IMG/VR virus record: IMGVR_UViG_3300023174_000033
Coordinates: 186,001 to 250,000 of that record
Strand: one strand, 5' to 3'
Length of the DNA: 64,000 nucleotides
The position numbers and the translations under genes were made by a program. Numbering within the stretch: position 1 is the first letter of the stretch; each line of letters starts with the position of its first letter. The notes beneath the pieces were generated by a model. It saw only the letters and a program-made list of their open reading frames with translations. It did no database searches and was not told the DNA's origin. This document shows positions 1 through 64,000 of the stretch, in pieces.

Positions 1-3000
1 TTGATGCTTGACTATGATGTGGCATCAAAGGTTAATTTCTTCACTGATGAGGGCGAGTATCGTCTTCCACAAATTGGTACATTTTCTTCTCAAGCTGCTT
101 TTACATCTGTTGCTGGAACACAGTTATTTATAGGATCAATTGCTGGTCAAAGAAGTTGGGTGAATTATTCAATGGACTCAACAAAGACTTTTAGGTATTA
201 CAGTATAATGAATGATGCCAATGCGGTTAGATTTAATGGGACATTCTCATACAGAACCACATCAGATCCGGTTGCGATTCCTGGTAATAGGATTGGTAGG
301 ACACAAAGTTTTTTTGGACCATCTACCGCACAGTCCTTGGCCCCAAGTGTTTATTCTACAACTCAATCAAAATACTTTCATCCAGATGCTGCTCAAGGTA
401 ATACTTGGAGACCCGCAACTGGAGTTGCTTATATGAGTGGTTTTCCTGGTGGGGCCTCTGCTGAAGAAACATATATAATGTTTTACGATGAAATTGGTAT
501 TGTGGTTAGAAAGTTTACATCACTTCCCTCTTGTAATACCAACAACAGAACAGAAGTTGGTGATGTTATACAAATAAGTTCTAAAGTAATCGACACTACC
601 TTCGTTGTTAACAGGATGGAGTGGTTTTCTGGGAACTTTGCAAACGCGGGCGCTTTAACTCAATATTTTGGTAGACCCGCTAATTTTCCAACCGTTGGTG
701 GTAATCTAATTTTTGAATTTCAATATTTTTATAATAATCTAAACTCATCTATTACTGCTGAATTAACGAATAGTAGTGCTAATTTAACATATAGAAACTT
801 AAACAATTATAAAACAATAACAGAATTATCCTCTAATATATCAAAACACCCAATAGGAGAGGCGTATGGATTGAGTTTTTCTCCAATATCCACTAGTGAG
901 CCTTTCATTTTTGGCAAATTCAATGATAAGACGGCTTATTATAATTTACAGGCTCAAGTTGGTTTTGTAAATGCTGGTGTGAATAATGTCTCAAAGCCGA
1001 TGGCTTACAAAGATACTTTTCTTGATTTCGGTTTTTCCCCAACTTATAATTTAAGTGATTACCTTAACAAAATCAATCCAAGTGTGTTTACCGCGACCAA
1101 AAGATTTGGTGTGTTAGCCACATTTTCTGTAACCGGTAGAGGCACTACTAATTGGACAAGAGATAAAGTTCATTTCAGCACAGCTCCGCTTTCAACCCAA
1201 ACACAGAGTAACCTTCTTTGGTTTGGTGAATATTTAAGAAATAGTTGGGAATCTTTATTAGATCATACCTTCTTGGATATAGTAGCGGTTGGTAACACAT
1301 CAACTTTCACCCTTACACAGTATTTGGTAACCGAAAAATATGAACAAAAGGTTTCTTTTAGTGATGGGGTCGGTGGGTTTATATCTGGAACAGCATATGT
1401 TTTACAATTAAATAAACAATTACCTATTACTCAAGGTATAAATTTATATCATATTTCTACAAGAAATTCTTTAGCAAATATAAGTACGGACTTACAATTA
1501 CTTAATAATATTCACCGGTCAGAAGTTGACAAAGTTGTACAAACTGGTGTTTCCTTTAAGAATCTACAATCTCCAAGAATTGGAAAGTTCCCAACTGAAT
1601 CTTATATGAAAGCATTAGTTTCTGATTATGATATACAGGAAAACATAAGTGCTATTATGTATACCGATAGAAATTTTGACATAGCTTTGAATGTAGTTAA
1701 TGTTGAAAAAGAATTGGTATTCAATGCTGATAATATACAAAGTGCCGTAATATCCGGATTTTCTGGGGGAAAGATGAGATTGAAACCAAAGATAGATTCC
1801 GCGACACAGAGTTTCAGTAGGGGAGATTTGATAAAAGTGGAATTTGGTGAAGTTGATAAAGTTTCTAGATTTAGTGGATATCAAACTGTTATCGCTACCG
1901 ATAATCAATACATCTATACTTCTAAAGATTACGCCACAACAGATCCTGCTTTTTCTACCGCAACTATATCTGTAATTAAAAGAGATCCTTTCTTTAATTA
2001 TGAACCAATTGATTTATTCAAAGCGGGATTAGATTTGAAAGTTTCAAGATCAATTGAAATATTACCAGAAAATACAATACAAAATTTAGGAACATATAGT
2101 TTGGTCAATGTTGATTTAAACAGATATAAATTTGAATTCCTTGACGGCTTGTCACTTGAGAAAGTTTTCAATAATAATCATTGGTTATTAGAGGCAGAAG
2201 TGAGAAATGCAAAGGTTGGTCAAAATATTGGAACAAATGACATTATATGGTATTCTGGCACTTGGAAGTGTGGAAGATGGTTCGGAACAAAATGGATTTC
2301 TGGCAGATGGATGGGTGGTGATTGGTATGAGGGTGAGTGGAATTCATTGCCTGTCAGAAATAATAAAATATATGATGATAGTCTTACAGATGAACAAAAT
2401 CCAAAGTTCTCTAAATGGTATGGTGGAAGATGGTTTGATGGAACTTGGAATGGTGGTAGTTGGTATAGTGGTAGGCGTTATGCTGGAGATTGGAATTCTG
2501 GTATCTGGTATAATGGAATTTGGAATGATGGAAACTGGAACAATGGCAAATTCCTTGGTGGAATTTGGGTACAAGGAAAATGGAAGACTGGAATACTAAA
2601 TTGTGATTCAAAACCTTCTTATTGGTTATATGGAGAATTCCAAAGTGGGGATTTTGAAAATGGAATGTGGTATAATGGTTTGTTTGGAAATGACCAAGGA
2701 TCATTATCAAGATTTGGAACTAGATCGTCCAACACAAGACCTTCAGTTTGGCATAGTGGTAGATGGATAAATGGTGAGTTTCATTCTGGATTGAATGTTG
2801 ATCAAACTACAAATATACCCGATGTATCAAGAGTTCATAAATATTCAATTTGGAGAACTGGACTTTGGAATAAAGGAGATTGGTATGGTGGAATAGCTTA
2901 CAATATTGATTTTAGGGGAGGTGTTTGGCACGGTGGAATTTTAGAGGAAATACAAGTAGTTGGTGTCGATCAAATTGCTGATTTAACTAACCCATCATTT

Positions 3001-3414
3001 GTTCCGACTAATAGAATTTATCTTAATGGCACATTCCGATTCAATCCTGGTGATGAAATTTGGATAATTGATGATGATCGTGGTATGACTTTTTCGGTTT
3101 TGGGAAGCAATACAATTCCTAGGAATTATAGAATAAACAAAATTTCAGAGCATACAACTACCTCTGGTCAGTATACCGGTTTATACTTAAATTATCAATT
3201 AAAAAGTTTACCATTCTCTCTGACTGAAAGGGCAGATGAAAAAGCTTTCACACCGGAGTTTGGAAATCTCGGTGAAATGGGTGTTAGAGTTGTTAGTAGA
3301 TTCAAAGACAGCAATTGGAAGACGGGTATTTGGACAAATGGTATAATGGAGGGAGGATCCTTTGAAACTGGTATCTGGTATAATGGTATAATGAATGGAA
3401 AATGGGGTCAATAA
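1..3414 (+). CDS. Large virion structural protein, 5'-truncated by the window edge, with C-terminal Trp/Gly pentapeptide repeats (W-x-x-G-x)
   Basis: ORF is open from base 1. The C-terminal third is tandem WxxGx units (WYSGTWKCGRWFGTKWISGRWMGGDWYEGEW...). It lies in a structural gene cluster. Confidence 0.6.
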   Translation: MMLDYDVASKVNFFTDEGEYRLPQIGTFSSQAAFTSVAGTQLFIGSIAGQRSWVNYSMDSTKTFRYYSIMNDANAVRFNGTFSYRTTSDPVAIPGNRIGRTQSFFGPSTAQSLAPSVYSTTQSKYFHPDAAQGNTWRPATGVAYMSGFPGGASAEETYIMFYDEIGIVVRKFTSLPSCNTNNRTEVGDVIQISSKVIDTTFVVNRMEWFSGNFANAGALTQYFGRPANFPTVGGNLIFEFQYFYNNLNSSITAELTNSSANLTYRNLNNYKTITELSSNISKHPIGEAYGLSFSPISTSEPFIFGKFNDKTAYYNLQAQVGFVNAGVNNVSKPMAYKDTFLDFGFSPTYNLSDYLNKINPSVFTATKRFGVLATFSVTGRGTTNWTRDKVHFSTAPLSTQTQSNLLWFGEYLRNSWESLLDHTFLDIVAVGNTSTFTLTQYLVTEKYEQKVSFSDGVGGFISGTAYVLQLNKQLPITQGINLYHISTRNSLANISTDLQLLNNIHRSEVDKVVQTGVSFKNLQSPRIGKFPTESYMKALVSDYDIQENISAIMYTDRNFDIALNVVNVEKELVFNADNIQSAVISGFSGGKMRLKPKIDSATQSFSRGDLIKVEFGEVDKVSRFSGYQTVIATDNQYIYTSKDYATTDPAFSTATISVIKRDPFFNYEPIDLFKAGLDLKVSRSIEILPENTIQNLGTYSLVNVDLNRYKFEFLDGLSLEKVFNNNHWLLEAEVRNAKVGQNIGTNDIIWYSGTWKCGRWFGTKWISGRWMGGDWYEGEWNSLPVRNNKIYDDSLTDEQNPKFSKWYGGRWFDGTWNGGSWYSGRRYAGDWNSGIWYNGIWNDGNWNNGKFLGGIWVQGKWKTGILNCDSKPSYWLYGEFQSGDFENGMWYNGLFGNDQGSLSRFGTRSSNTRPSVWHSGRWINGEFHSGLNVDQTTNIPDVSRVHKYSIWRTGLWNKGDWYGGIAYNIDFRGGVWHGGILEEIQVVGVDQIADLTNPSFVPTNRIYLNGTFRFNPGDEIWIIDDDRGMTFSVLGSNTIPRNYRINKISEHTTTSGQYTGLYLNYQLKSLPFSLTERADEKAFTPEFGNLGEMGVRVVSRFKDSNWKTGIWTNGIMEGGSFETGIWYNGIMNGKWGQ

Positions 3415-3417
3415 TTT

Positions 3418-3425
3418 AATATATA
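3418..3425 (+). promoter_or_regulatory. Phage promoter octamer AATATATA (representative copy)
   Basis: Lies 4 nt before ATG 3430. The same octamer precedes at least 22 genes in the correct orientation (listed in findings). Confidence 0.65.
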
Positions 3426-3429
3426 AATT

Positions 3430-3792
3430 ATGCGTTTCCAAAAGTTCTATGAATTCATTGCAGAAAAGAATGAAAATGAGTCAAATTACTCTGATGTAAT
3501 ACAAGAGTTGGACTCAATGATTGAGAAGTCTCTTAAAACTTCTGATGAAAAAACCAGAGAAGATTTTATTTCTGCTTATTTAAGAGATTCTGAAAAAAAT
3601 CAGATTGAAGGTTTGATAAATGATTCCGATGTTTATGAATTTTATTTGAAATATCGTAATGAAATAGATCAGAGATTATCAGAACTGAAGTTTTACGAAG
3701 AGAAACCATCTGATATGGATTCTTTCAGTCTTTATGATTATTTAGTAAAGGGTACAAAGAGAGCTATTAAGGATTTTTTAGAATCAAAATAG
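3430..3792 (+). CDS. Hypothetical protein with capsid-targeting-like leader (probable internal head protein)
   Basis: N-terminus MRFQKFYEFIAE closely matches the T4 IPII/IPIII capsid targeting sequence MKTYQEFIAE. Confidence 0.6.
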   Translation: MRFQKFYEFIAEKNENESNYSDVIQELDSMIEKSLKTSDEKTREDFISAYLRDSEKNQIEGLINDSDVYEFYLKYRNEIDQRLSELKFYEEKPSDMDSFSLYDYLVKGTKRAIKDFLESK

Positions 3793-4236
3793 TGAAATAG
3801 AAATCTTTTTTATTTCTTCAAATAAATCCATGTGTAGATGGAAGTGATTTATCACTAGCAATCCAATTGAAACTGTCATCAAAATTAATTTTAGAAAGTT
3901 AAAAGATTTTAAAAAAAGTTTATTATTTGATAGATTTAATAAAAAGTTGAAAATTAACATTATAGCAATTGTGAGTAGTGAAAATTTCCAATTGCTAGTT
4001 ATTATTCCAAAAAAAACCCAAAAGAAGTCAGCTAGAATTACTGAATTATAATTCATTAAATCTTTATATTGTTCGCTTTGCATATCAGACTTTTCAGGTT
4101 GTTTTTTTGTAACTTTTGAAAAAGCTCGTGACCATGATTGCACTTTCAAAATACTATTGATTTTTGTAAGCAATCCTATATTTGCAAGAAATAATAGCAA
4201 ACCAGAAAAATAAAACAAATGGCTGAGGAACATCAT
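3784..4236 (-). CDS. Hypothetical membrane protein
   Basis: 150-aa ORF with about four hydrophobic segments. Confidence 0.55.
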   Translation of the reverse strand: MMFLSHLFYFSGLLLFLANIGLLTKINSILKVQSWSRAFSKVTKKQPEKSDMQSEQYKDLMNYNSVILADFFWVFFGIITSNWKFSLLTIAIMLIFNFLLNLSNNKLFLKSFNFLKLILMTVSIGLLVINHFHLHMDLFEEIKKISISLF

Positions 4237-4320
4237 AGACCTTTTATGTATTCATGAATATAAAGTTTTATAAGAAATCTTTGATTTTTAATATATAAAA
4301 AAACTTCCAAAAAATTACCT

Positions 4321-7026
4321 ATGACTCCGTTATATAAGGCACTAAAAACAAATGGCACGTCTTTTTACGCGTTTCCTGGAGCAGCAGAAGATATATCAGC
4401 TGCTTATCAGAATTCAAATTATAAAATGTATTTTTCAAAATACGCACTTTTGAATTTTCCGAAGCAGGATACTCCATCAGCAAATGATCCAGCTTATTTT
4501 GACTTTGTAAATACATCCAGTTACGCTCTGGGAGCAGCTACTGTAAAAAGAGGATTGGGATTTCAAATGCCTTCCGCATATGTACAACCAACAACTTTCA
4601 AAGATCAACTGATTGAATCTTTAAGAAACTATGTGGCGAATCATGAAGTTTCTATGAAGGAGGCTAGATTGAATTCAACTGAATATTATTATGATAATAC
4701 TATTACAAGTACCCCAACTGAAAAAATATTTTGGAAGTGGTGTAGGAAATTAGGTTTGTTGAGTTTAGAGCCAGCAAACGACGGTGATGAATTTTTCGGC
4801 AATCTTGTTGAATTTAATGCCAATAATACATCAAATGATTATTTCCCTGAAATACTTTGGAGAGAAAGAGAAACAGTAGATTATTCAATTTTTCAATATA
4901 GTAGGAATGCAACTACAGGAACACTTGTAATCCAACTACAATCTGACGAATATGCTTATTTTCAAGTTGGTGATGTAATTGAGATTTCTGGAACTACCCC
5001 ACCGACTGGAATTACGATTCCTCGTAGAATGATCATAACTGCTATAACACCGAGAACGGCATCAGTTGGTATGATTATAACTACTAACCTTACCTACGGA
5101 GGAGCCACTGTTCTGACTAATAATGATACCACATTCGTAACTTTGGTTTACCACAGATTGGTTCAATACATTGGTGAGGTAAATGGTATAAATAACGTTC
5201 AACAATCAAACAGAGCCTATACAGAGGTTTATGCTCACATACCGGATTCAACTGGTAAAACTCCTGATATTTTATTTAGGATTAAGGATGATAAGAATTA
5301 TAAACCTTTGATGACTTTTCCAATCTTGCCTAGTCAAAATCAGCCAGAAATTGTCGGAGCGGAGTCATTTACAAATCCACTTGTTAGTAATCCGAACAGT
5401 TACCCTGGTGGTTATTATGGTCATTTTGATACTGCTGATTTTACTTACACAACCGCTGATGGCGATTCTACAAGGAGGTCCGGTGATTATTATGGTATAA
5501 GTGGAACAAGAGATATACCAAAGTCTGACTCAAGACTTATTGATGGGATGAGTTTGGATTTTGATCCTACACACTATGTGAAAATGAATATTGCTGGTCA
5601 AACAATCACTAATTTTGACCAATTCAATGCCATGATGATAAATGGTGAACCACCTGCTGATTTTGAATTCAATGCAATTTTGTGGTACTATACAATTGAG
5701 GACACTCTTGGAAATAAGACAAACAACCTTTATGGTATTTCATTTGTGGATAATCCAGATAATAACCCAATTCCAATTGAAACTGGAAAACGTATCGGAG
5801 CATTTAGAAAGTTAGCTGCTAATGACGTTCAAGATGGTGTTTCTTATGCCTTCTCCTTGAATTTAAATTTTAACATAATAAATGAAAATCCACAAGATAC
5901 TTACAATCCAGAAGCTATAAATTCACTTTTTAGCTTTAATCTATTCAACGATGCTATGCGTAGGATGGGTGAATTAGATGATGCTTTCATGAGAATTTTG
6001 AGTAGTCAGACCAAGTTACAATCTGATATAGGAAATATGAAACAACTTCTATACACACAGAATGATTTTCAAACAATAAATGCTAGAATAAATAATTTGG
6101 ACACATTACTAAAATTATACTCCACAAATCAAATTGATAGTACAGATAGTATTTTTGTTAGTAGAGACGATAGTCAAAGACCTCCAAGAATAAATTTAAC
6201 TAATGTTGATGCTAATTATGGTGTAGTTTATAACTTCAATACAACTGCATTGTATGGTGTGAATGGGATTATACCAGGTTATGTTTCTGTCCCTAAAAAT
6301 AAAAACTTTTTGATAAATGTTAAAAATGATGATGTTAATGATTTTGCTTTACCAAGCGACCAAAGGTTAACTTTAATACTAGACAAAGATTTGTCATATA
6401 GACAAACTGTGGATATTGTTGTAGATGGTTCTGCTAATTCAACTCAAAACAAACAATTAGACATTTTCATAAATTTCAAATTTGGAGACTCTCAAAACCC
6501 AGTTGAATCACAATTGGTTGAGACTATTAATTTACCGGTTTATTATAATAATAATTTGGGTTCGTTGAATACGGCAGCTACTCGCGAGAGATTTGCTTTT
6601 GATATAGACACCTATGAAAACATAAGACTAACGATTGGGGGATTATTGGAAGTGAAATTACAAGCAACAAGTAGTTTAGTTTATAATGCAATCAATAAAG
6701 GTGATGAAATTATCCTTGACGATTTTATAATTGGAACATCTTCAAGGTTGAATTTCTCTGGTCAGTATAAAGTTAATAGTGTTGGTAGCACTAATTCTTT
6801 AGTATCATTGGATGTTAATAATAATGATTCACTAATTAATTTTGGCAATCAATCAGGAATTACATTGCCTTATACATTTAATGATCCGAATAAATATTTA
6901 ATTTCAAGTGTGCCCTTCTTCAAATTAAATAAGGGGGTTAAATACAGAATTACCAGGATATCACCAAGTGATACTACTCAATTGGTTGATAGGTATTTTG
7001 TTGAGAAATATGATTTGGGTAATTAA
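4321..7026 (+). CDS. Large virion structural protein (baseplate/tail-associated, putative)
   Basis: 901 aa, beta-rich N/T/S composition, AATATATA at 4290..4297, located between structural genes. No enzyme motif recognised. Confidence 0.5.
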   Translation: MTPLYKALKTNGTSFYAFPGAAEDISAAYQNSNYKMYFSKYALLNFPKQDTPSANDPAYFDFVNTSSYALGAATVKRGLGFQMPSAYVQPTTFKDQLIESLRNYVANHEVSMKEARLNSTEYYYDNTITSTPTEKIFWKWCRKLGLLSLEPANDGDEFFGNLVEFNANNTSNDYFPEILWRERETVDYSIFQYSRNATTGTLVIQLQSDEYAYFQVGDVIEISGTTPPTGITIPRRMIITAITPRTASVGMIITTNLTYGGATVLTNNDTTFVTLVYHRLVQYIGEVNGINNVQQSNRAYTEVYAHIPDSTGKTPDILFRIKDDKNYKPLMTFPILPSQNQPEIVGAESFTNPLVSNPNSYPGGYYGHFDTADFTYTTADGDSTRRSGDYYGISGTRDIPKSDSRLIDGMSLDFDPTHYVKMNIAGQTITNFDQFNAMMINGEPPADFEFNAILWYYTIEDTLGNKTNNLYGISFVDNPDNNPIPIETGKRIGAFRKLAANDVQDGVSYAFSLNLNFNIINENPQDTYNPEAINSLFSFNLFNDAMRRMGELDDAFMRILSSQTKLQSDIGNMKQLLYTQNDFQTINARINNLDTLLKLYSTNQIDSTDSIFVSRDDSQRPPRINLTNVDANYGVVYNFNTTALYGVNGIIPGYVSVPKNKNFLINVKNDDVNDFALPSDQRLTLILDKDLSYRQTVDIVVDGSANSTQNKQLDIFINFKFGDSQNPVESQLVETINLPVYYNNNLGSLNTAATRERFAFDIDTYENIRLTIGGLLEVKLQATSSLVYNAINKGDEIILDDFIIGTSSRLNFSGQYKVNSVGSTNSLVSLDVNNNDSLINFGNQSGITLPYTFNDPNKYLISSVPFFKLNKGVKYRITRISPSDTTQLVDRYFVEKYDLGN

Positions 7027-7096
7027 TTGATTCTTTTTTCAATTGATAGATTTTTATATACGTTTTCTTAATATATAAGAAAATAAAATTTTCAAA

Positions 7097-8239
7097 ATGG
7101 GTTGCCCAATTGGACAGAATTCATTATTTTACACCACTACGGATAATTATATAAAATTTCAAAATAGTGATTTAATCGCCATTGAGGGAGTAAATACTGT
7201 TGAAAGACAGATGTTGAGTGGTTTAAAATTCCCATATAAGCAACTTCTCAAGGGAAGAATTGTTTTGAAGGCGGGTCAAGTTAATTACTTACTCAATCAC
7301 CTTGGTATGGGCGATAACGCAACATTTATTTCAATTACTGCTAAATATGATGCTAAATCAAAAGTTGAGGAAGATAATTATGTGAACTGGAGTTTCTATG
7401 ATGATTTAACTAAAGTTTATGCATTTGCTCAATATATGTGTTTGACTGGTAATTCTACCAATAGGGTCAAACAACTTTATTTAACAAATCCCAATCAAAA
7501 TTATCCAGTCATACTTGATGTGATGGTTGCTAATTTAGATGATGCCTATAATTACTTCGGTGATACAATTAATCAATCTGGCACAACATTTACTAATCTT
7601 GTATACACTGATATCAAGAAACACGTAATTGGTGAATCGTTTAAGATTGTGGATGTGAATGGAAAGGCTCTAATTTATATAATTATATCAAATATAGAAT
7701 CAATCCAAATTTCCGATAAAATTTTGACAATAGATGATTCAGCTTTGGGTACAATATTTTTAGCTTTTAAAACGGTAAATGATGCTAAACAAGCTAATTC
7801 AATATTAAATTACCTTTTGGAAAATCCAGATGCTGACATTGATAATTTACCGGAAGATGATGTTAATCCAGTTTTATATTGGTATAGCAATGTTGGCAAT
7901 ACTTCTTCTTATGGTTATGTAACTTTTGATGGAGCAACTGCTGGGCCATATTCAAGTACATATGGAACTACATTTTCAGCAACTATGTCATTAGACATTC
8001 ATGGTACAAATTCAGTGATTACTAAAAATAATTTAATTGAATTATTAATTAGTAATATTTATGATACTAGAGATGGTACTATGTCTCTAACCGGATCCTC
8101 AATAAACCTCACCGGTACATACGGAACTGTGGTTGAACAGATAAATGGAGTTGGTAGTTACTCAATGACCTTTAATCTGATGGATATAGCTGGTAATGGG
8201 CTTGATGGAGTAATTTTAAATTTAACAATAACACCCTAA
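7097..8239 (+). CDS. Putative virion structural protein
   Basis: 380 aa, beta-rich, Ig-like end (DIAGN). AATATATA at 7070..7077. First gene of the fibre operon. Confidence 0.5.
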   Translation: MGCPIGQNSLFYTTTDNYIKFQNSDLIAIEGVNTVERQMLSGLKFPYKQLLKGRIVLKAGQVNYLLNHLGMGDNATFISITAKYDAKSKVEEDNYVNWSFYDDLTKVYAFAQYMCLTGNSTNRVKQLYLTNPNQNYPVILDVMVANLDDAYNYFGDTINQSGTTFTNLVYTDIKKHVIGESFKIVDVNGKALIYIIISNIESIQISDKILTIDDSALGTIFLAFKTVNDAKQANSILNYLLENPDADIDNLPEDDVNPVLYWYSNVGNTSSYGYVTFDGATAGPYSSTYGTTFSATMSLDIHGTNSVITKNNLIELLISNIYDTRDGTMSLTGSSINLTGTYGTVVEQINGVGSYSMTFNLMDIAGNGLDGVILNLTITP

Positions 8240-8255
8240 TAAATAATTTTTGAAA

Positions 8256-11200
8256 ATGGCATTTAGTTACGATAAGTTTTTAAGACCAATAAGTATAGGA
8301 GATAAAAATCTATTCATTTATAATGATGATGGTGTTTTAGTTTATACTATAAATCCATATTCAGTAGTTAACACATTTACAAATAATAATTTACTAAAAA
8401 TTAGTTTGAAAAGTCAGAGGGTGATTACTTTGGATTTTTCAAATGCTGTACTTGCTAAAATAGCTTTAACTGAATTACAATCCCAAATTGATCATTTGAA
8501 GGCTAATAATCCTTTGGAAAAATTAGCAGGTCCAACTGGGGTACAAGGTTATAGTGGTCCACAAGGTCCACTTGGACCAGAGGGTGGGACCGGCCCTCCT
8601 ACAAGAAACGACGAATTCCTTAACGTAACATATTCAATAATCACCCATAGTACGGGTAAGTACCCAATAGTACAGGTTCTAGATGAACAAGGATTGATGA
8701 CCATATCTTATAATGTGAGGCATATATCCACACACTCGTTCATGGTTGAGTTTACCGAACCAACTTCTGGTACAATTATTACCGGTGGTGCTTTTGGCCC
8801 ACAAGGTGCTACAAGTTACGGTGACACTGGTCCACAAGGCCATACAGGACCACAAGGTGTTCAAGGTGGATACGGAGCTCCAGCATTGAAGACCACACTT
8901 GATGATGGGATTGGTGGCGCGACAAATTCAATAACAGTCAATCATAATTATGGTTCATATCCAATTATTCAAGCAATTTATGATGATGGTTCAAATATCT
9001 ACAGTATTCAACAAAGTTCTTATTCAATAACATATGTTGACCCAAATTCATACACGATAACTTTTGATTCTGATTATACGGGATTTGTTTTGAGTGGTGG
9101 TGGGTTAACTGGTCCACAAGGTGAATATGGATTCCAAGGTGATACTGGCCCTCAAGGTGACACAGGTCCACAAGGTGAGATTGGTCCCCAAGGTAATACT
9201 GGATTTCAGGGGGCCACTGGATTTCAAGGGGACACTGGTCCACAAGGTTTTCAAGGTTATGCTGGTACAACTGGTTTGCAGGGACCAGGTGCTCCTGGAG
9301 CATTGAATACAAAAATAATATCTTATCAGAATGGAGCAACGAATTCATTGTTGATAAATCACCAATTTGGAGCCTATCCTATAATTCAAGCAATTGATAA
9401 TTCTGGTAGAATAATAAATCCTGGTTCTTATTCAATACTTCATATAAACCAAAATTCTTATAGAATAACTTTTAATGATAATTATAGAGGTTGGGTTATA
9501 AGTGGGGGTGGACTTACTGGTCCACAGGGCCCAACTGTTGATAACGATAATCCATTATTTTTCGTACCTGGTTTCACAGCTATGTCATTTAATAGTGTCA
9601 ATACAAGTGGTACAATTTCTATATGGGGGGATATAATTCCAGCAACCGACTATACAGAGAGGGGTTACAATCTCGGTTCTCCAACAAATAGATGGGAAAA
9701 TGTCTATGTTAGAGATGCTATTGTATCATCACAATCTATTTATTTAGGGAATATTAAATTGAGTATGGGTAGCAATGTAAGTACTGGACAACCCTCGCTC
9801 GTAATTAACGATATTTTGAATGATAATTCAATAGAATTAGCACCAAATACATCAAACACCTTCTTGATTGGCTCAGCCACAATGGCTATGGAGGGTAACT
9901 TTATACCGGTAACCAGCTCTACATACGATCTTGGTACTAATGATAATCACTGGAACCATCTTTACACAAAAGATGTTGTCTTGTTAAAAGATGGTAAGTT
10001 ATTCTTTGAGTTTGACGAATCTCTATATGTTGCAGATGGTGTGTTATATGTGAACGATGTACCCTTTTCTGGGGGTGGTAGTGGATCTGGTACAATCGGC
10101 CCACAAGGTAGAACTGGTCCACAAGGTAGAACTGGCCCACAGGGTAGTACTGGACCACAAGGTAGAACTGGCCCACAGGGTAGTACTGGACCACAGGGAA
10201 TTTCTTATGAAATTGGAGAACCAATTTATTTCACTGGTGGTTCAACTGCTTTATCTTTCGATTCATCTACAATATCTTCTTGGTCAAATTTTGTTCCCGC
10301 AATTCCAAATTTGAATTTGGGATCGACAAGTTCGAGATGGTCAACATTATTCGCTGATAATATTTTTGCTAATGGTGATATCTATCTACCAGAGGGAAGT
10401 AATCTTTACATAGGTGGTCTTAAATTCTCCACTAGACTTACTGGCACTTCTGATGATTTGTTGACCGTACTAGACGCCGGGTATTATCTTGAATTAACAA
10501 CTCAAAAATATCTCTCATTTGAGAGGGGCACATCTGTAATTGTTAGTAATGGATTAGAAGATTTCTATGTTGATGATGATTATTACGAAGACACCAGTGG
10601 TGCTGTAATGTTAGCGATTGTAGATTCATACGACATAGAAACAGGAATATTGGGTTTGATCGTTGAGAGGCCAATTGGTCTCGGAAAAACTGCTAGTTCT
10701 TGGACAATAAACATTTCGGGCAGACAGGGAGTTTCTACAGGAACTGCTAGTGGTGGTGGTGGTGGTACACCAACTTTGAATATTGCTTTTTCCGCAGTTG
10801 GAAGTTATAGTGTATCACACAATAGTGGCTCTTATCCATTGATTCAGATTCTAGATAACACTGGTAATTTCTTCATACCTCATTCTATCCTGCACACTTC
10901 AACATCATCATTTGATGTATTTTTTGCGACGAGTTCTACTGGCACTATATTAGTTGGTGGTGGCAATGGGTCAATGGGGGACACTGGTCCACAGGGGGTA
11001 CAGGGATATCAAGGAGAAAATGGCCCACAAGGATTACCGGGCGAGACTGGTCCACAGGGACCAGAAGGTCCTTTTGGTGGTATGACTGCGACTGCTTCAT
11101 TTACTGAACTTACAGTCACTGGTACAACAATTTTACAACAAGTAGTTGAGAAGTTGAACACGTCTACACAATCATCAAATATTGTTTATGACTTTAACCT

Positions 11201-12128
11201 GGGTAGTATATGGTATCATAATGATTTAGCAAGTGACTATAATGCTGACTTTATAAATGTCCCAACTTATAGTAATACAGCTATTTCTACAAATATAATA
11301 ATTGAACAATCCGGAACAGGATATTTACCAACAACACTATCAATAAATGGCGCAACACAAAATATTACATGGATTGGTGGTACACCATCGATGGGGACTC
11401 CAAATGTGACTGAAATTGTTGGTTTTTCATTCATAAACTATGATGGAACTTTTGTTGATATTTTAGGACAAGTATCTAATGGTCTAGTAGCTGGTGGTGG
11501 ATCTCCTGGTCCACAAGGAAATCAAGGTCCTAAAGGTAGTACTGGTAACCAAGGTAATACTGGTCCACAAGGTGTTCAAGGAGGTGCTGGGGGTGCTACT
11601 GGTAACCAAGGTAATACTGGTCCACAAGGTTTCCAAGGTAATCAAGGAGTTCAAGGTGTGACTGGCCCACAAGGTTTTCAAGGTCTGCAAGGTCCACAAG
11701 GTAATCAAGGAGTTCAAGGTGTGACTGGCCCACAAGGGTTTCAAGGTATGCAGGGTCCTTCGATATCACCCATTGTGGGAAGTTGGAGCTTATCCGCAGG
11801 TGGAAATACTGTTAGCTTTACAGTTACTGCGGGTCAATCATATGTTATGTGGGTAAATGGAAATATCCCAAATGGTATTGTTAATTGGAATGCGACAGTT
11901 ACACTATCAAACACAAACGTACCCGCGATAGGTGCACAGTATGGGTGGTATTATATTGCAGGAAATGCTTTGGTTTTAACATCAATACCAAGTCAGATAG
12001 TTGGAAGTCCGGGAAGTATCAGTACCGCATCACCACCGATTACAAATTCAAATACCTTTACGTTTGGTATAAATAATAACAGTGGTTCATCTAAAGTAAT
12101 ATATTACGGATACACTCAAGTGAGTTAA
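8256..12128 (+). CDS. Collagen-like (Gly-X-Y) tail fibre protein
   Basis: Several GPQG/GxTG triple-helix tracts, four copies of an H-x-x-G-x-YP-x-(I/V)Q domain and three P...(Y)xLG(S/T)...W fibre motifs. ATG 8256 is preferred over TTG 8250. Confidence 0.8.
10098..10199 (+). repeat. 18-bp tandem repeat encoding GPQG(R/S)T
   Basis: Five-plus copies of ggNccacaRggtagWact inside the collagen gene. Confidence 0.8.
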
Positions 12129-12149
12129 AATAAAAATACGGAATATTTA

Positions 12150-14423
12150 ATGTTTAGTAGACTTTCTAATTTTTCCGGACCTCTTAGTCGTTTTTCTAGT
12201 GGGGGTTTAGGGGAGGCGCAACCAAATCTATTATTAAGTTTAGATTCATTCAACTATGATTTATATGGCAAATCATTTACTTTTGATCCAGTTAATAACT
12301 ATGGTGTAACTTTTAGTTCCAATACAGTAACAGCATTAATTTCTGAAGGATGGAATCCATATGCTCGTTCAGTCCAATCATATAATGGACCTGTTAAATT
12401 AAAATTTCAAAGGGGTTCAGTTTCTGGACCATTGATGTGTGGTTTATCTAATTTAAGCGAGGTTGTGACTTACACTAACGTAAATTTTGGGTTTTATATA
12501 CAAACTGATAATTTGGTAACAATAGTTGAAAATCAAAGTAATTTATCAAATGTTGTGCCTTTTTTTCAAATATATGAAATATCTGGAACATTTTCATCAT
12601 CTACTATTTATAGTATTATTTTTGATGGGATAAGGGTTAGGTATTATATTGATGATGTTTTAGTGTATACATCATATTCTAGTCCAATGGTTACTCCTTT
12701 ATACTTATTTGTAACATTTTTAAATACTGCTGGGTTAGGTTTGACTAATATTGAATTTGGTTCATTTTCTCCTGTTTGGAATGACACATCTGGTAATGAT
12801 AGAAACTTTACTCTTGTGGGCGCACCAAGATATGCGAATAATTCTTTTAAATTTGATAGTGATTCAAGTCAATATGCAACAGGTAGTGATCTTGGAACAT
12901 TAAATCAATTCACTGTTGATACTTGGTTTAAGTTAAATTCATTACCAGCAACTGAATTTAATATACCACAAATTGTAACCGATATTTATGAAGCTGGTGG
13001 CAATTTAAACTTTTCATTGGGCTTTCAAACCGATTTCAAAATATTTGGCGGTTTCTTTATCTTCCCAATTTGGTATTATACGGATGGGTTTACACCAGAA
13101 ATTGATACTTGGTATAATGTTACTTTAACATATGATCAAGAACATCTGAATTTATATTTAAATGGTAATATTTATTCTTCTACTAGTTATGCTCTACAAG
13201 TATCTTCAGGTGGATTGGGTATTAACATAGGAAAACGATTTGATTTATCAGAATTTATAGATGGTCAGATTGATGTTGTTAAGATATGGGATGGATCATT
13301 AACATCAACTCAAATTTTAAATAACTATAATAGTATCAATACAAGATATATCTCTGCCACTACTAGCATAGTATTAAATGGTAGTTCCGCCATTGAAGTT
13401 CCTAGAGGTAACGATTTAGCATTAGGTACTAGTTATACTATAGAATTTTGGAGTAAAGCTGCAACTATGAGTACCCCTGGTCGAATTTTCACTGTTATGG
13501 CTCAAAGAGATGGTGATTCCAATATAGATATATTCTACCAATCTGGTAATTTAATTATCAGAAATGGTCAGAATGTAACTGCTGAACCAACTCCTGGTGT
13601 TTGGACACACGTTGCTATAGTATCAAACAATACCACTCTATCAGTATATTACAATGGTGTTGCTCAATCTGTTTCTGGTAATGGTGGCAATCTACAAGAT
13701 AATAGATTTCCTTTAGCAATTGGTTCTAGAGGACCTTACAATAATTTCCAATATTTTAATGGTTCTTTATATGGTATAAGAATAAATAATACTGTAGTTT
13801 ATACAACAGATTTCAACCCATATGAAGTTGCCCTACCACCAGCTAATATTCCTGGCACAGTTCTATTAATTAATGAATATCAAGTTTCCACTGGTAACTT
13901 TATAGATTCAACTTATAATAAATCTTTAGTTAATAAGGGTGCCACACATTCTACAGATGTGCCAGAAATACCTCAGTATCGATATCTCAGATGGGTAATG
14001 ACTCAAACAAGAGGTGCTGATTTTTTAGCGGGTGCAATACAAGTTGCTAGTTTGGTTTTATTATACCAGGGAGCTACAGTTAGTTGGGGTCCATCCGCAA
14101 GTGCTAGTAACCCGGATGGAACTACATTCCCTAATGAAACACCAATAAAGATTTTAGATTCTAATATATATACAAAATGGTGTAATACAATTTTTGGAAC
14201 TACAAGTTTTGGAACAGCAAGTATCTACATAGATAATGTTAATCCATTAAGATTTGACTCTTATTATTATGTGACTGCTAATGATGAAGAAATAAGAGAT
14301 CCTGTCAGTTGGACCTTAGCTGTTTCAAATGATAATTCTACTTGGTCAATACTAGATACTCGGTCAAATGTTGGTATAACTTATAGTAGACAAGCAAACA
14401 CACAGATATTTAATATATCTTAG
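12150..14423 (+). CDS. Fibre/receptor-binding protein with concanavalin A/LamG-like lectin domains
   Basis: Two LamG-like signatures (FTVDTWFK...WYNVTLTYD...LYLNG...IG...FIDGQIDVVKIW and YTIEFW...WTHVAIV...YYNG) plus a C-terminal F5/8-like segment (DPVSWTLAVSND..TW..LD). Confidence 0.75.
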   Translation: MFSRLSNFSGPLSRFSSGGLGEAQPNLLLSLDSFNYDLYGKSFTFDPVNNYGVTFSSNTVTALISEGWNPYARSVQSYNGPVKLKFQRGSVSGPLMCGLSNLSEVVTYTNVNFGFYIQTDNLVTIVENQSNLSNVVPFFQIYEISGTFSSSTIYSIIFDGIRVRYYIDDVLVYTSYSSPMVTPLYLFVTFLNTAGLGLTNIEFGSFSPVWNDTSGNDRNFTLVGAPRYANNSFKFDSDSSQYATGSDLGTLNQFTVDTWFKLNSLPATEFNIPQIVTDIYEAGGNLNFSLGFQTDFKIFGGFFIFPIWYYTDGFTPEIDTWYNVTLTYDQEHLNLYLNGNIYSSTSYALQVSSGGLGINIGKRFDLSEFIDGQIDVVKIWDGSLTSTQILNNYNSINTRYISATTSIVLNGSSAIEVPRGNDLALGTSYTIEFWSKAATMSTPGRIFTVMAQRDGDSNIDIFYQSGNLIIRNGQNVTAEPTPGVWTHVAIVSNNTTLSVYYNGVAQSVSGNGGNLQDNRFPLAIGSRGPYNNFQYFNGSLYGIRINNTVVYTTDFNPYEVALPPANIPGTVLLINEYQVSTGNFIDSTYNKSLVNKGATHSTDVPEIPQYRYLRWVMTQTRGADFLAGAIQVASLVLLYQGATVSWGPSASASNPDGTTFPNETPIKILDSNIYTKWCNTIFGTTSFGTASIYIDNVNPLRFDSYYYVTANDEEIRDPVSWTLAVSNDNSTWSILDTRSNVGITYSRQANTQIFNIS

Positions 14424-14496
14424 TATTATTTTTACCCATTTTTAGAAAAAAACATATTGTTAAAAGTAATATATAAAACAAAAAAATAATATAATC

Positions 14497-14730
14497 ATGG
14501 AAATTACATTAAATTCGCCTAAAAAAATTGTTCTCCAAGAAGAGAAAAGCAAAAATATCACCAAATTGACTGTATCTAGAGTTGTTGATTTACCAAAGCA
14601 GAAAGTAGTAAGATGTTTCATCGAAGAATTGGAAGAGCCAGTTGTTCTTTGGGAAGGTGCTGCTTATGATGCTGCTGGACAGTGGACTGATGCTGATGTT
14701 GAAGCTAGATTAGCTGCTTTATACGCTTAA
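14497..14730 (+). CDS. Small hypothetical protein (fibre-associated)
   Basis: 77-aa ORF with its own AATATATA at 14468..14475. Confidence 0.55.
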   Translation: MEITLNSPKKIVLQEEKSKNITKLTVSRVVDLPKQKVVRCFIEELEEPVVLWEGAAYDAAGQWTDADVEARLAALYA

Positions 14731-14781
14731 TATTAAACTTCTATACCACTTTTCAATATCATAAAGAAAAGAATAATTTAA

Positions 14782-15657
14782 ATGTATTCAATCTTTCACT
14801 GTGAGGGTGGTATAGGCAAAAATATTTTAGCTACTGCAGTCGTATCATCACTCAAAAGCTCAGATCCTGACAGACAAATTATAGTTGTTTCTGCTTGGCC
14901 ACAAGTTTGGTTTAATAATCCTGATGTCCATCAGATTTACCCAATGGGTCAAGTTGCAAACTTCTATAAAAATTACGTAAAGGACAAAGATACTAAAGTC
15001 TATCGTCTTGAACCATACCACACAGAGGATTATATCCTCAACAAGAAACACTTAATTAAAATTTGGTGTGATTTACTTGGAGTGGATTGGAATGGTTCAG
15101 GACCTAGACTTTATTTTTCGCCCCTAGAACTAGAGTATATAAAAATAAAAATGCTGAATGGTGTTACTAAACCAATATTTTTATTACACACAAACGGTGG
15201 CGGTGGTCAAGGTCGACCATATTCTTGGTACAGGGATTTGCCAACACCAAATGCTTTAGATGTAGTTGAACACTTTAAAAGTGATTACCATATCTATCAC
15301 ATTGGTTATGAGGGTCAGCAAGTCTTAAATGGTTGCCATAAACTAACATTAGAAACAAGGGAAATATTAGCAGCTATCAATTTTTCACAAAAAAGACTTT
15401 TAATTGATTCATTCTCCCAACATGCCTCAGCAGCATTTGATTTAAAATCTGTTGTTTGTTGGGTTGGTAATGATTCATCAGTTCTTGGATATAATACAAA
15501 CGTGAATATCAAACCAAATATTGAACCTAAGTTTGATACATTACATTCATCTTATCTTGATGATTTTGATATTGGTGGTAATCCAGTTCAATTTCCTTAT
15601 GATAAATTAAGACTATTCGACTCAAATGAACTAATAAAAGAACTAAATAATTTATGA
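14782..15657 (+). CDS. GT-B glycosyltransferase, GT9/heptosyltransferase-like
   Basis: N-terminal GGIGK..(S)LK...PD..IIV...P..FNNP pattern, R(D)LP motif, and C-terminal IDSFSQHASAAF matching the GT9 DS..MHLAAA motif. Confidence 0.65.
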   Translation: MYSIFHCEGGIGKNILATAVVSSLKSSDPDRQIIVVSAWPQVWFNNPDVHQIYPMGQVANFYKNYVKDKDTKVYRLEPYHTEDYILNKKHLIKIWCDLLGVDWNGSGPRLYFSPLELEYIKIKMLNGVTKPIFLLHTNGGGGQGRPYSWYRDLPTPNALDVVEHFKSDYHIYHIGYEGQQVLNGCHKLTLETREILAAINFSQKRLLIDSFSQHASAAFDLKSVVCWVGNDSSVLGYNTNVNIKPNIEPKFDTLHSSYLDDFDIGGNPVQFPYDKLRLFDSNELIKELNNL

Positions 15658-16472
15658 GAAAAATCCATTACATATCTGGATTGCCAAGAAGTGGTTCAAC
15701 CCTTCTAACAAATATCCTTCTCCAAAACCCAAAAATCCAAACAACGGCAACTTCTTCTTTATTGGAGTTCATGTTGCAGGTCAGGGACAATTGGACAAAA
15801 CTAGAAGGACATACAGCACATCCAGATGGTCAAGATAAGTGGGCTGTTATTAAAAGTATTATGCAAACTTATCACAAAACAGATAAGGAAATTATTATTG
15901 ATAAAAACAGAGGATGGTCAAACCATATTGAGTTTGTTGAAAAGGTTACTGGTGAACCAGCGAGGATAATTGCTTGTGTTAGAAATCTTGAAGAAGTATG
16001 TGCTTCATTTGAAAAACTTTATAGGAAAAATAGAGCTAGTGGTGAAATTCATGGTGAGTTCTCAAACCCTAAAATGAAAACAATTGATGGTCGTGTATCT
16101 GTATGGACTTCTGACGAAGGCGTACTCGGTAGACCTTATGTATCTTTATTGGATACTGTTCAGAGAGGACTTGGTGATAGAATTTTATTCTTCCCATATG
16201 AGGAGTGGACAAATCAACCAAACAAATGGTTTAAAGCTCTTTATGATTTCCTTGGTGAAGAATATTATCAACATGACTTTGATAACATCGAACAAACTAT
16301 TAGGGAAAACGATGCTGGGTATGGTTGGGGATCTGATCTACATGAAATTAAAACTGGTAAGTTAAGACCAGCTGCATCTGAAGCTATTCAAGTAATTGGT
16401 AGAGATTGGTCTACAAAACTCCACAACACCGAGTTTTGGAAAAAGAAGAACGAAAAAAAGAGTATCATTTGA
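15654..16472 (+). CDS. PAPS-dependent sulfotransferase
   Basis: 5'-PSB loop SGLPRSGSTLL, DKNR, 3'-PB motif IACVRNLEEVCASF, YEE...P...LYDFLG. Overlaps the upstream GT (ATGA). Confidence 0.85.
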   Translation: MRKIHYISGLPRSGSTLLTNILLQNPKIQTTATSSLLEFMLQVRDNWTKLEGHTAHPDGQDKWAVIKSIMQTYHKTDKEIIIDKNRGWSNHIEFVEKVTGEPARIIACVRNLEEVCASFEKLYRKNRASGEIHGEFSNPKMKTIDGRVSVWTSDEGVLGRPYVSLLDTVQRGLGDRILFFPYEEWTNQPNKWFKALYDFLGEEYYQHDFDNIEQTIRENDAGYGWGSDLHEIKTGKLRPAASEAIQVIGRDWSTKLHNTEFWKKKNEKKSII

Positions 16473-16484
16473 TACTCTTTTTTT
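16453..16484. terminator. Bidirectional intrinsic terminator
   Basis: aaaaaaagagtatc-attt-gatactcttttttt between convergent genes. Confidence 0.8.
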
Positions 16485-16924
16485 TATCTACCAAGTTTAC
16501 CAAACTTAAACCACAATCTCTCATGGAAGAAATATAGTATCATTTTGGTTAGGACTTCTGTACCACCAATGGCCATTCCGATTTTCCAATCACCAGTGAT
16601 TAGCGCACTTAATATCATAGTATCAATAGTCCCAACGATTCTCCAAGTTATAGTTTTAGCTAGGTGTCTAGCTACAAAGTTATCAGGCTTCTTATAATCT
16701 ATATGAGCTACCCCATCTTTAATTGTCAGTACTCCTTTACAGGTAACATGCCATTTTTCACCAACACCTTCAATATAATCTTTGGTTGTTTTGGTCTCAG
16801 CATTGATAATAATATCAGATACTTGGATTTCTTCACCATCACGAAGTAATCTCCATCTGTTAGAATCATCAGTAGATACTGTGTTGTACCTAATTTGAAA
16901 TACTTGTTCTTTATTAGAGTTCAT
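16484..16924 (-). CDS. DUF2061-type membrane protein fused to an unknown N-terminal domain
   Basis: C-terminal RHLAKTITWRIVGTIDT...E..TK..LYFFHERLW is the DUF2061 pattern. Start moved to MNSNKEQ (16924) because the ORF-track start lies in the promoter region. Confidence 0.7.
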   Translation of the reverse strand: MNSNKEQVFQIRYNTVSTDDSNRWRLLRDGEEIQVSDIIINAETKTTKDYIEGVGEKWHVTCKGVLTIKDGVAHIDYKKPDNFVARHLAKTITWRIVGTIDTMILSALITGDWKIGMAIGGTEVLTKMILYFFHERLWFKFGKLGR

Positions 16925-16942
16925 AATTAATATATAAATCAT

Positions 16943-17827
16943 ATGAATAATGTTGTAATTTATTGTATAAAAAATATATTAACAGAAAAAGTTTACATTG
17001 GATCAGCGATTGATTACAAATCAAGATGGAGAAATCACAAGAACCAATTGAAGAATAATTTCCACCATAATATCAAATTACAAAATTCTTGGAATTTATA
17101 TGGTGATAATTCTTTTCTATTTGAAATATTAGAATATGTTGAAGATAAAAATATATTGATAGAAAGAGAACAATACTATTTAAACACAATATTATTTGCT
17201 TCAGAAAATGATGATAGATTTGATAAGTTGGGATATAATATATTGCGAGAAGCTGGAAATTCTATGGGTTATAGACATAGTACTGAAACTATTCTAAAAT
17301 TAAAAGGTGAAAATAATCCAATGTTTGGTAAATCTGTTTGGATTGGTAGGAACCACACTGAAGAATCAAAGGAATTAATATCTTTATCAAAGAAAGGTAA
17401 GTTAATAAAAAGTGATAACCACTTTTATAATAAAAATCATACTGATGAATCTAAAATAAAAATGTCCTTTAGTAGTAAAAGATTGTCTGGTTCTGATAAT
17501 CCAAATTTTGGTAAAGAATCCAAAAACAGAAAAATAGTAATACAACTTGATAAAAGTGGAAAAATAATAAAAGAGTGGTCACATGCTGGAGAAGCATCCA
17601 AAGCTTTGAGTATAAACTCACAGAATATAGGAGCTTGTTGTTTGGGTAAACAAAAAACTTATAAAGGTTTTATGTGGCAATATAAAATTGAAAAAGTAAA
17701 GAGTGACTCTGAAATCCAATTAGAAATTATATCATTGTATAACGAGACAAATATTACACAAAGAGAGATTTGTAAATTATACAAAATGTCTCCAAATAAA
17801 GTATCAAAACTATTAAAGACAACTTAA
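16943..17827 (+). mobile_element. Free-standing GIY-YIG homing endonuclease with NUMOD3/NUMOD1-like DNA-binding motifs
   Basis: VIYCIKN...KVYIGSA...RW..H...L...H.N..LQ.SW..YG...E..REQYYL...GYN, repeated H(T/S)xE(S/T)K..(I/M)S and NPMFGK motifs, and a C-terminal A.K.L.I....I..CC.GK.KTYKGF.W segment. Inserted antisense within the cysC operon. Confidence 0.85.
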
Positions 17828-17843
17828 GTTGTCTTTAATAGTT
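17808..17843. repeat. Perfect 36-bp palindrome at a convergent gene junction
   Basis: aactattaaagacaacttaagttgtctttaatagtt. Both flanking ORFs end in LLKTT* and share the central TTAA. Confidence 0.9.
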
Positions 17844-18243
17844 CTACTAAACTCTCATGTATTGATTCACTAACAAATTCTTTCCAAGAATCGTCATCAT
17901 TTCTAATTTTATACCTAATTTCCGTGGCTGAAATATTCGCAATATTTGAATCAACAATTATTTCTTCGACTCGATATCCCACGCCCCTTCCGTAATTAAC
18001 AGACGCAATATCTGGTATGATAATTATCTTAACCAATCCCCTTTCTATTTCATTTCCATATACTTTTTCCCAAAGTGATTTAACTTCTTCTGGTGTGAAT
18101 GGGTTTTTTTCATCTGTTGGTACATCTCGTATCATTATTAATACGGGTTCATTAATGTCCAAAAATTTAGAAAAAATTGTTTGATGTCCTTTGTGTGGAG
18201 TTTGGTACCTTCCTATAAATGCGTTGTATGGTTTTGTGTTCAT
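17824..18243 (-). CDS. HIGH/HxGH-family nucleotidylyltransferase (cytidylyltransferase-like); candidate minimal ATP sulfurylase
   Basis: FIGRYQTPHKGH, NPF, YGRGVGY and ISATEIR motifs. Overlaps the cysC stop codon. Confidence 0.7.
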   Translation of the reverse strand: MNTKPYNAFIGRYQTPHKGHQTIFSKFLDINEPVLIMIRDVPTDEKNPFTPEEVKSLWEKVYGNEIERGLVKIIIIPDIASVNYGRGVGYRVEEIIVDSNIANISATEIRYKIRNDDDSWKEFVSESIHESLVELLKTT

Positions 18244-18827
18244 TTTATATAATTTTTATTTTTTAGATATTGTATTAAAAAATCAACATTCTTTTCAATA
18301 TCTTCTTCTACATTATTTTCCAAATGGATAGCATTTTTTGGAATCTCAAATGGTGATGAAATACCCGTGAAATCTTTAATCTCACCAGCTCTTGCTTTTT
18401 TGTACAAACTTTTTGGATCTCTTGTCTCACAAGTCTCAAGTGATGCATCCACAAAAACCTCTGCAAATCTTTCACCAATAATTTCTTTTGATAATTGTCT
18501 ATTTGATTCAAAGGGTGAAATAAAAGAACAAATAACAATAAGTCCAGCATCATTCATAAGTTTACAAACTTCGGCGACTCTTCTTAGGTTTTCAATTCTA
18601 TCTTCATCTGAAAATCCAAGGTTTTTATTCAAACCAAGTCTTGTGTTATCACCATCCATTATGTAAGTGTGGTGACCCATTTCAAAGAGTTTTGATTCGA
18701 GTACATTTGCAATTGTGGATTTTCCAGAGCCAGAAAGGCCAGACATCCATATAGTGCAGGATTTTTGATTTTTCAAAGTTTCTCTGTCTACTTTGGATAC
18801 TTTGAAATCGTGCTTAGTTATATTCAT
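18240..18827 (-). CDS. cysC: Adenylyl-sulfate (APS) kinase
   Basis: IWMSGLSGSGKST P-loop, DGDN.R.GL..NLGFS.EDR.EN.RRVAEV, FISP, RDPK.LYKKARAGEIK.FTGISSPFE.P. Confidence 0.95.
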   Translation of the reverse strand: MNITKHDFKVSKVDRETLKNQKSCTIWMSGLSGSGKSTIANVLESKLFEMGHHTYIMDGDNTRLGLNKNLGFSDEDRIENLRRVAEVCKLMNDAGLIVICSFISPFESNRQLSKEIIGERFAEVFVDASLETCETRDPKSLYKKARAGEIKDFTGISSPFEIPKNAIHLENNVEEDIEKNVDFLIQYLKNKNYIK

Positions 18828-18914
18828 ACATAAAAGTATATTTAATTTGAATTTTTTGTTTAAAAATAAATTGGAGTTTTAATATATACGATAATAAAAC
18901 TATACTCATAAAAT

Positions 18915-21900
18915 ATGTCAACTTACAGTTTAACCCTTAGACAAGATGTGGGAAGGAAATTAACGATTCAAGAACTGGATCATAACTTTCTATATCTTGA
19001 AGATCTCACATCAGAAGGTGGTGGTTCAGTAAATTTACCAAAAGGATATGTGGTCATTGGTGGTGGTCTGACAGGATCAGCAACTGGATCAGAATCGTTC
19101 ACATTTGATAGTACAAAACAAAATATAATAGTTGGTTATAGCTCCAATATTACTGGAACTACATCGTATTCATCTATCGTGGGTGGTACGGATAACACAA
19201 TAGATTTATCTTCTAAATCTGGTATATTTTCTGGTGTTAGTGCTAAAATTTGTAATAATTCAGAAAGGTCTGTAATTATTGGTGGTTCACAAGATAAGAT
19301 TTTAGATTATTCTTGTAGGTCAACTGTTATTGGCGGTTTTAGAAACTGTATTACTGATTTTTCTTGTAATTCTTCTGTAATGGCTGGATGTTGTAATAAA
19401 GTTCAATGTAATTCTTGTAATTCATCTATTATGGGTGGATGTTGCAATACAATTTGTGATAATTCTTGTGCTTCAAGTATAGTAGGGGGATATAGAAACA
19501 CCATCTGTTACGAATCTGATTATTCATCAGTAATTGGTGGGTGTTGTAATAGAATCTGTGATTACTCTGACCACTCAGGTATATTCTCAGGTGGTTGGAA
19601 TAAGATACAATATTCTGACAAATCAGTTGTATTAGGTGGTAATAACAACCACATATGTATTTATTCTGATAGGTCTGGTGTTTTAGCTGGACGATGTAAT
19701 CAAATCATTGGTTTTTCTAATTATTCAACAATTGTGGGTGGATGTTGTAATGGAATAGCTTACTATTCTTGTTCATCAACCATCACTGGTGGTAGTTGTA
19801 ATTTTATTGTTGGTAGAATTGGTGGTCCATCTGCATCTTGTTATGGATCTTGTGATTCATCAATAATTGGTGGGTGTTGTAACCATATTTATGACCAATC
19901 TATGGCTTCTTCAATATTGGGTGGATGTTGTAATTCAATTACTTGTCAAACTTGTAATTCAAGTGTGTTAGGTGGTATATGTAACACAATTACTTGCCAA
20001 AGTTGTAACTCATCAGTTATTGGTGGGTGTTGTAATACTATTTACTATTCAAGTCAATCCACAATAGTTGGTGGTCAATGTAACCAAATCTGTGGATATT
20101 GGGATAGTAATTGTGAACCTAATTATAATTCAATCATTGGTGGTTGTAGAAACTGTATAGTTACTTCTGACTACGCTTCTATTATTGGTGGATATTGTAA
20201 TTGTATAATGGGATATGATGGTGATTACTCATCTATCATTGGTGGTGGTTATAATACCATTTGTTATAACTCACAACATTCTTCTATAGTTGGTGGGCAT
20301 TATAATACAATTTATACTTCTAACTTCTCATCTGTGATTGGTGGATGTTGTAACTGGATTTGTGACTATAGTTGCAGCTCAATAATTGCAGGTGGCCACT
20401 ATAACTACATTTTTAATTCTTGTTGTTCAGCAATGGTTGGTGGATATGAAAGTTGTATCTGTGACGAATCTTGTCTTTCAACTGTTATTGGGGGTTCTAG
20501 AAACTGTGTTATTGACAATTCTTGTGGATCATCTATTTTAGGCGGTAATTGTAATAGAATCTGCTGTTCTAATAATTCTGTAATTATTGGTGGTTCAAAC
20601 TTAACATTAGCTACTCAAAGTAACACAGTTTTAGTTCCCTATCTAAAAATTAATAATTTAGATCAGTGTAACGCTAATACGAAAATCCTAGTCGTTGATA
20701 GTCAAGGTAATGTAAATTACAGAACTGCTGAGTCTTTAGGTGGTGGTGCTTCTCTATATGGAATTAATAATATTTTGACTGATACTACATTTTCAAACAT
20801 ATTGGGTGGTAATGCAAATAGAATAACCTGTGTTTTTTCATCTTCAATATTAGGTGGTTATCAGAACTCTATTTGTTGTTATTCTGATAATTCAACAATA
20901 GTTGGTGGTTCTGCTAACCTAATCAGTGAAAATTCTGATTCTTCAACAATAGTTGGTGGTTATGAGAATTCTATTTGTTGTTTTTCATCCTATTCTTCAG
21001 TAATAGGTGGAGCCAATAACAGAATATGTGATAATTCTTGTCAATCAAGTATAGTAGGTGGTGGTTGTAATGTGATTTATTTTGATTCAGGGTATTCATC
21101 TGTGATTGGTGGGTGTTGTAATAGAATCTGTGATAATTCTTGTAATTCTGGTATATTCTCAGGTGGTTGGAATAAGATACAATATTCTAGTAAATCAGTT
21201 GTATTAGGTGGTAATAATAACCACATATGTTACTATTCAGATAGGTCTGGTATATTAGCTGGTCGTTGTAATCAAATTAAAGATTATTCTTATTATGCAT
21301 CAATCGTTGGTGGTAGATGTAATAAAATTTGTGGAAAGGAATGTCTTTGTGACCCAGGGTTCTTGTATGGTTCCTGTGAATCTACTATAATTGGTGGATG
21401 TTGTAACAGTATTTGCGATACATCTTTTAGGTCATCTATCTTAGGAGGGTCTTGTAACACAATCACTTGTCAAAGTTGTAATTCCACTATTATGGGTGGT
21501 TATGAAAATGATATTAAAGAAAGGTCTAAAAATAGTACCATAATTGGTGGTGGATGTAACACAATTGGTGTTTGTTACACAAATCCAGTTTGTAATTCAG
21601 CTATTATATCTAGTTATGGAAGCTGTATAGAAAACTATACTTGTAATTCAACTATACTAGGTGGTGCTAATAATAAAATTTCTGGTGACTATGTAGTTGG
21701 CCCAACTGGAGATAGATCTAATGGTGATACTGTAATAGGTGGATATCGTAATACAATATGTTATAATTCATGTTACTCATCAATTGTTGGTGGTAGATGT
21801 AACCTAATCTGTGATAATTCTGATTCTTCTTCAATTGTTGGTGGATGTTGTAATAGAGTTTATTGTTCTGATAATTCAACAATCACTGGTGGTTGTTTCA

Positions 21901-24371
21901 ATGTAATTGAACAAAACTCATTTAGATCAACAATATCTGGTGGTGATTGGAACTCAATCGAAAGTTGTTCTAATAAGTCTGGTATCTTTGCTGGTGCTGG
22001 TAACCACATCTGTGATTACTCACAGAGGTCAGTAATTGTTGGTGGACACTGTGCTAGAATAACACAAGATTCGTGTAGATCAACAGTATCTGGTGGTTTT
22101 AGAAACTGTATCAGAGTTGACTCTTGTGATTCAGCTATTGTTGGTGGATACTGTGGTCAAATCTGTGAATCTAGCTGCAAAGCAACTATTATTGGTGGTG
22201 AATGTAATGAAGTACTTTATAATTCAAACAACTCTTCAATAATTGGAGGTCGTTGTAATACCATCTACAGTGCTGTTAATTCAGCAATAGTTGGTGGTTG
22301 TAACTTATACTTAAGTACTTCTAACACTGTATTGGTTCCTAAATTGAGAATTAATAGTGTTATAAACTCACCATCTGATGATACAATCTTAACAAGAGAT
22401 AATTCAGGAAATGTAAACTTTAGGTCAGTTGCTTCATTACAACCAAGTTTTGGTGGTATAATTAATGGTGCTACTGAATCAATGACTGGTTTTATGAACC
22501 AGATTTGTAACTCAAATAACTCATCAGTTATTGGTGGTTCTTATAACTGTGTTTGTTGTTCTTCTAATCAATCATCAATAATTGGTGGTTACAGTAATGC
22601 AATTAATTTTTACTCAGTAAACTCAACAGTATTAGGTGGTACTGATAATAAAATTTGTTGTTCAGTCGTATCATCTATAATTGGTTCATATGTTTCTATT
22701 ATAACAAAATCAGTTGCTTCCAATATTATGGGTGGGGCTGGAAATCAAATACGTTGTTGTTCTAGTGGTTCATCCATTATTGGCGGACAAGGTAACGGTG
22801 TTTTATACTACTCTTGTGGTTCATCTGTAGTTGGTGGATGTTGTAATGCGGTAGTTTATGGGTCTAATGTATCATCAGTAATTGGTGGTTCTTGTAACAT
22901 AATCTATTCTAGTGACCATTCATCAATAGTAGGTGGTTCGTGTAATTGTGTTACTTACTGTTCTGATAGAAGTTCCATTTTAGGTGGATGTTGTAATAAA
23001 GTATGTAGCTATTCTTGTTACTCATCGATAATTGGTGGTGCGTGTAATCAAATTTGTGGAGCATTCTATGGTTATGGTTATGGTCCAGGAGGTTATCAAT
23101 ATGGTTCTTGTTATTCATCTATAGTAGGTGGAAAGTGTAATAGAGTAATGTTTGACTCAAGCTATTCATCTGTAATTGGTGGGTGTAGAAATGAAATTTG
23201 TACATACTCTGACAACTCATCAATTTTTGGTGGATGTAGTAACTACATAGGTTGTGAAGTTAATATGTCCTCAATAATTGGTGGATATGAAAACAATATC
23301 TACTGTCGTTCTTGTAGATCTACTATTGTTGGTGGATATAGTAATAACATATCATATGGTTCATGTGATTCAACTATAGTAGGTGGATATGATAACTACA
23401 CTACTTCTTACAGTAAATATTCAACTATAGTTGGTGGTTATAATAACTCTATTTGTGCATATTCTTGTAATACAACAATCTCAGGTGGTTGTGGAAATCA
23501 AATTTGTTCATACTCTTGCAACTCATCTATATTTGGTGGTAGTTGTAACTGTATCTGTGGTTGGAATGGACCTGGTCCAACGTTTGTTTTTGGATCTTGT
23601 AATTCTACTATTGTCGGTGGGTGTTGCAATAGAATTCAAAGAGATTCTAGTTTCTCAAGTATTATTGGTGGGTGTTGCAATACGGTTGATTATTACGCCG
23701 ATTTTTCAACAGTTATTGGGGGTTATAGAAATATAGTAAACGATGGTTCATGTTATTCATCTGTAATAGGTGGTTGTTGTAATAGAATCTGTTATAGTTC
23801 AGAACACTCCGGTATATTTGGTGGTGGTTGGAATAAAATTGAACGTTCAGACAAATCTGTTGTGTTGGGTGGTAATAATAACCACATATGCCAAAATTCT
23901 GAAAGGTCTGGCATCTTAGCTGGTCGTTCCAATCTAATTAAAGATTATTCTTGTTATGCATCAATCGTTGGTGGTTGTCGTAATAATGTTTGTTACTACT
24001 CTTGTTCTTCTGCTGTGATAAGTGGTTGTTGTAATATGATATGTGACTATAGTTATACTTCAACTATAATTGGCGGAGCTTGTAACTGTATTTGTAACTC
24101 TTGTTGTTCAACTATAATTGGTGGATGTTGTAATACAATAAATCAAGATACAAATAACTCAGTCATACTTGGTGGTGTTGGACTTTGTTTAACATCAAGC
24201 AATAGTAATACTGTTTATGTTCCAACACTTATGACTACTACTATTTCAAATGTGAACCCTGTTTCTTGGAAACTCGGTACAACAGCTTCTGGTTCAGTAA
24301 CTGTTGATACGACACAATATATTGAAGTTTCGATAAATGGTGTTATATACAAACTGGCAGTTGTTCAATAA
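18915..24371 (+). CDS. Very Cys-rich beta-helix/beta-roll fibre protein (about 15-aa S-S-I-I-G-G-C-C-N repeat)
   Basis: 1818 aa. N-terminal LRQ..GR.LT..ELD.NF.YL fibre anchor, then three long repeat blocks separated by NTV(L/Y)VP.L linkers. AATATATA at 18881..18888. Confidence 0.75.
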   Translation: MSTYSLTLRQDVGRKLTIQELDHNFLYLEDLTSEGGGSVNLPKGYVVIGGGLTGSATGSESFTFDSTKQNIIVGYSSNITGTTSYSSIVGGTDNTIDLSSKSGIFSGVSAKICNNSERSVIIGGSQDKILDYSCRSTVIGGFRNCITDFSCNSSVMAGCCNKVQCNSCNSSIMGGCCNTICDNSCASSIVGGYRNTICYESDYSSVIGGCCNRICDYSDHSGIFSGGWNKIQYSDKSVVLGGNNNHICIYSDRSGVLAGRCNQIIGFSNYSTIVGGCCNGIAYYSCSSTITGGSCNFIVGRIGGPSASCYGSCDSSIIGGCCNHIYDQSMASSILGGCCNSITCQTCNSSVLGGICNTITCQSCNSSVIGGCCNTIYYSSQSTIVGGQCNQICGYWDSNCEPNYNSIIGGCRNCIVTSDYASIIGGYCNCIMGYDGDYSSIIGGGYNTICYNSQHSSIVGGHYNTIYTSNFSSVIGGCCNWICDYSCSSIIAGGHYNYIFNSCCSAMVGGYESCICDESCLSTVIGGSRNCVIDNSCGSSILGGNCNRICCSNNSVIIGGSNLTLATQSNTVLVPYLKINNLDQCNANTKILVVDSQGNVNYRTAESLGGGASLYGINNILTDTTFSNILGGNANRITCVFSSSILGGYQNSICCYSDNSTIVGGSANLISENSDSSTIVGGYENSICCFSSYSSVIGGANNRICDNSCQSSIVGGGCNVIYFDSGYSSVIGGCCNRICDNSCNSGIFSGGWNKIQYSSKSVVLGGNNNHICYYSDRSGILAGRCNQIKDYSYYASIVGGRCNKICGKECLCDPGFLYGSCESTIIGGCCNSICDTSFRSSILGGSCNTITCQSCNSTIMGGYENDIKERSKNSTIIGGGCNTIGVCYTNPVCNSAIISSYGSCIENYTCNSTILGGANNKISGDYVVGPTGDRSNGDTVIGGYRNTICYNSCYSSIVGGRCNLICDNSDSSSIVGGCCNRVYCSDNSTITGGCFNVIEQNSFRSTISGGDWNSIESCSNKSGIFAGAGNHICDYSQRSVIVGGHCARITQDSCRSTVSGGFRNCIRVDSCDSAIVGGYCGQICESSCKATIIGGECNEVLYNSNNSSIIGGRCNTIYSAVNSAIVGGCNLYLSTSNTVLVPKLRINSVINSPSDDTILTRDNSGNVNFRSVASLQPSFGGIINGATESMTGFMNQICNSNNSSVIGGSYNCVCCSSNQSSIIGGYSNAINFYSVNSTVLGGTDNKICCSVVSSIIGSYVSIITKSVASNIMGGAGNQIRCCSSGSSIIGGQGNGVLYYSCGSSVVGGCCNAVVYGSNVSSVIGGSCNIIYSSDHSSIVGGSCNCVTYCSDRSSILGGCCNKVCSYSCYSSIIGGACNQICGAFYGYGYGPGGYQYGSCYSSIVGGKCNRVMFDSSYSSVIGGCRNEICTYSDNSSIFGGCSNYIGCEVNMSSIIGGYENNIYCRSCRSTIVGGYSNNISYGSCDSTIVGGYDNYTTSYSKYSTIVGGYNNSICAYSCNTTISGGCGNQICSYSCNSSIFGGSCNCICGWNGPGPTFVFGSCNSTIVGGCCNRIQRDSSFSSIIGGCCNTVDYYADFSTVIGGYRNIVNDGSCYSSVIGGCCNRICYSSEHSGIFGGGWNKIERSDKSVVLGGNNNHICQNSERSGILAGRSNLIKDYSCYASIVGGCRNNVCYYSCSSAVISGCCNMICDYSYTSTIIGGACNCICNSCCSTIIGGCCNTINQDTNNSVILGGVGLCLTSSNSNTVYVPTLMTTTISNVNPVSWKLGTTASGSVTVDTTQYIEVSINGVIYKLAVVQ

Positions 24372-24384
24372 AATTTGAATAAGT

Positions 24385-25326
24385 ATGATTATTAGTTACA
24401 GAGATTTCATAAAAGAATCATACGGTGGTTTTAAAACTATTGGTGAGTATATCGAAAATTTATCCAAAGATAATGATTATGCTTTGAATATAATTTCTCA
24501 ATATACACAGGACTTCGATCCAAAGGTTCGACTCGCTAATGTGGTTAATACCCTACCAAAGTCAACTCAAGATTTGATTTTGAAATTGATTATAGATGAG
24601 AAATCTGGAAAAGAGGAACCAAAAGATGCTGATGTTATCGCTTATACCAGTGTGAATCTAAATGAGTCCACGACAGTAGTTGGTGGCAAACAAGTATTGC
24701 AATGTTTCCTTAAAGTAATTACAGCTCTTGGTCAAAAGAGTATTTCTTACAATCCAGAGAACACACCAAAAGATTTTATATTTTATTTCGAGACTTCTTT
24801 ACTTCAAGTTGACGATGTGAAGTCGGTGATGAGTAGATATCAATTTTTTGATAAAGTAGTTAATGAAATTGATTATACTTTTAACTTCTGTAATTTATAT
24901 TACGGAATTAAAACTGATGGTAAATTTGAATACGGTATAAAGACGGAAACAGAGATGTTGATAATAGGTCAATTTGATTTGACAGTTGGTGTCTTGAAAT
25001 ATTTACTTTTATTGAATTCGCCTTCAGCTAATGGTTTGAAAAAACAAATAGCGACTCTAAATATGAATCAACTTAAATTACTTGGTAAAATTAAAAACTC
25101 AATGGGAGATTTCAATCCTGGAACTTTCCAAAAGAAAATGAAACCTGTAATTACTGATAATATTATATCATATTCATATCATGATGAAAATATAGATATT
25201 AATGAAATTGAAAACATAAAAAGCAATTTCAAATCCTTTCTTATCCCAAACAGATGGTCGGATAAGGTACAGGTAAGTGTGTCTATAAATGGTAATTATC
25301 TTTTTCTAAATATAAAGATTAAGTAA
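24385..25326 (+). CDS. Hypothetical protein with capsid-targeting-like leader
   Basis: N-terminus MIISYRDFIKE/S and an internal LNES site. Confidence 0.55.
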   Translation: MIISYRDFIKESYGGFKTIGEYIENLSKDNDYALNIISQYTQDFDPKVRLANVVNTLPKSTQDLILKLIIDEKSGKEEPKDADVIAYTSVNLNESTTVVGGKQVLQCFLKVITALGQKSISYNPENTPKDFIFYFETSLLQVDDVKSVMSRYQFFDKVVNEIDYTFNFCNLYYGIKTDGKFEYGIKTETEMLIIGQFDLTVGVLKYLLLLNSPSANGLKKQIATLNMNQLKLLGKIKNSMGDFNPGTFQKKMKPVITDNIISYSYHDENIDINEIENIKSNFKSFLIPNRWSDKVQVSVSINGNYLFLNIKIK

Positions 25327-25328
25327 TC

Positions 25329-27215
25329 TTAATATTTGAAATTCTTGAAAGATTTGAATCTGATAGATTCACCAACTGGCGTACTTCCTAAATTAACACG
25401 ACTCCAATCCATTATTGACTTCACCATCTCTGATTTGTGCTTTTCATCAATGATGTCTGAATTGGTAATATAAGTAATTATATCTCTGGTGAATACCTCA
25501 GGATCCTCCATAGATTTATCCTTCAATCTTTTTAATTGATCAAATATAAATAATACGGAATCAATTTTACCAGCGGCAGCCGCCCATTTTAAAGCCATCC
25601 ATCTTCTTTCAGTTACGATTGTTAATTGTTTTTGTTCAATTGACAATTTATCACCTGGCATGTTATCTGCATATTTAAGTAATAATTTCATTGATTCTAC
25701 ATCTCCCGCTTTCGAAGCTGCTCTGAAAGGATACCCCCTGTCAAAATTCGGGTCTAGACCAGCTTTCAAAAGATATTCAACAGCTTCTGTGTTAGTCGCT
25801 AGATTTCTAAAGACACTTGAATTTAGTGTGGCGCCATGAGAAACCAATAGTTTTACCATTTCCAAATCTTTAGCATATGACACTGCGGTGTCCGCACTAC
25901 TACCATCTGTAATGTTTGGCATTGCCCCCCTCTTTAAAAGGATACTCACAAGTTCTTTGTTATCAGACTTTACTGCATTTTTCAATGGTAATCCACCTCT
26001 TGAATTCGGATCAGCTCCATTTTCCAAGGCCTCTTGGGCTTCTTCAATAGTAATGTTTGTTTCAACAATTTTTCTTGATGCTAGAATCCTTTTTCTTTTT
26101 ATCTCTTGCTCCTCTTTTGACATAGGTCCAAAGACATCCATCGGTAAACCCCAGTCTTTTATTATAGTTTTAAATGAACTTTGAACACTAGCATCCAACT
26201 TGTCATGTGCTGCACTTATATCACCATTTGGTTTTATGGTCATTCCAATTACAGATCTGGAATTAGTTGGATCTAAATTGAAGTTATATACGTAGTATTG
26301 TTTATTGTATTCCTGTAAATAATTATCCCAATAACCCTGGCTTCTAGCAATACAATGAGAGGTGTGACCATTTAATTCTCTATTTGCGATATAAGTAAAT
26401 ACTTCTATCACTAAATATCCATCTTTATCATATACAATTTTTGCACCATTTTGAGGGCCAAATTTGGTATTTACTTCATCAATTTTCTGCATGAATTTAC
26501 TAAATTGGCCGTTGTTTAAAGATTTCAAATAATTTAAGGCATAATCAATAAGTTCATCCAACTTCTTAAAGTCTTTAAGTTTTGAATAGAAAACTCTTTG
26601 AAGAGATTTTTGTGACTTCTCATCAACTTTGCCACTTTCATCTCTCCCCATCTCACCAAAAGCTATACCGATTTCTCTAATCTTTTCCTTTTGTTGATTA
26701 ATTGCCTCATCAATCCATTTCTTTTGATTTGGTAATAATTCGTTATAGAATTTCTTATAAGATTTTTCAAGTAATAATTTATCAATATCATCTGAAATTC
26801 TTTCAGAAATCGGCCTTTGATCGTCATCAGTTGGTTTAATCGCTGCGTATCTATCCAATGCCATAGGTAAATCCTTGACCATAGTTCCTAGTGATTTTAC
26901 TCTGTCGAATAAACTTTGCAATTCAAGAAACTTTTCTTGATCTGAATAATCTTGATTTGGATCTAATTCTTCAAAAAATATTTTGGTAAAAAGAAAGGTA
27001 TATCCTGGCGCATCTTTACACAAATCTTTTATTTTTAAAAACTTTGGATTTGTTTCAGCTGCTCTTACCTCATCGGCGGATAAACTCACAGGTTGATCTG
27101 TCTCACCAGCTTCTGCTTTTTTCTTTTTAAATGCGAGATTTTTTAAATATACTTTAGCTTGTTGGACATTCTCATTTAAGCTATCTTTGAAATCAAAATA
27201 TTTTTTCTGTAACAT
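25329..27215 (-). CDS. Ankyrin-repeat protein with capsid-targeting-like motifs at both termini
   Basis: Ankyrin repeats (GADPN...PLKNAV...ELVSILLKRGA; EMVKLLVSHGA; YLLKAGLDPN...PFRAA). N-terminus KKYFDFKDSLNE, C-terminus GESIRFKSFKNF. Confidence 0.75.
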   Translation of the reverse strand: MLQKKYFDFKDSLNENVQQAKVYLKNLAFKKKKAEAGETDQPVSLSADEVRAAETNPKFLKIKDLCKDAPGYTFLFTKIFFEELDPNQDYSDQEKFLELQSLFDRVKSLGTMVKDLPMALDRYAAIKPTDDDQRPISERISDDIDKLLLEKSYKKFYNELLPNQKKWIDEAINQQKEKIREIGIAFGEMGRDESGKVDEKSQKSLQRVFYSKLKDFKKLDELIDYALNYLKSLNNGQFSKFMQKIDEVNTKFGPQNGAKIVYDKDGYLVIEVFTYIANRELNGHTSHCIARSQGYWDNYLQEYNKQYYVYNFNLDPTNSRSVIGMTIKPNGDISAAHDKLDASVQSSFKTIIKDWGLPMDVFGPMSKEEQEIKRKRILASRKIVETNITIEEAQEALENGADPNSRGGLPLKNAVKSDNKELVSILLKRGAMPNITDGSSADTAVSYAKDLEMVKLLVSHGATLNSSVFRNLATNTEAVEYLLKAGLDPNFDRGYPFRAASKAGDVESMKLLLKYADNMPGDKLSIEQKQLTIVTERRWMALKWAAAAGKIDSVLFIFDQLKRLKDKSMEDPEVFTRDIITYITNSDIIDEKHKSEMVKSIMDWSRVNLGSTPVGESIRFKSFKNFKY

Positions 27216-27224
27216 AAAATCTTA

Positions 27225-28604
27225 TTATTTTAAATATTGGGATAACATTCTTACTTTCTCAAAATCACCAGCATCAATAGCATCATCTATTAACTCTTGG
27301 ATTTCACTCTGTGACATATCTTCAATTGACTTTTCTTTTTGTTGAAGTTGTTGGATTTCAGATGGTTTTTCAGTAGTTCCACCACTTTTTTGTGATTCTT
27401 CCCACTCTTTCATCTTTCTCTCATAATCTTTCATCTCCTCTTCGTATCTCCTCATCTGACCTTCGTAATCTAAATCATTAATCAAGTCATCAATCATAGA
27501 ATCAACTTTAGCTCTAGCTTCTGGTGTTTTTGTTAAAATACCTTTAACCAACTCTAAGAAATCTTTAGTTTCCATTGTTTCTCTGTCTAAAAGAGTTCTG
27601 AAGAATTCTTCTCTGAGATTTGGGATTTCATCAATCCTTTCATTTTCATTTAGAAATGCAGTTAAATCTTTTGCAATTCTTGGACCATATTTCCAATCTT
27701 CAGGCTCATCTGATAAACCAGTATTTATTAATACAGTTTGAGCAACTGATTCTTCTTCTGGAAGACCAGGTGCTGATAATAACTCATAAATACCTTTAAC
27801 GGTCTCATGTAATAACATAGGAAAATCAACACCAACAGCTTTGATAACAGGAGTTGTTTTTAACTCATCCATTTCCATATCAAACATATCATCTTCTGAT
27901 TCATCACCGGTATATTCTTTATATTCTTCCTCTGATTCCTCTTCCTCTTTTGGTTTCCAAGCTACATAAGAAGCTCCAGCAAATCCTTCTGGATTCACTT
28001 CCATCATCGCTGCTCTTTGTTGTGGGTCTGCTAACCAATCTAATTTGTCAGCACTATCCGTCATCCTTTTCCAAATAGTTAAAATCTGTTCCGATTGGTC
28101 GCCAAAAATATCTCTAACACCATCTTGAACGATTGAAGATTCCAATAAATCTTTTATCCCTTTAGCTTTTCCTTGGATGAGTAAGTTAGCAATCTTTCTT
28201 TTGTGAATTTCATCCTTAACATCCTCATCAGTTATTTCTCTGAATGATTCCATATCTGGTTCTGATTCTTCAGCTTCATCCATGAAATTTTTAACTTCTC
28301 TTGGTTTAACAAGTTTAAGGTCAAGTTCTATTTCATATCTTTTTAGTAAGTCTTGGTAGATTGATGTTATCAAATCAGTGGCTAGTTTGGAAAGTTCTTC
28401 CTCTTTACCCTGTGTTAATCTCTGAGACTCTCCTAAATCACGCATGAGTTGCATACCAACTTGCATTTCTTGTCCTCTATCTCCTTGTCTAACACCCATT
28501 CTTTGTTGCTCTTCTCTTTCAATACCTGATTTGTATCCACCAGGCACGGCTGGATTGTCTTCAATCGATGCTTCCTTTAAAAATGTTGTATATTTCTTTA
28601 ACAT
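27225..28604 (-). CDS. Acidic hypothetical protein with capsid-targeting-like leader
   Basis: MLKKYTTFLKE/A, central FPMLLHETVKGIYE motif, C-terminal IDDAIDAGDFEKV. Confidence 0.6.
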   Translation of the reverse strand: MLKKYTTFLKEASIEDNPAVPGGYKSGIEREEQQRMGVRQGDRGQEMQVGMQLMRDLGESQRLTQGKEEELSKLATDLITSIYQDLLKRYEIELDLKLVKPREVKNFMDEAEESEPDMESFREITDEDVKDEIHKRKIANLLIQGKAKGIKDLLESSIVQDGVRDIFGDQSEQILTIWKRMTDSADKLDWLADPQQRAAMMEVNPEGFAGASYVAWKPKEEEESEEEYKEYTGDESEDDMFDMEMDELKTTPVIKAVGVDFPMLLHETVKGIYELLSAPGLPEEESVAQTVLINTGLSDEPEDWKYGPRIAKDLTAFLNENERIDEIPNLREEFFRTLLDRETMETKDFLELVKGILTKTPEARAKVDSMIDDLINDLDYEGQMRRYEEEMKDYERKMKEWEESQKSGGTTEKPSEIQQLQQKEKSIEDMSQSEIQELIDDAIDAGDFEKVRMLSQYLK

Positions 28605-28606
28605 AA

Positions 28607-28849
28607 TTATTTAATATATTTTTCTACAGATTCACCTGCTTTTGACATTTCAGCGATGAAAGTATAAGCTACTTCCTCGGAAAGTTCCTTTTCAGCTTTT
28701 GGACCTGGTTTAACTTTTGGTTCTTTGATAGTTCTATCCTTTCTCTCTGGTTTAACAGGTGCTATTGGCTTAGAAGGAGCGATTTTTGGTTTTGATGGAG
28801 CTATTGTATTCTCTTTTAGGAATTTATGATAAGTTTTGAGACGTTTCAT
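28607..28849 (-). CDS. Small Pro/Lys-rich protein with capsid-targeting-like leader
   Basis: MKRLKTYHKFLKE/N followed by IAPSKP repeats. AATATATA on the minus strand at 28867..28874. Confidence 0.6.
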   Translation of the reverse strand: MKRLKTYHKFLKENTIAPSKPKIAPSKPIAPVKPERKDRTIKEPKVKPGPKAEKELSEEVAYTFIAEMSKAGESVEKYIK

Positions 28850-28922
28850 AGAATATTGAGTTTTTTTATATATTAAAAATTGAAATTAAAAATAAATATA
28901 TACAGAAATATAAAATAGAATT

Positions 28923-29417
28923 ATGAAGAAATTCTCTACATTTAAATTCAAACATCTACGTGTTTTTGAACAAGACGAACAAAATAATATCCAAACTATT
29001 GAACCTCAACAACCTGAGATTCAAAATACTGAGGTTTCTGGAGCTTCAAAATTCTTTTCAAAGTTGTTTGAATCGAGAGAAATGGCACACGTATATCATT
29101 TATCCGTAAAGGGTGATATGGGATCATATGCAGCTCATGTTGCTTTAGGATCGTATTATGACAGTATTCTTGGCCAGATAGATAGCTTAATTGAAACATA
29201 TCAGGGCCAATATGGATTGGTTGAAAATTTTGAGATTATCAACACCGCTGATACAAAAACAAAAGAGCCAATAGCATATTTTGAAGAATTAGTTGAGTTT
29301 GTCAAAACTGAAAGACACACTTGTTTGAAAGATGAAGATACACATCTTCAAAATATGGTTGATGAAGTTATCGCTTTGATTTATCAAACACTTTATAAAT
29401 TGAAGTTCAACAAGTAA
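28923..29417 (+). CDS. Dps/ferritin-like four-helix protein (DUF5856-type)
   Basis: H..H.......Y..H.AL..YY.......D.L.E.YQG..G pattern and C-terminal N..DE......TLYKL. Promoter at 28895..28902. Confidence 0.65.
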   Translation: MKKFSTFKFKHLRVFEQDEQNNIQTIEPQQPEIQNTEVSGASKFFSKLFESREMAHVYHLSVKGDMGSYAAHVALGSYYDSILGQIDSLIETYQGQYGLVENFEIINTADTKTKEPIAYFEELVEFVKTERHTCLKDEDTHLQNMVDEVIALIYQTLYKLKFNK

Positions 29418-29421
29418 TCAA

Positions 29422-29841
29422 TTATATTAATTGATTTAACTTTTCGTTTCTCGTATATGACTTTTTATACTGGTCATAATCAATTTCTGCAGTTTGGAAC
29501 ACTTTTGGCAAAGAAGCCCATCCATTATTGTTTGTAATTTGTTCGTAGGTAAAGCTTAAAACTTTCCCCTTTTTTCTTTGTGAGAATTTTAAATCCTCAC
29601 CATGTAAATCCAATTGCAATTGAAAAGTTTTATCTTCTTGAAATATCTGAACTGTTAGTGACCAATCTTTTGATTTCGTTTTCTTGATATTGAAATCAAA
29701 AAAGTCATCAGAATAGATAATCTCTATTTTTTTAACTTTATTTTTACCTCTCTCTACAAGATTGATGTCAACAATATCATCGTATTTTAAAATAAGAAAA
29801 TTTGGGGAACTATAAAAATATACCTTATAAAGATTTTTCAT
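29422..29841 (-). CDS. Hypothetical protein
   Basis: 139-aa ORF directly downstream of the 29843..30148 gene. Confidence 0.5.
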   Translation of the reverse strand: MKNLYKVYFYSSPNFLILKYDDIVDINLVERGKNKVKKIEIIYSDDFFDFNIKKTKSKDWSLTVQIFQEDKTFQLQLDLHGEDLKFSQRKKGKVLSFTYEQITNNNGWASLPKVFQTAEIDYDQYKKSYTRNEKLNQLI

Positions 29842-29842
29842 A

Positions 29843-30148
29843 TCAGTATAAATATTTTCTCCCGTTATCCTTATAGTCCTCTAAATTTTTATATACTGTA
29901 TCTAATAAACTCAAAGCATCAAGAAGATTTGTATCAACTTTTTCAAAATTTAAAATTGAATCATCAATCTGGTCGTTTTTTTTCTTTTTCTTATCTGAAA
30001 AAGCAGATAAATCGGTTGAAATCTTCTTTATTTCCTTTTTCTTCTCGTCAATTATTTCGGAAATATCTTTCAAATTCTTTATCATTTCTTCAACCTTTTC
30101 AGAAGAAATATCTTGTACCATGTCTTCACTAATTTTTCTTATTCGCAT
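29843..30148 (-). CDS. Small coiled-coil hypothetical protein
   Basis: Start moved to MRIRKISED (30148), downstream of minus-strand AATATATA at 30174..30181. The ORF-track extension overlaps the divergent gene. Confidence 0.55.
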   Translation of the reverse strand: MRIRKISEDMVQDISSEKVEEMIKNLKDISEIIDEKKKEIKKISTDLSAFSDKKKKKNDQIDDSILNFEKVDTNLLDALSLLDTVYKNLEDYKDNGRKYLY

Positions 30149-30188
30149 ATGATTTGAAAATTTTAATATATAGTATATATTACAATCA

Positions 30189-30869
30189 ATGAAGAAGAAA
30201 ACTAAACTTATACTTGAATTTACCGAATTCAATGCTCAAAGACTTAATCCGGATTCGGCTCAAATGGGAATTGCGGTTGATAACCCACAATTATCTATAA
30301 ATGCCTTTGACAAACACGAAGATGCCATCAGAGCAGGAATTTCAAAAATAAACTCTATAATTCACTCACTTGCAAATAGTTCTGGTTATAGATCCTTGAA
30401 ATCAAAATTAGCCCTTGAAGATCAGAAGATTCAATCCATGAAAATTCAAAGAATTATAAAATCAAATGAAGTAGATTATAATATTTATTTCAGTTTTGTG
30501 ATTGGTGATGAGGAGTATTATGGAGTTTTAAAGAATCTATTCAATAGAAATCCGATCTTACAATCGGAAGTTTTCAAAGATTCAGATTTAATTCAAACTA
30601 AAGAATGGGTCATCAGAACTAGGGGGTTACTTTTGAAAGCTATTAAAATGTGGATGAAACCCGAAAGGGGGATTTACAAGGTTTTGAATGATAAAGTTTA
30701 TTGTTATTCACAAAAAACTGGCAATATGATTGAAATTGAAAAGGGAGAAGAAGTTGAGGTTATAAATTCTTCAGATCGTAAGATAATTATTACTTACGAT
30801 GGTGAACAGTATAATCTACTCAATGACAACTTTGTCTACTTCAATTGGTGGTTTGAGAAAATATCTTAA
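30189..30869 (+). CDS. Hypothetical protein (capsid-targeting-like leader, SH3-like C-terminus possible)
   Basis: 226 aa, N-terminus ..LILEFTEF, promoter at 30165..30172. Confidence 0.5.
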   Translation: MKKKTKLILEFTEFNAQRLNPDSAQMGIAVDNPQLSINAFDKHEDAIRAGISKINSIIHSLANSSGYRSLKSKLALEDQKIQSMKIQRIIKSNEVDYNIYFSFVIGDEEYYGVLKNLFNRNPILQSEVFKDSDLIQTKEWVIRTRGLLLKAIKMWMKPERGIYKVLNDKVYCYSQKTGNMIEIEKGEEVEVINSSDRKIIITYDGEQYNLLNDNFVYFNWWFEKIS

Positions 30870-32455
30870 ACATTTGAAATCAATTCGTTTGAATATTCAG
30901 TTCTCCACACACCACTTCTTAATACAGAAAATATTACCGAAGGGGCAGATACAGTTCCGAATGCAAAATCTGGAGTAAAGTCATTTCTAAATCTAAATTT
31001 CACTTTGAAATCCATATTTGCTGGAACTATCGCAGAGTTTGAATAGTATCTCATAGCGTAGCTTGAAGTTGCACCTGACTCATTGTTGTAGTTATCTAAA
31101 TTGCCAGTTTCGGAGATTCCTATTTTTTTCCAATTAACTCCATCATCATTGCTTAAATACCAAGTTAATTCATGTGTTATGTGATACCCACCCGATTCAT
31201 TGTGGAAATAAAATATTCTATCATATGGTTTTTTTGTAGATGTCCAAGAACTGATAGCATCCTTTGAAGTGTACCCATTTGTTATGAACATAAATTGAGT
31301 GTCTTGTGAAGTCTCCGTGGTATTTATAAAAACCCTAACACCACCGGTCTCTGATGAATCGTTATAGGAATCTCCAACTAGGGGCAATCTATGCCAATAA
31401 TTATCCGATTGACTAGTTGGACCATTTGAGTCTACATTAAAAGAGTTGTCCCACAAATTGGTTTTATTTTTCGTTTGAAAATTTCCCAAAACAGAAAATG
31501 TTGAACCTAGGTCTGTCTGAATTGTATAGTCACTCGACCCAATAAGAATTGATTTGTCACTGATAACAAAAGATCTTGTATTATTATTATTGAAAATACT
31601 AAATTCTTCAAGTCCTTTTGTGATACCTATTCCAATTCCTTGATTAGCCACCGACATAAATGTGTCGTATGGTCCTAAAACTACACCCATTGTTCTAACT
31701 ACACCATTTACATCCATAGTGAATTCATGGTCAGTATTGTAAAATATCACAGAATGTGTGAAGCTATTTGAATTAGTCGCTATGTGGTTGATACTCAAAA
31801 CCTGGTTAGTGAATCTGATAAAGGATGATCCGATTGATTGGTAATCTTTTACACCAACCCAATTATACCCAAAATTAACACTTTCAGAAGAATTACTTAT
31901 GTTTAATGAAGCTGTCAGAGATGGTGTTGGCTTAAACCTAATAACCCCATTTGAATCTATCTTAAATCTTTCATATGTATCTATGAGACCAGTGCCAATA
32001 GCTAATCCTCCTCTAAAAGTTGGTAATAGTGGATCATCACCAGGATTGAATTCAATATAAGGACCACTGAAAGTTCCAATCAAAAAACTATTTCTATATC
32101 TTACATCGCCAATACTATTCCTAGAAAAATTTGATACGTAATTAAACACTTCATTTGATGAAGAAGCACTCAATATAAATTTATATGTTTCGTCAGTAGA
32201 ATTTGTTCCAATAAATCCACCGTCAATGTGTGTATCTCCAATCAGGCTACCACTACCACCATATATACCATTTGATGAAATTTCCCATGTAGAACCATCC
32301 CAAACATATTGTAGTTGAGTATCTGTTCTATATACAGTTAATCCGGCATATTTATACTCCATATTATTCAAACCATCTGGTCCGGTCGCTACCAACCTTG
32401 TGTCAATTGGTTTATCTGAATTAATCTTGAAATTTGTTATTAATGATATTGACAT
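30866..32455 (-). CDS. Putative tail fibre/structural protein
   Basis: N-terminal NF.I....PID.R...Y.GL.VY..D....Y.WDG..W and ERF.I.S.G motifs typical of phage fibres. Confidence 0.6.
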   Translation of the reverse strand: MSISLITNFKINSDKPIDTRLVATGPDGLNNMEYKYAGLTVYRTDTQLQYVWDGSTWEISSNGIYGGSGSLIGDTHIDGGFIGTNSTDETYKFILSASSSNEVFNYVSNFSRNSIGDVRYRNSFLIGTFSGPYIEFNPGDDPLLPTFRGGLAIGTGLIDTYERFKIDSNGVIRFKPTPSLTASLNISNSSESVNFGYNWVGVKDYQSIGSSFIRFTNQVLSINHIATNSNSFTHSVIFYNTDHEFTMDVNGVVRTMGVVLGPYDTFMSVANQGIGIGITKGLEEFSIFNNNNTRSFVISDKSILIGSSDYTIQTDLGSTFSVLGNFQTKNKTNLWDNSFNVDSNGPTSQSDNYWHRLPLVGDSYNDSSETGGVRVFINTTETSQDTQFMFITNGYTSKDAISSWTSTKKPYDRIFYFHNESGGYHITHELTWYLSNDDGVNWKKIGISETGNLDNYNNESGATSSYAMRYYSNSAIVPANMDFKVKFRFRNDFTPDFAFGTVSAPSVIFSVLRSGVWRTEYSNELISNV

Positions 32456-32470
32456 TATTGATTAATTTTT

Positions 32471-34117
32471 TTATGATGATGTTGCAAAGATGAATTGCCA
32501 TTTGTTATAAGATACTGGAACACTTGTAGATGCTGATGAAACATAGAATAAATATTCAATGTCTGACCACCATCCATTAGGACTAGTTATTGGGAAAGAT
32601 TGAGTATAGAAATCAGAAGACACACTTCCAATTTGTTGTTCAAATCCATTTTGGTCAAGTATTTGCACCAATTGTGGATAAGAAGAAGGATATCCAAAAT
32701 ATATGAACCCCTTTCCATCACCACCAGAACCGACACCATTTGTCGTAATATATTCTAATTTGTTTACCCCTGATGTAGGTGTCCCAACTATTGGTTCATA
32801 AAGTGTAGGTGTTAACTTATTCAGTTCGGGACCAGTTCCTAAAATTGAATTCATCATAGTTGAGTAGGTTGCCTCTGTTGTGCTACACCCGTGAAAAAAT
32901 GGCAATACCATCATCAAAGTTGATGTGGAATCCTTTGCAGTTGGGTATCCATCAATTAGTGATAAAGTCCAACTTTGAATTAAATAGCTCTGTGAAGTTC
33001 CCAAAAATGGACCACCATTTGCATTCAAACTTACTGTGCCGGTTGTTTGACCATCTGGAATAAGTACTGGGGTTGGCAATGATCCCACATATGCAGGAGA
33101 ACCAGTAGCAAAATCCAAATAGTTTATTGAATAAGTTGCATTTCTAGTTATTGAGTAGTGTAGATTAAGTGAATAATAGGTAGATGAATCACCTGCCTCA
33201 ATTTTGGATACCTTATTACTATTTAAAAGGATATCTGTTGTTAGGACTGGTTGTACATATGTGTAGATAATTCTTCTCAACATATCCAAAACCTCAACAT
33301 CACTGAATGTTTCTCCAGCTTGAATACCACCGATCGAAGTGGCAACAACCCTTTCATCAGAAAATCTATACCCACTTATTAGAACAGGATTTCCGATTAT
33401 ACTAACTGTAGCAGCTGAAACCATTGAGGTTATTGACTGGCTGTAAGCATCCTCCCAAAATCCATAGGCTTTTCCAGAAATCCATCTATATCTTAAAACT
33501 TTTCCCTCATGTGATGATGTTATTTGATTTGTCTTTGGGAAATGAAAGTTATTTATAACCACATATCCATTTTCACTTTTCACATTTATATCACCACCAT
33601 AATAATTACTTTGGGTATCACCCACAAATGAGGGGTTTGTTATGTTGAAATTTATGTAATTACCATCAACAGTTGATTCAACCTTTGATTGGATATATGG
33701 TGTAACTAAAGAACCATTTGACCAATAGGAAGAAGAACCAGCTAAAAAACTAACCTTTGTATCATAATTACCACCGCTAGTATCTTTTGTCGTGAAGAAA
33801 AAGAAATCTACATCACTGCCTAGTAAATCATTAGACATGATTGGGTTACTGTCAACTTGTTTTTGACCGAAATATATTTTCGGGTACCAATTTATGTCAT
33901 TGAGAATTAAAGTTGATTGGTCAATTCCGATGTAACTAGTACCTAGTCCCGTCGCGGTAGTGGGCTTAAATGCGGTATTTTCCCAAAGAGTATAATACCC
34001 ATCACGGAAGTTTTTTGGTACAATTACGCCAGTACTATTATCAGGGATATAGTTTATTACATCTTGTATTCCATTTAATTTATTAGCTATAGTGCTACCT
34101 GAGCTAAAAGTACTCAT
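32471..34117 (-). CDS. Putative virion structural protein
   Basis: S/T/G-rich 548 aa with PDN.TG.I.P...RD N-terminus, GGI.AG.TF motif and C-terminal YFGYP..Y..L..I.DQNGF. Confidence 0.55.
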   Translation of the reverse strand: MSTFSSGSTIANKLNGIQDVINYIPDNSTGVIVPKNFRDGYYTLWENTAFKPTTATGLGTSYIGIDQSTLILNDINWYPKIYFGQKQVDSNPIMSNDLLGSDVDFFFFTTKDTSGGNYDTKVSFLAGSSSYWSNGSLVTPYIQSKVESTVDGNYINFNITNPSFVGDTQSNYYGGDINVKSENGYVVINNFHFPKTNQITSSHEGKVLRYRWISGKAYGFWEDAYSQSITSMVSAATVSIIGNPVLISGYRFSDERVVATSIGGIQAGETFSDVEVLDMLRRIIYTYVQPVLTTDILLNSNKVSKIEAGDSSTYYSLNLHYSITRNATYSINYLDFATGSPAYVGSLPTPVLIPDGQTTGTVSLNANGGPFLGTSQSYLIQSWTLSLIDGYPTAKDSTSTLMMVLPFFHGCSTTEATYSTMMNSILGTGPELNKLTPTLYEPIVGTPTSGVNKLEYITTNGVGSGGDGKGFIYFGYPSSYPQLVQILDQNGFEQQIGSVSSDFYTQSFPITSPNGWWSDIEYLFYVSSASTSVPVSYNKWQFIFATSS

Positions 34118-34158
34118 TCAGTTTTATTCCTTTTGAAATATATATAAAAATTTAGAGA

Positions 34159-34560
34159 TTACAAATTGAAAAGAAACTCCAATTTCATTAAATCTCTAAC
34201 TTTTATTGAAGGTAAATCTAATGAATCGGCATCCAATCTTTCAAACGGTAGTTCGGTTTCAATTGAATTAAGTTCTTCCATTTCCGAATTGAAAGCCGCC
34301 ATATCATTAATTTTGAATGTGTTAGGGATTGGATTTCCATTTTGGTCTTGTCCTAGGATCGGATTTCCTTCAAGATCTCTTTCAACATACTTATCAAGAA
34401 TTTTCTTTTCTAGCTTAATTTTGTCGTCTATGATTGAAGATAGTTCTTTCATAATTCTTACTAATGAGAAAGCGGTTTTTGTAGGGAGATCCAAGTCTAA
34501 AAGTAAATTTAGTGATTTGATGGTATCTTGACCCAATTGTGCATTTATTACGGTGATCAT
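34159..34560 (-). CDS. Small helical hypothetical protein (possible fibre chaperone)
   Basis: 133 aa with L...DLP.K.AF.L.R...K...KY...D..GNP pattern, directly upstream of fibre-like genes. Confidence 0.45.
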   Translation of the reverse strand: MITVINAQLGQDTIKSLNLLLDLDLPTKTAFSLVRIMKELSSIIDDKIKLEKKILDKYVERDLEGNPILGQDQNGNPIPNTFKINDMAAFNSEMEELNSIETELPFERLDADSLDLPSIKVRDLMKLEFLFNL

Positions 34561-34587
34561 TTTTTTTTTTATTATTTTTATTTATAT

Positions 34588-35283
34588 TTAATTTTTTTGT
34601 TTAACTCTCTTTTGTATCATTTCAAAAAATACTTGGTTATTTTCCATTATGACAAAATTTCTTCCACTATTTATACAAGATATCGCGGTTGTTCCGCTTC
34701 CGCCAAACGGGTCTAATATAGTATCTCCAATGTTTGAATGTTTCAATATGAGATTATCAATTAATTTTAAAGGTTTTTGTGTTGGGTGTTCCAACCTTTC
34801 CTTTCCGTGACAGAGTGGATAATGATAGATACCTTTATCATATTCTGAATTGAAGGTTGGTTTACCACCTTTTACAAATGTGTAAAAGTATTCAAGAGCA
34901 TTTGATAAGTAATTTATTTTTGAATTTATTGGAACAGGATTAGTTTTAACCCACTGGCAAATTCTTAATTGTTTGAATTTCCATTTTTCTGCATAAAATT
35001 TTATTGTGTTAGATTTCCAAACATCATAAAAAATTATACAAGTGCCCCCTTTTTTAAGGACACGTTTGAATTCGGAAAAAAGTGGATCTAAATCAATTTC
35101 TTCTTTATCCCATTCCCCAAACTCCAATGATATATTATTATATTTTTTGTTATTGGAACCGTTCTTAAAATTTGATTCCCTTGAAATATTATAAGGTGGA
35201 TCTGTTAGAATCAGATCAATTGATTCTGATTCAAGTTCTTTTAGTAATAAATAACAATCTCCAAATAATATTTTATTGGACAT
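34588..35283 (-). CDS. Amino (N6-A/N4-C) DNA methyltransferase, beta class
   Basis: GDC, DLILTDPPY catalytic motif, HPTQKP, then LDPFGGSGTT SAM-binding motif. Confidence 0.92.
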   Translation of the reverse strand: MSNKILFGDCYLLLKELESESIDLILTDPPYNISRESNFKNGSNNKKYNNISLEFGEWDKEEIDLDPLFSEFKRVLKKGGTCIIFYDVWKSNTIKFYAEKWKFKQLRICQWVKTNPVPINSKINYLSNALEYFYTFVKGGKPTFNSEYDKGIYHYPLCHGKERLEHPTQKPLKLIDNLILKHSNIGDTILDPFGGSGTTAISCINSGRNFVIMENNQVFFEMIQKRVKQKN

Positions 35284-35297
35284 TAGTTATATATTAG

Positions 35298-36071
35298 TTA
35301 TGACTTCTGCCAGATTTTTTCTAAATTTAGATTGGTCTTAACATCTATAAGATTATTATTAAATTTGAGCTGATATCCAATCATTCCAATAAACGAATTA
35401 ATAATTGATTTGATTTTGTTTTTTTCATGATCGTCAATATCAAAATTAAAAATAGTAATAAGATTTTCAATCTCGGAGAATGTTAAAGTGTTTTTTACCC
35501 CTAGGAAAAAAAGGAAGTCATAGGAATAATTGGTGAAACTTTCCGAATCTTCTTTATTTGATTTTGAAAGCAAGAACTGTGATAAGCAGTTTTCCACACC
35601 AACCGATGGCATTGAAAATTTATAACCTTCAATTTCAAAAACCCTTTCTTCTTCATTATAAAGTTTTTTTAAATTTTCAAAATTGAAATAGTTAAAGTTA
35701 TTTGAGGAAAATTCAATAAAATCAATTTTACTCATTTCATCATTGAAAAACTCAATCTGTATTTGTCTATTTGTAGTAAATTTTACAATTTCTAAAAATA
35801 TAAAAATTATATCAACACTTTTTAAATCTTCAAAATTGTAAGAATTACTAAATATAGTATTCTTTTGTACTATATTTTTCACACACTCAACAATTTCCAT
35901 TAAATTATCAGAGTCATATTTCAACTCATATTCAATGATATCTTCATCTTTTGCTTTCTTAATCTTTATAAGAAAGTCTTTGGGATAGAAATATCCTTTC
36001 GTTGGTAAAGAATTTACTTCTAAACCTTTGGAACCATCAATAAGATTTCTGATTAGAGAAATTAAACTCAT
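35298..36071 (-). CDS. Baseplate hub assembly protein, T4 gp26-like (putative)
   Basis: LP(T/S)KG.FYP N-terminal motif and L...D...IFL.I segment. Promoter at 36078..36085. Confidence 0.5.
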   Translation of the reverse strand: MSLISLIRNLIDGSKGLEVNSLPTKGYFYPKDFLIKIKKAKDEDIIEYELKYDSDNLMEIVECVKNIVQKNTIFSNSYNFEDLKSVDIIFIFLEIVKFTTNRQIQIEFFNDEMSKIDFIEFSSNNFNYFNFENLKKLYNEEERVFEIEGYKFSMPSVGVENCLSQFLLSKSNKEDSESFTNYSYDFLFFLGVKNTLTFSEIENLITIFNFDIDDHEKNKIKSIINSFIGMIGYQLKFNNNLIDVKTNLNLEKIWQKS

Positions 36072-36134
36072 TCAAAATATATATTTTTTAAAAATATAAT
36101 ATTTTATATCAAATAATTAATAAATGTTTAAATG

Positions 36135-36196
36135 TGGGAGTAGATGGACTCGAACCACCGGTATCAATTCTGCAATAGCCACTATGCGATACTCCC
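36135..36196 (-). ncRNA. tRNA-like RNA lacking the anticodon arm (62 nt)
   Basis: Perfect 7-bp acceptor stem GGGAGUA/UACUCCC plus A73, D arm GCAUAGUGGCUAUUGC, canonical T arm GGUGG-UUCGAGU-CCAUC, but only 12 nt (AGAAUUGAUACC) between the D and T arms. Confidence 0.75.
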
Positions 36197-36202
36197 AGTT
36201 TT

Positions 36203-36412
36203 CCCCACAATGAGATTACTTGTGAGTAGTTAATTCGGTTTTCTTTCTTTCAATAAACCTGTGGGGCATCCCCCGTGAAATTAGTCAAACTACTTGGAGC
36301 CTCTGTTACCTAGCTTTATCCCAACGAGACTGGCGTTTAAGGATGTCCAGTCCAATACCCTACCCATTGTTTAAGTCTTGGATTAAAGACTCTGAGTATC
36401 TCTTACTCATTG
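36203..36412 (-). ncRNA. Structured ~210-nt RNA with predicted pseudoknots in the tRNA array
   Basis: GC-enriched, no ORF, at least seven complementary pairs, two of them crossing (see findings). Confidence 0.55.
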
Positions 36413-36483
36413 TTATCCGACAAGGATTCGAACCTCAACTAACTCCGTCAAAGGGAGGTGTGCTACCGCTACACTATCGGACA
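36413..36483 (-). tRNA. tRNA-Gln(UUG)
   Basis: Cloverleaf: acceptor UGUCCGA/UCGGAUA, D arm GUGU-AGCGGUA-GCAC, anticodon loop CU-UUG-AC, T arm UGAGG-UUCGAAU-CCUUG. CCA is not encoded. Confidence 0.92.
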
Positions 36484-36489
36484 ATTTAG

Positions 36490-36558
36490 TGGAGCGTCAT
36501 CTTTCGATTATCCACTTCTGTTACGTTACCCGAAGATAAGAGGCTTTACAGAGCTCCA
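36490..36558 (-). ncRNA. Small (69 nt) structured RNA between two tRNAs
   Basis: Terminal helix UGGAGC/GCUCCA, internal UCUGU/ACAGA, a cUUCGg hairpin and a GAAA-tetraloop hairpin. Confidence 0.5.
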
Positions 36559-36562
36559 TTTG

Positions 36563-36634
36563 TAGTCCCACGGGTAGTCGAAACCCGATTGCCAGGATGA
36601 AAACCTGGATTCCTAACCATTAGAAGATGGGACC
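36563..36634 (-). tRNA. tRNA-Glu(UUC)
   Basis: Acceptor GGUCCCA/UGGGACU, anticodon arm CCAGG-UU-UUC-AU-CCUGG, T arm CGGGU-UUCGACU-ACCCG. CCA is not encoded. Confidence 0.93.
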
Positions 36635-36638
36635 ATGT

Positions 36639-36676
36639 GTAACTTTTTTTATGTCAGTGGGTAAGTTACCAACCCA
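36639..36676 (-). ncRNA. H-type pseudoknot 4 nt upstream of tRNA-Glu (the RNA may extend to ~36750)
   Basis: S1 UGGGU/ACCCA, S2 GUAACUU/AAGUUAC, L1 2 nt, L2 0 nt, A-rich L3 12 nt. Confidence 0.45.
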
Positions 36677-36753
36677 TCCTACTTACGATTAGGCTCCCAA
36701 CTTGAGATTTCTCACAGAGGTTAGAGGAACTACGATCCTGCCGCGGACAGACT

Positions 36754-36948
36754 CTACGGTCTTTCTTGTTCTGTGTAATGGTCCAATTGGTCCTCATTAA
36801 AAATATGAAGAAGACCATAATCATCCATTTCAGCAACTACTCTCACATTACCACCAACAGTTTTAAAAACTGAAACTATTGTACAAGGAAATTTATATCC
36901 TTTTGGTTTGTGAGCTTTATCTCCCACTTGAAATTTTGTTTCATTCAT
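36754..36948 (-). CDS. Small hypothetical protein (KOW/SH3-like)
   Basis: 64 aa with KFQVGD..K..GYKF motif, heading the tRNA array. Confidence 0.6.
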   Translation of the reverse strand: MNETKFQVGDKAHKPKGYKFPCTIVSVFKTVGGNVRVVAEMDDYGLLHIFNEDQLDHYTEQERP

Positions 36949-36952
36949 AATA

Positions 36953-36960
36953 CAAAGGTA
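36953..36960 (-). promoter_or_regulatory. Bacteroidota primary-sigma -7 element TAnnTTTG (TACCTTTG)
   Basis: Exact match 4 nt upstream of ATG 36948. It would drive the 64-aa gene and the tRNA array. Confidence 0.55.
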
Positions 36961-36968
36961 AGATTAAA

Positions 36969-37184
36969 TTATTTTACTTCCAAATTTTTTTCTACTTTTT
37001 CCTCTTGGATTTCGTAGGTTTTCTTTGCCAAAATATCCTTTATGATATTCTTGATATCATTCACATCGTTATATAGGTTCACCAAACTATCTTGGTTTTT
37101 AACAATCTTTTTCCGATTTAGTTTTGAAACTAAATTGATTGTTTTTTTCAACTCTTTCTTGATTTGCTTCTTTTTAAGTTTCAT
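36969..37184 (-). CDS. Small basic hypothetical protein
   Basis: 71-aa Lys-rich ORF filling the gap in a minus-strand run. Confidence 0.45.
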   Translation of the reverse strand: MKLKKKQIKKELKKTINLVSKLNRKKIVKNQDSLVNLYNDVNDIKNIIKDILAKKTYEIQEEKVEKNLEVK

Positions 37185-37231
37185 AATAATTTTATTTAAG
37201 TGAAACTTATATTCCCCAAAGACTAGATTGT

Positions 37232-38164
37232 TTATAGTGGTAAGTTATATCCACCAAATTTTTCTATGTATTCCGTGATTGGAGTTCCGTACCCATCTTT
37301 GGTCACAATTCCATGGTCTAGGAATTTTTTCACGTTAGATGGTCCTAACAAGTGAGCGCCAGCTAGTAGACCAGATTTAGTTATCTTAACACCTTTCTTG
37401 GTTTTCCCAACCCACTTATCAATATAATCTCCTAAATAAGCTTTATTATTTTTGAGGAGTTGTTTCATAGCCAAGTCTTGCTTATGTTCTGGCCAAAAGT
37501 CGGTCCCTTTATTACTGAATTTAGATTTGAAAAAATTATAGTCAGCCTCAGTTTTCACCAGTCCAAAGTTTTTCGGCCAAAATGTTTTGATTCGTGACTT
37601 ATATTGATCTTCGGTTTCTCCTGGTTGTTTTTTCAAAATGTCTCTCAAAGCAACTTCACCGAATTGATATTTACCCATATATCCCAAACTATTTATAGTA
37701 TCAGCTCTTCCGGTTGATTCCTTATCAGCCATAGCTTTTAGGAATTTTTTCGCACTACCACTAATCGGTGCATTGTATTTCACAACATCCTCCGATTCAC
37801 CTTCTTCTTCTTCAATCCAAGAATCTGGTAAAGATTCATCCATTGATCTTTGATATAATTCTTCAGCGGAAACTACTGTGTCTTGTGGAATCATCCCAAT
37901 CAATTCTTGCTTGGTGAAATGATGCTTAGCTGCTAAAAGACCTATCACAAAAATAAGAACTTTAGGATTTGCTTTGAAATATCTAAATATTTTAACAGCG
38001 ACGGTTGTGAGAAACCTATCTCCTTTTTTAGCAGCTTCTTCTATGTAGTGGAATATCTTCTCACTAAGTTCCTCCCAATCAAAACCTTCGTTCAATCTTT
38101 CAAAATGATTTTGCCAGTTTTTCAATTCTTCTTGGATTAAAAAGTCAGTGTAATTATTAATCAT
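37232..38164 (-). CDS. Lysozyme-like/lytic transglycosylase-fold protein with capsid-targeting-like leader
   Basis: Catalytic-like KESTG, GYMGKYQFG, AGAHLLG, DGYGT..T.Y. Start moved to MINNYTDFLIQE (38164) because the longer ORF runs through the terminator and promoter. Confidence 0.7.
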   Translation of the reverse strand: MINNYTDFLIQEELKNWQNHFERLNEGFDWEELSEKIFHYIEEAAKKGDRFLTTVAVKIFRYFKANPKVLIFVIGLLAAKHHFTKQELIGMIPQDTVVSAEELYQRSMDESLPDSWIEEEEGESEDVVKYNAPISGSAKKFLKAMADKESTGRADTINSLGYMGKYQFGEVALRDILKKQPGETEDQYKSRIKTFWPKNFGLVKTEADYNFFKSKFSNKGTDFWPEHKQDLAMKQLLKNNKAYLGDYIDKWVGKTKKGVKITKSGLLAGAHLLGPSNVKKFLDHGIVTKDGYGTPITEYIEKFGGYNLPL

Positions 38165-38190
38165 ACAAATATATATAAGATTATTGAAAT

Positions 38191-38223
38191 AAAAAAGGAC
38201 TCTAATCAAAAGAGTCCTTTTTT
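38191..38223 (-). terminator. Intrinsic terminator after nrdA
   Basis: aaaaaaggactct-aatcaaa-agagtcctttttt. Confidence 0.8.
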
Positions 38224-38243
38224 AACTTTAGAAAAAAACATAA

Positions 38244-40802
38244 TTATCCAGAGCACGAAATGCAAGAATCTGGATCATCCAAGGAACAACTGATTTCAGA
38301 TAACATTTCTTCTTGTGTCTTAACTGCAACTTCTTCTTTCTGAACTGTGAACTTCACCGCATCGGCCGCAGACTTTGTCCTCAAGTAGTACATACCTGTT
38401 TTTAAGTTGTATTTATTGTCTCTGTAAAATTTTGGACTCCCATCTTTATCGTATGTAATTTCAATACCATCCCCATTTGGTATAATTGTCTCACCATTTG
38501 GACCGGATAAAAAGGATCTTCTTCCCCATCCATAAAAGTGCATTGAAGTTAGTTTAGCAAAGTTTACATTTTCCATGAAGATATTCATTGATTGTGTTTG
38601 GTCTATGAAAGCTCCTCTGTCAGCAGCTAGTTCAATCACATCTTTTTGTTTTACCTCCCAAACGGTTTTGAAAATCTCCTTTAGATTTGTTGGTATTTCT
38701 GGAATGTTTTGAACTGAACCATTTTGATTCATAATTTTTGATTTTATAGAATCTGTCCAAATACCTAATTTAACTAATTCTTTCACAAGATATTTGTTTA
38801 CACAAATAAATTCTCCAGATATAACACGCCTTACATAGAGATTTGAAGTTTGTGCTTCGCATGAAGCTTCATTTCCTAAAATTGATGCGGTTGATGCGGT
38901 TGGCATTATACAAGTTGTTAGTGAATTTCTAACACCCCACTTTTGAATGTCTTCTCTTAATTTTTTCCAATCCCATCTATCAGATGTGGTTGCTCCCCAT
39001 AAATCAAATTGAAATTTTCCTTGAGAGATTGGACTTCCTTGGTAAGTTGCATAAGCACCTTTTTCTTTTGCCAAATCACAAGACGCTCTCATTGATGCAA
39101 AGTAAATTGTTTCAAAAATCTGTTTGTTTAGAGATTTTGCTTCAGTTGAGTCGTAAGAAACACCAGTCAAGAAGAAAACATCTGCTAGACCTTGTACTCC
39201 CAATCCAATTGGTCTGTGTAGCACGTTTGAAAACTTTGCGGCCTTTGAGGGGTAGTAATTAACATCAATTACATTATTTAAATTTACAACTGCCTGATAA
39301 GTAACATCATAAAGTTTATTATAATTATAAGTCTTATTTTTATTTACAAACTTTGTTAAAGATATTGATGCTAGGTTACAAACAGCAGTTTCATTAACCA
39401 ACTCTTCTCCATAAAATTCACCAAGTCCTAAAGACTCCAAAAGTTCTTTATTGTTTAGAATCTCCTTCTGTGTTTTGGTCACACCAGTGGCTTCTACAAT
39501 TTCAGCACACAAATTAGATGATTTTATGATACCGATATTTTTTTGATTGGATTTTTCATTGATAGAATCTTTATAAAGAATATATGGTGTTCCTGTTTCA
39601 ATCTGTGATTCAAGAATCTTATTCCATAAGTCCCTAGCTTTCACAGTTTTTTTACCATACCCTCTTGATTCATAATCTAGATATAAAGTATTGAACTCAT
39701 CACCATAGGTTTCATTCAAACCAGGACATTCGTGTGGACACATTAAAGTCCAATCTTCATCCAAATCAACTCTTTTCATGAAAATGTCATTAGTCCAAAG
39801 TGCTAAAAATAAATCTCTAGCCCTCAATTCTTCCTTACCTTGATTTTTACGTAGATCTAAAAAATCATAAATATCAGCGTGCCAAGGCTCCAAATAAATC
39901 GCGATTGAGCCCTTACGCTTCCCACCACCTTGGTCAACCGCTCTTGCGGTCTCATTATAAATTTTTAGGAATGGGATAATACCATTTGAAGTGCCGTTAG
40001 TTCCAGCAATATAAGTATTCTTGGACCTTACTTTATTGAAGCTAATTCCAATACCCCCAGCATTTTTAGATATCTGTGCTGATTCTTTTAGTGTGTTGAA
40101 GATTCCCTCAATTGAATCATCTTCAACATCTAATAAGAAACAAGATGAAAGTTGGGGTCTATTAGTTCCAGAATTAAAAAGAGTAGGGGTGGCGTGTGTA
40201 TAGTATCCTTCCGAAAGAAGATTATAAGTTTCAACCACCTTTTCAATATTATCTCCCCAAATTTGGATAGCAGTCCTCATATACATATATTGAGGTCTTT
40301 CTGCTACTTTCCCATTTAGTTTCAGGAGATAACTTCTTTCTAACACCTTGTATCCGAAATAGTCAAAATTGTGATCTCTTGAGTGAACGATAGCTGAATT
40401 AAGTTGGTCCGCATATTTCATAACTAATTTATAAAATGATTCAGAAACTACTGGAGAGCTTTTTCTTGTTTTCGGATCAACGTAATTGAACAAGTCCTTC
40501 ACAGTTTCAGAGAAACTTTTTTTAGTTTCTTTGTGGAGAGAAGTGATGGCAATTCTCGCGGCGAGCGTTGCGTAATCAGGATGCTTAACAGTCAATGCGG
40601 CAGCTGTCTCCATTGAAAGTGTATCCAAAACTCTAGTTTCTATGTCTGGTGTGATTCCCTCAATAACTTTTTGAGCAACGTCAAAGGATTGGATCCACTT
40701 TGAATCAAGTCCATAAGTTTGTTGATTAATTCTATCCAATATTTTATCGAGCATTAGAGGCTCTTTTTTACCATTCCTTTTTGTTACTTTTATGTTCATC
40801 AT
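38244..40802 (-). CDS. nrdA: Class Ia ribonucleoside-diphosphate reductase alpha subunit with ATP cone
   Basis: VTKRNG ATP cone, ATPTLFNSG, LSSCFL, SNLCAEI, VCNLAS, MPTAST, KTGMYYLR, C-terminal CISCSG. Confidence 0.97.
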   Translation of the reverse strand: MMNIKVTKRNGKKEPLMLDKILDRINQQTYGLDSKWIQSFDVAQKVIEGITPDIETRVLDTLSMETAAALTVKHPDYATLAARIAITSLHKETKKSFSETVKDLFNYVDPKTRKSSPVVSESFYKLVMKYADQLNSAIVHSRDHNFDYFGYKVLERSYLLKLNGKVAERPQYMYMRTAIQIWGDNIEKVVETYNLLSEGYYTHATPTLFNSGTNRPQLSSCFLLDVEDDSIEGIFNTLKESAQISKNAGGIGISFNKVRSKNTYIAGTNGTSNGIIPFLKIYNETARAVDQGGGKRKGSIAIYLEPWHADIYDFLDLRKNQGKEELRARDLFLALWTNDIFMKRVDLDEDWTLMCPHECPGLNETYGDEFNTLYLDYESRGYGKKTVKARDLWNKILESQIETGTPYILYKDSINEKSNQKNIGIIKSSNLCAEIVEATGVTKTQKEILNNKELLESLGLGEFYGEELVNETAVCNLASISLTKFVNKNKTYNYNKLYDVTYQAVVNLNNVIDVNYYPSKAAKFSNVLHRPIGLGVQGLADVFFLTGVSYDSTEAKSLNKQIFETIYFASMRASCDLAKEKGAYATYQGSPISQGKFQFDLWGATTSDRWDWKKLREDIQKWGVRNSLTTCIMPTASTASILGNEASCEAQTSNLYVRRVISGEFICVNKYLVKELVKLGIWTDSIKSKIMNQNGSVQNIPEIPTNLKEIFKTVWEVKQKDVIELAADRGAFIDQTQSMNIFMENVNFAKLTSMHFYGWGRRSFLSGPNGETIIPNGDGIEITYDKDGSPKFYRDNKYNLKTGMYYLRTKSAADAVKFTVQKEEVAVKTQEEMLSEISCSLDDPDSCISCSG

Positions 40803-40908
40803 CTATAGCTTTTAATTTTTTCGTAAGAGTATATATATGGTCCGATTTTAAAGGTTTGTATCAGACCGAAAAAAATTTGAGATTTTTTATTGACCAAATA
40901 ATATTTTT

Positions 40909-41832
40909 TTATAAGAAGTCAATATTATTTAATTTGTTTAAATTATACTTAAATTTGGTGTTATTGAGTATTTGTGTAACATAATCTATGGTTATATCAT
41001 AGACCCTTTCATAAGAATCAACTCTGAATACATAACTCTCATAGTCAACTTCTACCACAACACCGGTTATGTGTATTGGATTTTCTAATTGATCAAAAGG
41101 ATCGGGGTGTAAAAATTCAATTTCTGTACCGATGTGAATATTTCTATTTCTTAATTCTTTTGAGTAGTGTTGTTTTCCAATATGATCTTGTAGTTCGGTA
41201 ATTATCATATTCCTCCATTTATTATCTAAAAGTTTAAACATATTAAATAAGTTATCGGAAAAGTAAACAGCTAATTCATTGAATAATTCAACATTTGTAA
41301 AATTGTCATCTTTGAGATTTGATTTGAGTAAGAAATAATAATGGTTGAAATCAGAACGGGACGGCTTTCTGCGATTATTCATGAAGTTTAAATCAGTCTT
41401 TTCTGCTAGAACTTCATAGACTCTCTCCTTAATTCTTTTTTCTTTAATATAATTTTCGTTATCAACTGATTCATGCCAGTAAATTGAAGATTTATCAACT
41501 TCAAATGTTTCATTGAAAGATCCAATGTTTTCATAGTGATCCTCTGTTAAGGGGTCTTCTTTTCTACCCTTGAATATTGAATCGTAATTTAAACTGTGTT
41601 TTTTGTGTATTGAATGTTTAGAGAAAACCGCATCATCCGTATTTGATTCACTTGAGATTTGTTCAACTTCTGATTTATCTTCAGTTTGAATTTCATCATC
41701 ATCTATAAATTCCTCTTCTATAATTTCATCGTCAACTTCTAAAATAATATCTTCAAAATCTTGTTCAGATTCTTCCGTGAAATTTTCTTCATTTTGAGGC
41801 TCATCTTCTAGGTTGAGTTCTTTGTTCTCCAT
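40909..41832 (-). CDS. Hypothetical protein with acidic N-terminus
   Basis: 307-aa ORF between the helicase and nrdA on the same strand. Confidence 0.55.
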   Translation of the reverse strand: MENKELNLEDEPQNEENFTEESEQDFEDIILEVDDEIIEEEFIDDDEIQTEDKSEVEQISSESNTDDAVFSKHSIHKKHSLNYDSIFKGRKEDPLTEDHYENIGSFNETFEVDKSSIYWHESVDNENYIKEKRIKERVYEVLAEKTDLNFMNNRRKPSRSDFNHYYFLLKSNLKDDNFTNVELFNELAVYFSDNLFNMFKLLDNKWRNMIITELQDHIGKQHYSKELRNRNIHIGTEIEFLHPDPFDQLENPIHITGVVVEVDYESYVFRVDSYERVYDITIDYVTQILNNTKFKYNLNKLNNIDFL

Positions 41833-41848
41833 CTTTACTTGTTTTTTT

Positions 41849-43183
41849 TTAAATATCTAAAAATTGATCATTTTCAAGTGTTAGATATGTTGGGTTCAAA
41901 TCCAACTTTACTTGGGATTTCAAAAAATCTCCATCCCTCTGTTTAAGCAATTTGAACCTATAAATATTCTGTCTTCTCATTTCTTCCGTTCTAATGATAC
42001 CAAAAAAAGTATCACAAGTTTCAACAATAGCCTTTGATTCTGGTACAGATTCTAAAGTTAAATCAGCAGAATTCCAAGCATCTTTAGCTAATTGAACCGC
42101 GGTAATGATGGGGAAGTTCCATTTGGCCGCTAAAGCTCTCAATCCCTCGGCTACATATTTTCCCTTTGTGTATAAATTATCACCACCAGAATTTCTAGGC
42201 AAAGCGATCAAAGCAATATAGTCTACAACCAATAAATGTATTTTTATACCTTTTTTCTCTTTGAGTTTTTGTATATAATTATCAATGTCAGATATCTGAA
42301 CTGTACCAGCTGCCCAAAATTTAGTTATTATTTTTCCTATTTTTTTATCAAATAAATCGGCACCTGAGGCAGACTTACTTAAAGAAGCAATTTTTTTCCT
42401 TATCATTTCAGTATCTTTTGATAATCTGTCATAATCATTAATTGGTATTGATAATCTCATTGATCCCAATCTTTTCATTACCTTTTTTTCAGACATTTCC
42501 AGCGTAACATATAATACATTATATCCCAAGTTAGCTGTTCTGACTGCAAAGTTTTGCATCCATAAACTTTTACCAGCATTAGACATTCCCATGATTATGT
42601 TAAGAGTTTGTACATCCCAACCTCCACCTAGTATATGATCTAAACTTGTGAATCCGGTTTGAACTTTGAACTTTGAGGAATCTTGTAAGTGTTGCTCGGG
42701 ATCGTCAAAATCAGATCCTAAATCTTCATCATCAGAAGCAAAGTCAGTTTTGGCCATGTTGTCAACAATAGTTCTTATTTTGTTAGCAGCTTCCATAACT
42801 TCATCAAATTCACTTATTTGATCCAAATTTCTAGTTTCGTCAATTATGTCAACGGTACCACTTTTTAATTTATTGGTCAGTATCCAAGCATTCATTTTTG
42901 GAACAATAAAATTCTTTTCGTCGTAGTCTAAAAGATTAACTGTCAGCATTGACTTTAAGATGTCTTTGGTTATCAAACCATCTTTATCTTCTAATTGAAC
43001 CATTTCCAAAATTTGTTTTGGGTGTGGAACTTCTGCTTCAGTATTTTTCTGAAAGTATTTCTTGATTATATTATAAACGAATTGAATCTCTTGATTTTTA
43101 TAAAATTGCGGTTCCACGATTGAAAAATATTTTTTATTTTTCAGAATGTAAGCGAAAAATATCTTTTCTAGGGAGATTGTCAT
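41849..43183 (-). CDS. Replicative DNA helicase, DnaB/T4 gp41-like
   Basis: Walker A GMSNAGKS, LYVTLEMSE, Walker B LLVVDY, AEGLRALA, TAVQL, K.R arginine finger. Confidence 0.9.
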   Translation of the reverse strand: MTISLEKIFFAYILKNKKYFSIVEPQFYKNQEIQFVYNIIKKYFQKNTEAEVPHPKQILEMVQLEDKDGLITKDILKSMLTVNLLDYDEKNFIVPKMNAWILTNKLKSGTVDIIDETRNLDQISEFDEVMEAANKIRTIVDNMAKTDFASDDEDLGSDFDDPEQHLQDSSKFKVQTGFTSLDHILGGGWDVQTLNIIMGMSNAGKSLWMQNFAVRTANLGYNVLYVTLEMSEKKVMKRLGSMRLSIPINDYDRLSKDTEMIRKKIASLSKSASGADLFDKKIGKIITKFWAAGTVQISDIDNYIQKLKEKKGIKIHLLVVDYIALIALPRNSGGDNLYTKGKYVAEGLRALAAKWNFPIITAVQLAKDAWNSADLTLESVPESKAIVETCDTFFGIIRTEEMRRQNIYRFKLLKQRDGDFLKSQVKLDLNPTYLTLENDQFLDI

Positions 43184-43254
43184 CGTATAAAAATTTGTAA
43201 AATATATACGAAGGAAAGTACATTAAGTTTAATAAATAGCGTTTTTGCATAGAC

Positions 43255-44004
43255 TTACTGTTCCTTGATCAATTTATTGCCGTCAGAGTCAATATGTCCT
43301 AAATCCTCAACATCAGACAGTATTGTATCCTTTGGAGATTTATTTTTGGTGTGATTTTTTATAAAGTCTAAAATAGTTTTACCTGATATAGTAGCAACGC
43401 CAGTAGCTAATGATATGAGATTTCCAGATAAGTTTTCTGGTGTTATGTGATAAGTTCCAACCAAAGAGGAAATTGCATTCATTACTGGTTGTAGGATTGC
43501 AGTGTAGGCAAACATATCAATAATATTATTTAAAGCAACCCCAAATAATTTTTGGAATTTTTTAATGAATAGAAATATTGATTGGAAACATTTTATCAAT
43601 TTATCAATTAATATTCTCGGATTTCCAAATTTCATTTGGATTTCCGCGTTCAACTTATGTTTAATATCCTCTGCCGGTATAGGTGGATTTCTGTTATTTT
43701 CCAAATAGATTATTGATAACATAGTTATGCAGAGTAAAACTATATCTTCTTGTGATGGTCTTATTTCCAATTCCATGTTTTCAATTAATTTGAAAACGAT
43801 CGGATACATTAATTTTACCCCAGTTCCAAAGGTTAACACTAAACTCATGTTGAATCCGAACTTATTAAGAATTGACTTTATTACATCAGAAAGATGATTT
43901 TCTTCACCAGATTCATGTAAAATTTCTGAATCTATCTCATTGAGAAAATTGTAAGCTATTTCTTGCCAATTTTGATAATCAGAAAATTTTAAAATATTAT
44001 TCAT
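43255..44004 (-). CDS. Hypothetical protein with hydrophobic helices and capsid-targeting-like leader
   Basis: Start moved to MNNILKFSDY (44004). Contains LNE/LHES sites and several hydrophobic segments. Confidence 0.5.
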   Translation of the reverse strand: MNNILKFSDYQNWQEIAYNFLNEIDSEILHESGEENHLSDVIKSILNKFGFNMSLVLTFGTGVKLMYPIVFKLIENMELEIRPSQEDIVLLCITMLSIIYLENNRNPPIPAEDIKHKLNAEIQMKFGNPRILIDKLIKCFQSIFLFIKKFQKLFGVALNNIIDMFAYTAILQPVMNAISSLVGTYHITPENLSGNLISLATGVATISGKTILDFIKNHTKNKSPKDTILSDVEDLGHIDSDGNKLIKEQ

Positions 44005-44073
44005 AGATATGAAATATATATAAAAAATCAAATTAAAATTTAATATATAATACAAATATTATAATTATTTCTT

Positions 44074-44586
44074 ATGAAACATCTTAAAACTTTTGAATTC
44101 TTCTCCTTTGGTCAACCAGATATGGGTAGAGAAGAAGACGACGATAACGTTTACCTCTCACATGAGTCTGAAGAGGAAATTACTGTACCACCTTTTGGAG
44201 AAGAAGAGGGAGAAGGATGTGAATCCTGTGGTTGTGAAGAATGTGAATGTGGTTCACCAAATTCTGGACAAATGGGATATCCAAATAAATGGTCTGGTGA
44301 AGAAGAGGAGGAGGAAGAAATGATGCCATCTGAAATGGAGATTATGAAATTCGAGGCAAAGAAAACCTCTAAAAAAGCTAAACCAGATTTCTTAGATTTA
44401 GATAAAGATGGTGATAAAAAAGAAACTATGAAGAAAGCTGCTGCTGATAAGAAGAAATCAGAGAAGGGTAAAGATTCAAAAGATGCTAAAAAAGATGAAA
44501 AGGCCCCAAAAGGTAAACTTTCAAAAGCACAGGAAAAACTACCACCGGCTCTAAAAAAGGCAATAGCTCAAGGAGTAAGAGATTAA
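44074..44586 (+). CDS. Low-complexity acidic/basic protein, probable head-internal protein
   Basis: MKHLKTFEFF leader, CESCGCEECEC cluster, KPDFLDLDKDGDKKETMKKAA motif, Lys-rich tail. Promoter at 44042..44049. Confidence 0.6.
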   Translation: MKHLKTFEFFSFGQPDMGREEDDDNVYLSHESEEEITVPPFGEEEGEGCESCGCEECECGSPNSGQMGYPNKWSGEEEEEEEMMPSEMEIMKFEAKKTSKKAKPDFLDLDKDGDKKETMKKAAADKKKSEKGKDSKDAKKDEKAPKGKLSKAQEKLPPALKKAIAQGVRD

Positions 44587-44589
44587 AAT

Positions 44590-44618
44590 AAAAAATCATC
44601 CTAAACGGATGATTTTTT
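44590..44618. terminator. Bidirectional intrinsic terminator
   Basis: aaaaaatcatcc-taaac-ggatgatttttt between convergent genes. Confidence 0.7.
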
Positions 44619-46277
44619 TTTCACATTAACATCTACTTTATTTATTGAGTCTAAAAACCACTTTGGAAAATAGTTTGAACTAAACCTTAACAAGTCGGAA
44701 AAAGACCCATCCAATATTATAGTATCCGCCCAATCAGTTTTACTCCTTATAGATCTACCACACATTTGTAAAAGACCAGCTACCGTCTTCCAAGAATACC
44801 ATTCTGGGTTATTCTTTTGCCTTAATTTGTTTTTCTGTGAATTTAAACTTGGATAGGGGATTTTTGAAATAACCTGAAACCTACTTTTTTCATGGTCAAA
44901 TGAAACCCCAGTGGCGACAGAAGGACTAACAAATACAAAAGGGTCTTTACTATCCATGTGTAGTTTAAGCATTTCATCTCTCGTTGAAGAATCGTGAAAT
45001 AAAAGTCTTGAATTCTCAACATCACGTTTTATCCATTCGGAAAGTTCAAACGAATTTGTGTGGATTATCCCTTTTTGCATCTCATACTTTTTTAATATCT
45101 TATGTAAGTAGGGAACATAATTTTTGAAAGTCTCTTCCTTTTTTGTAAAAGACATTTTGCCCAAAGGCATATAATAAACTTTACGGTTTTCTTGCTCAAA
45201 AGGTGAGTCAACTGAATAATAAACACTTCGGTCTGGATCAAGACCATTCAATTCTGAAAAGAGTTTTTTGTCCAAGATTGTCCCAGACATTAGAATTACC
45301 ACATCGTAATTGGACCAAACATATTTGTCCAAGTAATCATAAGCCCAAATTGGCTCAAGAGATAATTCTTTTTGTTTTGTTTTTTCGTTATAATTTGATT
45401 CTAAAACCCAATTATCTGGATTCGCATCATATTCCTTTAGAAAGATATCAATTTTGATTAGATATTGTTTCAAGTCTGAAATTATCTGCATCATTTTGAC
45501 ATCTTTGTTTGGACTATTTGTAAGAGTGGATATTTTTAGATCTCTTTTATCGGATGTTATATCTCTATTTGGGACCATTGAACCATCAATAGTTGCTATT
45601 GTAGTCTTTATTTCATTGTTGAAATATTTTAAAAACTCAATATAATTTTCAATTGACTTTACTTTTGATAGGGCTTTTACTATTTGATACTCATTGGTAA
45701 ATTTCAAACGCTTAACTAATGACTCTGTTATCTTGATTGTGATAAAGTCACTCATTACATCATCAAATTCATGACATTCGTCAACTATTAAAACGTTTGA
45801 TTCTCTTTGTTCAAACATTTTTTGATTATAGATTGCGTAAATAAGATATAGATGGAAATTTGTGAGACTAACTTTACCCCCCCAATACCCATTTTTTGAT
45901 TCATCATATGGGCAAAAATCACAAGTGGTTTTATTGAGACGATTAAATTCTTTACCATTCGAGCAAGATGTTGAATAAGATTTACAAGAGTAATTTTCTT
46001 TCCCCTTTAGATTTTTTATTGATTCGTATGTCACATCGTATTGGTCTTGTAGGATTTTACCAGCGGTTATAATATCAACCTTGGCACTCTTATCAACTTT
46101 TGATGTGTACCAATCTGAAATCATCATAGCCAAGTGGCTTTTTCCACTACCAACCGGCATATTCATCAAATAGAATTTCGTACTTGGTGATTCACTATGA
46201 GTCTTCATAATAAATTCTAGAGCCTCGTTCTGTTCAGCTCTTGGGGTATATTTGATAAGGTCTTTTTTTAACGACAT
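44601..46277 (-). CDS. DinG/YoaA/XPD-family Fe-S helicase
   Basis: Q motif PRAEQ, PVGSGKS, LQDQY, KG..NY.C with further Cys, DECH, MSGT, K.PYP, Q..GR.IRS..D......LD. Confidence 0.9.
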   Translation of the reverse strand: MSLKKDLIKYTPRAEQNEALEFIMKTHSESPSTKFYLMNMPVGSGKSHLAMMISDWYTSKVDKSAKVDIITAGKILQDQYDVTYESIKNLKGKENYSCKSYSTSCSNGKEFNRLNKTTCDFCPYDESKNGYWGGKVSLTNFHLYLIYAIYNQKMFEQRESNVLIVDECHEFDDVMSDFITIKITESLVKRLKFTNEYQIVKALSKVKSIENYIEFLKYFNNEIKTTIATIDGSMVPNRDITSDKRDLKISTLTNSPNKDVKMMQIISDLKQYLIKIDIFLKEYDANPDNWVLESNYNEKTKQKELSLEPIWAYDYLDKYVWSNYDVVILMSGTILDKKLFSELNGLDPDRSVYYSVDSPFEQENRKVYYMPLGKMSFTKKEETFKNYVPYLHKILKKYEMQKGIIHTNSFELSEWIKRDVENSRLLFHDSSTRDEMLKLHMDSKDPFVFVSPSVATGVSFDHEKSRFQVISKIPYPSLNSQKNKLRQKNNPEWYSWKTVAGLLQMCGRSIRSKTDWADTIILDGSFSDLLRFSSNYFPKWFLDSINKVDVNVKKKSSV

Positions 46278-46324
46278 AGTGGTTATATGTTTTTACTAAA
46301 TTTAGTTTTTGAATATATACTTGG

Positions 46325-46984
46325 ATGAAATATCTCAAGCTTTTTGAAAATTTTGGCACCAATGACACCCTTTATATCTTTGATTTTGATGATACATTGG
46401 TGGATACACCTAGTTTTGAAGAGTTGGCTATACAATATTTGACTGAAAGTCAGAACATTGGAGATTTGATAAAAAGATCTTTACAATTTGTTAATAAAGA
46501 ACAGAAAGACTTGAAGATTGAAAATGGTAGGATATACATTGAAGATCCAAATCAAACTATTGATCCAAAGGGTAATTGGGTTAGAAAGGGGTTGAGAGTT
46601 TATATGGTCACTCCAAACGTTTATCACTTTTTAGATATTTCACTACCGACAAAAGTAAAAGAACTTTCTGAACTATATAAACAAGTCCAAAATAAGTCAA
46701 TTGTAACAGGCAGAATGGTTGACTTGAAAGAAAAAGTAATAGAATCATTGGAAAAATTTGGATTAGAATTACCTAATCATGGTTTGTTTTGTTATCCATC
46801 AAAAGATGATAGAACAGATAGAGTTGCTGAATGGAAAGCTAAAACTATAGTTCAACTTCTAAAAGATACTGGGTTTAAAAAAGCTAAGTTCTATGATGAT
46901 AAACCAAAATGGGTTAAGAAAGTAGTAACAGCAGTAAGAACAGAATTACCAGAGGTTGAATTTGAAGGTATAAGAGTTCATTAA
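46325..46984 (+). CDS. HAD-superfamily phosphatase (RNA-repair-like HAD) with capsid-targeting-like leader
   Basis: FDFDDTL motif I, VTGR motif II, K motif III, FYDD motif IV. N-terminus MKYLKLFENF. Confidence 0.75.
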   Translation: MKYLKLFENFGTNDTLYIFDFDDTLVDTPSFEELAIQYLTESQNIGDLIKRSLQFVNKEQKDLKIENGRIYIEDPNQTIDPKGNWVRKGLRVYMVTPNVYHFLDISLPTKVKELSELYKQVQNKSIVTGRMVDLKEKVIESLEKFGLELPNHGLFCYPSKDDRTDRVAEWKAKTIVQLLKDTGFKKAKFYDDKPKWVKKVVTAVRTELPEVEFEGIRVH

Positions 46985-48474
46985 AGCTCTGCTTCCAAAG
47001 CTTTAATTTCATCCATGACTTTTTTCAATTCCTCTTTTTTCTGCATCATTATCTTTTTATTCTTTTTCCTATCTGAATAAACATCCTTTAACATTTTAAT
47101 AGTTGGTGAATTTCTTTTTCTGAAAACAACACCATTAACACAAACCACATGGTCATCTTTATCAATCTTAGCACCATTATCACAAAATTCAGGATTTTTT
47201 GGATCTCGTACTCCAATAAAATTCTCAGGAGCTATAAACCATTGAATTTGACTTGTTGGGTAAAGCGAAGCGAAGTCATACGTTACGCACCACTGGTTCA
47301 TACCAACAATTGGATCTTTTACCCAACCACCAGCAATACCAACATTTTCCTCAGTATTTTTCTCACCTTTAAAAAGTACTATATTTTCTTGTTCCCTAAA
47401 TCTATTTCTCAATACACCCTCGGTAATTGCCAGCGATGCAAGCGCATTATTCATTTGGGACACAACATCAACAATTTTTATTTGAGCGAGTGATGAAATC
47501 GCATAGATGATTGAGATATAATTTTTAGATTCGTGTATCTTTTGAACAAGAACTGAGTCAACCGCGTTATAGTACATAAATGTTTCAAAATCATCTTCAT
47601 ATAACTTTTGAAGTGAGCCGGCATATTTAATCTTTTCAACCCCCACCAACTTACTTGAAACAAAGTCAAGTGAAGAAGATTCTTTTACTTTAATAGTAGT
47701 ATCACACACTTCATAAAGTTGCATATAATCAAAAATCATTCTATGTGCTGGCATTTCATAATCGGTCATCCATACTTTATTCATTCTTTTTGTTAAGGAT
47801 GAAACAGCGGGGTCAATTTTATATTCCTTACCATTTACTACTTTTTTTAATTTCTTTGCCCTATTAACAAGATACAACCAGTCATAGTTTACAAAGTTCC
47901 ACCCTGTAATCATTGGCATTTTTGGGATCATTTTGTAAAAGAAATTATACATCATGTCAAATTCATCATCATATTTGATATATTTGAACTTGTAATCAGC
48001 ATTGAATTTCTTAAAATACTTATTTGTATTATCTTTTATTCTTTGCTGCATATCTTCGGGCATCTCCCTTAATCCAAGTAGTATGATTTTATCTTCATAA
48101 ACAATTGAAATTGATAAAACTTGAGTTGGGGCCGTTTCGGCATCTGGAAACCCATCAACAATCTCAGTTTCAATATCCACAAAATATATTTTAGGAGTAT
48201 TGTATTCAAATATTTCATTTTTTTCATCATCGGGTAGAGAATCCAAAAACTCATAAATTGAATATCTATCCGGATGGCTTACAGGTTCTAACTTAACTGA
48301 TTTACCATCCCACGATTTAAAGACTTTATGCCTATCGGAATCACTATCATCGCATATTACATACTTCATTGGATTATCCCAATTGTAATATTTCAATTTT
48401 ATATCTCCGGATTTGTCAACGTAACTTACGATTAGTTTTTTACTACTTGAAAGGTATTGGGTATCTACTAACAT
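46981..48474 (-). CDS. Family B DNA polymerase, N-terminal subunit only (3'-5' exonuclease, palm motif A, first finger helix)
   Basis: ExoI DIETE, ExoII GWNFVNYD, ExoIII YNAVD, motif A YDFASLYP. Ends before motif B (K...NS.YG) and motif C (YGDTDS). Confidence 0.85.
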   Translation of the reverse strand: MLVDTQYLSSSKKLIVSYVDKSGDIKLKYYNWDNPMKYVICDDSDSDRHKVFKSWDGKSVKLEPVSHPDRYSIYEFLDSLPDDEKNEIFEYNTPKIYFVDIETEIVDGFPDAETAPTQVLSISIVYEDKIILLGLREMPEDMQQRIKDNTNKYFKKFNADYKFKYIKYDDEFDMMYNFFYKMIPKMPMITGWNFVNYDWLYLVNRAKKLKKVVNGKEYKIDPAVSSLTKRMNKVWMTDYEMPAHRMIFDYMQLYEVCDTTIKVKESSSLDFVSSKLVGVEKIKYAGSLQKLYEDDFETFMYYNAVDSVLVQKIHESKNYISIIYAISSLAQIKIVDVVSQMNNALASLAITEGVLRNRFREQENIVLFKGEKNTEENVGIAGGWVKDPIVGMNQWCVTYDFASLYPTSQIQWFIAPENFIGVRDPKNPEFCDNGAKIDKDDHVVCVNGVVFRKRNSPTIKMLKDVYSDRKKNKKIMMQKKEELKKVMDEIKALEAEL

Positions 48475-48478
48475 TTTA

Positions 48479-49024
48479 TTAAAAGTCTATGTCAAAGTAA
48501 TCAATTAATTCTCCTTTTTCTGTTGTTAGAGTCAAATCACTTCTGTGATAAACGGTTACTTCATAATTCCTTCCGAGTTTAAAAAGTTTTTTTATGAAAG
48601 GAATATCAATATTGTTTTTGTTTACTCTTTCCTCGTCAACCATTACACACAGTACTCTTTTATCATCTTCATCTGTATAGTTTACCACTTCGTCTAAATG
48701 ATCTTTTTCAAGACCCTTTTTGGCAAAGCAAATAAATTTAGCTTCCATTTTCTCGTTACCTGGTAGGTAATTAAAGAAAATCGTTGTATTTGGTTCAATT
48801 TCTACTTCCTCCTTTGTGTAAATTCTTACCCACAAAAAAACAGCTTGCTTTTGAACAATTTTTGATTTAGGTATGAAATCTTCTTTTTCAAAATCTATAG
48901 TGTCCAATTCTATTTTTTGAGATTGTTCAACAATATCCTGATACATTAATTTGTCATCGGATACAATTTTCTTTAAATCCTTTCTATCCGGGAAGATTTC
49001 GTTATCAAAAAATAAGGCAGACAT
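48479..49024 (-). CDS. Hypothetical protein
   Basis: Start moved to MSALFFD (49024). Directly upstream of the polymerase gene. Confidence 0.5.
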   Translation of the reverse strand: MSALFFDNEIFPDRKDLKKIVSDDKLMYQDIVEQSQKIELDTIDFEKEDFIPKSKIVQKQAVFLWVRIYTKEEVEIEPNTTIFFNYLPGNEKMEAKFICFAKKGLEKDHLDEVVNYTDEDDKRVLCVMVDEERVNKNNIDIPFIKKLFKLGRNYEVTVYHRSDLTLTTEKGELIDYFDIDF

Positions 49025-49119
49025 AGTAAATTTTTTATTTTTTATATAAATCAAGCTTAAATTGTTTTCTTTCTTTTTATACTTGATTTTTAATATATAT
49101 CCTATAAATTATTTGTTTC

Positions 49120-49866
49120 ATGTTTATTAAAATTTTTGAAGAATTCACACAGGCTCAATTTGAACCAATAAAATCTTTCAGGTTACAAGATGATTTGAAC
49201 TCTGAATTTTGGGATGATTTTAATTTAGACTCTGAAATAAAATCCGAGTTGCTGAATTTAGCAAATGATTATTTTGAGAATTTAGATTTGGGTAATGTAG
49301 AATTAAAAGATGTGATTTTCACTGGATCCTTGGCTAATTACAATTGGAGCAAATACTCTGATATTGATTTGCACCTAGTTTTTGATTTTTCTGACGTGAA
49401 TGAGGATGTTGATTTGGTTAGAAAATACTTGGATGCTATTGAGAAGAGTTGGAAACTGCAACATGATATTCAAATAAAGGGATATGATGTAGAAATCTAT
49501 TGTCAAGATTCTAATCAGGAACATCATTCAACTGGCATTTATTCACTAATAAATGATGAGTGGATTAAGAAGCCAACCAAAGAAGATTTTGAACCTGATG
49601 AAGATTCAATAAAAAAGAAAGCTTCAATCTATATGGGTTCAATAAATGACCTTGAAAAAGACGTAGAATCTGGTAAATCTTATAATATTCTCAAATCCAA
49701 GATTAAAAAGATATGGAAAAAAATAAAAGATGCCAGACAAGCTGGACTTGAAAGAGAGGGTGAATTTTCTGTAGAAAACCTCGTTTTTAAATTGATGAGA
49801 AGGAATGGATACATAGAGAAATTTATGAATCTAAAAGCTAAATCTTATGATAAACAATACAAATAA
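49120..49866 (+). CDS. Pol-beta-superfamily nucleotidyltransferase with capsid-targeting-like leader
   Basis: FTGS.ANYNW...SDIDLH signature (GS...DxD) and third acidic residue in VEIY. N-terminus MFIKIFEEF. Confidence 0.8.
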   Translation: MFIKIFEEFTQAQFEPIKSFRLQDDLNSEFWDDFNLDSEIKSELLNLANDYFENLDLGNVELKDVIFTGSLANYNWSKYSDIDLHLVFDFSDVNEDVDLVRKYLDAIEKSWKLQHDIQIKGYDVEIYCQDSNQEHHSTGIYSLINDEWIKKPTKEDFEPDEDSIKKKASIYMGSINDLEKDVESGKSYNILKSKIKKIWKKIKDARQAGLEREGEFSVENLVFKLMRRNGYIEKFMNLKAKSYDKQYK

Positions 49867-49868
49867 AT

Positions 49869-50555
49869 ATGATTAGAATTTCAGAAATAGAACAAGTATT
49901 TAAAGATTTATTTGATGAGGAAGAGGGTAAAGTAGGTTCGGTTGAAACTGTTTATGAACTTTCCAAAGATGAAGAATTTTATAAACTAGTTATTTCATTA
50001 CAAAATTTAATGACCGAAAATACTATTCTCATTCATACAAAATTTATATTCAAGTGTGACATAGATAAAAAACATCTAATTGATAGCTCCTTTATTTATT
50101 TATATGACATAAATTGTGTTTACAATAAAGTTGACTTCAAAAACACAATTGAGTTAAAACAGAAAATTGAAGATATTATTGATTCAAATGATTTTGGAGA
50201 GGATATTCAAATATTGTCAGACTTCATAGAAGCTCCGGCCATGTTCTTGAATTATTATCTAAAAAGGTCAAAGATAACAGAATATAGTGTCCATAATGTA
50301 AAATATGACCCGAAATTTAAGACTACTCCTTGTGATAGAGTAAGTTTTGATTTTGAAATCAATATTAATAATAACTATGATATTGATTTATCCATAACAA
50401 AAAAAGAAAAGACTGATCCAGAATCCAATGATGTTTATACTTTTCAATTCAAATTCTTTGAAGAATACAAAACTGTTGAATCTGATTCACTAAAAAATAT
50501 ACATTATATAATTGGTAGTAACATAGCCAAGATACTGGATGAAAAATTGAAATGA
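49869..50555 (+). CDS. Hypothetical protein
   Basis: 228-aa ORF starting 2 nt after the nucleotidyltransferase. Confidence 0.55.
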   Translation: MIRISEIEQVFKDLFDEEEGKVGSVETVYELSKDEEFYKLVISLQNLMTENTILIHTKFIFKCDIDKKHLIDSSFIYLYDINCVYNKVDFKNTIELKQKIEDIIDSNDFGEDIQILSDFIEAPAMFLNYYLKRSKITEYSVHNVKYDPKFKTTPCDRVSFDFEININNNYDIDLSITKKEKTDPESNDVYTFQFKFFEEYKTVESDSLKNIHYIIGSNIAKILDEKLK

Positions 50556-50594
50556 TTTCTAAATATATAGAAACATATAAAATAATAGATTTTT

Positions 50595-51359
50595 ATGAGA
50601 AACGATAGTAGTCAAAATTATAAAACACCTTATAGTAATATTTCTAATTTTAGAGAGTTCACAGATAATGTCCGTAAAGAAAAGGATGAATTGAAAAAAT
50701 TAGATAGAAAATTGAAGAAGCAAGATAGGGAAATTACAAACCCGCATCCGGATGGTATGAATTTTAATACTATAACTCATAAAATGGATAAAAATATCAC
50801 AAAGAAAGATTTAGAAGATAGAATCAAAGCTTTGGAAGATGATGGTGTTGAAGATACTGACCACAAATATAAAATTTCAGAGTCCAAAAGAAGGGTGAGA
50901 ACCTTTGAACATATGGATATGGAACACCATCACGAAGAAACACCATCCCATATGGATCACTCTGGTGAGACTACTTCATATATGTTCTTCACAAATATAA
51001 AAACAATACATCGTTTAGTTAGCGAAATGTTACAATTTGACAAACAATCAGTTAATACCCTATTGAACGATGGTCACAATTGGGCCGAAGATCATTTATC
51101 CGTAGCAAAAGAAAGTGTTAGTCACGTTTTCAATTTCCTTACAAACAAAACAATTAAGGAAAACCACCAAGGATTTAATTATATGTTCTTTGAAAATATT
51201 GAATCAATTCATAAAATGTGTGAGAAAATTTTACAAATGGGTGAATCTGAAATTGATATGATTCTACAAGATGGTCACGATTGGGCAGAGGATCATATAT
51301 CCGCCGCTAAAGAAAATGTGGAACAAGTCCACGATTTCCTAGAAAATGAAATGATGTAA
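50595..51359 (+). CDS. Hypothetical protein with a duplicated ~65-aa domain
   Basis: Two copies of YMFF.NI..IH.......DGH(N/D)WAEDH(L/I)S.AKE.V..V..FL.N. Confidence 0.6.
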   Translation: MRNDSSQNYKTPYSNISNFREFTDNVRKEKDELKKLDRKLKKQDREITNPHPDGMNFNTITHKMDKNITKKDLEDRIKALEDDGVEDTDHKYKISESKRRVRTFEHMDMEHHHEETPSHMDHSGETTSYMFFTNIKTIHRLVSEMLQFDKQSVNTLLNDGHNWAEDHLSVAKESVSHVFNFLTNKTIKENHQGFNYMFFENIESIHKMCEKILQMGESEIDMILQDGHDWAEDHISAAKENVEQVHDFLENEMM

Positions 51360-52867
51360 TGAAACTTAGAAGATACATTGATTTTTTATTACCTATTAAC
51401 GAATCTGAATTAGTTTATTCAGATAGATTCAGAAAACTATTAAGTAAAATAGATTCACCAGTCGCTCAAGGTCTAATAGATTTGGAGAAAAAAGACCATG
51501 AATTTCCTAATAACTATATTGATATCGGAGATAATAAGAATCAAATTACTTTTATCACAGACAGAAAGGCAAAAGAATTGATTTCAAGTACAGAATCTAA
51601 AAAAGTCACACATATGGGTTCTGGTCATTTAACACACTCAGAATCCAATAATAATATTTTTGATGCTCTGGGATATACACCAGAAGGTCCACAAACATAT
51701 CATCCGCAACCAAATGAGGAAGGTGTTATAGAATCAGAATATACATCCCCAACATCAGGTAATGTATACTGTAAAGTTGTGTTCCCTGGTGGTATTTCTA
51801 TTATCAATAAAAGTAGATTGAGAACTGTTGATTTGTCAAAATTACCATTTACTAAAAATAGACAACCAGGTAGGGTTGGAGCTTCAATTCAAACTTTATT
51901 AAGAACTGCGAATGTTAGTTTTTCAAATGCTGAAATTGAACAGTTTGTGAATAAATATAAATCTGAATTTGATAAATTCAATGATGCTTTCAGAAACTTT
52001 GAATTAGTTTCTGGAAATGCAATTCACCATTGGTATCAATATGAAAATTATCTACATGGTAGATCAAAAGGACAATTAAGTAACTCATGTATGTGTTCAG
52101 CATCGGAAAGATGGTTACAAATCTATACACAAAATCCTGATGTCTGTCAATTACTTATCTTAAAAGATGATGACCAACAAGATAAAATAAAAGGGAGAGC
52201 TCTTGTTTGGAAATTATCATTACCTAAAGACATCACTTATGTTGATAGAATTTACACACATGATGATTCTGATTTGGAACTTTTCAAACAATATATTGCA
52301 CAACAAGGATGGTATTTGAAAAAGAGATATACAAGTTCTACTAATGATACCACGATGATCGCGCCAGATGGTTCGGAATCAAGACCAGCAATGTTGGAAG
52401 TCAGATTAAAGGATAAAGAATATGGTAGTTATCCATATTTGGATACTTTAAAATTCTATTCACCTACAAATGGTATATTATCTTCAGAGGGTGGTGAATA
52501 CCAATTAGAAGACACTGGTGGTGGATATTCTAACCAAGAATGTGACTACTGTGGTGGAGATGGTTATGTAGAGTGTGGTGATTGTTATGGTAGAGGTAGA
52601 TTGAGATGTGATGAGTGTAGCAATGGAAAGATTGAATGTCCAGAATGTGAGGGTGCTGGTGAACTTGAATGTAGTACCTGTGATGGTAAAGGTGTAGATG
52701 ATGAAGGAAACCCCTGTGAAGATTGCAATGGCGATGGTACAAAAAAGTGTGAAGACTGTTTCGGTAATGGTGAAAGAGATTGCCCAGATTGCGATGGTGA
52801 AGGTTATGTAGAATGTCCCAACTGTGATGGTAACGGACAGAATTCTTGCCACGAATGTAATTACTAA
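51359..52867 (+). CDS. Protein with SCM/GRALVW/DRIY/YPYLDT core (PcfJ-like) and C-terminal DnaJ-type CxxCxGxG zinc-finger repeats
   Basis: Motifs read from the translation: about nine CxxCxGxG units plus a terminal CHEC. Leader MKLRRYIDFLLPINE/S. Confidence 0.65.
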   Translation: MKLRRYIDFLLPINESELVYSDRFRKLLSKIDSPVAQGLIDLEKKDHEFPNNYIDIGDNKNQITFITDRKAKELISSTESKKVTHMGSGHLTHSESNNNIFDALGYTPEGPQTYHPQPNEEGVIESEYTSPTSGNVYCKVVFPGGISIINKSRLRTVDLSKLPFTKNRQPGRVGASIQTLLRTANVSFSNAEIEQFVNKYKSEFDKFNDAFRNFELVSGNAIHHWYQYENYLHGRSKGQLSNSCMCSASERWLQIYTQNPDVCQLLILKDDDQQDKIKGRALVWKLSLPKDITYVDRIYTHDDSDLELFKQYIAQQGWYLKKRYTSSTNDTTMIAPDGSESRPAMLEVRLKDKEYGSYPYLDTLKFYSPTNGILSSEGGEYQLEDTGGGYSNQECDYCGGDGYVECGDCYGRGRLRCDECSNGKIECPECEGAGELECSTCDGKGVDDEGNPCEDCNGDGTKKCEDCFGNGERDCPDCDGEGYVECPNCDGNGQNSCHECNY

Positions 52868-52870
52868 ACT

Positions 52871-53053
52871 ATGGAAAATATACTCTCATACGAAGATTTC
52901 ATTACAGAAGGATATAACAAACCAAGAAAGGGTATGAAATCTAGATGGTCTGTTAAATACAAGAAGAAGATAAATTGTAGTAGTCCCAATCTTGGATTTT
53001 CACAAAAGCAATATTGTAAAAGAAAGAGAAAGGGTGGAAAATATAAGTCATAA
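52871..53053 (+). CDS. Small basic protein with capsid-targeting-like leader
   Basis: MENILSYEDFITE/G then WS.KYKK.INC..P..GFSQKQYC. Confidence 0.6.
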   Translation: MENILSYEDFITEGYNKPRKGMKSRWSVKYKKKINCSSPNLGFSQKQYCKRKRKGGKYKS

Positions 53054-53081
53054 AAAAACCCACCAAATTTGGTGGGTTTTT
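53052..53081. terminator. Bidirectional intrinsic terminator (ends the tmRNA and the convergent operon)
   Basis: aaaaaaacccacc-aaattt-ggtgggttttt. Confidence 0.85.
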
Positions 53082-53086
53082 ATTTG

Positions 53087-53437
53087 TGGAGATGCGGGGC
53101 TCCGACTCCCCGGTCTTCCTCGACTAGACCTAAAATATCCTTCACAGACTTAGTCAAGTTTTTCTAAACTGACAAAATATTCAATTTGATTTTACGATTC
53201 TAACTGACAGATAACATCGTGAGTTTTACAGACTCAATACTGTTGAAAACAATTAAGCTACAGAAGCTACCTCGTTTGTCTTGAGGATGTTGTTTTGTAG
53301 GGCAAATACTAATTCTTCTTTGCTAGCTACTTCGTTTGTGTTGCCATTTACAGCTTTGATACCTTATTTAATTGGTCGATATCACCCAATGCCTGCTATT
53401 TTAACCCTACGACGCGAATCAATTCCATTTCATCCCC
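53087..53437 (-). ncRNA. ssrA: Transfer-messenger RNA (351 nt)
   Basis: 5' GGGGAUGAAAUGGAAUUGA; 3' GAC-CGGGG-loop-CCCCG-CAUCUCC-A. Acceptor stem has the G3:U70 alanine identity pair and A73. Internal tag ORF 53345..53253. Promoter at 53450..53457 and a terminator directly downstream. Confidence 0.9.
53253..53345 (-). other. tmRNA tag reading frame (A)GNTNEVASKEELVFALQNNILKTNEVASVA*
   Basis: Resume codon GGC after GUAAAU, inferred by analogy with Bacteroidota tags that begin with Gly. 30 codons to UAA. Confidence 0.7.
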
Positions 53438-53474
53438 ATTAGAGTATGTTATATATTAAAAAGAAAATAAAAGT

Positions 53475-53915
53475 TTAAAAAGGAAGGTCATCATCAAAAT
53501 CAAAACTTTTTTTACCACTACTTTCTTTGTAGTAAAAATCGAATGTAATCAATGGTTTTTTGTCCTTGGTATACCAAAGGTCCACTGCTGGCTCGTATGA
53601 TACGAGTATATCTTTATGGATTTTTTTCATCAATCCAATTAAGGAAGAAAATGTGGAAAATTTTCTATCTTGTTCTAAAATAAACTCCATAACAAAATCT
53701 TTATCATGGACAGTCACAGTGTAATTCTTTACACCAGAGTTCCTAATCATCTGTCTTATGGTGGAAGCTAAATGTTCAAATGCAACCTTCACCTCATCAT
53801 TATCATCTTCTGTCTCTTGACTTTTGGGAGATAATTCCGAATTGAAGTCAAAGTCAAACTCATCATCTGATTCATCATATTTTTCAAAAGTTCTTATGTG
53901 TTTATTCCAATTCAT
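53475..53915 (-). CDS. Hypothetical protein with capsid-targeting-like leader and SSB-like C-terminal tail
   Basis: N-terminus KHIRTFEKY, C-terminus FDFDDDLPF. Confidence 0.55.
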   Translation of the reverse strand: MNWNKHIRTFEKYDESDDEFDFDFNSELSPKSQETEDDNDEVKVAFEHLASTIRQMIRNSGVKNYTVTVHDKDFVMEFILEQDRKFSTFSSLIGLMKKIHKDILVSYEPAVDLWYTKDKKPLITFDFYYKESSGKKSFDFDDDLPF

Positions 53916-55288
53916 TAGTCGAAGCGAATTTTTATTGTATTTTCACTAAATGAAATACTAGGTTGATATCTATGTTCAGCGAATAACTTTTCTAACATTT
54001 TCACATCGTCATGGAAATCATTTAATTCACCATTTATAATTTCCATACTCATAACAAGTTTACCTTCTTCACTTGTATATTTTATTTGATTATAGGTGCG
54101 CAATCTTCTTGCTTCACCCACCATTCTAGAATACTTTTTGGAAACTTCCTCATCAATTCCAATTTTTCTTTTAACCGATAAACTGTTCCAATTGCAAGAC
54201 ACTGAAGCTTTGCAAAGTTTCTCAAGATAGGTTATATTTTGAGATTCCGAGTTTCTATGTTCATCAAAATACCCAACAGATATATTTGTACATTCTGGTA
54301 CCAAGTCAATAAAGTTTGCTGAATCGGTAAATACTCCAGTTGGGTCTAAATTCAATTTCATCCCATAATTGTTCATCTCATCACAGAGAGATTTAGCAAA
54401 CTCATTTGAGCAACACTGAACCCCCATCTGTTGGGTAATTACTGAAAAATAATTTCTTCTATCAAACGAGACTACTTTCTTTATATCTTTCATGAAAGAG
54501 TAATTTCCATAATTATTAGCAACCGCTCTAGAACCAATACCACCTCTTTCTTCTCCTATGAAGAACCAATAAACACCCGGTACATTGTTGTGGATCATGT
54601 ACATCAATACCGTGACACCAGCTTTGTCATCAGCTCCTAGAATTGATTTACCATCTGTTGCTATAAATGTCTGACCATCTTTCTCAAACTCAATAAGGTT
54701 TATTTCATTCTTTGATCTTGATGCAGTATCAAGGTGGCAAGTGAAAGCTGTATCGGACTTACCTATAACGTGGTAATAGTTACCATGTCCGTCTTTTTTC
54801 AAAAAGTTGGGTAAATACTTAACCACCTCTTCTTCATATCCGTGTGGATAAGTTTCAGTGACTAATGATAAAAATGTGCCTTTTATATCACTTGGGTCAT
54901 ATTGAAACTCTGGTATATCTACAAATTCATATTCATCCCCCTCGTCCTCACCACCGGTATCCAATAATTTATTATATGCGGTAACAAATTTCTGAATTTG
55001 TTCATCTGAAAATTGAGTTCCAAAATAGTTTTTTAAAAATGCGGTTATCCTAACATCTATGTTGTGACCTGATATAGTTACTGTAAACCTACCTTCTTTA
55101 TCCGATAGGTCAACTTTTTCTACACGCATTACGTTCCGGATAGTAGGATTTGAATCCAAGTCGTAAAGGGACCAAGCCACTTCAGAGTTCTGTGTTTGTG
55201 CTAGTTTATCTAACATAATCCAGAAATCATCGGAAAATTTAATTAGTGGATCGGGTTTATAATTTTTCCCCTTTTTATCTTTAGCCAT
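53915..55288 (-). CDS. M28/M20-clan zinc peptidase/amidohydrolase
   Basis: CHLDT, LGADDKAG, GEERGGIGS, SFDRR, FTDS, NISVGY..EH metal-binding motifs. Confidence 0.85.
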   Translation of the reverse strand: MAKDKKGKNYKPDPLIKFSDDFWIMLDKLAQTQNSEVAWSLYDLDSNPTIRNVMRVEKVDLSDKEGRFTVTISGHNIDVRITAFLKNYFGTQFSDEQIQKFVTAYNKLLDTGGEDEGDEYEFVDIPEFQYDPSDIKGTFLSLVTETYPHGYEEEVVKYLPNFLKKDGHGNYYHVIGKSDTAFTCHLDTASRSKNEINLIEFEKDGQTFIATDGKSILGADDKAGVTVLMYMIHNNVPGVYWFFIGEERGGIGSRAVANNYGNYSFMKDIKKVVSFDRRNYFSVITQQMGVQCCSNEFAKSLCDEMNNYGMKLNLDPTGVFTDSANFIDLVPECTNISVGYFDEHRNSESQNITYLEKLCKASVSCNWNSLSVKRKIGIDEEVSKKYSRMVGEARRLRTYNQIKYTSEEGKLVMSMEIINGELNDFHDDVKMLEKLFAEHRYQPSISFSENTIKIRFD

Positions 55289-55299
55289 GGACTTATATA

Positions 55300-55689
55300 T
55301 TAACTTTTGGAAACAAATATCTCGTAAGAGTTATTGTAATCTACCTTTACTTGACCAGGATTTAATTCTGGTGTCTTTTTTACATATTTCTTTTTACAAT
55401 AAACAACACAAATTTGGTCTTCCTTTGATTTTGAATTTTTTGCGGCTATTTGTGCGACCTTTTTTATAGTAAGCTCCATTGGGACTTTATCCTTAATTTT
55501 AATTAAAACATGGCTACCTGGTACACCTTTAGCATGGAACCATAAATCCTCATCTTGCCCCATTTCAAAAGTCAGATAATCGTTGGAATTTGCGTCCTTT
55601 CCCTGTAATATTAAAAACCCATCAATTTCATGTTTTTTAATCTTTGGTCGTTCTTCACTTGACTCAAAAAAAGATTTTAAATGTTTCAT
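55300..55689 (-). CDS. Stand-alone NFACT-R (RqcH/FbpA C-terminal, DUF814-type) RNA-binding domain protein with capsid-targeting-like leader
   Basis: DGF.I..GK.A..ND.LT......DLWFHA.GVPGSHV.I...A..AA..SK.....V.Y...K.V.K.....PG.V. N-terminus MKHLKSFFES. Confidence 0.85.
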   Translation of the reverse strand: MKHLKSFFESSEERPKIKKHEIDGFLILQGKDANSNDYLTFEMGQDEDLWFHAKGVPGSHVLIKIKDKVPMELTIKKVAQIAAKNSKSKEDQICVVYCKKKYVKKTPELNPGQVKVDYNNSYEIFVSKS

Positions 55690-55794
55690 CTGTTTCGGTA
55701 ATACTTATGGACAATTTTAATATATAATATATATTTTAATATTAAAATAAATAGTTATTTGTAAGCGAAAAATTTAACTCTTTATCAAAAATTT

Positions 55795-57105
55795 ATGTCC
55801 AAATTGATGAATTTGAATGATGTCCAAGATGAAAAATATTTAGAAGAGCTTCTAAATAATGAATTAGTAATAATTGAGGATATACAAGGTAGTAAAATTT
55901 TTGTCAATTGGGATGGTGAAAATTTCATAATCAAGTCAAAGTCTATAAACTCTGACCCAATAAACTTGGTTGATTTAGCTATGCAAAATTATTACAATTT
56001 CGCAATTGATTTTTTTGAGGGATTTGGGGATAGAATTAAAGGATTGATGAATAAGAAATGGTGGTTTGGATTTGAATATTTTCCAGATACTCAACCTGCA
56101 AATATTATATACAATCGTATTCCAAAAAACCATTTAGTATTGAGTTCAATTTGCAAAGGTAACAAATTCTCATATACGGTTGAGGAGTTGGATGAATATT
56201 CAAGGCTATTTGACACAGATGTTGTTCCGGTAATTTTTAAAGGCACATTGGATGAACAAGCAAAGGAAGCTATCAAATACTTCCTAAACACAAGTGAAGA
56301 AGATTTAGAGTATGTTTTCGGTGAGAACTCATTTACATTCTTCTTTTATAAACTTTTGAATCCAAATATGGAGGGTTCTTTTCTAATGGGAGATTCATAT
56401 CAAGACAACCTTGAAAAGCTAATCATAAGAACCCCTAGTAGTGATATATCATTCCAAATACTAAACCCTTTATATAAAAAAATGTCTGAAACAAATTCAA
56501 CTGAATTTGTTGAAGTCTATACTCTAATCTTGGTAAACTTCTTGAATTTTTGCCAGAGTGTTGATTTGTCTAAAATGAAAGTTACTGGAAATAGAAGAGA
56601 TGAAATTTATTTATATTTGATATGTAAAATGTTCAATATTTATTTGTCTGAAATAAAAGAAGATTTGCTGAATTTTGATTTTATAGTGCCGGAGTTTTTT
56701 GACAAGGATAAATTTAGAATAAATTCTGAACTCATACCCAATAAATTGACAAGGAACTATATAAAAGAAGACAAGAAAATTGAATATTGTTTCAAAGTTA
56801 TTTTAGGGTCTTTTAATAAAAAGAGAAAAAAACCTTTGGGTATTTTTACCGAATCTACTATTGATATATTCAATCGTTTTGTTGACTTGATACAAAAGAA
56901 GATTGATGAGCATTTGAATAAGAAGAGTGAGGTTGAATTGACTAAAAGTGGACTTGTTGACTTTGGTGAGTTCTTTGATATAAAGTATGATACCGATAGT
57001 GAGGATAAAGTCTATCCAGACGTTTATAAAGAAATAGAGGCTGGGGCAGAGAATAAAGAAAAGAAAAAGGGTGATAAATTTTCATCCAAGATCACAACAA
57101 AATAA
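55795..57105 (+). CDS. RNA-ligase-like (Rnl2-type fold) protein, apparently lacking the catalytic lysine
   Basis: Motif-I-like EDIQGS (cf. EKxDG), FGFEYF, VVPVIFKG and EKLIIR occur in the expected order. Confidence 0.5.
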   Translation: MSKLMNLNDVQDEKYLEELLNNELVIIEDIQGSKIFVNWDGENFIIKSKSINSDPINLVDLAMQNYYNFAIDFFEGFGDRIKGLMNKKWWFGFEYFPDTQPANIIYNRIPKNHLVLSSICKGNKFSYTVEELDEYSRLFDTDVVPVIFKGTLDEQAKEAIKYFLNTSEEDLEYVFGENSFTFFFYKLLNPNMEGSFLMGDSYQDNLEKLIIRTPSSDISFQILNPLYKKMSETNSTEFVEVYTLILVNFLNFCQSVDLSKMKVTGNRRDEIYLYLICKMFNIYLSEIKEDLLNFDFIVPEFFDKDKFRINSELIPNKLTRNYIKEDKKIEYCFKVILGSFNKKRKKPLGIFTESTIDIFNRFVDLIQKKIDEHLNKKSEVELTKSGLVDFGEFFDIKYDTDSEDKVYPDVYKEIEAGAENKEKKKGDKFSSKITTK

Positions 57106-57146
57106 TTTGAAACTAATTAATTTGGCTAATTATAATTTCGGATAAA

Positions 57147-58361
57147 ATGTCTGATTATAATATCAAATACCTCCATAATTACTTACCTGAAATTCTTGAA
57201 AGTGAATCAACGGCAGATTCGGTTTTGTATAAATCAAACAATCTTAAAACTTCTTATTTAATTGACCTTTCAAGTTATTTCATATCGCAATACCTTTTTT
57301 TGGGGAATGATGAAGTCCCACTATCTAGTAAAATAACCAGAGAGAAATATGGTGAAAACTATAAATTCTACATTGATTATTTAGTTGAGAAACAAATAAT
57401 ACACCTTTATAAAAATTATGTGAAGGGGAAAAGGACTAGATTATATAAATTCAATAAAAATATATTGAATGGTGAAATCGTTGGTTATAAAAACCATGAT
57501 AAATTTCTGATTAAAAAATATCTGAAAACATTTGGTAGATTGGACTCAAATAACAATTCAGATAAAATAGACTATGAAGTTAAAGAAAAACTTGTAAAAT
57601 ATTTATTTTCGGGAGAATTGGAAAAAGAATCTACTGAATATTTACTTAATATCCTCAAAGTTGATAAAGAAGTTTATTTAAGAAATAAACATAGCATTGA
57701 TTGTATAAATCAGAAACAAATCTTTTTCCACTTTGATAATTTTGGAAGAATGCATACAAATTTCACAAACTTGAAATCAATCATTCGTAAAAACTGTCTT
57801 TATATTGATGGTGAAAAATCCCAAGAAATTGATATAAAAAACTCACAACCCCTTTTTCTGAATAAATTAATTCAAGATTACAAATCAACATTTGAGTTTA
57901 ATGAAGAAGAATTACAATTATATCAATACTTGACCATGGGTGGGAAATTCTACAACTATTTGACCGATAACCTCCAAATTGAAAATAAGAAAAAATTAAA
58001 AGATGATGTTTATAAAGTGCTTTTTGGTAGGAATTTTCCAAACAGTTTTGAGAAAAAATTCTCCAAACTCTTCCCTTCAATTTATAACTTTATAAAATTC
58101 TACAAAAAAACAACTGGTAATTATAAAAATTTATCTTATAAATTACAAGAACTTGAGTCTGATTTGATATTTAACAATATAGTTAAGGAGATAATCACAA
58201 AGTACCCTAATATGCCGATAATTACAGTACACGATAGTATTCTATGTGGAAACTCATCCCTACCTTTGGTGTCTGATATATTTAATGAAAAACTTTCAAA
58301 TTACTTTAATATTAACAAAAATACAGAATTTGAAAGTAAATTTCATTTTAATATATACTAA
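57147..58361 (+). CDS. Minimal family-A-like polymerase (TV-Pol-like) with N-terminal winged-helix-like region
   Basis: FGRMHT, motif A EIDIKNSQP, motif B K...KVLFG, LQ..ES, motif C TVHDSI. Confidence 0.65.
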   Translation: MSDYNIKYLHNYLPEILESESTADSVLYKSNNLKTSYLIDLSSYFISQYLFLGNDEVPLSSKITREKYGENYKFYIDYLVEKQIIHLYKNYVKGKRTRLYKFNKNILNGEIVGYKNHDKFLIKKYLKTFGRLDSNNNSDKIDYEVKEKLVKYLFSGELEKESTEYLLNILKVDKEVYLRNKHSIDCINQKQIFFHFDNFGRMHTNFTNLKSIIRKNCLYIDGEKSQEIDIKNSQPLFLNKLIQDYKSTFEFNEEELQLYQYLTMGGKFYNYLTDNLQIENKKKLKDDVYKVLFGRNFPNSFEKKFSKLFPSIYNFIKFYKKTTGNYKNLSYKLQELESDLIFNNIVKEIITKYPNMPIITVHDSILCGNSSLPLVSDIFNEKLSNYFNINKNTEFESKFHFNIY

Positions 58362-58362
58362 T

Positions 58363-58941
58363 ATGCTTAATCTAAAAGATAATAATTTTTCCTGTATAAT
58401 TTTTGACTTGAACTATGGGGATCTTCCATCTTCCGACCGACTGAAATTAATGGAAAAGGCGACGAGTATACTCTATTCAAAGGAATTTACTGTTTATGAC
58501 TTATTCAGAACAAATCTAGAAAAAACTGAAAAATCTTTATTTGGGGTATCAGAAAATTTGGATAATGAGTCACTTCGCCGAAATGCAATCTATATTCTTG
58601 AGACATTTCATTTGGAAAAAGTTATGGTCAAATATCTCGGTGAAAATAATTACACCGAGATAAAGTCAGATGGTTCAGAATATAGATTTGAGTTAATAAC
58701 TAATATTTTGGACGAAGGAGTTGATAATTATTTTATCAATGGGTTTACATTTAGATTTGAAAGAATGAAAAGATACAATTACCCAAGACTAAAACAAAAT
58801 TTGAAAGCTGGCATGGTTGTGGAATATCTTGACAATAATAATAGATGGAAACAAAAAACTATCGTAGACTTGGAAAAAGAATACAATAGTCTTTATAGTT
58901 TGTTGATAAAATATAATAAACTGAGGTACGAAGTATATTAA
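58363..58941 (+). CDS. Hypothetical protein
   Basis: Start moved to MLNLKDN (58363), 5 nt after AATATATA at 58350..58357. Confidence 0.5.
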   Translation: MLNLKDNNFSCIIFDLNYGDLPSSDRLKLMEKATSILYSKEFTVYDLFRTNLEKTEKSLFGVSENLDNESLRRNAIYILETFHLEKVMVKYLGENNYTEIKSDGSEYRFELITNILDEGVDNYFINGFTFRFERMKRYNYPRLKQNLKAGMVVEYLDNNNRWKQKTIVDLEKEYNSLYSLLIKYNKLRYEVY

Positions 58942-59681
58942 TACTGGTACTTGTTTAAAAATCCGGATCTCGGAACAGTGGTAGATATATGAGTTTGTAA
59001 ATCACTCATAGGGTTACTATAATGTTCTAATATTTTTGAATTTCTTTCAACTAATCCGTTTTCTGGGAATTCAGGTCTATGAAACATATGGAAAGCATAA
59101 AAATCCATTTGCTTATAGTTTAACATTTTTTTAACTTTCATGTCTTGGAACCGGTTTACAAAACCATGTCCGAGTATATCCTCGTTCCATCCACCAATTT
59201 TTTCTATAGCAGTTCTTTTGAAAATAGATATACCATCCGTAAGATTTATTTTTGGAGAGAATCTTTTTTGAGAAAAAATTGTTTGAATATCATTGCTACT
59301 TTCAGGTGGAGAAAGTTGTACAATATTTGAGGTTGGGATGATACATTCGTGAGACTCTAAAGCTTTTAATGATTCAATTAAATCATTCGGATGCATAATT
59401 ACATCTGCATCACCAAATACCAAAACCGGTGACATAGTTCTTCTGATAGCCACATTGTAAGCCCAAGCTTTATTAAAAGGATATTCACTTTCAACAAAAA
59501 TGTGTCTACATTTTAAAGTTAAGGTATCAATTTTAGAATGTTTGTCTTGTTCTACGACAAGTATTTCAATTCCGTTAAAACCACTCAACCATTCTACTAC
59601 TCTTTTTAAAGCGATTACCCTATCAGGTCTGTATCTGAATGGTATAACATAAGTGAATTTGGGAACAACAGTATTTTTCAT
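58938..59681 (-). CDS. GT-A glycosyltransferase (GT2/GT7 galactosyltransferase-like)
   Basis: VIPFR...R, VVEQ, FNKAWAYN, DAD (DxD), GGWNE...G.G, H..H. Confidence 0.8.
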   Translation of the reverse strand: MKNTVVPKFTYVIPFRYRPDRVIALKRVVEWLSGFNGIEILVVEQDKHSKIDTLTLKCRHIFVESEYPFNKAWAYNVAIRRTMSPVLVFGDADVIMHPNDLIESLKALESHECIIPTSNIVQLSPPESSNDIQTIFSQKRFSPKINLTDGISIFKRTAIEKIGGWNEDILGHGFVNRFQDMKVKKMLNYKQMDFYAFHMFHRPEFPENGLVERNSKILEHYSNPMSDLQTHISTTVPRSGFLNKYQY

Positions 59682-59732
59682 TAAATAAAGTTTTTTTATA
59701 TTATATTGATGAAGAATGATTAGTTCTTTTGA

Positions 59733-59924
59733 TTATGATAATATAAGCCCTGGGTTTTTGTATCCACCTTGTTGAGCAATTTCTAACATTTGTGTTGGTG
59801 ATAAATTTTCTTTATCCCATCCTTTTCTTCTAGAGTAGTCCGATATGAATCTCTCTCTTAACATATTTGTATCTTCTTGAGAAAGCTTATCATTCTTGAT
59901 CATTTTTTCGTCGTCGTTTTGCAT
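59733..59924 (-). CDS. Small hypothetical protein
   Basis: 63-aa ORF with a TATATATA-type motif upstream. Confidence 0.5.
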   Translation of the reverse strand: MQNDDEKMIKNDKLSQEDTNMLRERFISDYSRRKGWDKENLSPTQMLEIAQQGGYKNPGLILS

Positions 59925-59949
59925 AAGTTTGATATTTTTTTGTATATAT

Positions 59950-59981
59950 AAAAAAAACCTCCCATTTGGGAGGTTTTTTTT
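59950..59981 (-). terminator. Intrinsic terminator after the major capsid gene
   Basis: aaaaaaaacctccc-attt-gggaggtttttttt. Confidence 0.85.
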
Positions 59982-59996
59982 ATAATCAGTTGAAGA

Positions 59997-61787
59997 TTAG
60001 TTAAGAAGATTCTTGCTATCTACAACGGAGATAGTCATGAATTGCTTCTGTGGATACCAACCAACTTCAGCTACTGCGTATCTTGAACGAAGTAACATTC
60101 TTGGAGCGAAAGTTGCTTCAGAGATAAGGTTGATTGATTGAGCCATTAGATAAGGTACGAAAATGATACCAGGTTGATCAGGATTATTCTTCCTACCAAT
60201 AACAATTCTGTTATCATTATACTTCATAAATGGATCTACATAAATCTGAATATCACCAATTTGACCAACTGGATAGAGTTGACCAGAACCGTTGATTTTA
60301 GATTTGGTTGGGTTAATAGTGTAACCAGCGATATCCATAAGAGCTGCTGCGAGACCTCCATTAGTTACTGCGAATTGAGCAGGTCCAACACGACCCTCAG
60401 TTGCAACGTAGTTAGAAGCATGTACCATTTTAGTGATAAGCTTTCTTTGTACAGCGTGGGTAGTTTCACCAGTAACCGCAGTGCTTGCATATGCGGTGTC
60501 AAGGTCAAAAATAGTGTTAGCTGTAGCACCCGGAGTTCCATATGCAGTCTGTGTTGTCATTAATGGAGCGCTCTTTCTGTTTAGATCACCCATTTCAAAA
60601 ATCTTTGAAACAATTTGCTTGGAGATTGTTTGAGATAGTTCATTCACAAGAATAGATTCCATTTTCTGAACGATGTCCATACCGGTGTTAGCTTTGATGT
60701 CTTCAATTTCAGTCCTTCTAAGAGCAGAAGATACTTCGATAGTACCAACAGCAATTGATTTGGAGGAAATTTTAGGACCGATATTACCAGGATAAGTAGC
60801 ATCATCGTCACTTCTCTTCATTGGATAAGAACCAGCAGCATTTTTGGTATCATCTGGACCACCAGCCCAGTTAGATGAGAAACCAGGGATATGATCTTCA
60901 AGAGCAGAAATTAGTTCAATGTTGGTAGCAGTGATTGACTGTGTTCCAATACATTTAATTTGTTGGAGCATTGAAGATGTAGCACTAGTGAAAGTATTTT
61001 GACTAGGATCAAAAGTATAAGCATATGATGGAGAGTTCACTCTTTCAGAATTAGCTTGTCTGTAAGCTCTGAAAATTGGATATCCATCAATACGAGAGAA
61101 TCCTAAAAATTCTGCAGCACCTCCATAAACTGGATTAGTAACCGAACCAGGATCGGTCTGACTAATTTGTCCTAAACCAGCAGTACTAACTCCAGTACCC
61201 CAGAAATTAGCAGCAGAACCAGTAGCTAATGTTAGCCACATTCTACCACCCTGAAGACCATCAGCAGTTTCTCTTATACCATAAGAGGTAAGGAAAGTAC
61301 GTAGGTGAGCTTCTACTTGATCAGTTGTTAAACCAGTTGAAGCTGTGAGTTTGAATACTTGAGGACGACCAGTTGATCCACCGTTAGCAACATCATCATA
61401 TTGGAAGTCAATATAAAGAAGGTCTAATTTTGGTCCTGGTGAAGGTTTTACAGCTACAAGGTCAAGACCGATAGTTTGAGCAGCAATCTTCATAGCAACT
61501 GGAAGAAGGTTTTGGCCTAAATCTCCAGAACCGAAGTTACCTCTATTGTCATAACTTGTACTAGTTTGTGTTGTTTGGTTAAAACCAGGGTATGCAGATG
61601 GTTGTGGTGAAAGTACACTACCCATACCAGCGATGGTAGCGTTTGCGTAAGCATTTTCATTGATTGAGTGGTACTCCGCATATTCTGACATCCAATCTAG
61701 TCTATCTTCGCCCTCAACACCCATGTTTTCTAAAACAGGTGACCACTTTTTAAGTGCTTTCTGTTTGTCAATTCTAATGTGTGACAT
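59997..61787 (-). CDS. gp23: Major capsid protein, T4 gp23-like
   Basis: KKWSPVLE N-terminus, probable maturation site SINE/N, DLVAVKP..GP, EDIKA..G.D, G..FVPY, TFAPR...RSRY. Flanked by a promoter (61813..61820) and a terminator, downstream of the prohead protease. Confidence 0.88.
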   Translation of the reverse strand: MSHIRIDKQKALKKWSPVLENMGVEGEDRLDWMSEYAEYHSINENAYANATIAGMGSVLSPQPSAYPGFNQTTQTSTSYDNRGNFGSGDLGQNLLPVAMKIAAQTIGLDLVAVKPSPGPKLDLLYIDFQYDDVANGGSTGRPQVFKLTASTGLTTDQVEAHLRTFLTSYGIRETADGLQGGRMWLTLATGSAANFWGTGVSTAGLGQISQTDPGSVTNPVYGGAAEFLGFSRIDGYPIFRAYRQANSERVNSPSYAYTFDPSQNTFTSATSSMLQQIKCIGTQSITATNIELISALEDHIPGFSSNWAGGPDDTKNAAGSYPMKRSDDDATYPGNIGPKISSKSIAVGTIEVSSALRRTEIEDIKANTGMDIVQKMESILVNELSQTISKQIVSKIFEMGDLNRKSAPLMTTQTAYGTPGATANTIFDLDTAYASTAVTGETTHAVQRKLITKMVHASNYVATEGRVGPAQFAVTNGGLAAALMDIAGYTINPTKSKINGSGQLYPVGQIGDIQIYVDPFMKYNDNRIVIGRKNNPDQPGIIFVPYLMAQSINLISEATFAPRMLLRSRYAVAEVGWYPQKQFMTISVVDSKNLLN

Positions 61788-61864
61788 AATTTTTTTTATT
61801 TTTTTTGTTATCTATATATTATCCTTAAAAAACTAAATTATTTTCAACCTGGATTTTTTATAGA

Positions 61865-63937
61865 TTATAGATTTTTGAATCTTTCTAAAATTGATTTCAT
61901 TTCATTGTCTGCTAACTTATCTTCTTGTATAACAGGATCCATTGAAACTAATTTCTTTGTACCGGATTCTTTTTTCTTGAGACTTCTAGTCATCCAAAAA
62001 TGTTCAATGTTAGCCTCGGAAGTTAATTCCGGATATAGCCTAGCTTGAGACATGATTGATTTTTTAGAAGACTCATTGAGTTGGGACCAGATTGGCTTTA
62101 TGTTTTCGGGCATCAATCTAATCAATCTTTCTTCTAGGGTTTCATCCTTAGTTGAAAGAGATTCTTGTATTAGTCTTAAAACGTCAGACTGTGAGAAGTA
62201 ACTTTTTTCGTTTATATAAAGTTTAACTTGCTCTTGCTCATCAATTGATAGATTATAAAAATCATCAGATTGACGCTTGCTTAAGAATTTCAAAAAATGC
62301 ATTTCATTTGTTTCGGAAACTTTACGCTTGGTTGCTTCCTGAATTAATTTATCAATTTGCTTGGATAAGTCAGTGTCAGAATTTTTCTCATATGTATGAG
62401 CTTCCTCTTCTTCTTCAGAACTCCAAGCCTCCTTTTCTTCTTCACTTTCTTCGGCCATATCCATATCGGTTGGGTCCATTTCCATGTTGTTGGTTTCCTC
62501 TTCCTCTGTAGCCATCAAATGTGGTAATTCTTCCTCTTCACTTTCTTCAACTTCCATAGGATTCATTTCAAATCCCATTTCCTCTAAAGTTGGAAGTGGT
62601 TTTTGAGATTTACTTTCATTGATTTTACCAGAATTCAAATGCTCGGAAATCATACCAGTGTAAGAAACTGCCTTATCTAAATTTTCAGCAATATACTCTG
62701 AATAAGCGATGTTGTCATCTAGGTGTTCAGCAATATACTCTGAATAAGCAATATTACCCTCAATGTGTTCAGCTAAATACTCTGCATATGCAATTGAGTT
62801 ATCTAGGTGTTCAGCAATGTACTCGGAGTAAGAAATACCTCTATCTAAATTTTCAGCGATATATTCTGAATAAGCAATGTTCTTATCTAAATTTTCAGCG
62901 ATATATTCTGAATAAGCAATGTTCTTATCTAAATTTTCAGCAAGATACTCAGAGTAAGAAATATTCTTATCAAGGTTCTCGGCTAGGTATTCAGAATAGT
63001 CAATATTCTTATCAAGGTTCTCGGCTAAATATTCTGTATAGTTGATAGCCTTCTCTAGGTTTTCAGCTAAATAATCATTATGAGAAATTAATTTCTGTGC
63101 AGTGGATTTCAAATTAGAATTTTCATTTACTACTAATTGTACCTTTTCAGCTAAATAATCAAGATATTTAACGATTTGAGAATTAGTACTATTTAGTTCC
63201 TCATAGTATTCTAAAAGTTGCTCTAATTTCTTTGGATTAATACTACCGCTCTTTACAGCACTTTTTACTTGATTTTTAGTGGTAGATATCTCATTGATGA
63301 GATATTTTGAATAATCCGTCAGTTGTTGTTTGGTAACGAATTCGCTCTTGTTCATATTGAATATATCATTTATTTTGGACTCATCGGACATTTCATATAT
63401 CCTAAAGTTAGCTTTGCCTGAATAGTTTAGAGACTCATTTATTGAACTCATTTTAGCTGACGCGAATCCTGGATCGGCAACAATATCATATGTGAATAAT
63501 TTCTTCAAAGTTACTGTTCCGTCGGCCTCAGTCACACCAGCTGCTCTTGAAGATACAAATACTGGACAGTTATCCTCAACTAGAGCTTTTGCTTCTTTTC
63601 CCCAATAAGTATTGAGTAATTTGATTTGACCCTCAACTCTGTTAGCTTCTTTCACAAATTTTACATTACGTACAATGTGTGAAGATCTAGATAAAGAGGT
63701 GTCAAAAACATCAGGGTGATCAAATTCACCGTATACAACACCCATTGTGTTAATTCTTTCATTTAGTTCCTGTAAACATGGAATAAATTTTTCAGCAGTA
63801 TAAATTCTTTCATTGCGGTTTTTTTTATCAAACTCTGTGAAAATACCCCCTAAAACATACTCCTTTTTACCGTTTTGATTGCTAATACTCTCCTTCAAAG
63901 GATTGGTATTATTTTCAACGATCAAGATTGGTTTCAT
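61865..63937 (-). CDS. gp21: Prohead core protease (T4 gp21-like) fused to a coiled-coil scaffold region
   Basis: GIF......NRNERIY, GEFDHP, VSSRAAG, YDIVADPGF..A, followed by 14-aa repeats and an acidic tract. Confidence 0.88.
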   Translation of the reverse strand: MKPILIVENNTNPLKESISNQNGKKEYVLGGIFTEFDKKNRNERIYTAEKFIPCLQELNERINTMGVVYGEFDHPDVFDTSLSRSSHIVRNVKFVKEANRVEGQIKLLNTYWGKEAKALVEDNCPVFVSSRAAGVTEADGTVTLKKLFTYDIVADPGFASAKMSSINESLNYSGKANFRIYEMSDESKINDIFNMNKSEFVTKQQLTDYSKYLINEISTTKNQVKSAVKSGSINPKKLEQLLEYYEELNSTNSQIVKYLDYLAEKVQLVVNENSNLKSTAQKLISHNDYLAENLEKAINYTEYLAENLDKNIDYSEYLAENLDKNISYSEYLAENLDKNIAYSEYIAENLDKNIAYSEYIAENLDRGISYSEYIAEHLDNSIAYAEYLAEHIEGNIAYSEYIAEHLDDNIAYSEYIAENLDKAVSYTGMISEHLNSGKINESKSQKPLPTLEEMGFEMNPMEVEESEEEELPHLMATEEEETNNMEMDPTDMDMAEESEEEKEAWSSEEEEEAHTYEKNSDTDLSKQIDKLIQEATKRKVSETNEMHFLKFLSKRQSDDFYNLSIDEQEQVKLYINEKSYFSQSDVLRLIQESLSTKDETLEERLIRLMPENIKPIWSQLNESSKKSIMSQARLYPELTSEANIEHFWMTRSLKKKESGTKKLVSMDPVIQEDKLADNEMKSILERFKNL
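62663..63082 (-). repeat. Ten tandem 42-bp repeats encoding YSEY(I/L)AE(N/H)LDKNIA
   Basis: 420 nt = 10 x 42, read from both the translation and the DNA. Confidence 0.9.
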
Positions 63938-64000
63938 TTATAGCAATTTATTTTTATTATATATCTTCTCTAAAAAACCACTATTTTTCAAGAGGGATTT

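What the first reader, a model, noticed from the sequence alone, without database searches (positions are those of the whole stretch)
53087..53437. Phage tmRNA with a 30-residue internally duplicated tag and a non-canonical T loop
Seen: the tag GNTNEVASKEELVFALQNNILKTNEVASVA* contains TNEVAS twice and a buried FAL, and ends SVA. The T loop is 8 nt (AGUCGGAG) instead of UUCRANY, while G3:U70 is intact. No smpB is in the window. Known: most bacterial tags are about 10 aa and end in LAA/AA, which ClpXP reads. Inference: ribosomes are rescued but the tagged proteins may be routed differently or spared, and the altered elbow may evade host nucleases or modification.
Basis: partly seen in the sequence, partly recalled or inferred. 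Interest (0 to 1): 0.62.

Follow-up and report, generated by a model that had tools for sequence, protein, structure and literature searches.

The report
Jumbo-phage tmRNA with odd T loop
A 465-kb phage carries its own working ribosome-rescue RNA (tmRNA) with a long 30-residue tag and a T loop of 8 bases instead of the near-universal 7; the same loop recurs in dozens of uncultured phage tmRNAs that the standard finder misses.

Summary
Window 53437..53087 (minus strand) is a tmRNA: Rfam gives 58 bits, while ARAGORN finds nothing. G3:U70, a covarying PK1, resume codon GGC, a 30-codon tag ending SVA and the 8-nt T loop AGUCGGAG are all present.

"No smpB" holds only for the window. The 464.6-kb phage genome encodes SmpB, ClpP, a ClpC-like unfoldase split by an apparent split intein, and a CCA-adding-type enzyme.

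The tag repeat is real: 14/15 nt at an in-frame offset of 60 nt. Long tags of 21-28 aa are usual among related phage tmRNAs and show a coding-type substitution pattern.

The 8-nt loop is not a one-off. It occurs in 51 distinct tmRNAs from 79 loci, on four compensated T stems. No GenBank phage has it, and only one phage-like scaffold among 185,579 species genomes does. It is scattered among close relatives that have normal loops.

Homing-type nuclease genes (LAGLIDADG, DUF559) abut 8 of 50 genes with the 8-nt loop and 0 of 30 with the 7-nt loop. This suggests, but does not prove, a DNA-level driver.

Verdict: a functional phage tmRNA and a new variant of a known kind. Where tagged proteins go, and how the loop folds, remain inferred.

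The parts
53087..53437 (-). tmRNA gene, from 5' G1 (53437) to discriminator A (53087); 351 nt
   Evidence: Rfam RF00023, 58 bits, E 3.8e-20. It is 93% identical to relatives whose flanking genes are only 70-77% identical at nucleotide level or cannot be aligned.
53431..53437 (-). acceptor stem, 5' strand GGGGAUG (G3 of the G3:U70 alanine identity pair)
   Evidence: Read directly; pairs with 53088-53094.
53419..53430 (-). D-loop analogue containing the conserved GG
   Evidence: Rfam alignment. In group B this segment lies in the pattern used to fetch the loci and does not differ between 7-nt and 8-nt T-loop forms there.
53357..53390 (-). pseudoknot PK1 (stems 48-52/63-67 and 54-60/75-81 in RNA numbering)
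   Evidence: Rfam alignment. Compensatory change U50-A65 to C-G in L028, L036 and L038.
53343..53345 (-). resume codon GGC, 11 nt after PK1 and preceded by UAAAU
   Evidence: Rfam places the consensus resume codon here. L004, L011 and L073 share the UAAAU|GGC context. ARAGORN calls the same frame and start in canonical-loop relatives of L011.
53253..53345 (-). tag reading frame, 30 codons plus UAA
   Evidence: The frame and its length are kept in all six group A variants.
53325..53339 (-). repeat copy 1 (codons TNEVA)
   Evidence: Matches copy 2 at 14/15 nt.
53265..53279 (-). repeat copy 2 (codons TNEVA), 60 nt downstream and in frame
53256..53268 (-). hairpin over the last tag codons, just before the stop
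   Evidence: RNAalifold pair 170/182 changes from A-U to G-C in five relatives.
53114..53252 (-). 3' body: hairpins in the PK2-PK4 region and the 3' strand of the long helix H2
   Evidence: RNAalifold finds H2 (columns 29-47 with 292-316) and compensatory pairs 203/217, 267/286 and 268/285. The Rfam alignment is poor in this region.
53095..53112 (-). T arm: stem CGGGG/CCCCG around the 8-nt loop AGUCGGAG (53100-53107)
   Evidence: Read directly. The same loop sits on 4 compensated stems in 51 distinct tmRNAs.
53088..53094 (-). acceptor stem, 3' strand CAUCUCC (includes U70)
   Evidence: Read directly.
53084..53086 (-). 3' trailer CAA in place of an encoded CCA
   Evidence: None of the phage's 7 tRNA genes encodes CCA, and 5 of them have the same CAA trailer. 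The genome encodes a CCA-adding-type enzyme.
53046..53083 (.). hairpin with U tract, shared as a two-way terminator by the tmRNA and the convergent 60-aa ORF
   Evidence: dG -17 kcal/mol, z -4.3, 0 of 200 shuffles as good.
53915..55288 (-). peptidase-like gene two genes upstream on the same strand
   Evidence: phrog_4191 'peptidase', 229.5 bits. Distant homologues flank group B tmRNAs of both loop types.

Best explanation
This is a working, phage-encoded, one-piece tmRNA.

Inferred pathway. It is transcribed from its own unit and ends at a hairpin terminator. It is trimmed to the discriminator base and given CCA by a nucleotidyltransferase, and the phage encodes one. Host AlaRS charges it with alanine through G3:U70, since the phage has no AlaRS. 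It is delivered with SmpB, which the phage encodes, to ribosomes stalled on broken mRNAs. Translation resumes at GGC and adds Ala plus 30 residues.

The tag. The peptide is itself constrained, so it is probably a recognition signal. Its most likely reader is a Clp-type protease, either the host's or the phage's own ClpC-like/ClpP pair. The result would be freed ribosomes and recycled amino acids during infection. The 30-residue length comes from an in-frame 60-nt duplication or insertion within a family whose tags are already 21-28 residues.

The T loop. AGUCGGAG is a functional alternative to the canonical T loop and keeps the U-C-G core. It is an allele that turns up on different T stems and different tmRNA bodies. 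The most likely driver acts on the DNA: free-standing homing-type nucleases that sit at the 3' end of these genes. The variant T arm would be the uncut allele, or would be co-converted with the nuclease gene. This phage has the allele but no nuclease gene.

Shown: gene identity, structure, conservation, distribution and gene content. Inferred: charging, the protease route, the nuclease targets and the fold of the loop.

The confidence given is for the account as a whole. Its parts are roughly: functional tmRNA 0.85, tag as a signal 0.6, Clp route 0.35, nuclease driver 0.4.
For: Identity and structure: Rfam match over the whole model, a compensatory change in PK1, and three or more further compensated pairs.

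Selection on the RNA: 93% nucleotide identity in phages whose neighbouring genes are 30-76% identical in protein.

Tag is translated: among group B genes with the 8-nt loop, variable sites by codon position are 13, 5 and 17 of 21 each. Length is fixed at 21 codons. There are multi-step synonymous switches. The group A frame is kept in 6 variants.

Partners in the same genome: SmpB at 175.9 bits, above NCBIfam's cut-off; ClpP at 224 bits. The ClpC-like N half matches ClpC structures at E 2e-149, and the C half carries AAA_2, D2-small and an IGF-type loop. There is also a CCA-adding-type enzyme.

Loop is constrained and mobile: 51 distinct tmRNAs on 4 compensated stems. At least 3 changes of loop type are needed on a tree of group B bodies, and at least 2 are forced by well-supported branches.

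Nucleases: LAGLIDADG genes lie 5-15 nt from the tmRNA 3' end in L032, L166 and L185. DUF559 genes lie there in L022 and L031, and in L028, L036 and L038 inside a roughly 960-bp insertion that the window lacks. The tally is 8 of 50 against 0 of 30. The tmRNA T-loop DNA is a published target of intron-borne LAGLIDADG elements (PMC11915505).
Against: No aminoacylation, tagging or degradation was tested.

The tag ends in VA, not in the AA that ClpX-type recognition is known for. No adaptor was found. The ClpC-like gene needs protein splicing that has not been shown; the Intein_splicing hit is below its cut-off.

The nuclease association rests on related, non-independent loci (nominal one-sided p about 0.02). 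The DUF559 hits in group A are marginal, at about 21 bits against a cut-off of 20.6. No cleavage site is known.

The acceptor stem differs on both strands between loop types. A simple 3'-end conversion tract therefore does not explain the mosaic by itself.

The window has no nuclease gene next to the tmRNA.
Confidence: 0.6

Rival explanations
1. The 8-nt loop is an RNA-level adaptation. It would spare the phage tmRNA from a host T-loop-directed nuclease or from TrmA/TruB-type modification, or make it a private substrate for phage factors.
For: The loop sequence is invariant on four different stems and is almost confined to viral sequence. U54 and A58 of the canonical loop are replaced, so the usual m5U54 cannot form (read directly plus textbook tRNA knowledge).
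Against: The phage's own 7 tRNAs keep canonical T loops, so this is not a general escape from T-loop attack. Close relatives with identical tags use normal loops. The D-loop partner does not change with loop type. The phage SmpB is an ordinary SmpB, 75% identical to a bacterial one.
Confidence: 0.25
2. Rescue without degradation: the long VA-ended tag is not a degron, and tagged proteins are spared or merely inactivated.
For: The C-terminus lacks the AA end of most tags. Most common tags are 10 aa (PMC11915505). The Mesoplasma florum long tag largely escapes E. coli proteases (PMC9097571).
Against: The peptide is constrained at the amino-acid level, with an invariant E-V-x-V-A end in group B. 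That is unexpected if any stop-terminated frame would do. The phage also invests in ClpP and a ClpC-like unfoldase.
Confidence: 0.2
3. Decoy: the RNA titrates SmpB, AlaRS or EF-Tu and blocks host trans-translation, as reported for the tag-less tmRNA-like RNA of mycobacteriophage DS6A.
For: There is a precedent, cited in PMC11915505. The abnormal T loop could impair passage through the ribosome.
Against: PK1, the resume context, a 30-codon frame and a stop are all kept, and the tag shows a coding pattern. The phage adds SmpB instead of depleting it.
Confidence: 0.06
4. The true resume codon is GCA, one base downstream, which would give a 5-residue tag ATQTK.
For: GCA is the commonest resume codon, and the +1 frame is open for 5 codons.
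Against: Rfam aligns the consensus resume codon to GGC. U(-5) and A(-4) fit GGC. In group B the codon-position pattern fits the GGC frame. ARAGORN calls the equivalent frame in canonical relatives.
Confidence: 0.03

Closest known systems
Standard one-piece bacterial tmRNA (SsrA; Rfam RF00023) with SmpB
   Same: Acceptor stem with G3:U70, a D-loop analogue with GG, the long helix H2, PK1 placed 11 nt before the resume codon, a tag frame ending in UAA inside a helix, and an SmpB partner.
   Different: The T loop is 8 nt (AGUCGGAG), not the 7-nt UUCRANY type. The tag is 30 aa and ends in VA. CCA is not encoded. The PK2-PK4 region fits the model poorly. The gene is carried by a phage.
tmRNA and SmpB genes reported in huge phages (Al-Shayeb et al. 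2020, PMC7162821)
   Same: A phage genome over 200 kb that carries tmRNA, SmpB and other translation genes.
   Different: That survey called tmRNAs with ARAGORN only. ARAGORN finds 0 of 22 of the 8-nt-loop genes tested here. That paper describes neither a T-loop variant nor tag features in the passages read.
Mesoplasma florum SsrA tag (27 aa, ends AFA) read by Lon (PMC9097571)
   Same: A long tag with a non-AA end that is routed to a protease other than ClpXP. It even shares the pentapeptide NTNEV with the window's tag.
   Different: The phage has no Lon but has ClpP and a ClpC-like unfoldase. The NTNEV match may simply reflect the composition of A-rich codons. No homology is claimed.
Mobile elements that target the tmRNA T-loop DNA: group I introns, some with LAGLIDADG genes (PMC11915505), and free-standing phage homing nucleases beside tRNA genes (T4 SegB, from memory)
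   Same: Nuclease genes of the LAGLIDADG type are associated with the T-arm end of the tmRNA gene, and the alleles are distributed patchily among relatives.
   Different: There is no intron here. The nuclease genes are free-standing, 5-30 nt beyond the 3' end. The loop itself is altered, not interrupted. Targets are untested.
Mycobacteriophage DS6A tag-less tmRNA-like RNA (cited in PMC11915505)
   Same: A phage-borne tmRNA relative.
   Different: DS6A's RNA lacks a tag frame and inhibits the host system. This RNA keeps a constrained tag frame.

Membership tests
tmRNA (RF00023) | Score at or above Rfam's gathering threshold over the full model | tested here: met
   58 bits against 47, model positions 1-374.
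tmRNA (RF00023) | tRNA-Ala-like acceptor stem with G3:U70 and discriminator A | tested here: met
   GGGGAUG/CAUCUCC followed by A.
tmRNA (RF00023) | Canonical 7-nt T loop (UUCRANY) | tested here: not met
   The loop is the 8-nt AGUCGGAG. The same holds in 51 distinct relatives. The U-C-G core is kept.
tmRNA (RF00023) | Pseudoknot PK1 just upstream of the resume codon | tested here: met
   Two stems, a compensatory change from U-A to C-G, and an 11-nt spacer.
tmRNA (RF00023) | Tag reading frame with no start codon that ends in a stop and is kept in relatives | tested here: met
   30 codons in six variants. A coding-type substitution pattern in the sister group.
tmRNA (RF00023) | Tag ends in a hydrophobic Ala-rich degron (xLAA or xAA) | tested here: not met
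   The tag ends in SVA (FVA in relatives).
tmRNA (RF00023) | SmpB partner available | tested here: met
   The phage SmpB scores 175.9 bits against the NCBIfam equivalog.
tmRNA (RF00023) | Aminoacylation with alanine and tagging of non-stop products | not testable with these tools
   This needs biochemistry or mass spectrometry.
Homing-endonuclease-linked allele (intronless homing) | Nuclease gene present or absent among close relatives, directly beside the variant site | tested here: met
   A roughly 960-bp insertion carrying a DUF559 ORF is in L036, L028 and L038 but not in the window, L006 or L027. LAGLIDADG genes lie 5-15 nt from the 3' end in three lineages.
Homing-endonuclease-linked allele (intronless homing) | The nuclease cuts the canonical allele and spares the variant | not testable with these tools
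   This needs an in vitro cleavage assay.

The most novel reading that the evidence does not exclude
A near-universal RNA tertiary motif, the 7-nt T loop, has been replaced in a whole set of phage tmRNAs by one specific 8-nt loop that still supports trans-translation. The replacement spreads between phages because selfish homing nucleases cut the normal allele. Beyond that, the phage may run a partly private rescue-and-degradation line made of its own tmRNA, SmpB, a VA-ended degron, and an intein-assembled ClpC with ClpP.
Probability: 0.3. Interest if true: 0.8.

Novelty: new variant of a known kind. Interest (0 to 1): 0.66.

Why it matters
The T loop is among the most conserved features of tRNA-like molecules. 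It is read by RNase P, modification enzymes, EF-Tu and the ribosome. A natural, recurrent 8-nt substitute under clear purifying selection offers a test of what the elbow really has to do in trans-translation.

It also exposes a blind spot. ARAGORN-based surveys of phage and metagenome tmRNAs miss this class entirely.

If the nuclease link holds, it would be a clean case of selfish DNA reshaping a functional RNA.

The long conserved tags, together with a phage-borne Clp system, could supply orthogonal degrons for synthetic biology, as the Mesoplasma tag and Lon pair already does.

Tried and rejected
- ARAGORN on the window and on all 8-nt-loop loci found no tmRNA. It also misses 16 of 30 canonical relatives, so the loop is not the only reason for failure.
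- blastn of the whole tmRNA and of two T-arm ends against 50,697 GenBank phages gave no match.
- The SmpB search in five other 8-nt-loop contigs found none. They are 10-53% complete fragments, so this is uninformative.
- The tmRNA of the likely host lineage could not be fetched. The host tag and T loop therefore remain uncompared. The Bacteroidota tag recalled from memory was not found in the paper library.
- RNAalifold misfolds the T arm and D loop of the group A alignment. Folding the T arm without the 5' acceptor strand gave an artefact. Neither result was used for the T arm.
- Lon and AlaRS are absent from the phage genome.
- A link between loop type and tag ending (VA or AA) was considered and rejected. 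Tag type follows the body lineage, not the loop.
- Complex prediction, structure prediction and the large representative protein search were not used. No claim here depends on them.

Full report
**1. Is it there?**

Rfam's tmRNA model matches window 53437..53084 on the minus strand from end to end (58 bits, gathering score 47, E 3.8e-20). ARAGORN reports only two tRNAs in the window and no tmRNA.

Read directly, the RNA has these features:
- It starts GGGGAUG and ends CAUCUCC-A, which gives G3:U70 and discriminator A.
- The T stem CGGGG/CCCCG encloses the eight bases AGUCGGAG, where the model expects seven.
- The frame opening at GGC (53345-53343) runs 30 codons to UAA.
- The gene is followed by CAA, not CCA, and then by a strong hairpin terminator (dG -17 kcal/mol, z -4.3).

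The coordinates and every sequence statement of the finding are correct.

**2. Context**

The window is bases 186001-250000 of a 464,605-bp virus record that CheckV rates 98% complete, so "phage" is right. "No smpB" is true only of the window. The genome encodes:
- an SmpB that passes NCBIfam's equivalog cut-off (175.9 bits);
- a cellular-type ClpP (224 bits);
- a CCA-adding/PcnB-family nucleotidyltransferase;
- a two-ring ClpC-like unfoldase encoded in two halves 48 kb apart.

The N half of the unfoldase matches ClpC structures at E 2e-149. It stops right after the second Walker A GVGK, followed by a short Cys-initiated tail. The C half begins with about 130 Hint-like residues ending HN|T. 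It continues with AAA_2, D2-small and an IGF-type ClpP-docking loop. This looks like a split intein, but splicing is not shown.

Lon and AlaRS are absent. None of the seven phage tRNA genes encodes CCA, and five share the CAA trailer. The tmRNA therefore follows the phage's own 3'-end convention.

The phage SmpB is 75% identical to a chromosomal SmpB of a Catalimonadaceae MAG and 61% identical to one from Chryseosolibacter. This points to a Cytophagales (Bacteroidota) host. That host assignment is an inference.

**3. Is the RNA functional?**

Five close relatives (L006, L027, L028, L036, L038; 92-94% identical) keep the whole architecture.
- PK1 shows a compensatory change from U50-A65 to C-G.
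- RNAalifold finds further compensated pairs, including A170-U182 to G-C in the hairpin over the last tag codons.
- In the same phages the flanking genes are only 70-77% identical in DNA or cannot be aligned, and 30-76% identical in protein.

The tmRNA is therefore the most conserved element of the locus.

**4. The tag**

Resume at GGC is supported by four observations. Rfam places its consensus resume codon there. The spacer after PK1 is 11 nt. The upstream UAAAU is shared with other phage tmRNAs. ARAGORN makes the same frame call in canonical-loop relatives of L011. The +1 alternative (GCA, five residues) is not supported.

The internal repeat is real. Two 15-nt stretches match 14/15 (17/19 when extended) exactly 60 nt apart and in frame, and at most 1 of 2000 shuffles does as well. 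Removing one repeat unit would leave a 10-residue tag. However, the sister lineages already have tags of 21-28 residues. The published range is 8-35 (PMC8012679) and the commonest length is 10 (PMC11915505). Length alone is therefore unusual for bacteria but ordinary for this phage group.

In the best-sampled sister group (B, consensus GNVLNKMETLGLVRGSEVTVA), the members with the 8-nt loop vary at 13, 5 and 17 of 21 first, second and third codon positions. Length is constant, there are multi-step synonymous changes, and the E-V-x-V-A end is invariant. That is the signature of a translated, constrained peptide. It also shows that tmRNAs with the odd loop are being used on ribosomes.

Who reads the tag is unknown. 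The VA end differs from the AA end that ClpX-type recognition is known for. The phage's own ClpC-like/ClpP pair is a candidate, and the Mesoplasma tag and Lon pair is a precedent for re-routing (PMC9097571).

**5. The T loop**

*Distribution.* An exact scan for the T arm in IMG/VR returned ten contigs, all carrying tmRNAs. The 20-mer scan of metagenomes returned 24 loci.

In one representative genome for each of 185,579 species, the 20-mer occurs in a tmRNA only once. That hit is on a 28-kb, 37.6% GC scaffold with phage-family genes, binned into a Desulfobacteraceae MAG. This scan covered only the CGGGG-stem form of the T arm, so bacteria carrying the loop on another stem would have been missed.

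A loop-centred scan raised the total to 79 loci and 51 distinct tmRNAs. The loop is invariant and sits on four Watson-Crick-compensated stems: CGGGG/CCCCG, GAGGG/CCCUC, GCGGG/CCCGC and GUGGG/CCCAC. No GenBank phage has it.

*Mosaic pattern.* Retrieval by 5' body sequence avoids fishing with the T arm. It shows that close relatives carry either loop type. Group B has both, and group D is canonical except for L011. On a tree of group B bodies with the T arm and acceptor stem left out, loop type needs at least 3 changes, and well-supported branches alone force at least 2.

The long tag and the 8-nt loop are separable traits. L073-L075 have 26-residue tags and normal loops.

*RNA-level clues.* The phage's tRNAs have normal T loops, and the D-loop partner does not co-vary. 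The loop keeps U-C-G, the equivalents of positions 55-57. It replaces the 54 and 58 positions and adds one base. How it folds cannot be settled with these tools.

**6. A possible driver**

Nuclease genes sit directly after the 3' end of several 8-nt-loop genes:
- homologous single-motif LAGLIDADG genes, 5-15 nt away, in L032, L166 and L185;
- DUF559 (Vsr-like fold) genes in L022 and L031 (27-32 bits);
- DUF559 genes at marginal score in L028, L036 and L038, where the gene lies in a roughly 960-bp insertion absent from the window, L006 and L027.

Homologues occur beside 8 of 50 distinct 8-nt-loop genes and 0 of 30 7-nt-loop genes within 2 kb. The nominal one-sided p is about 0.02, but the loci are not independent. 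The tmRNA T-loop DNA is already known as a target of group I introns, some of which carry LAGLIDADG genes (PMC11915505).

A reading that fits these facts is that the variant T arm is the uncut allele, or is co-converted with the nuclease gene. It would be tolerated because it still works as RNA. Two weak points remain. No cleavage data exist. The acceptor stem also differs on both strands between loop types, so a simple 3' conversion tract is not enough.

**7. Comparison and novelty**

tmRNA and SmpB in huge phages are known (PMC7162821), but that survey used ARAGORN. According to its methods, the 2025 tmRNA database picked its main candidates with ARAGORN and BLASTN (PMC11915505). ARAGORN finds 0 of 22 of these genes. 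I found no description of an 8-nt T loop in tmRNA in the library searched. That is absence from a limited library, not proof of novelty.

I file the gene as a tmRNA, because most defining features are met. Two features are tested and not met: the canonical T loop and the AA-type tag end. It is therefore a new variant of a known kind.

**8. Verdict**

- Core claim, a functional phage tmRNA working with its own SmpB: about 0.85.
- The tag is a recognition signal, not a neutral frame: about 0.6.
- A Clp route for tagged proteins: about 0.35.
- A nuclease-driven origin of the T-arm mosaic: about 0.4.

Noticed in passing
outside the window: G000:C1 about 169694-171184 (+) and 120909-122102 (-); loci L204 and L102: A ClpC-like two-ring unfoldase is encoded as two halves 48 kb apart on opposite strands. 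It is broken exactly at the D2 Walker A motif (GVGK|C... and ...HN|T), with Hint-like sequence on the C half. This is an apparent split intein with a very short N fragment. The C half starts right after a tRNA-Cys gene.
   Followed up: partly
outside the window: G000:C1:357252-357911 (-), 58901-60070 (-), 7306-7764 (+): The phage encodes a cellular-type ClpP, a CCA-adding/PcnB-family nucleotidyltransferase and SmpB. It has no Lon and no AlaRS.
   Followed up: yes
L004 2518-2925, L008 1132-1539, L007 6857-7268, L009, L012: GOLLD RNA (RF02032, up to 319 bits) lies about 150 nt from the tmRNA 3' end in L004, L008 and L012, and farther off in L007. All these group B phage contigs also carry tRNA genes.
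   Followed up: no
window 53915-55288 (-); L013, L019, L141, L138, L145, L151: A peptidase-like gene (phrog_4191, 229.5 bits) lies upstream of the tmRNA. Distant homologues of it, and separate ORFs with Pfam M20/M42 peptidase hits, recur beside tmRNA genes of both loop types. This synteny may bear on peptide recycling.
   Followed up: partly
whole genome; window 36412-36634 for two of them: None of the 7 phage tRNA genes encodes CCA. Five of them, and the tmRNA, have CAA right after the discriminator, which may be a shared processing signal.
   Followed up: partly
two of the ORFs listed, downstream of 8-nt-loop tmRNAs (loci not identified individually): Two ORFs just downstream of tmRNA genes hit ATE_C (arginine-tRNA-protein transferase C-terminus, best E 3e-09). 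This is an N-degron pathway enzyme sitting beside a degradation-tag RNA.
   Followed up: no
L016 (scaffold JASFHE010000010.1): This 28-kb, 37.6% GC scaffold is binned in a Desulfobacteraceae MAG. It carries an 8-nt-loop tmRNA, a tRNA, many small ORFs on one strand and phage-family hits. It is probably a phage contig or a prophage.
   Followed up: partly
window 53256-53345 (-): The tag shares the pentapeptide NTNEV with the Mesoplasma florum SsrA tag printed in PMC9097571. This may be chance from A-rich codons near the resume site.
   Followed up: no
window 46981-48474 (-): A 497-aa ORF has a family B DNA polymerase exonuclease domain (48 bits) but no polymerase domain in the same ORF.
   Followed up: no
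L005 1880-2089: Rfam's tmRNA_permuted model just reaches its threshold (47.8 bits) overlapping a one-piece tmRNA. That tmRNA's 13-residue tag (ANDNAFAPVAQAA) looks alphaproteobacterial, judging from memory. The same tag type occurs on a 444-kb contig (L024).
   Followed up: no

What the first reader, a model, noticed from the sequence alone, without database searches (positions are those of the whole stretch)
62663..63082. The scaffold is a tandem array of the capsid-targeting motif itself
Seen: ten 14-aa (two-heptad) repeats with core Y-S-E-Y-(I/L)-A-E are fused behind the protease. This is nearly the T4 targeting core Y-Q-E-F-I-A-E and the leader of the 3430 protein (F-Y-E-F-I-A-E). Every repeat contains an (I/L)-x-E site, and INES/LNES/LKES sites punctuate the rest of the protein. 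Known: T4 encodes protease (gp21) and scaffold (gp22) separately, and gp21 destroys the core at such sites. Inference: cargo leaders may be scaffold-repeat mimics that zip into the coiled-coil core, which offers a mechanism for targeting. Repeat number might scale with head size or cargo load.
Basis: partly seen in the sequence, partly recalled or inferred. Interest (0 to 1): 0.68.

Follow-up and report, generated by a model that had tools for sequence, protein, structure and literature searches.

The report
Self-cleaving scaffold repeats resemble cargo tags
In a 465-kb uncultured giant phage, the head scaffold is fused to the head protease and contains about eleven 14-residue helical repeats; each repeat carries the aromatic-pair-plus-cleavage-site signature that also begins dozens of the phage's other proteins, which suggests, without proving, how cargo is loaded into the head.

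Summary
Window 61865-63937 (-) encodes a 690-aa protein with four parts: a T4 gp21-type prohead protease domain, a predicted 200-residue helix, an acidic disordered stretch and a conserved C-terminal domain. Residues 286-439 are eleven in-phase 14-aa units. Nine are perfect Y-x-E-Y-[IL]-A-E, and every unit has an [IL]-x-E site.

The family is large. Copy number varies from 6 to 13, and both Tyr, the Ala and the Glu are invariant.

The repeat shares four positions with N-terminal leaders: aromatic P7, aromatic P4, aliphatic P3 and Glu P1. Such leaders occur on 17 genes here and on 23-62 genes in four related megaphages (p <= 1e-7 each). They sit at chance level in two relatives whose scaffold lacks the array.

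In T4, the two aromatic positions are the published targeting determinants. Three conserved predicted cleavage sites here lack them, so the cleavage consensus alone does not explain the match.

Several points weigh against strict mimicry. The near-identity to the 3430 leader is incidental, because its Ala at P2 occurs in only 1 of 120 orthologues. Leaders prefer Phe where the scaffold always has Tyr. T4 gp22 has no such array. The co-fold gave no verdict.

Direct leader-repeat binding therefore remains an attractive, untested hypothesis.

The parts
61865..63937 (-). Gene for the 690-aa prohead protease-scaffold fusion protein
   Evidence: ORF. PHROG 207 head maturation protease, E 1e-29. More than 3,500 homologues and 243 50%-identity cluster representatives at E<1e-30.
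63434..63937 (-). Protease domain, aa 1-168 (T4 gp21 / Peptidase S77 type)
   Evidence: AF2 pLDDT >90 for aa 25-165. Best Foldseek match is T4 gp21, PDB 5JBL, E 9e-7, TM 0.65. BLASTP to gp21 gives E 1e-5 across GEFDHP/GELNHP. H74, S129 and R131 are invariant in 69 homologues.
63914..63922 (-). Predicted N-terminal autoprocessing site I-V-E8|N
   Evidence: Glu in 66 of 69 and Ile at P3 in 61 of 69 homologues. It occupies the same place as L-I-E9 of T4 gp21. It has no aromatic residue at P4 or P7.
63434..63442 (-). Predicted release site I166-N-E168|S between protease and scaffold
   Evidence: Glu in 69 of 69, Asn in 60 of 69, V/I/L at P3 in 67 of 69 and Ser at P1' in 62 of 69 homologues. It has no aromatic residue at P4 or P7. 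AF2 confidence drops at aa 167-172.
62633..63235 (-). Predicted single continuous alpha-helix, aa 235-435 (about 30 nm if straight)
   Evidence: AF2 with a 69-sequence alignment: DSSP helix 235-435, pLDDT 60-80. The length in nm is an inference from 1.5 A per residue.
63125..63166 (-). Isolated in-phase unit Y-L-D-Y-L-A-E..., aa 258-271
   Evidence: It is conserved as the first unit in nearly all close homologues.
62621..63082 (-). Tandem array of eleven 14-aa units, aa 286-439; nine are perfect Y-x-E-Y-[IL]-A-E-x-[LI]-x-x-x-[IV]-x
   Evidence: The end units are orthologously conserved and the middle units vary in number. Family-wide the period is 14 or 28 aa in 121 of 136 representatives.
62378..62620 (-). 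Acidic, disordered linker, aa 440-520 (38% Asp+Glu)
   Evidence: Composition. AF2 pLDDT 30-40 with no secondary structure.
61868..62377 (-). Conserved helical C-terminal domain, aa 521-690, with candidate cleavage sites before the last helix
   Evidence: AF2 pLDDT about 88 for aa 550-650. The domain is conserved even in Lak-A1 and Tenacibaculum phage PTm1. P610, F647 and W648 are nearly invariant.
59997..61787 (-). Major capsid protein (gp23 family), immediately downstream
   Evidence: Pfam Gp23, E 6e-27. BLASTP to T4 gp23 gives E 8e-8, and the N-terminal K-W-x-P-x-L-E motif is shared. The propeptide site S-I-N-E|N is shared with PTm1.
3430..3465 (+). Leader MRFQKFYEFIAE of the 120-aa protein at 3430-3792
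   Evidence: 109 of 120 orthologues carry a leader of this class. AF2 predicts a short helix at aa 6-13, then a low-confidence linker at aa 11-17, then a helical body.
24385..24417 (+). Leader MIISYRDFIKE of the 313-aa protein
28572..28604 (-). Leader MLKKYTTFLKE of the 459-aa protein
   Evidence: Orthologues in two relatives keep the pattern but not the sequence.
28811..28849 (-). Leader MKRLKTYHKFLKE of the 80-aa protein
52871..52909 (+). Leader MENILSYEDFITE of the 60-aa protein

Best explanation
**Shown.** The gene encodes a T4 gp21-type prohead protease fused to its own scaffold. The scaffold part is one long predicted helix. It consists largely of 14-residue repeats, each with an invariant Tyr-x-x-Tyr pair immediately upstream of an [IL]-A-Glu site.

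**Inferred processing.** After the shell has formed, the protease frees itself at two family-invariant sites (I-x-E8 and [VIL]-N-E168|S). It then cuts after the Glu of every unit. This would turn the roughly 30-nm helix into 14-mers small enough to leave the head.

**Shown for the leaders.** The same four-position signature (aromatic P7, aromatic P4, aliphatic P3, Glu P1) begins 17 other genes in this genome and 23-62 genes in related megaphages. It is also the architecture of the T4 capsid-targeting sequence.

**Inferred mechanism.** The aromatic pair is the element that holds a polypeptide in the prohead core, and the [IL]-x-E is its release site. Cargo proteins carry one copy of the module that the scaffold carries in tandem. 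The simplest implementation is that a leader helix packs onto the Tyr face of the scaffold helix in place of a neighbouring repeat, and is cut loose by the same protease.

**Likelihoods.**
- Anatomy and self-destruction: about 0.85.
- Shared core-association module: about 0.6.
- Direct leader-on-repeat packing: about 0.35.
For: **Protease.**
- PHROG 207, E 1e-29.
- The best structural match is T4 gp21, PDB 5JBL.
- The catalytic His and Ser are invariant.
- The next gene downstream is a gp23-type capsid protein.

**Helix and repeats.**
-.
- In 120 close homologues Y1, Y4, A6 and E7 are invariant, and copy number is 6-13.
- The 14-aa period persists down to about 30% identity.
- Synonymous codon variation at the invariant residues points to protein-level selection.

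**Cleavage logic.**
- There are 31 [IL]-x-E sites against about 15 expected.
- E8 and E168 are conserved in 66 of 69 and 69 of 69 homologues.

**Leaders.**
- N-terminal enrichment gives p = 1e-7, 3e-9, 1e-8, 4e-11 and 2e-35 in five array-bearing genomes. The reversed-motif control sits at chance.
- Within one orthologous family only P7, P4, P3 and P1 are constrained.
- The leader is predicted as a short helix separated from the body by a flexible linker.
- The leaders tag unrelated domains, including LRR, PPK2, methyltransferase and PNK phosphatase.

**T4.**
- Targeting maps to CTS residues 4 and 7, and processing to residues 8 and 10. Internal proteins co-purify with gp22 (PMC9026906).
- The partner of the CTS is still unknown (PMC9958956).
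- The aromatic pair is absent from the conserved autoprocessing and MCP sites.

**Comparative.**
- Array-less Lak-A1 and PTm1 have such leaders only at chance level.
- A 207-aa protein of LR756501 carries three scaffold-type units behind a Gly/Ser linker, as if the unit were a portable module.
Against: - There is no direct evidence of binding. The co-fold of two repeat helices with the 3430 protein gave no verdict.
- Leaders prefer Phe at P4 (65-91%), whereas the scaffold has Tyr in about 100% of units. The scaffold's Glu at P5 and Ala at P2 are not shared by leaders: Ala at P2 occurs in 1 of 120 orthologues.
- Leaders have a further hydrophobic position at P10/P11, while the repeat has one at P9/P13.
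- A second, interchangeable leader class (MK[YH][LI]KxFExF, 39 genes here) keeps the aromatic pair but often lacks an [IL]-x-E in register.
- T4 gp22 has no array, only one K-E-W-L-A-E-N, and is not significantly similar to the scaffold part (E 1.3).
- The co-occurrence of array and leaders rests on one clade against two outgroups.
- These phages are uncultured, so neither cleavage nor packaging has been observed.
Confidence: 0.5

Rival explanations
1. Common third partner. The repeats and the leaders do not touch each other. Both dock by their aromatic pair onto the same other surface, for example the inner face or N-terminal arm of the capsid protein, the scaffold's conserved C-terminal domain, or an exosite on the protease domain.
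For: T4 gp23 has its own aromatic-pair site (F-G-S-F-L-T-E|A) at its propeptide cleavage point, so shell and cargo share the motif in T4. Leaders and repeats differ at P2, P5 and upstream of P7, as expected if each only has to fit a common pocket. T4 gp22 has no array, yet the CTS works there. Lak-A1 has abundant leaders of another kind but no repeat helix in its fusion protein.
Against: In this phage the MCP propeptide site lacks the aromatic pair. The review of T4 work reports co-purification of internal proteins with gp22, not with gp23. No candidate pocket has been identified.
Confidence: 0.2
2. Extended protease specificity. The aromatic residues at P4 and P7 are simply preferred by the protease's S4 and S7 subsites for fast cleavage. 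On this reading, repeats and leaders resemble each other only because both are good substrates.
For: Every repeat and every class-1 leader places the pair at a fixed distance from an [ILV]-x-E site. The T4 gp23 maturation site also has the pair.
Against: The two most conserved predicted sites in the protease-scaffold family (E8 and E168), and the MCP site shared with PTm1, lack aromatics at P4 and P7. In T4, changes at CTS residues 4 and 7 affected targeting, while residues 8 and 10 governed processing (PMC9026906). Class-2 leaders keep the pair without an in-register site and can replace class-1 leaders on the same protein.
Confidence: 0.12
3. Coincidence of two amphipathic helices. Any helical scaffold needs hydrophobic residues at i, i+3 and i+4 and must carry cleavage sites. 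On this reading the use of aromatic residues is chance or a lineage habit, with no functional link to the leaders.
For: The repeat units are copies of one ancestral unit, so the resemblance is effectively a single draw. About 1.5% of internal [ILVM]-x-E sites have the pair by chance. The extra identities with the 3430 leader are incidental.
Against: Tyr at both positions is invariant in more than 1,300 units, and the positions stay aromatic or His in distant relatives, far more constrained than ordinary core positions. The leader class co-occurs with the array in five of five genomes and is at chance in two of two without it.
Confidence: 0.13
4. The leaders are not capsid-targeting signals at all. 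They could be another kind of N-terminal tag, for example for a different compartment, for turnover or for translation, so the comparison with the scaffold is beside the point.
For: Together, the two leader classes mark 37 to 102 genes per genome (6-11% of called genes), including enzymes such as a DnaB-like helicase domain and PPK2. That is many for head cargo. No proteomics exists for these phages.
Against: The architecture matches the T4 CTS position for position, in phages that have gp21- and gp23-type head genes. Glu at P1 is present in 109 of 109 leaders in one orthologous family. Selection acts on amino acids at codons 6-12, which a translation signal would not require.
Confidence: 0.1

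Closest known systems
Phage T4 prohead core: gp21 protease, gp22 scaffold and the capsid-targeting sequence (CTS) of internal proteins IPII/IPIII
   Same: The protease has the gp21 fold with the catalytic His and Ser. The capsid protein is of the gp23 type. The scaffold is acidic, helical and full of [IL]-x-E sites. The leaders are short N-terminal tags with aromatic P7, aromatic P4, [IL] at P3 and Glu at P1, as in MKTYQEFIAE.
   Different: In T4, protease and scaffold are separate genes. gp22 has no tandem array and no significant similarity to the scaffold part here. In the T4 genome only the two IPII/IPIII starts matched the CTS pattern, against 17-62 class-1 leaders per megaphage genome, plus a second leader class.
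Herpesvirus assemblin-scaffold fusion (UL26 with nested UL26.5) and phage fusions such as lambda C/Nu3 and P2 gpO. The arrangement of these is from established knowledge and was not tested here.
   Same: One ORF carries an N-terminal capsid-maturation protease of the same fold class; herpesvirus proteases are the next-best structural matches. A scaffold follows, with a predicted release site between the two and candidate sites near the C-terminus.
   Different: The protease belongs to the gp21 (S77) branch. The scaffold is a 14-residue tandem array. Whether a nested scaffold-only product is made from an internal start was not tested.
Tenacibaculum phage PTm1 ORF-300, 'prohead core scaffolding protein and protease' (AP019524, a cultured 225-kb phage)
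   Same: The protease and the C-terminal domain are homologous. The gene order is the same, ahead of a gp23-type capsid protein, and the MCP propeptide site I-N-E|N is shared.
   Different: The middle region has different, Trp-containing repeats (E-x-W-[IL]...K-E-L-S-E). Its genome shows no enrichment of aromatic-pair leaders: 2 found against 1.9 expected.
phiKZ/SPN3US-type giant phages: gp21-like protease (gp175/gp245) and long propeptides on head proteins
   Same: A diverged gp21-like protease cuts after Glu, many head and ejection proteins carry propeptides, and no gp22 counterpart has been confirmed (PMC9026906 and PMC5694885).
   Different: The motif there is S/A-x-E with propeptides often longer than 100 residues. 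Here the leaders are 10-13 residues of the T4 type, and a clear scaffold is fused to the protease.

Membership tests
T4 gp21-type prohead protease (MEROPS/Pfam Peptidase_S77) | Sequence match to the family profile | tested here: met
   PHROG 207 head maturation protease, E 1e-29. Pfam PF03420 scores only 19.1 bits, below the 27-bit cut-off, for this copy, but is precomputed on many close homologues. BLASTP to T4 gp21 gives E 1e-5.
T4 gp21-type prohead protease (MEROPS/Pfam Peptidase_S77) | gp21/herpesvirus assemblin fold | tested here: met
   The AF2 domain at aa 25-165 has pLDDT >90. The top three Foldseek hits are chains of T4 gp21, PDB 5JBL (E 9e-7 to 3e-6, TM 0.61-0.69), followed by herpesvirus proteases.
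T4 gp21-type prohead protease (MEROPS/Pfam Peptidase_S77) | Catalytic His and Ser conserved (His85 and Ser140 in T4 numbering) | tested here: met
   GEFDH74P aligns with GELNH85P. V-S129-S-R-A-A-G corresponds to V-S140-S-R-G-L-G in the T4 sequence. H74, S129, R131 and G134 are invariant in 69 homologues. The assignment of these residues as catalytic is from established knowledge.
T4 gp21-type prohead protease (MEROPS/Pfam Peptidase_S77) | Cleaves after Glu in [L/I]-x-E | not testable with these tools
   Only indirect evidence is available: the conserved [ILV]-x-E sites at E8 and E168, and one such site in every repeat.
T4 gp22 scaffold family | Sequence homology to gp22 | tested here: not met
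   BLASTP of aa 201-690 against T4 gp22 finds only E-Y-L-A-E-N / E-W-L-A-E-N, E 1.3. The protein works like gp22 but is not shown to be a member of that family.
T4-type capsid-targeting sequence (applied to the leaders) | N-terminal 10-13 residues with aromatic, x, x, aromatic, [IL], x, Glu on otherwise unrelated proteins | tested here: met
   The T4 reference sequence was confirmed in the T4 genome. The tagged proteins have diverse domains.
T4-type capsid-targeting sequence (applied to the leaders) | Necessary and sufficient for packaging into the prohead, and removed by the protease | not testable with these tools
   The phages are uncultured, and no proteomic data were examined.
Protease-scaffold fusion (herpes UL26 / lambda C-Nu3 type arrangement) | Protease and scaffold in one reading frame with a release site between them | tested here: met
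   A single ORF without stops. The architecture is conserved in hundreds of representatives. The [VIL]-N-E168|S site is invariant at the domain boundary; that it is a cleavage site is an inference.
Protease-scaffold fusion (herpes UL26 / lambda C-Nu3 type arrangement) | Nested in-frame scaffold-only product from an internal start | not tested
   Conserved Met codons exist near aa 183-195, but no ribosome-binding rule or expression data were applied.
Classical heptad coiled coil | Hydrophobic residues at a and d of every heptad, and an oligomeric state | tested here: inconclusive
   AF2 gives a single long helix for the monomer. Only the first heptad of each unit has an a/d/e hydrophobic face. 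The second heptad's hydrophobic moment points about 110 degrees away (28 against 137 degrees). The oligomer was not modelled successfully.

The most novel reading that the evidence does not exclude
Capsid targeting in T4-like heads is co-polymerisation with the scaffold. The CTS-type leader is a single-heptad copy of the scaffold's own repeat, and it docks on the tyrosine face of the scaffold helix. The fused protease then dissolves scaffold and tether in one step. On this reading the tandem array is the long-sought CTS receptor, its copy number tunes head size and cargo capacity, and 6-11% of megaphage genes encode proteins loaded into the head in this way.
Probability: 0.3. Interest if true: 0.82.

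Novelty: new variant of a known kind. Interest (0 to 1): 0.62.

Why it matters
How the T4 capsid-targeting sequence finds the prohead core has been open since 1996. A 2023 review still calls the mechanism 'mysterious' and the core structure unresolved.

This family offers a concrete, testable candidate. Its scaffold displays ten or more copies of the two residues that T4 genetics identified as the targeting determinants. It is fused to the protease that would release everything.

The comparison also shows that uncultured megaphages carry dozens of genes with T4-type leaders. This points to a very large packaged or ejected proteome.

If the docking rule holds, it would give a simple way to predict head cargo from sequence. 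It would also help in designing protein-loading tags for phage-derived capsids.

If it does not hold, the finding is still a clear description of a widespread, previously unannotated protease-scaffold architecture with variable repeat number.

Tried and rejected
- **Co-fold.** I co-folded two copies of the repeat region (aa 286-439) with the whole 3430 protein. The score was 0.00 and the verdict was 'no answer', so it is no evidence either way.
- **Homology to T4 gp22.** BLASTP of the scaffold part against gp22 was not significant (E 1.3), so homology to gp22 is not claimed.
- **Weak Pfam hits.** LTI65_PGEED, PSCyt2 and DUF7603 all score below their cut-offs and lie on the repeats. I treated them as spurious.
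- **Unbiased enrichment test.** Positional enrichment at all N-terminal [ILVM]-x-E sites was too noisy to reveal the leader class.
- **N-terminus clustering.** A first clustering script timed out. The numpy version worked, but single-linkage clusters chain together (for example 264 genes in LR756501). I therefore used regex counts instead.
- **Covariation test in distant relatives.** These have variant repeats such as F-T-E-x-V-A-G or T-Q-K-F-A-E. One contig had no DNA available. The others gave only 8-21 neighbouring genes, with no clear leaders, which is too few to judge.
- **A repeat matching Lak's own leaders.** I looked in Lak-A1 for a protein that repeats its own leader motif and found none.
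- **Electrostatic complementarity.** I dropped the idea that basic leaders fit an acidic repeat, because LR756500 leaders are net acidic.
- **Antisense ORF.** The 85-aa ORF at 62788-63045 (+) is an artefact of the repeat.
- **Literature.** Searches found no description of this array or of megaphage leaders.
- **Genetic code.** Lak-A1 was read with TAG=Gln, in a script only. Its genome supports this: coding density rises from 0.70 to 0.91, and there is an in-frame TAG in its capsid gene.
Full report
**What is there**

Window 61865-63937 on the minus strand is a 690-aa ORF, followed directly by a 596-aa gene. The downstream gene is a gp23-family major capsid protein (MCP): Pfam gives E 6e-27 and BLASTP to T4 gp23 gives E 8e-8, with a shared N-terminal K-W-x-P-x-L-E motif.

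The 690-aa protein starts with a prohead protease:
- It matches PHROG 207 at E 1e-29.
- It has a weak Pfam Peptidase_S77 hit, below the cut-off.
- BLASTP to T4 gp21 gives E 1e-5 across the catalytic-His motif.
- His74, Ser129, Arg131 and Gly134 are invariant in 69 homologues.
- An AF2 model has pLDDT above 90 for aa 25-165. Its best PDB matches are the three chains of T4 gp21 (5JBL, E about 1e-6, TM 0.61-0.69), then herpesvirus proteases.

Behind the protease, AF2 predicts the following:
- one continuous helix from aa 235 to 435 (pLDDT 60-80);
- a disordered stretch at aa 438-521, which is 38% Asp+Glu;
- a confident helical C-terminal domain.

**Checking the observation**

- Nine units are perfect Y-[STA]-E-Y-[IL]-A-E followed by x-[LI]-x-x-x-[IV]-x.
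- The first unit in the range, and an eleventh just outside it, are degenerate.
- One more in-phase copy sits 28 residues upstream.

Tandem Repeats Finder sees the 42-nt period. The DNA units are only 60-88% identical, and the invariant residues use both synonymous codons, so the peptide is what is conserved.

Every unit carries an [IL]-x-E site.

The strict motif is otherwise found in the 464,605-bp genome only at the N-terminus of the 3430 protein, plus one probable chance hit.

**The family**

The genome is a single 465-kb contig with 32% G+C. Its closest GenBank relatives are uncultured megaphages of 462-735 kb (LR756500-LR756504 and LR745206). A paper in the library places two of them in a freshwater lake and a subsurface sample (PMC9723777). 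All of them have the same fusion and the same array.

In the large protein collections the family is very big:
- More than 3,500 hits were found. The best 120 are at least 63% identical.
- There are 243 50%-identity cluster representatives at E<1e-30.

Among the 120 close homologues the perfect tandem run has 6 to 13 units, with a mode of 10. Y1, Y4, A6 and E7 are invariant in more than 1,300 units. The terminal units are orthologous, and the number of middle units varies. A 14- or 28-residue period persists in 121 of 136 full-length representatives, down to about 30% identity. In the most distant members the second aromatic residue or the Glu can be lost.

Two relatives outside this clade have a different middle region:
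- Tenacibaculum phage PTm1, a cultured phage, has a homologous 'prohead core scaffolding protein and protease'. Its middle region carries different, Trp-containing repeats.
- Lak-A1 has the protease, an acidic region and the C-terminal domain, but no repeat helix.

**Predicted processing**

Two sites in the family alignment are almost invariant:
- I-[LVI]-E8|, at the position of the L-I-E9 self-cleavage motif of T4 gp21;
- [VIL]-N-E168|S, exactly at the end of the protease domain, with Glu in 69 of 69 sequences.

The MCP has S-I-N-E|N where T4 gp23 is matured, and PTm1 has T-I-N-E|N at the same place. None of these three sites has aromatic residues at P4 or P7.

From this I infer the following sequence. 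The protease frees itself, and then cuts after each repeat Glu. This reduces a helix about 30 nm long (201 residues at 1.5 A per residue) to 14-mers.

**The leaders**

I searched the first 21 residues of all called genes for aromatic-x-x-aromatic-[ILVM]-x-E.
- This genome has 17 such genes, against 3.8 expected if the motif were evenly spread (p = 1e-7). Five lie in the window.
- I fetched four relatives whole and found 23, 27, 31 and 62 such genes (p between 3e-9 and 2e-35). The reversed motif is not enriched.
- The Glu usually lies 11-13 residues from the Met.

Within the family of the 3430 protein, 109 of 120 orthologues have such a leader, and only four positions are constrained:
- P7 is Tyr 56, Phe 52, Trp 1.
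- P4 is Phe 94, Tyr 15.
- P3 is Ile, Val or Leu.
- P1 is Glu in 109 of 109.

P2 is Ala only in the window's copy. The striking F-Y-E-F-I-A-E is therefore an incidental extreme of a looser pattern.

AF2 predicts that leader as a short helix, followed by a low-confidence linker and a helical body. The leaders tag unrelated domains: LRR, PPK2, a metallopeptidase, a methyltransferase, PNK phosphatase and a DnaB-like domain.

A second leader class, MK[YH][LI]KxFExF, marks 39 genes here. It replaces class 1 on some orthologues of the 3430 protein, so the two classes appear interchangeable.

**Does the resemblance mean anything?**

The T4 CTS is confirmed in the T4 genome as two exact MKTYQEFIAE starts. 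A review of the T4 work states that targeting depends mainly on CTS residues 4 and 7, which are the two aromatics at P7 and P4. Processing depends on residues 8 and 10, which are P3 and P1. The same review states that internal proteins co-purify with gp22 (PMC9026906). Another review says the localisation mechanism remains mysterious (PMC9958956).

The repeat therefore carries both the 'targeting' pair and the 'processing' pair, whereas the conserved autoprocessing and MCP sites carry only the latter.

Several further observations bear on the link:
- Only about 1.5% of internal [ILVM]-x-E sites have the aromatic pair.
- Aromatic-pair leaders are enriched in all five genomes with the array. They are at chance in PTm1 (2 found, 1.9 expected) and in Lak-A1 (2 found, 3.0 expected), which lack it.
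- Lak-A1 has leader families of its own, without the pair.
- In LR756501 a 207-aa protein carries three scaffold-type units behind a Gly/Ser linker, which suggests the unit is a portable module.

**What speaks against strict mimicry**

- Leaders prefer Phe at P4, while the scaffold never deviates from Tyr.
- The scaffold's Glu at P5 and Ala at P2 are not shared by leaders.
- The next hydrophobic position upstream is P10/P11 in leaders but P9/P13 in the repeat.
- Only the first heptad of each unit has an a/d/e hydrophobic face. The second heptad's hydrophobic moment points about 110 degrees away, so the helix is two-faced rather than a textbook coiled coil.
- T4 gp22 has no array. It has only one K-E-W-L-A-E-N, and no significant similarity to the scaffold part.
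- The co-occurrence rests on one clade against two outgroups.
- The one co-fold allowed gave no verdict and is not evidence either way.

**Repeat number and size**

Counting in-phase units from the first Y-L-D-Y-L-A-E to the last degenerate unit gives 12-16 units for genomes or contigs of 462-770 kb. The Spearman correlation is 0.71 (p = 0.03, n = 9), or 0.85 for the six GenBank genomes.

The range is narrow and the points are related by descent. Close homologues of unknown genome size range from 6 to 13 perfect units. Leader counts (both classes: 53, 37, 51, 102 and 67) do not track unit number closely.

**Conclusion**

The feature is a real, widespread and, as far as the searched literature shows, undescribed variant of a known arrangement. 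It is a gp21-type protease fused to a self-destructing helical scaffold built from 14-residue units.

The units share with a large class of T4-type leaders exactly the positions that T4 genetics ties to targeting and to processing. I consider a shared core-association module likely (about 0.6). Direct packing of leaders on the repeats is the single most likely implementation (about 0.35). A common third partner, protease subsite preference and coincidence are live rivals.

Noticed in passing
window 44074-44103 (+), 46325-46354 (+), 53475-53915 (-); genome-wide in G000: A second conserved N-terminal leader, MK[YH][LI]KxFExF, begins 39 genes of this genome and 28-73 genes in three relatives, but only 6 in LR756501. 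It keeps an aromatic pair at i and i+3 but often lacks an in-register [IL]-x-E. It replaces the class-1 leader on some orthologues of the 3430 protein.
   Followed up: partly
LR756501 (W04) 619760-620383 (+): A 207-aa protein has three scaffold-type 14-aa units (Y-A-E-Y-L-A-E-Q-I-D-K-S-I-N and two more) after a Gly/Ser-rich linker. It is a non-scaffold protein that carries the repeat itself.
   Followed up: no
LR756501 (W04) 21458-26533 (-): A 1,691-aa protein has seven repeats of about 58-61 aa, each containing F-V-K-Y-[IL]-[AI]-E.
   Followed up: no
Lak-A1 (MK250016), whole genome: Lak-A1 has its own conserved N-terminal leader families, such as ...KKALYE[SN]IM..ISK.VK and MNKNIK.L[LIV]ESLFDDD. 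Both contain L-x-E|S, and neither has the aromatic pair. Its protease fusion lacks the repeat helix.
   Followed up: partly
G000 genome-wide (for example starts at 434, 47795, 390512): A cluster of about 21 genes has signal-peptide or lipoprotein-like N-termini (hydrophobic core followed by Cys, or by ...FGQ/FSQ). This suggests exported phage proteins.
   Followed up: no
window 61650-61787 (-), MCP aa 1-46: The MCP propeptide contains W-M-S-E-Y-A-E-Y just before the predicted S-I-N-E|N site. W-M-S-E is shared with PTm1, and the N-terminal K-W-x-P-x-L-E with T4 gp23.
   Followed up: partly
T4 (L006) gp22 aa 94-101 and gp23 aa 59-65: T4 gp22 has one K-E-W-L-A-E-N that resembles the repeat core. 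The T4 gp23 maturation site F-G-S-F-L-T-E|A has the same aromatic P7/P4 pattern as the CTS.
   Followed up: partly
window 58938-59681 (-): A 247-aa protein next to the capsid gene matches a galactosyl-transferase PHROG, E 4e-14.
   Followed up: no
window 62788-63045 (+): An 85-aa antisense ORF lies inside the array. It is itself repetitive, and I consider it an artefact of the repeat.
   Followed up: yes
window 18915-24371 (+), 8250-12128 (+), 1-3414 (+): Very long ORFs of 1,818, 1,292 and at least 1,137 aa were not examined.
   Followed up: no
metagenome contig of P0258: In a distant relative, a ribosomal protein S21 homologue is encoded immediately upstream of the protease-scaffold gene.
   Followed up: no
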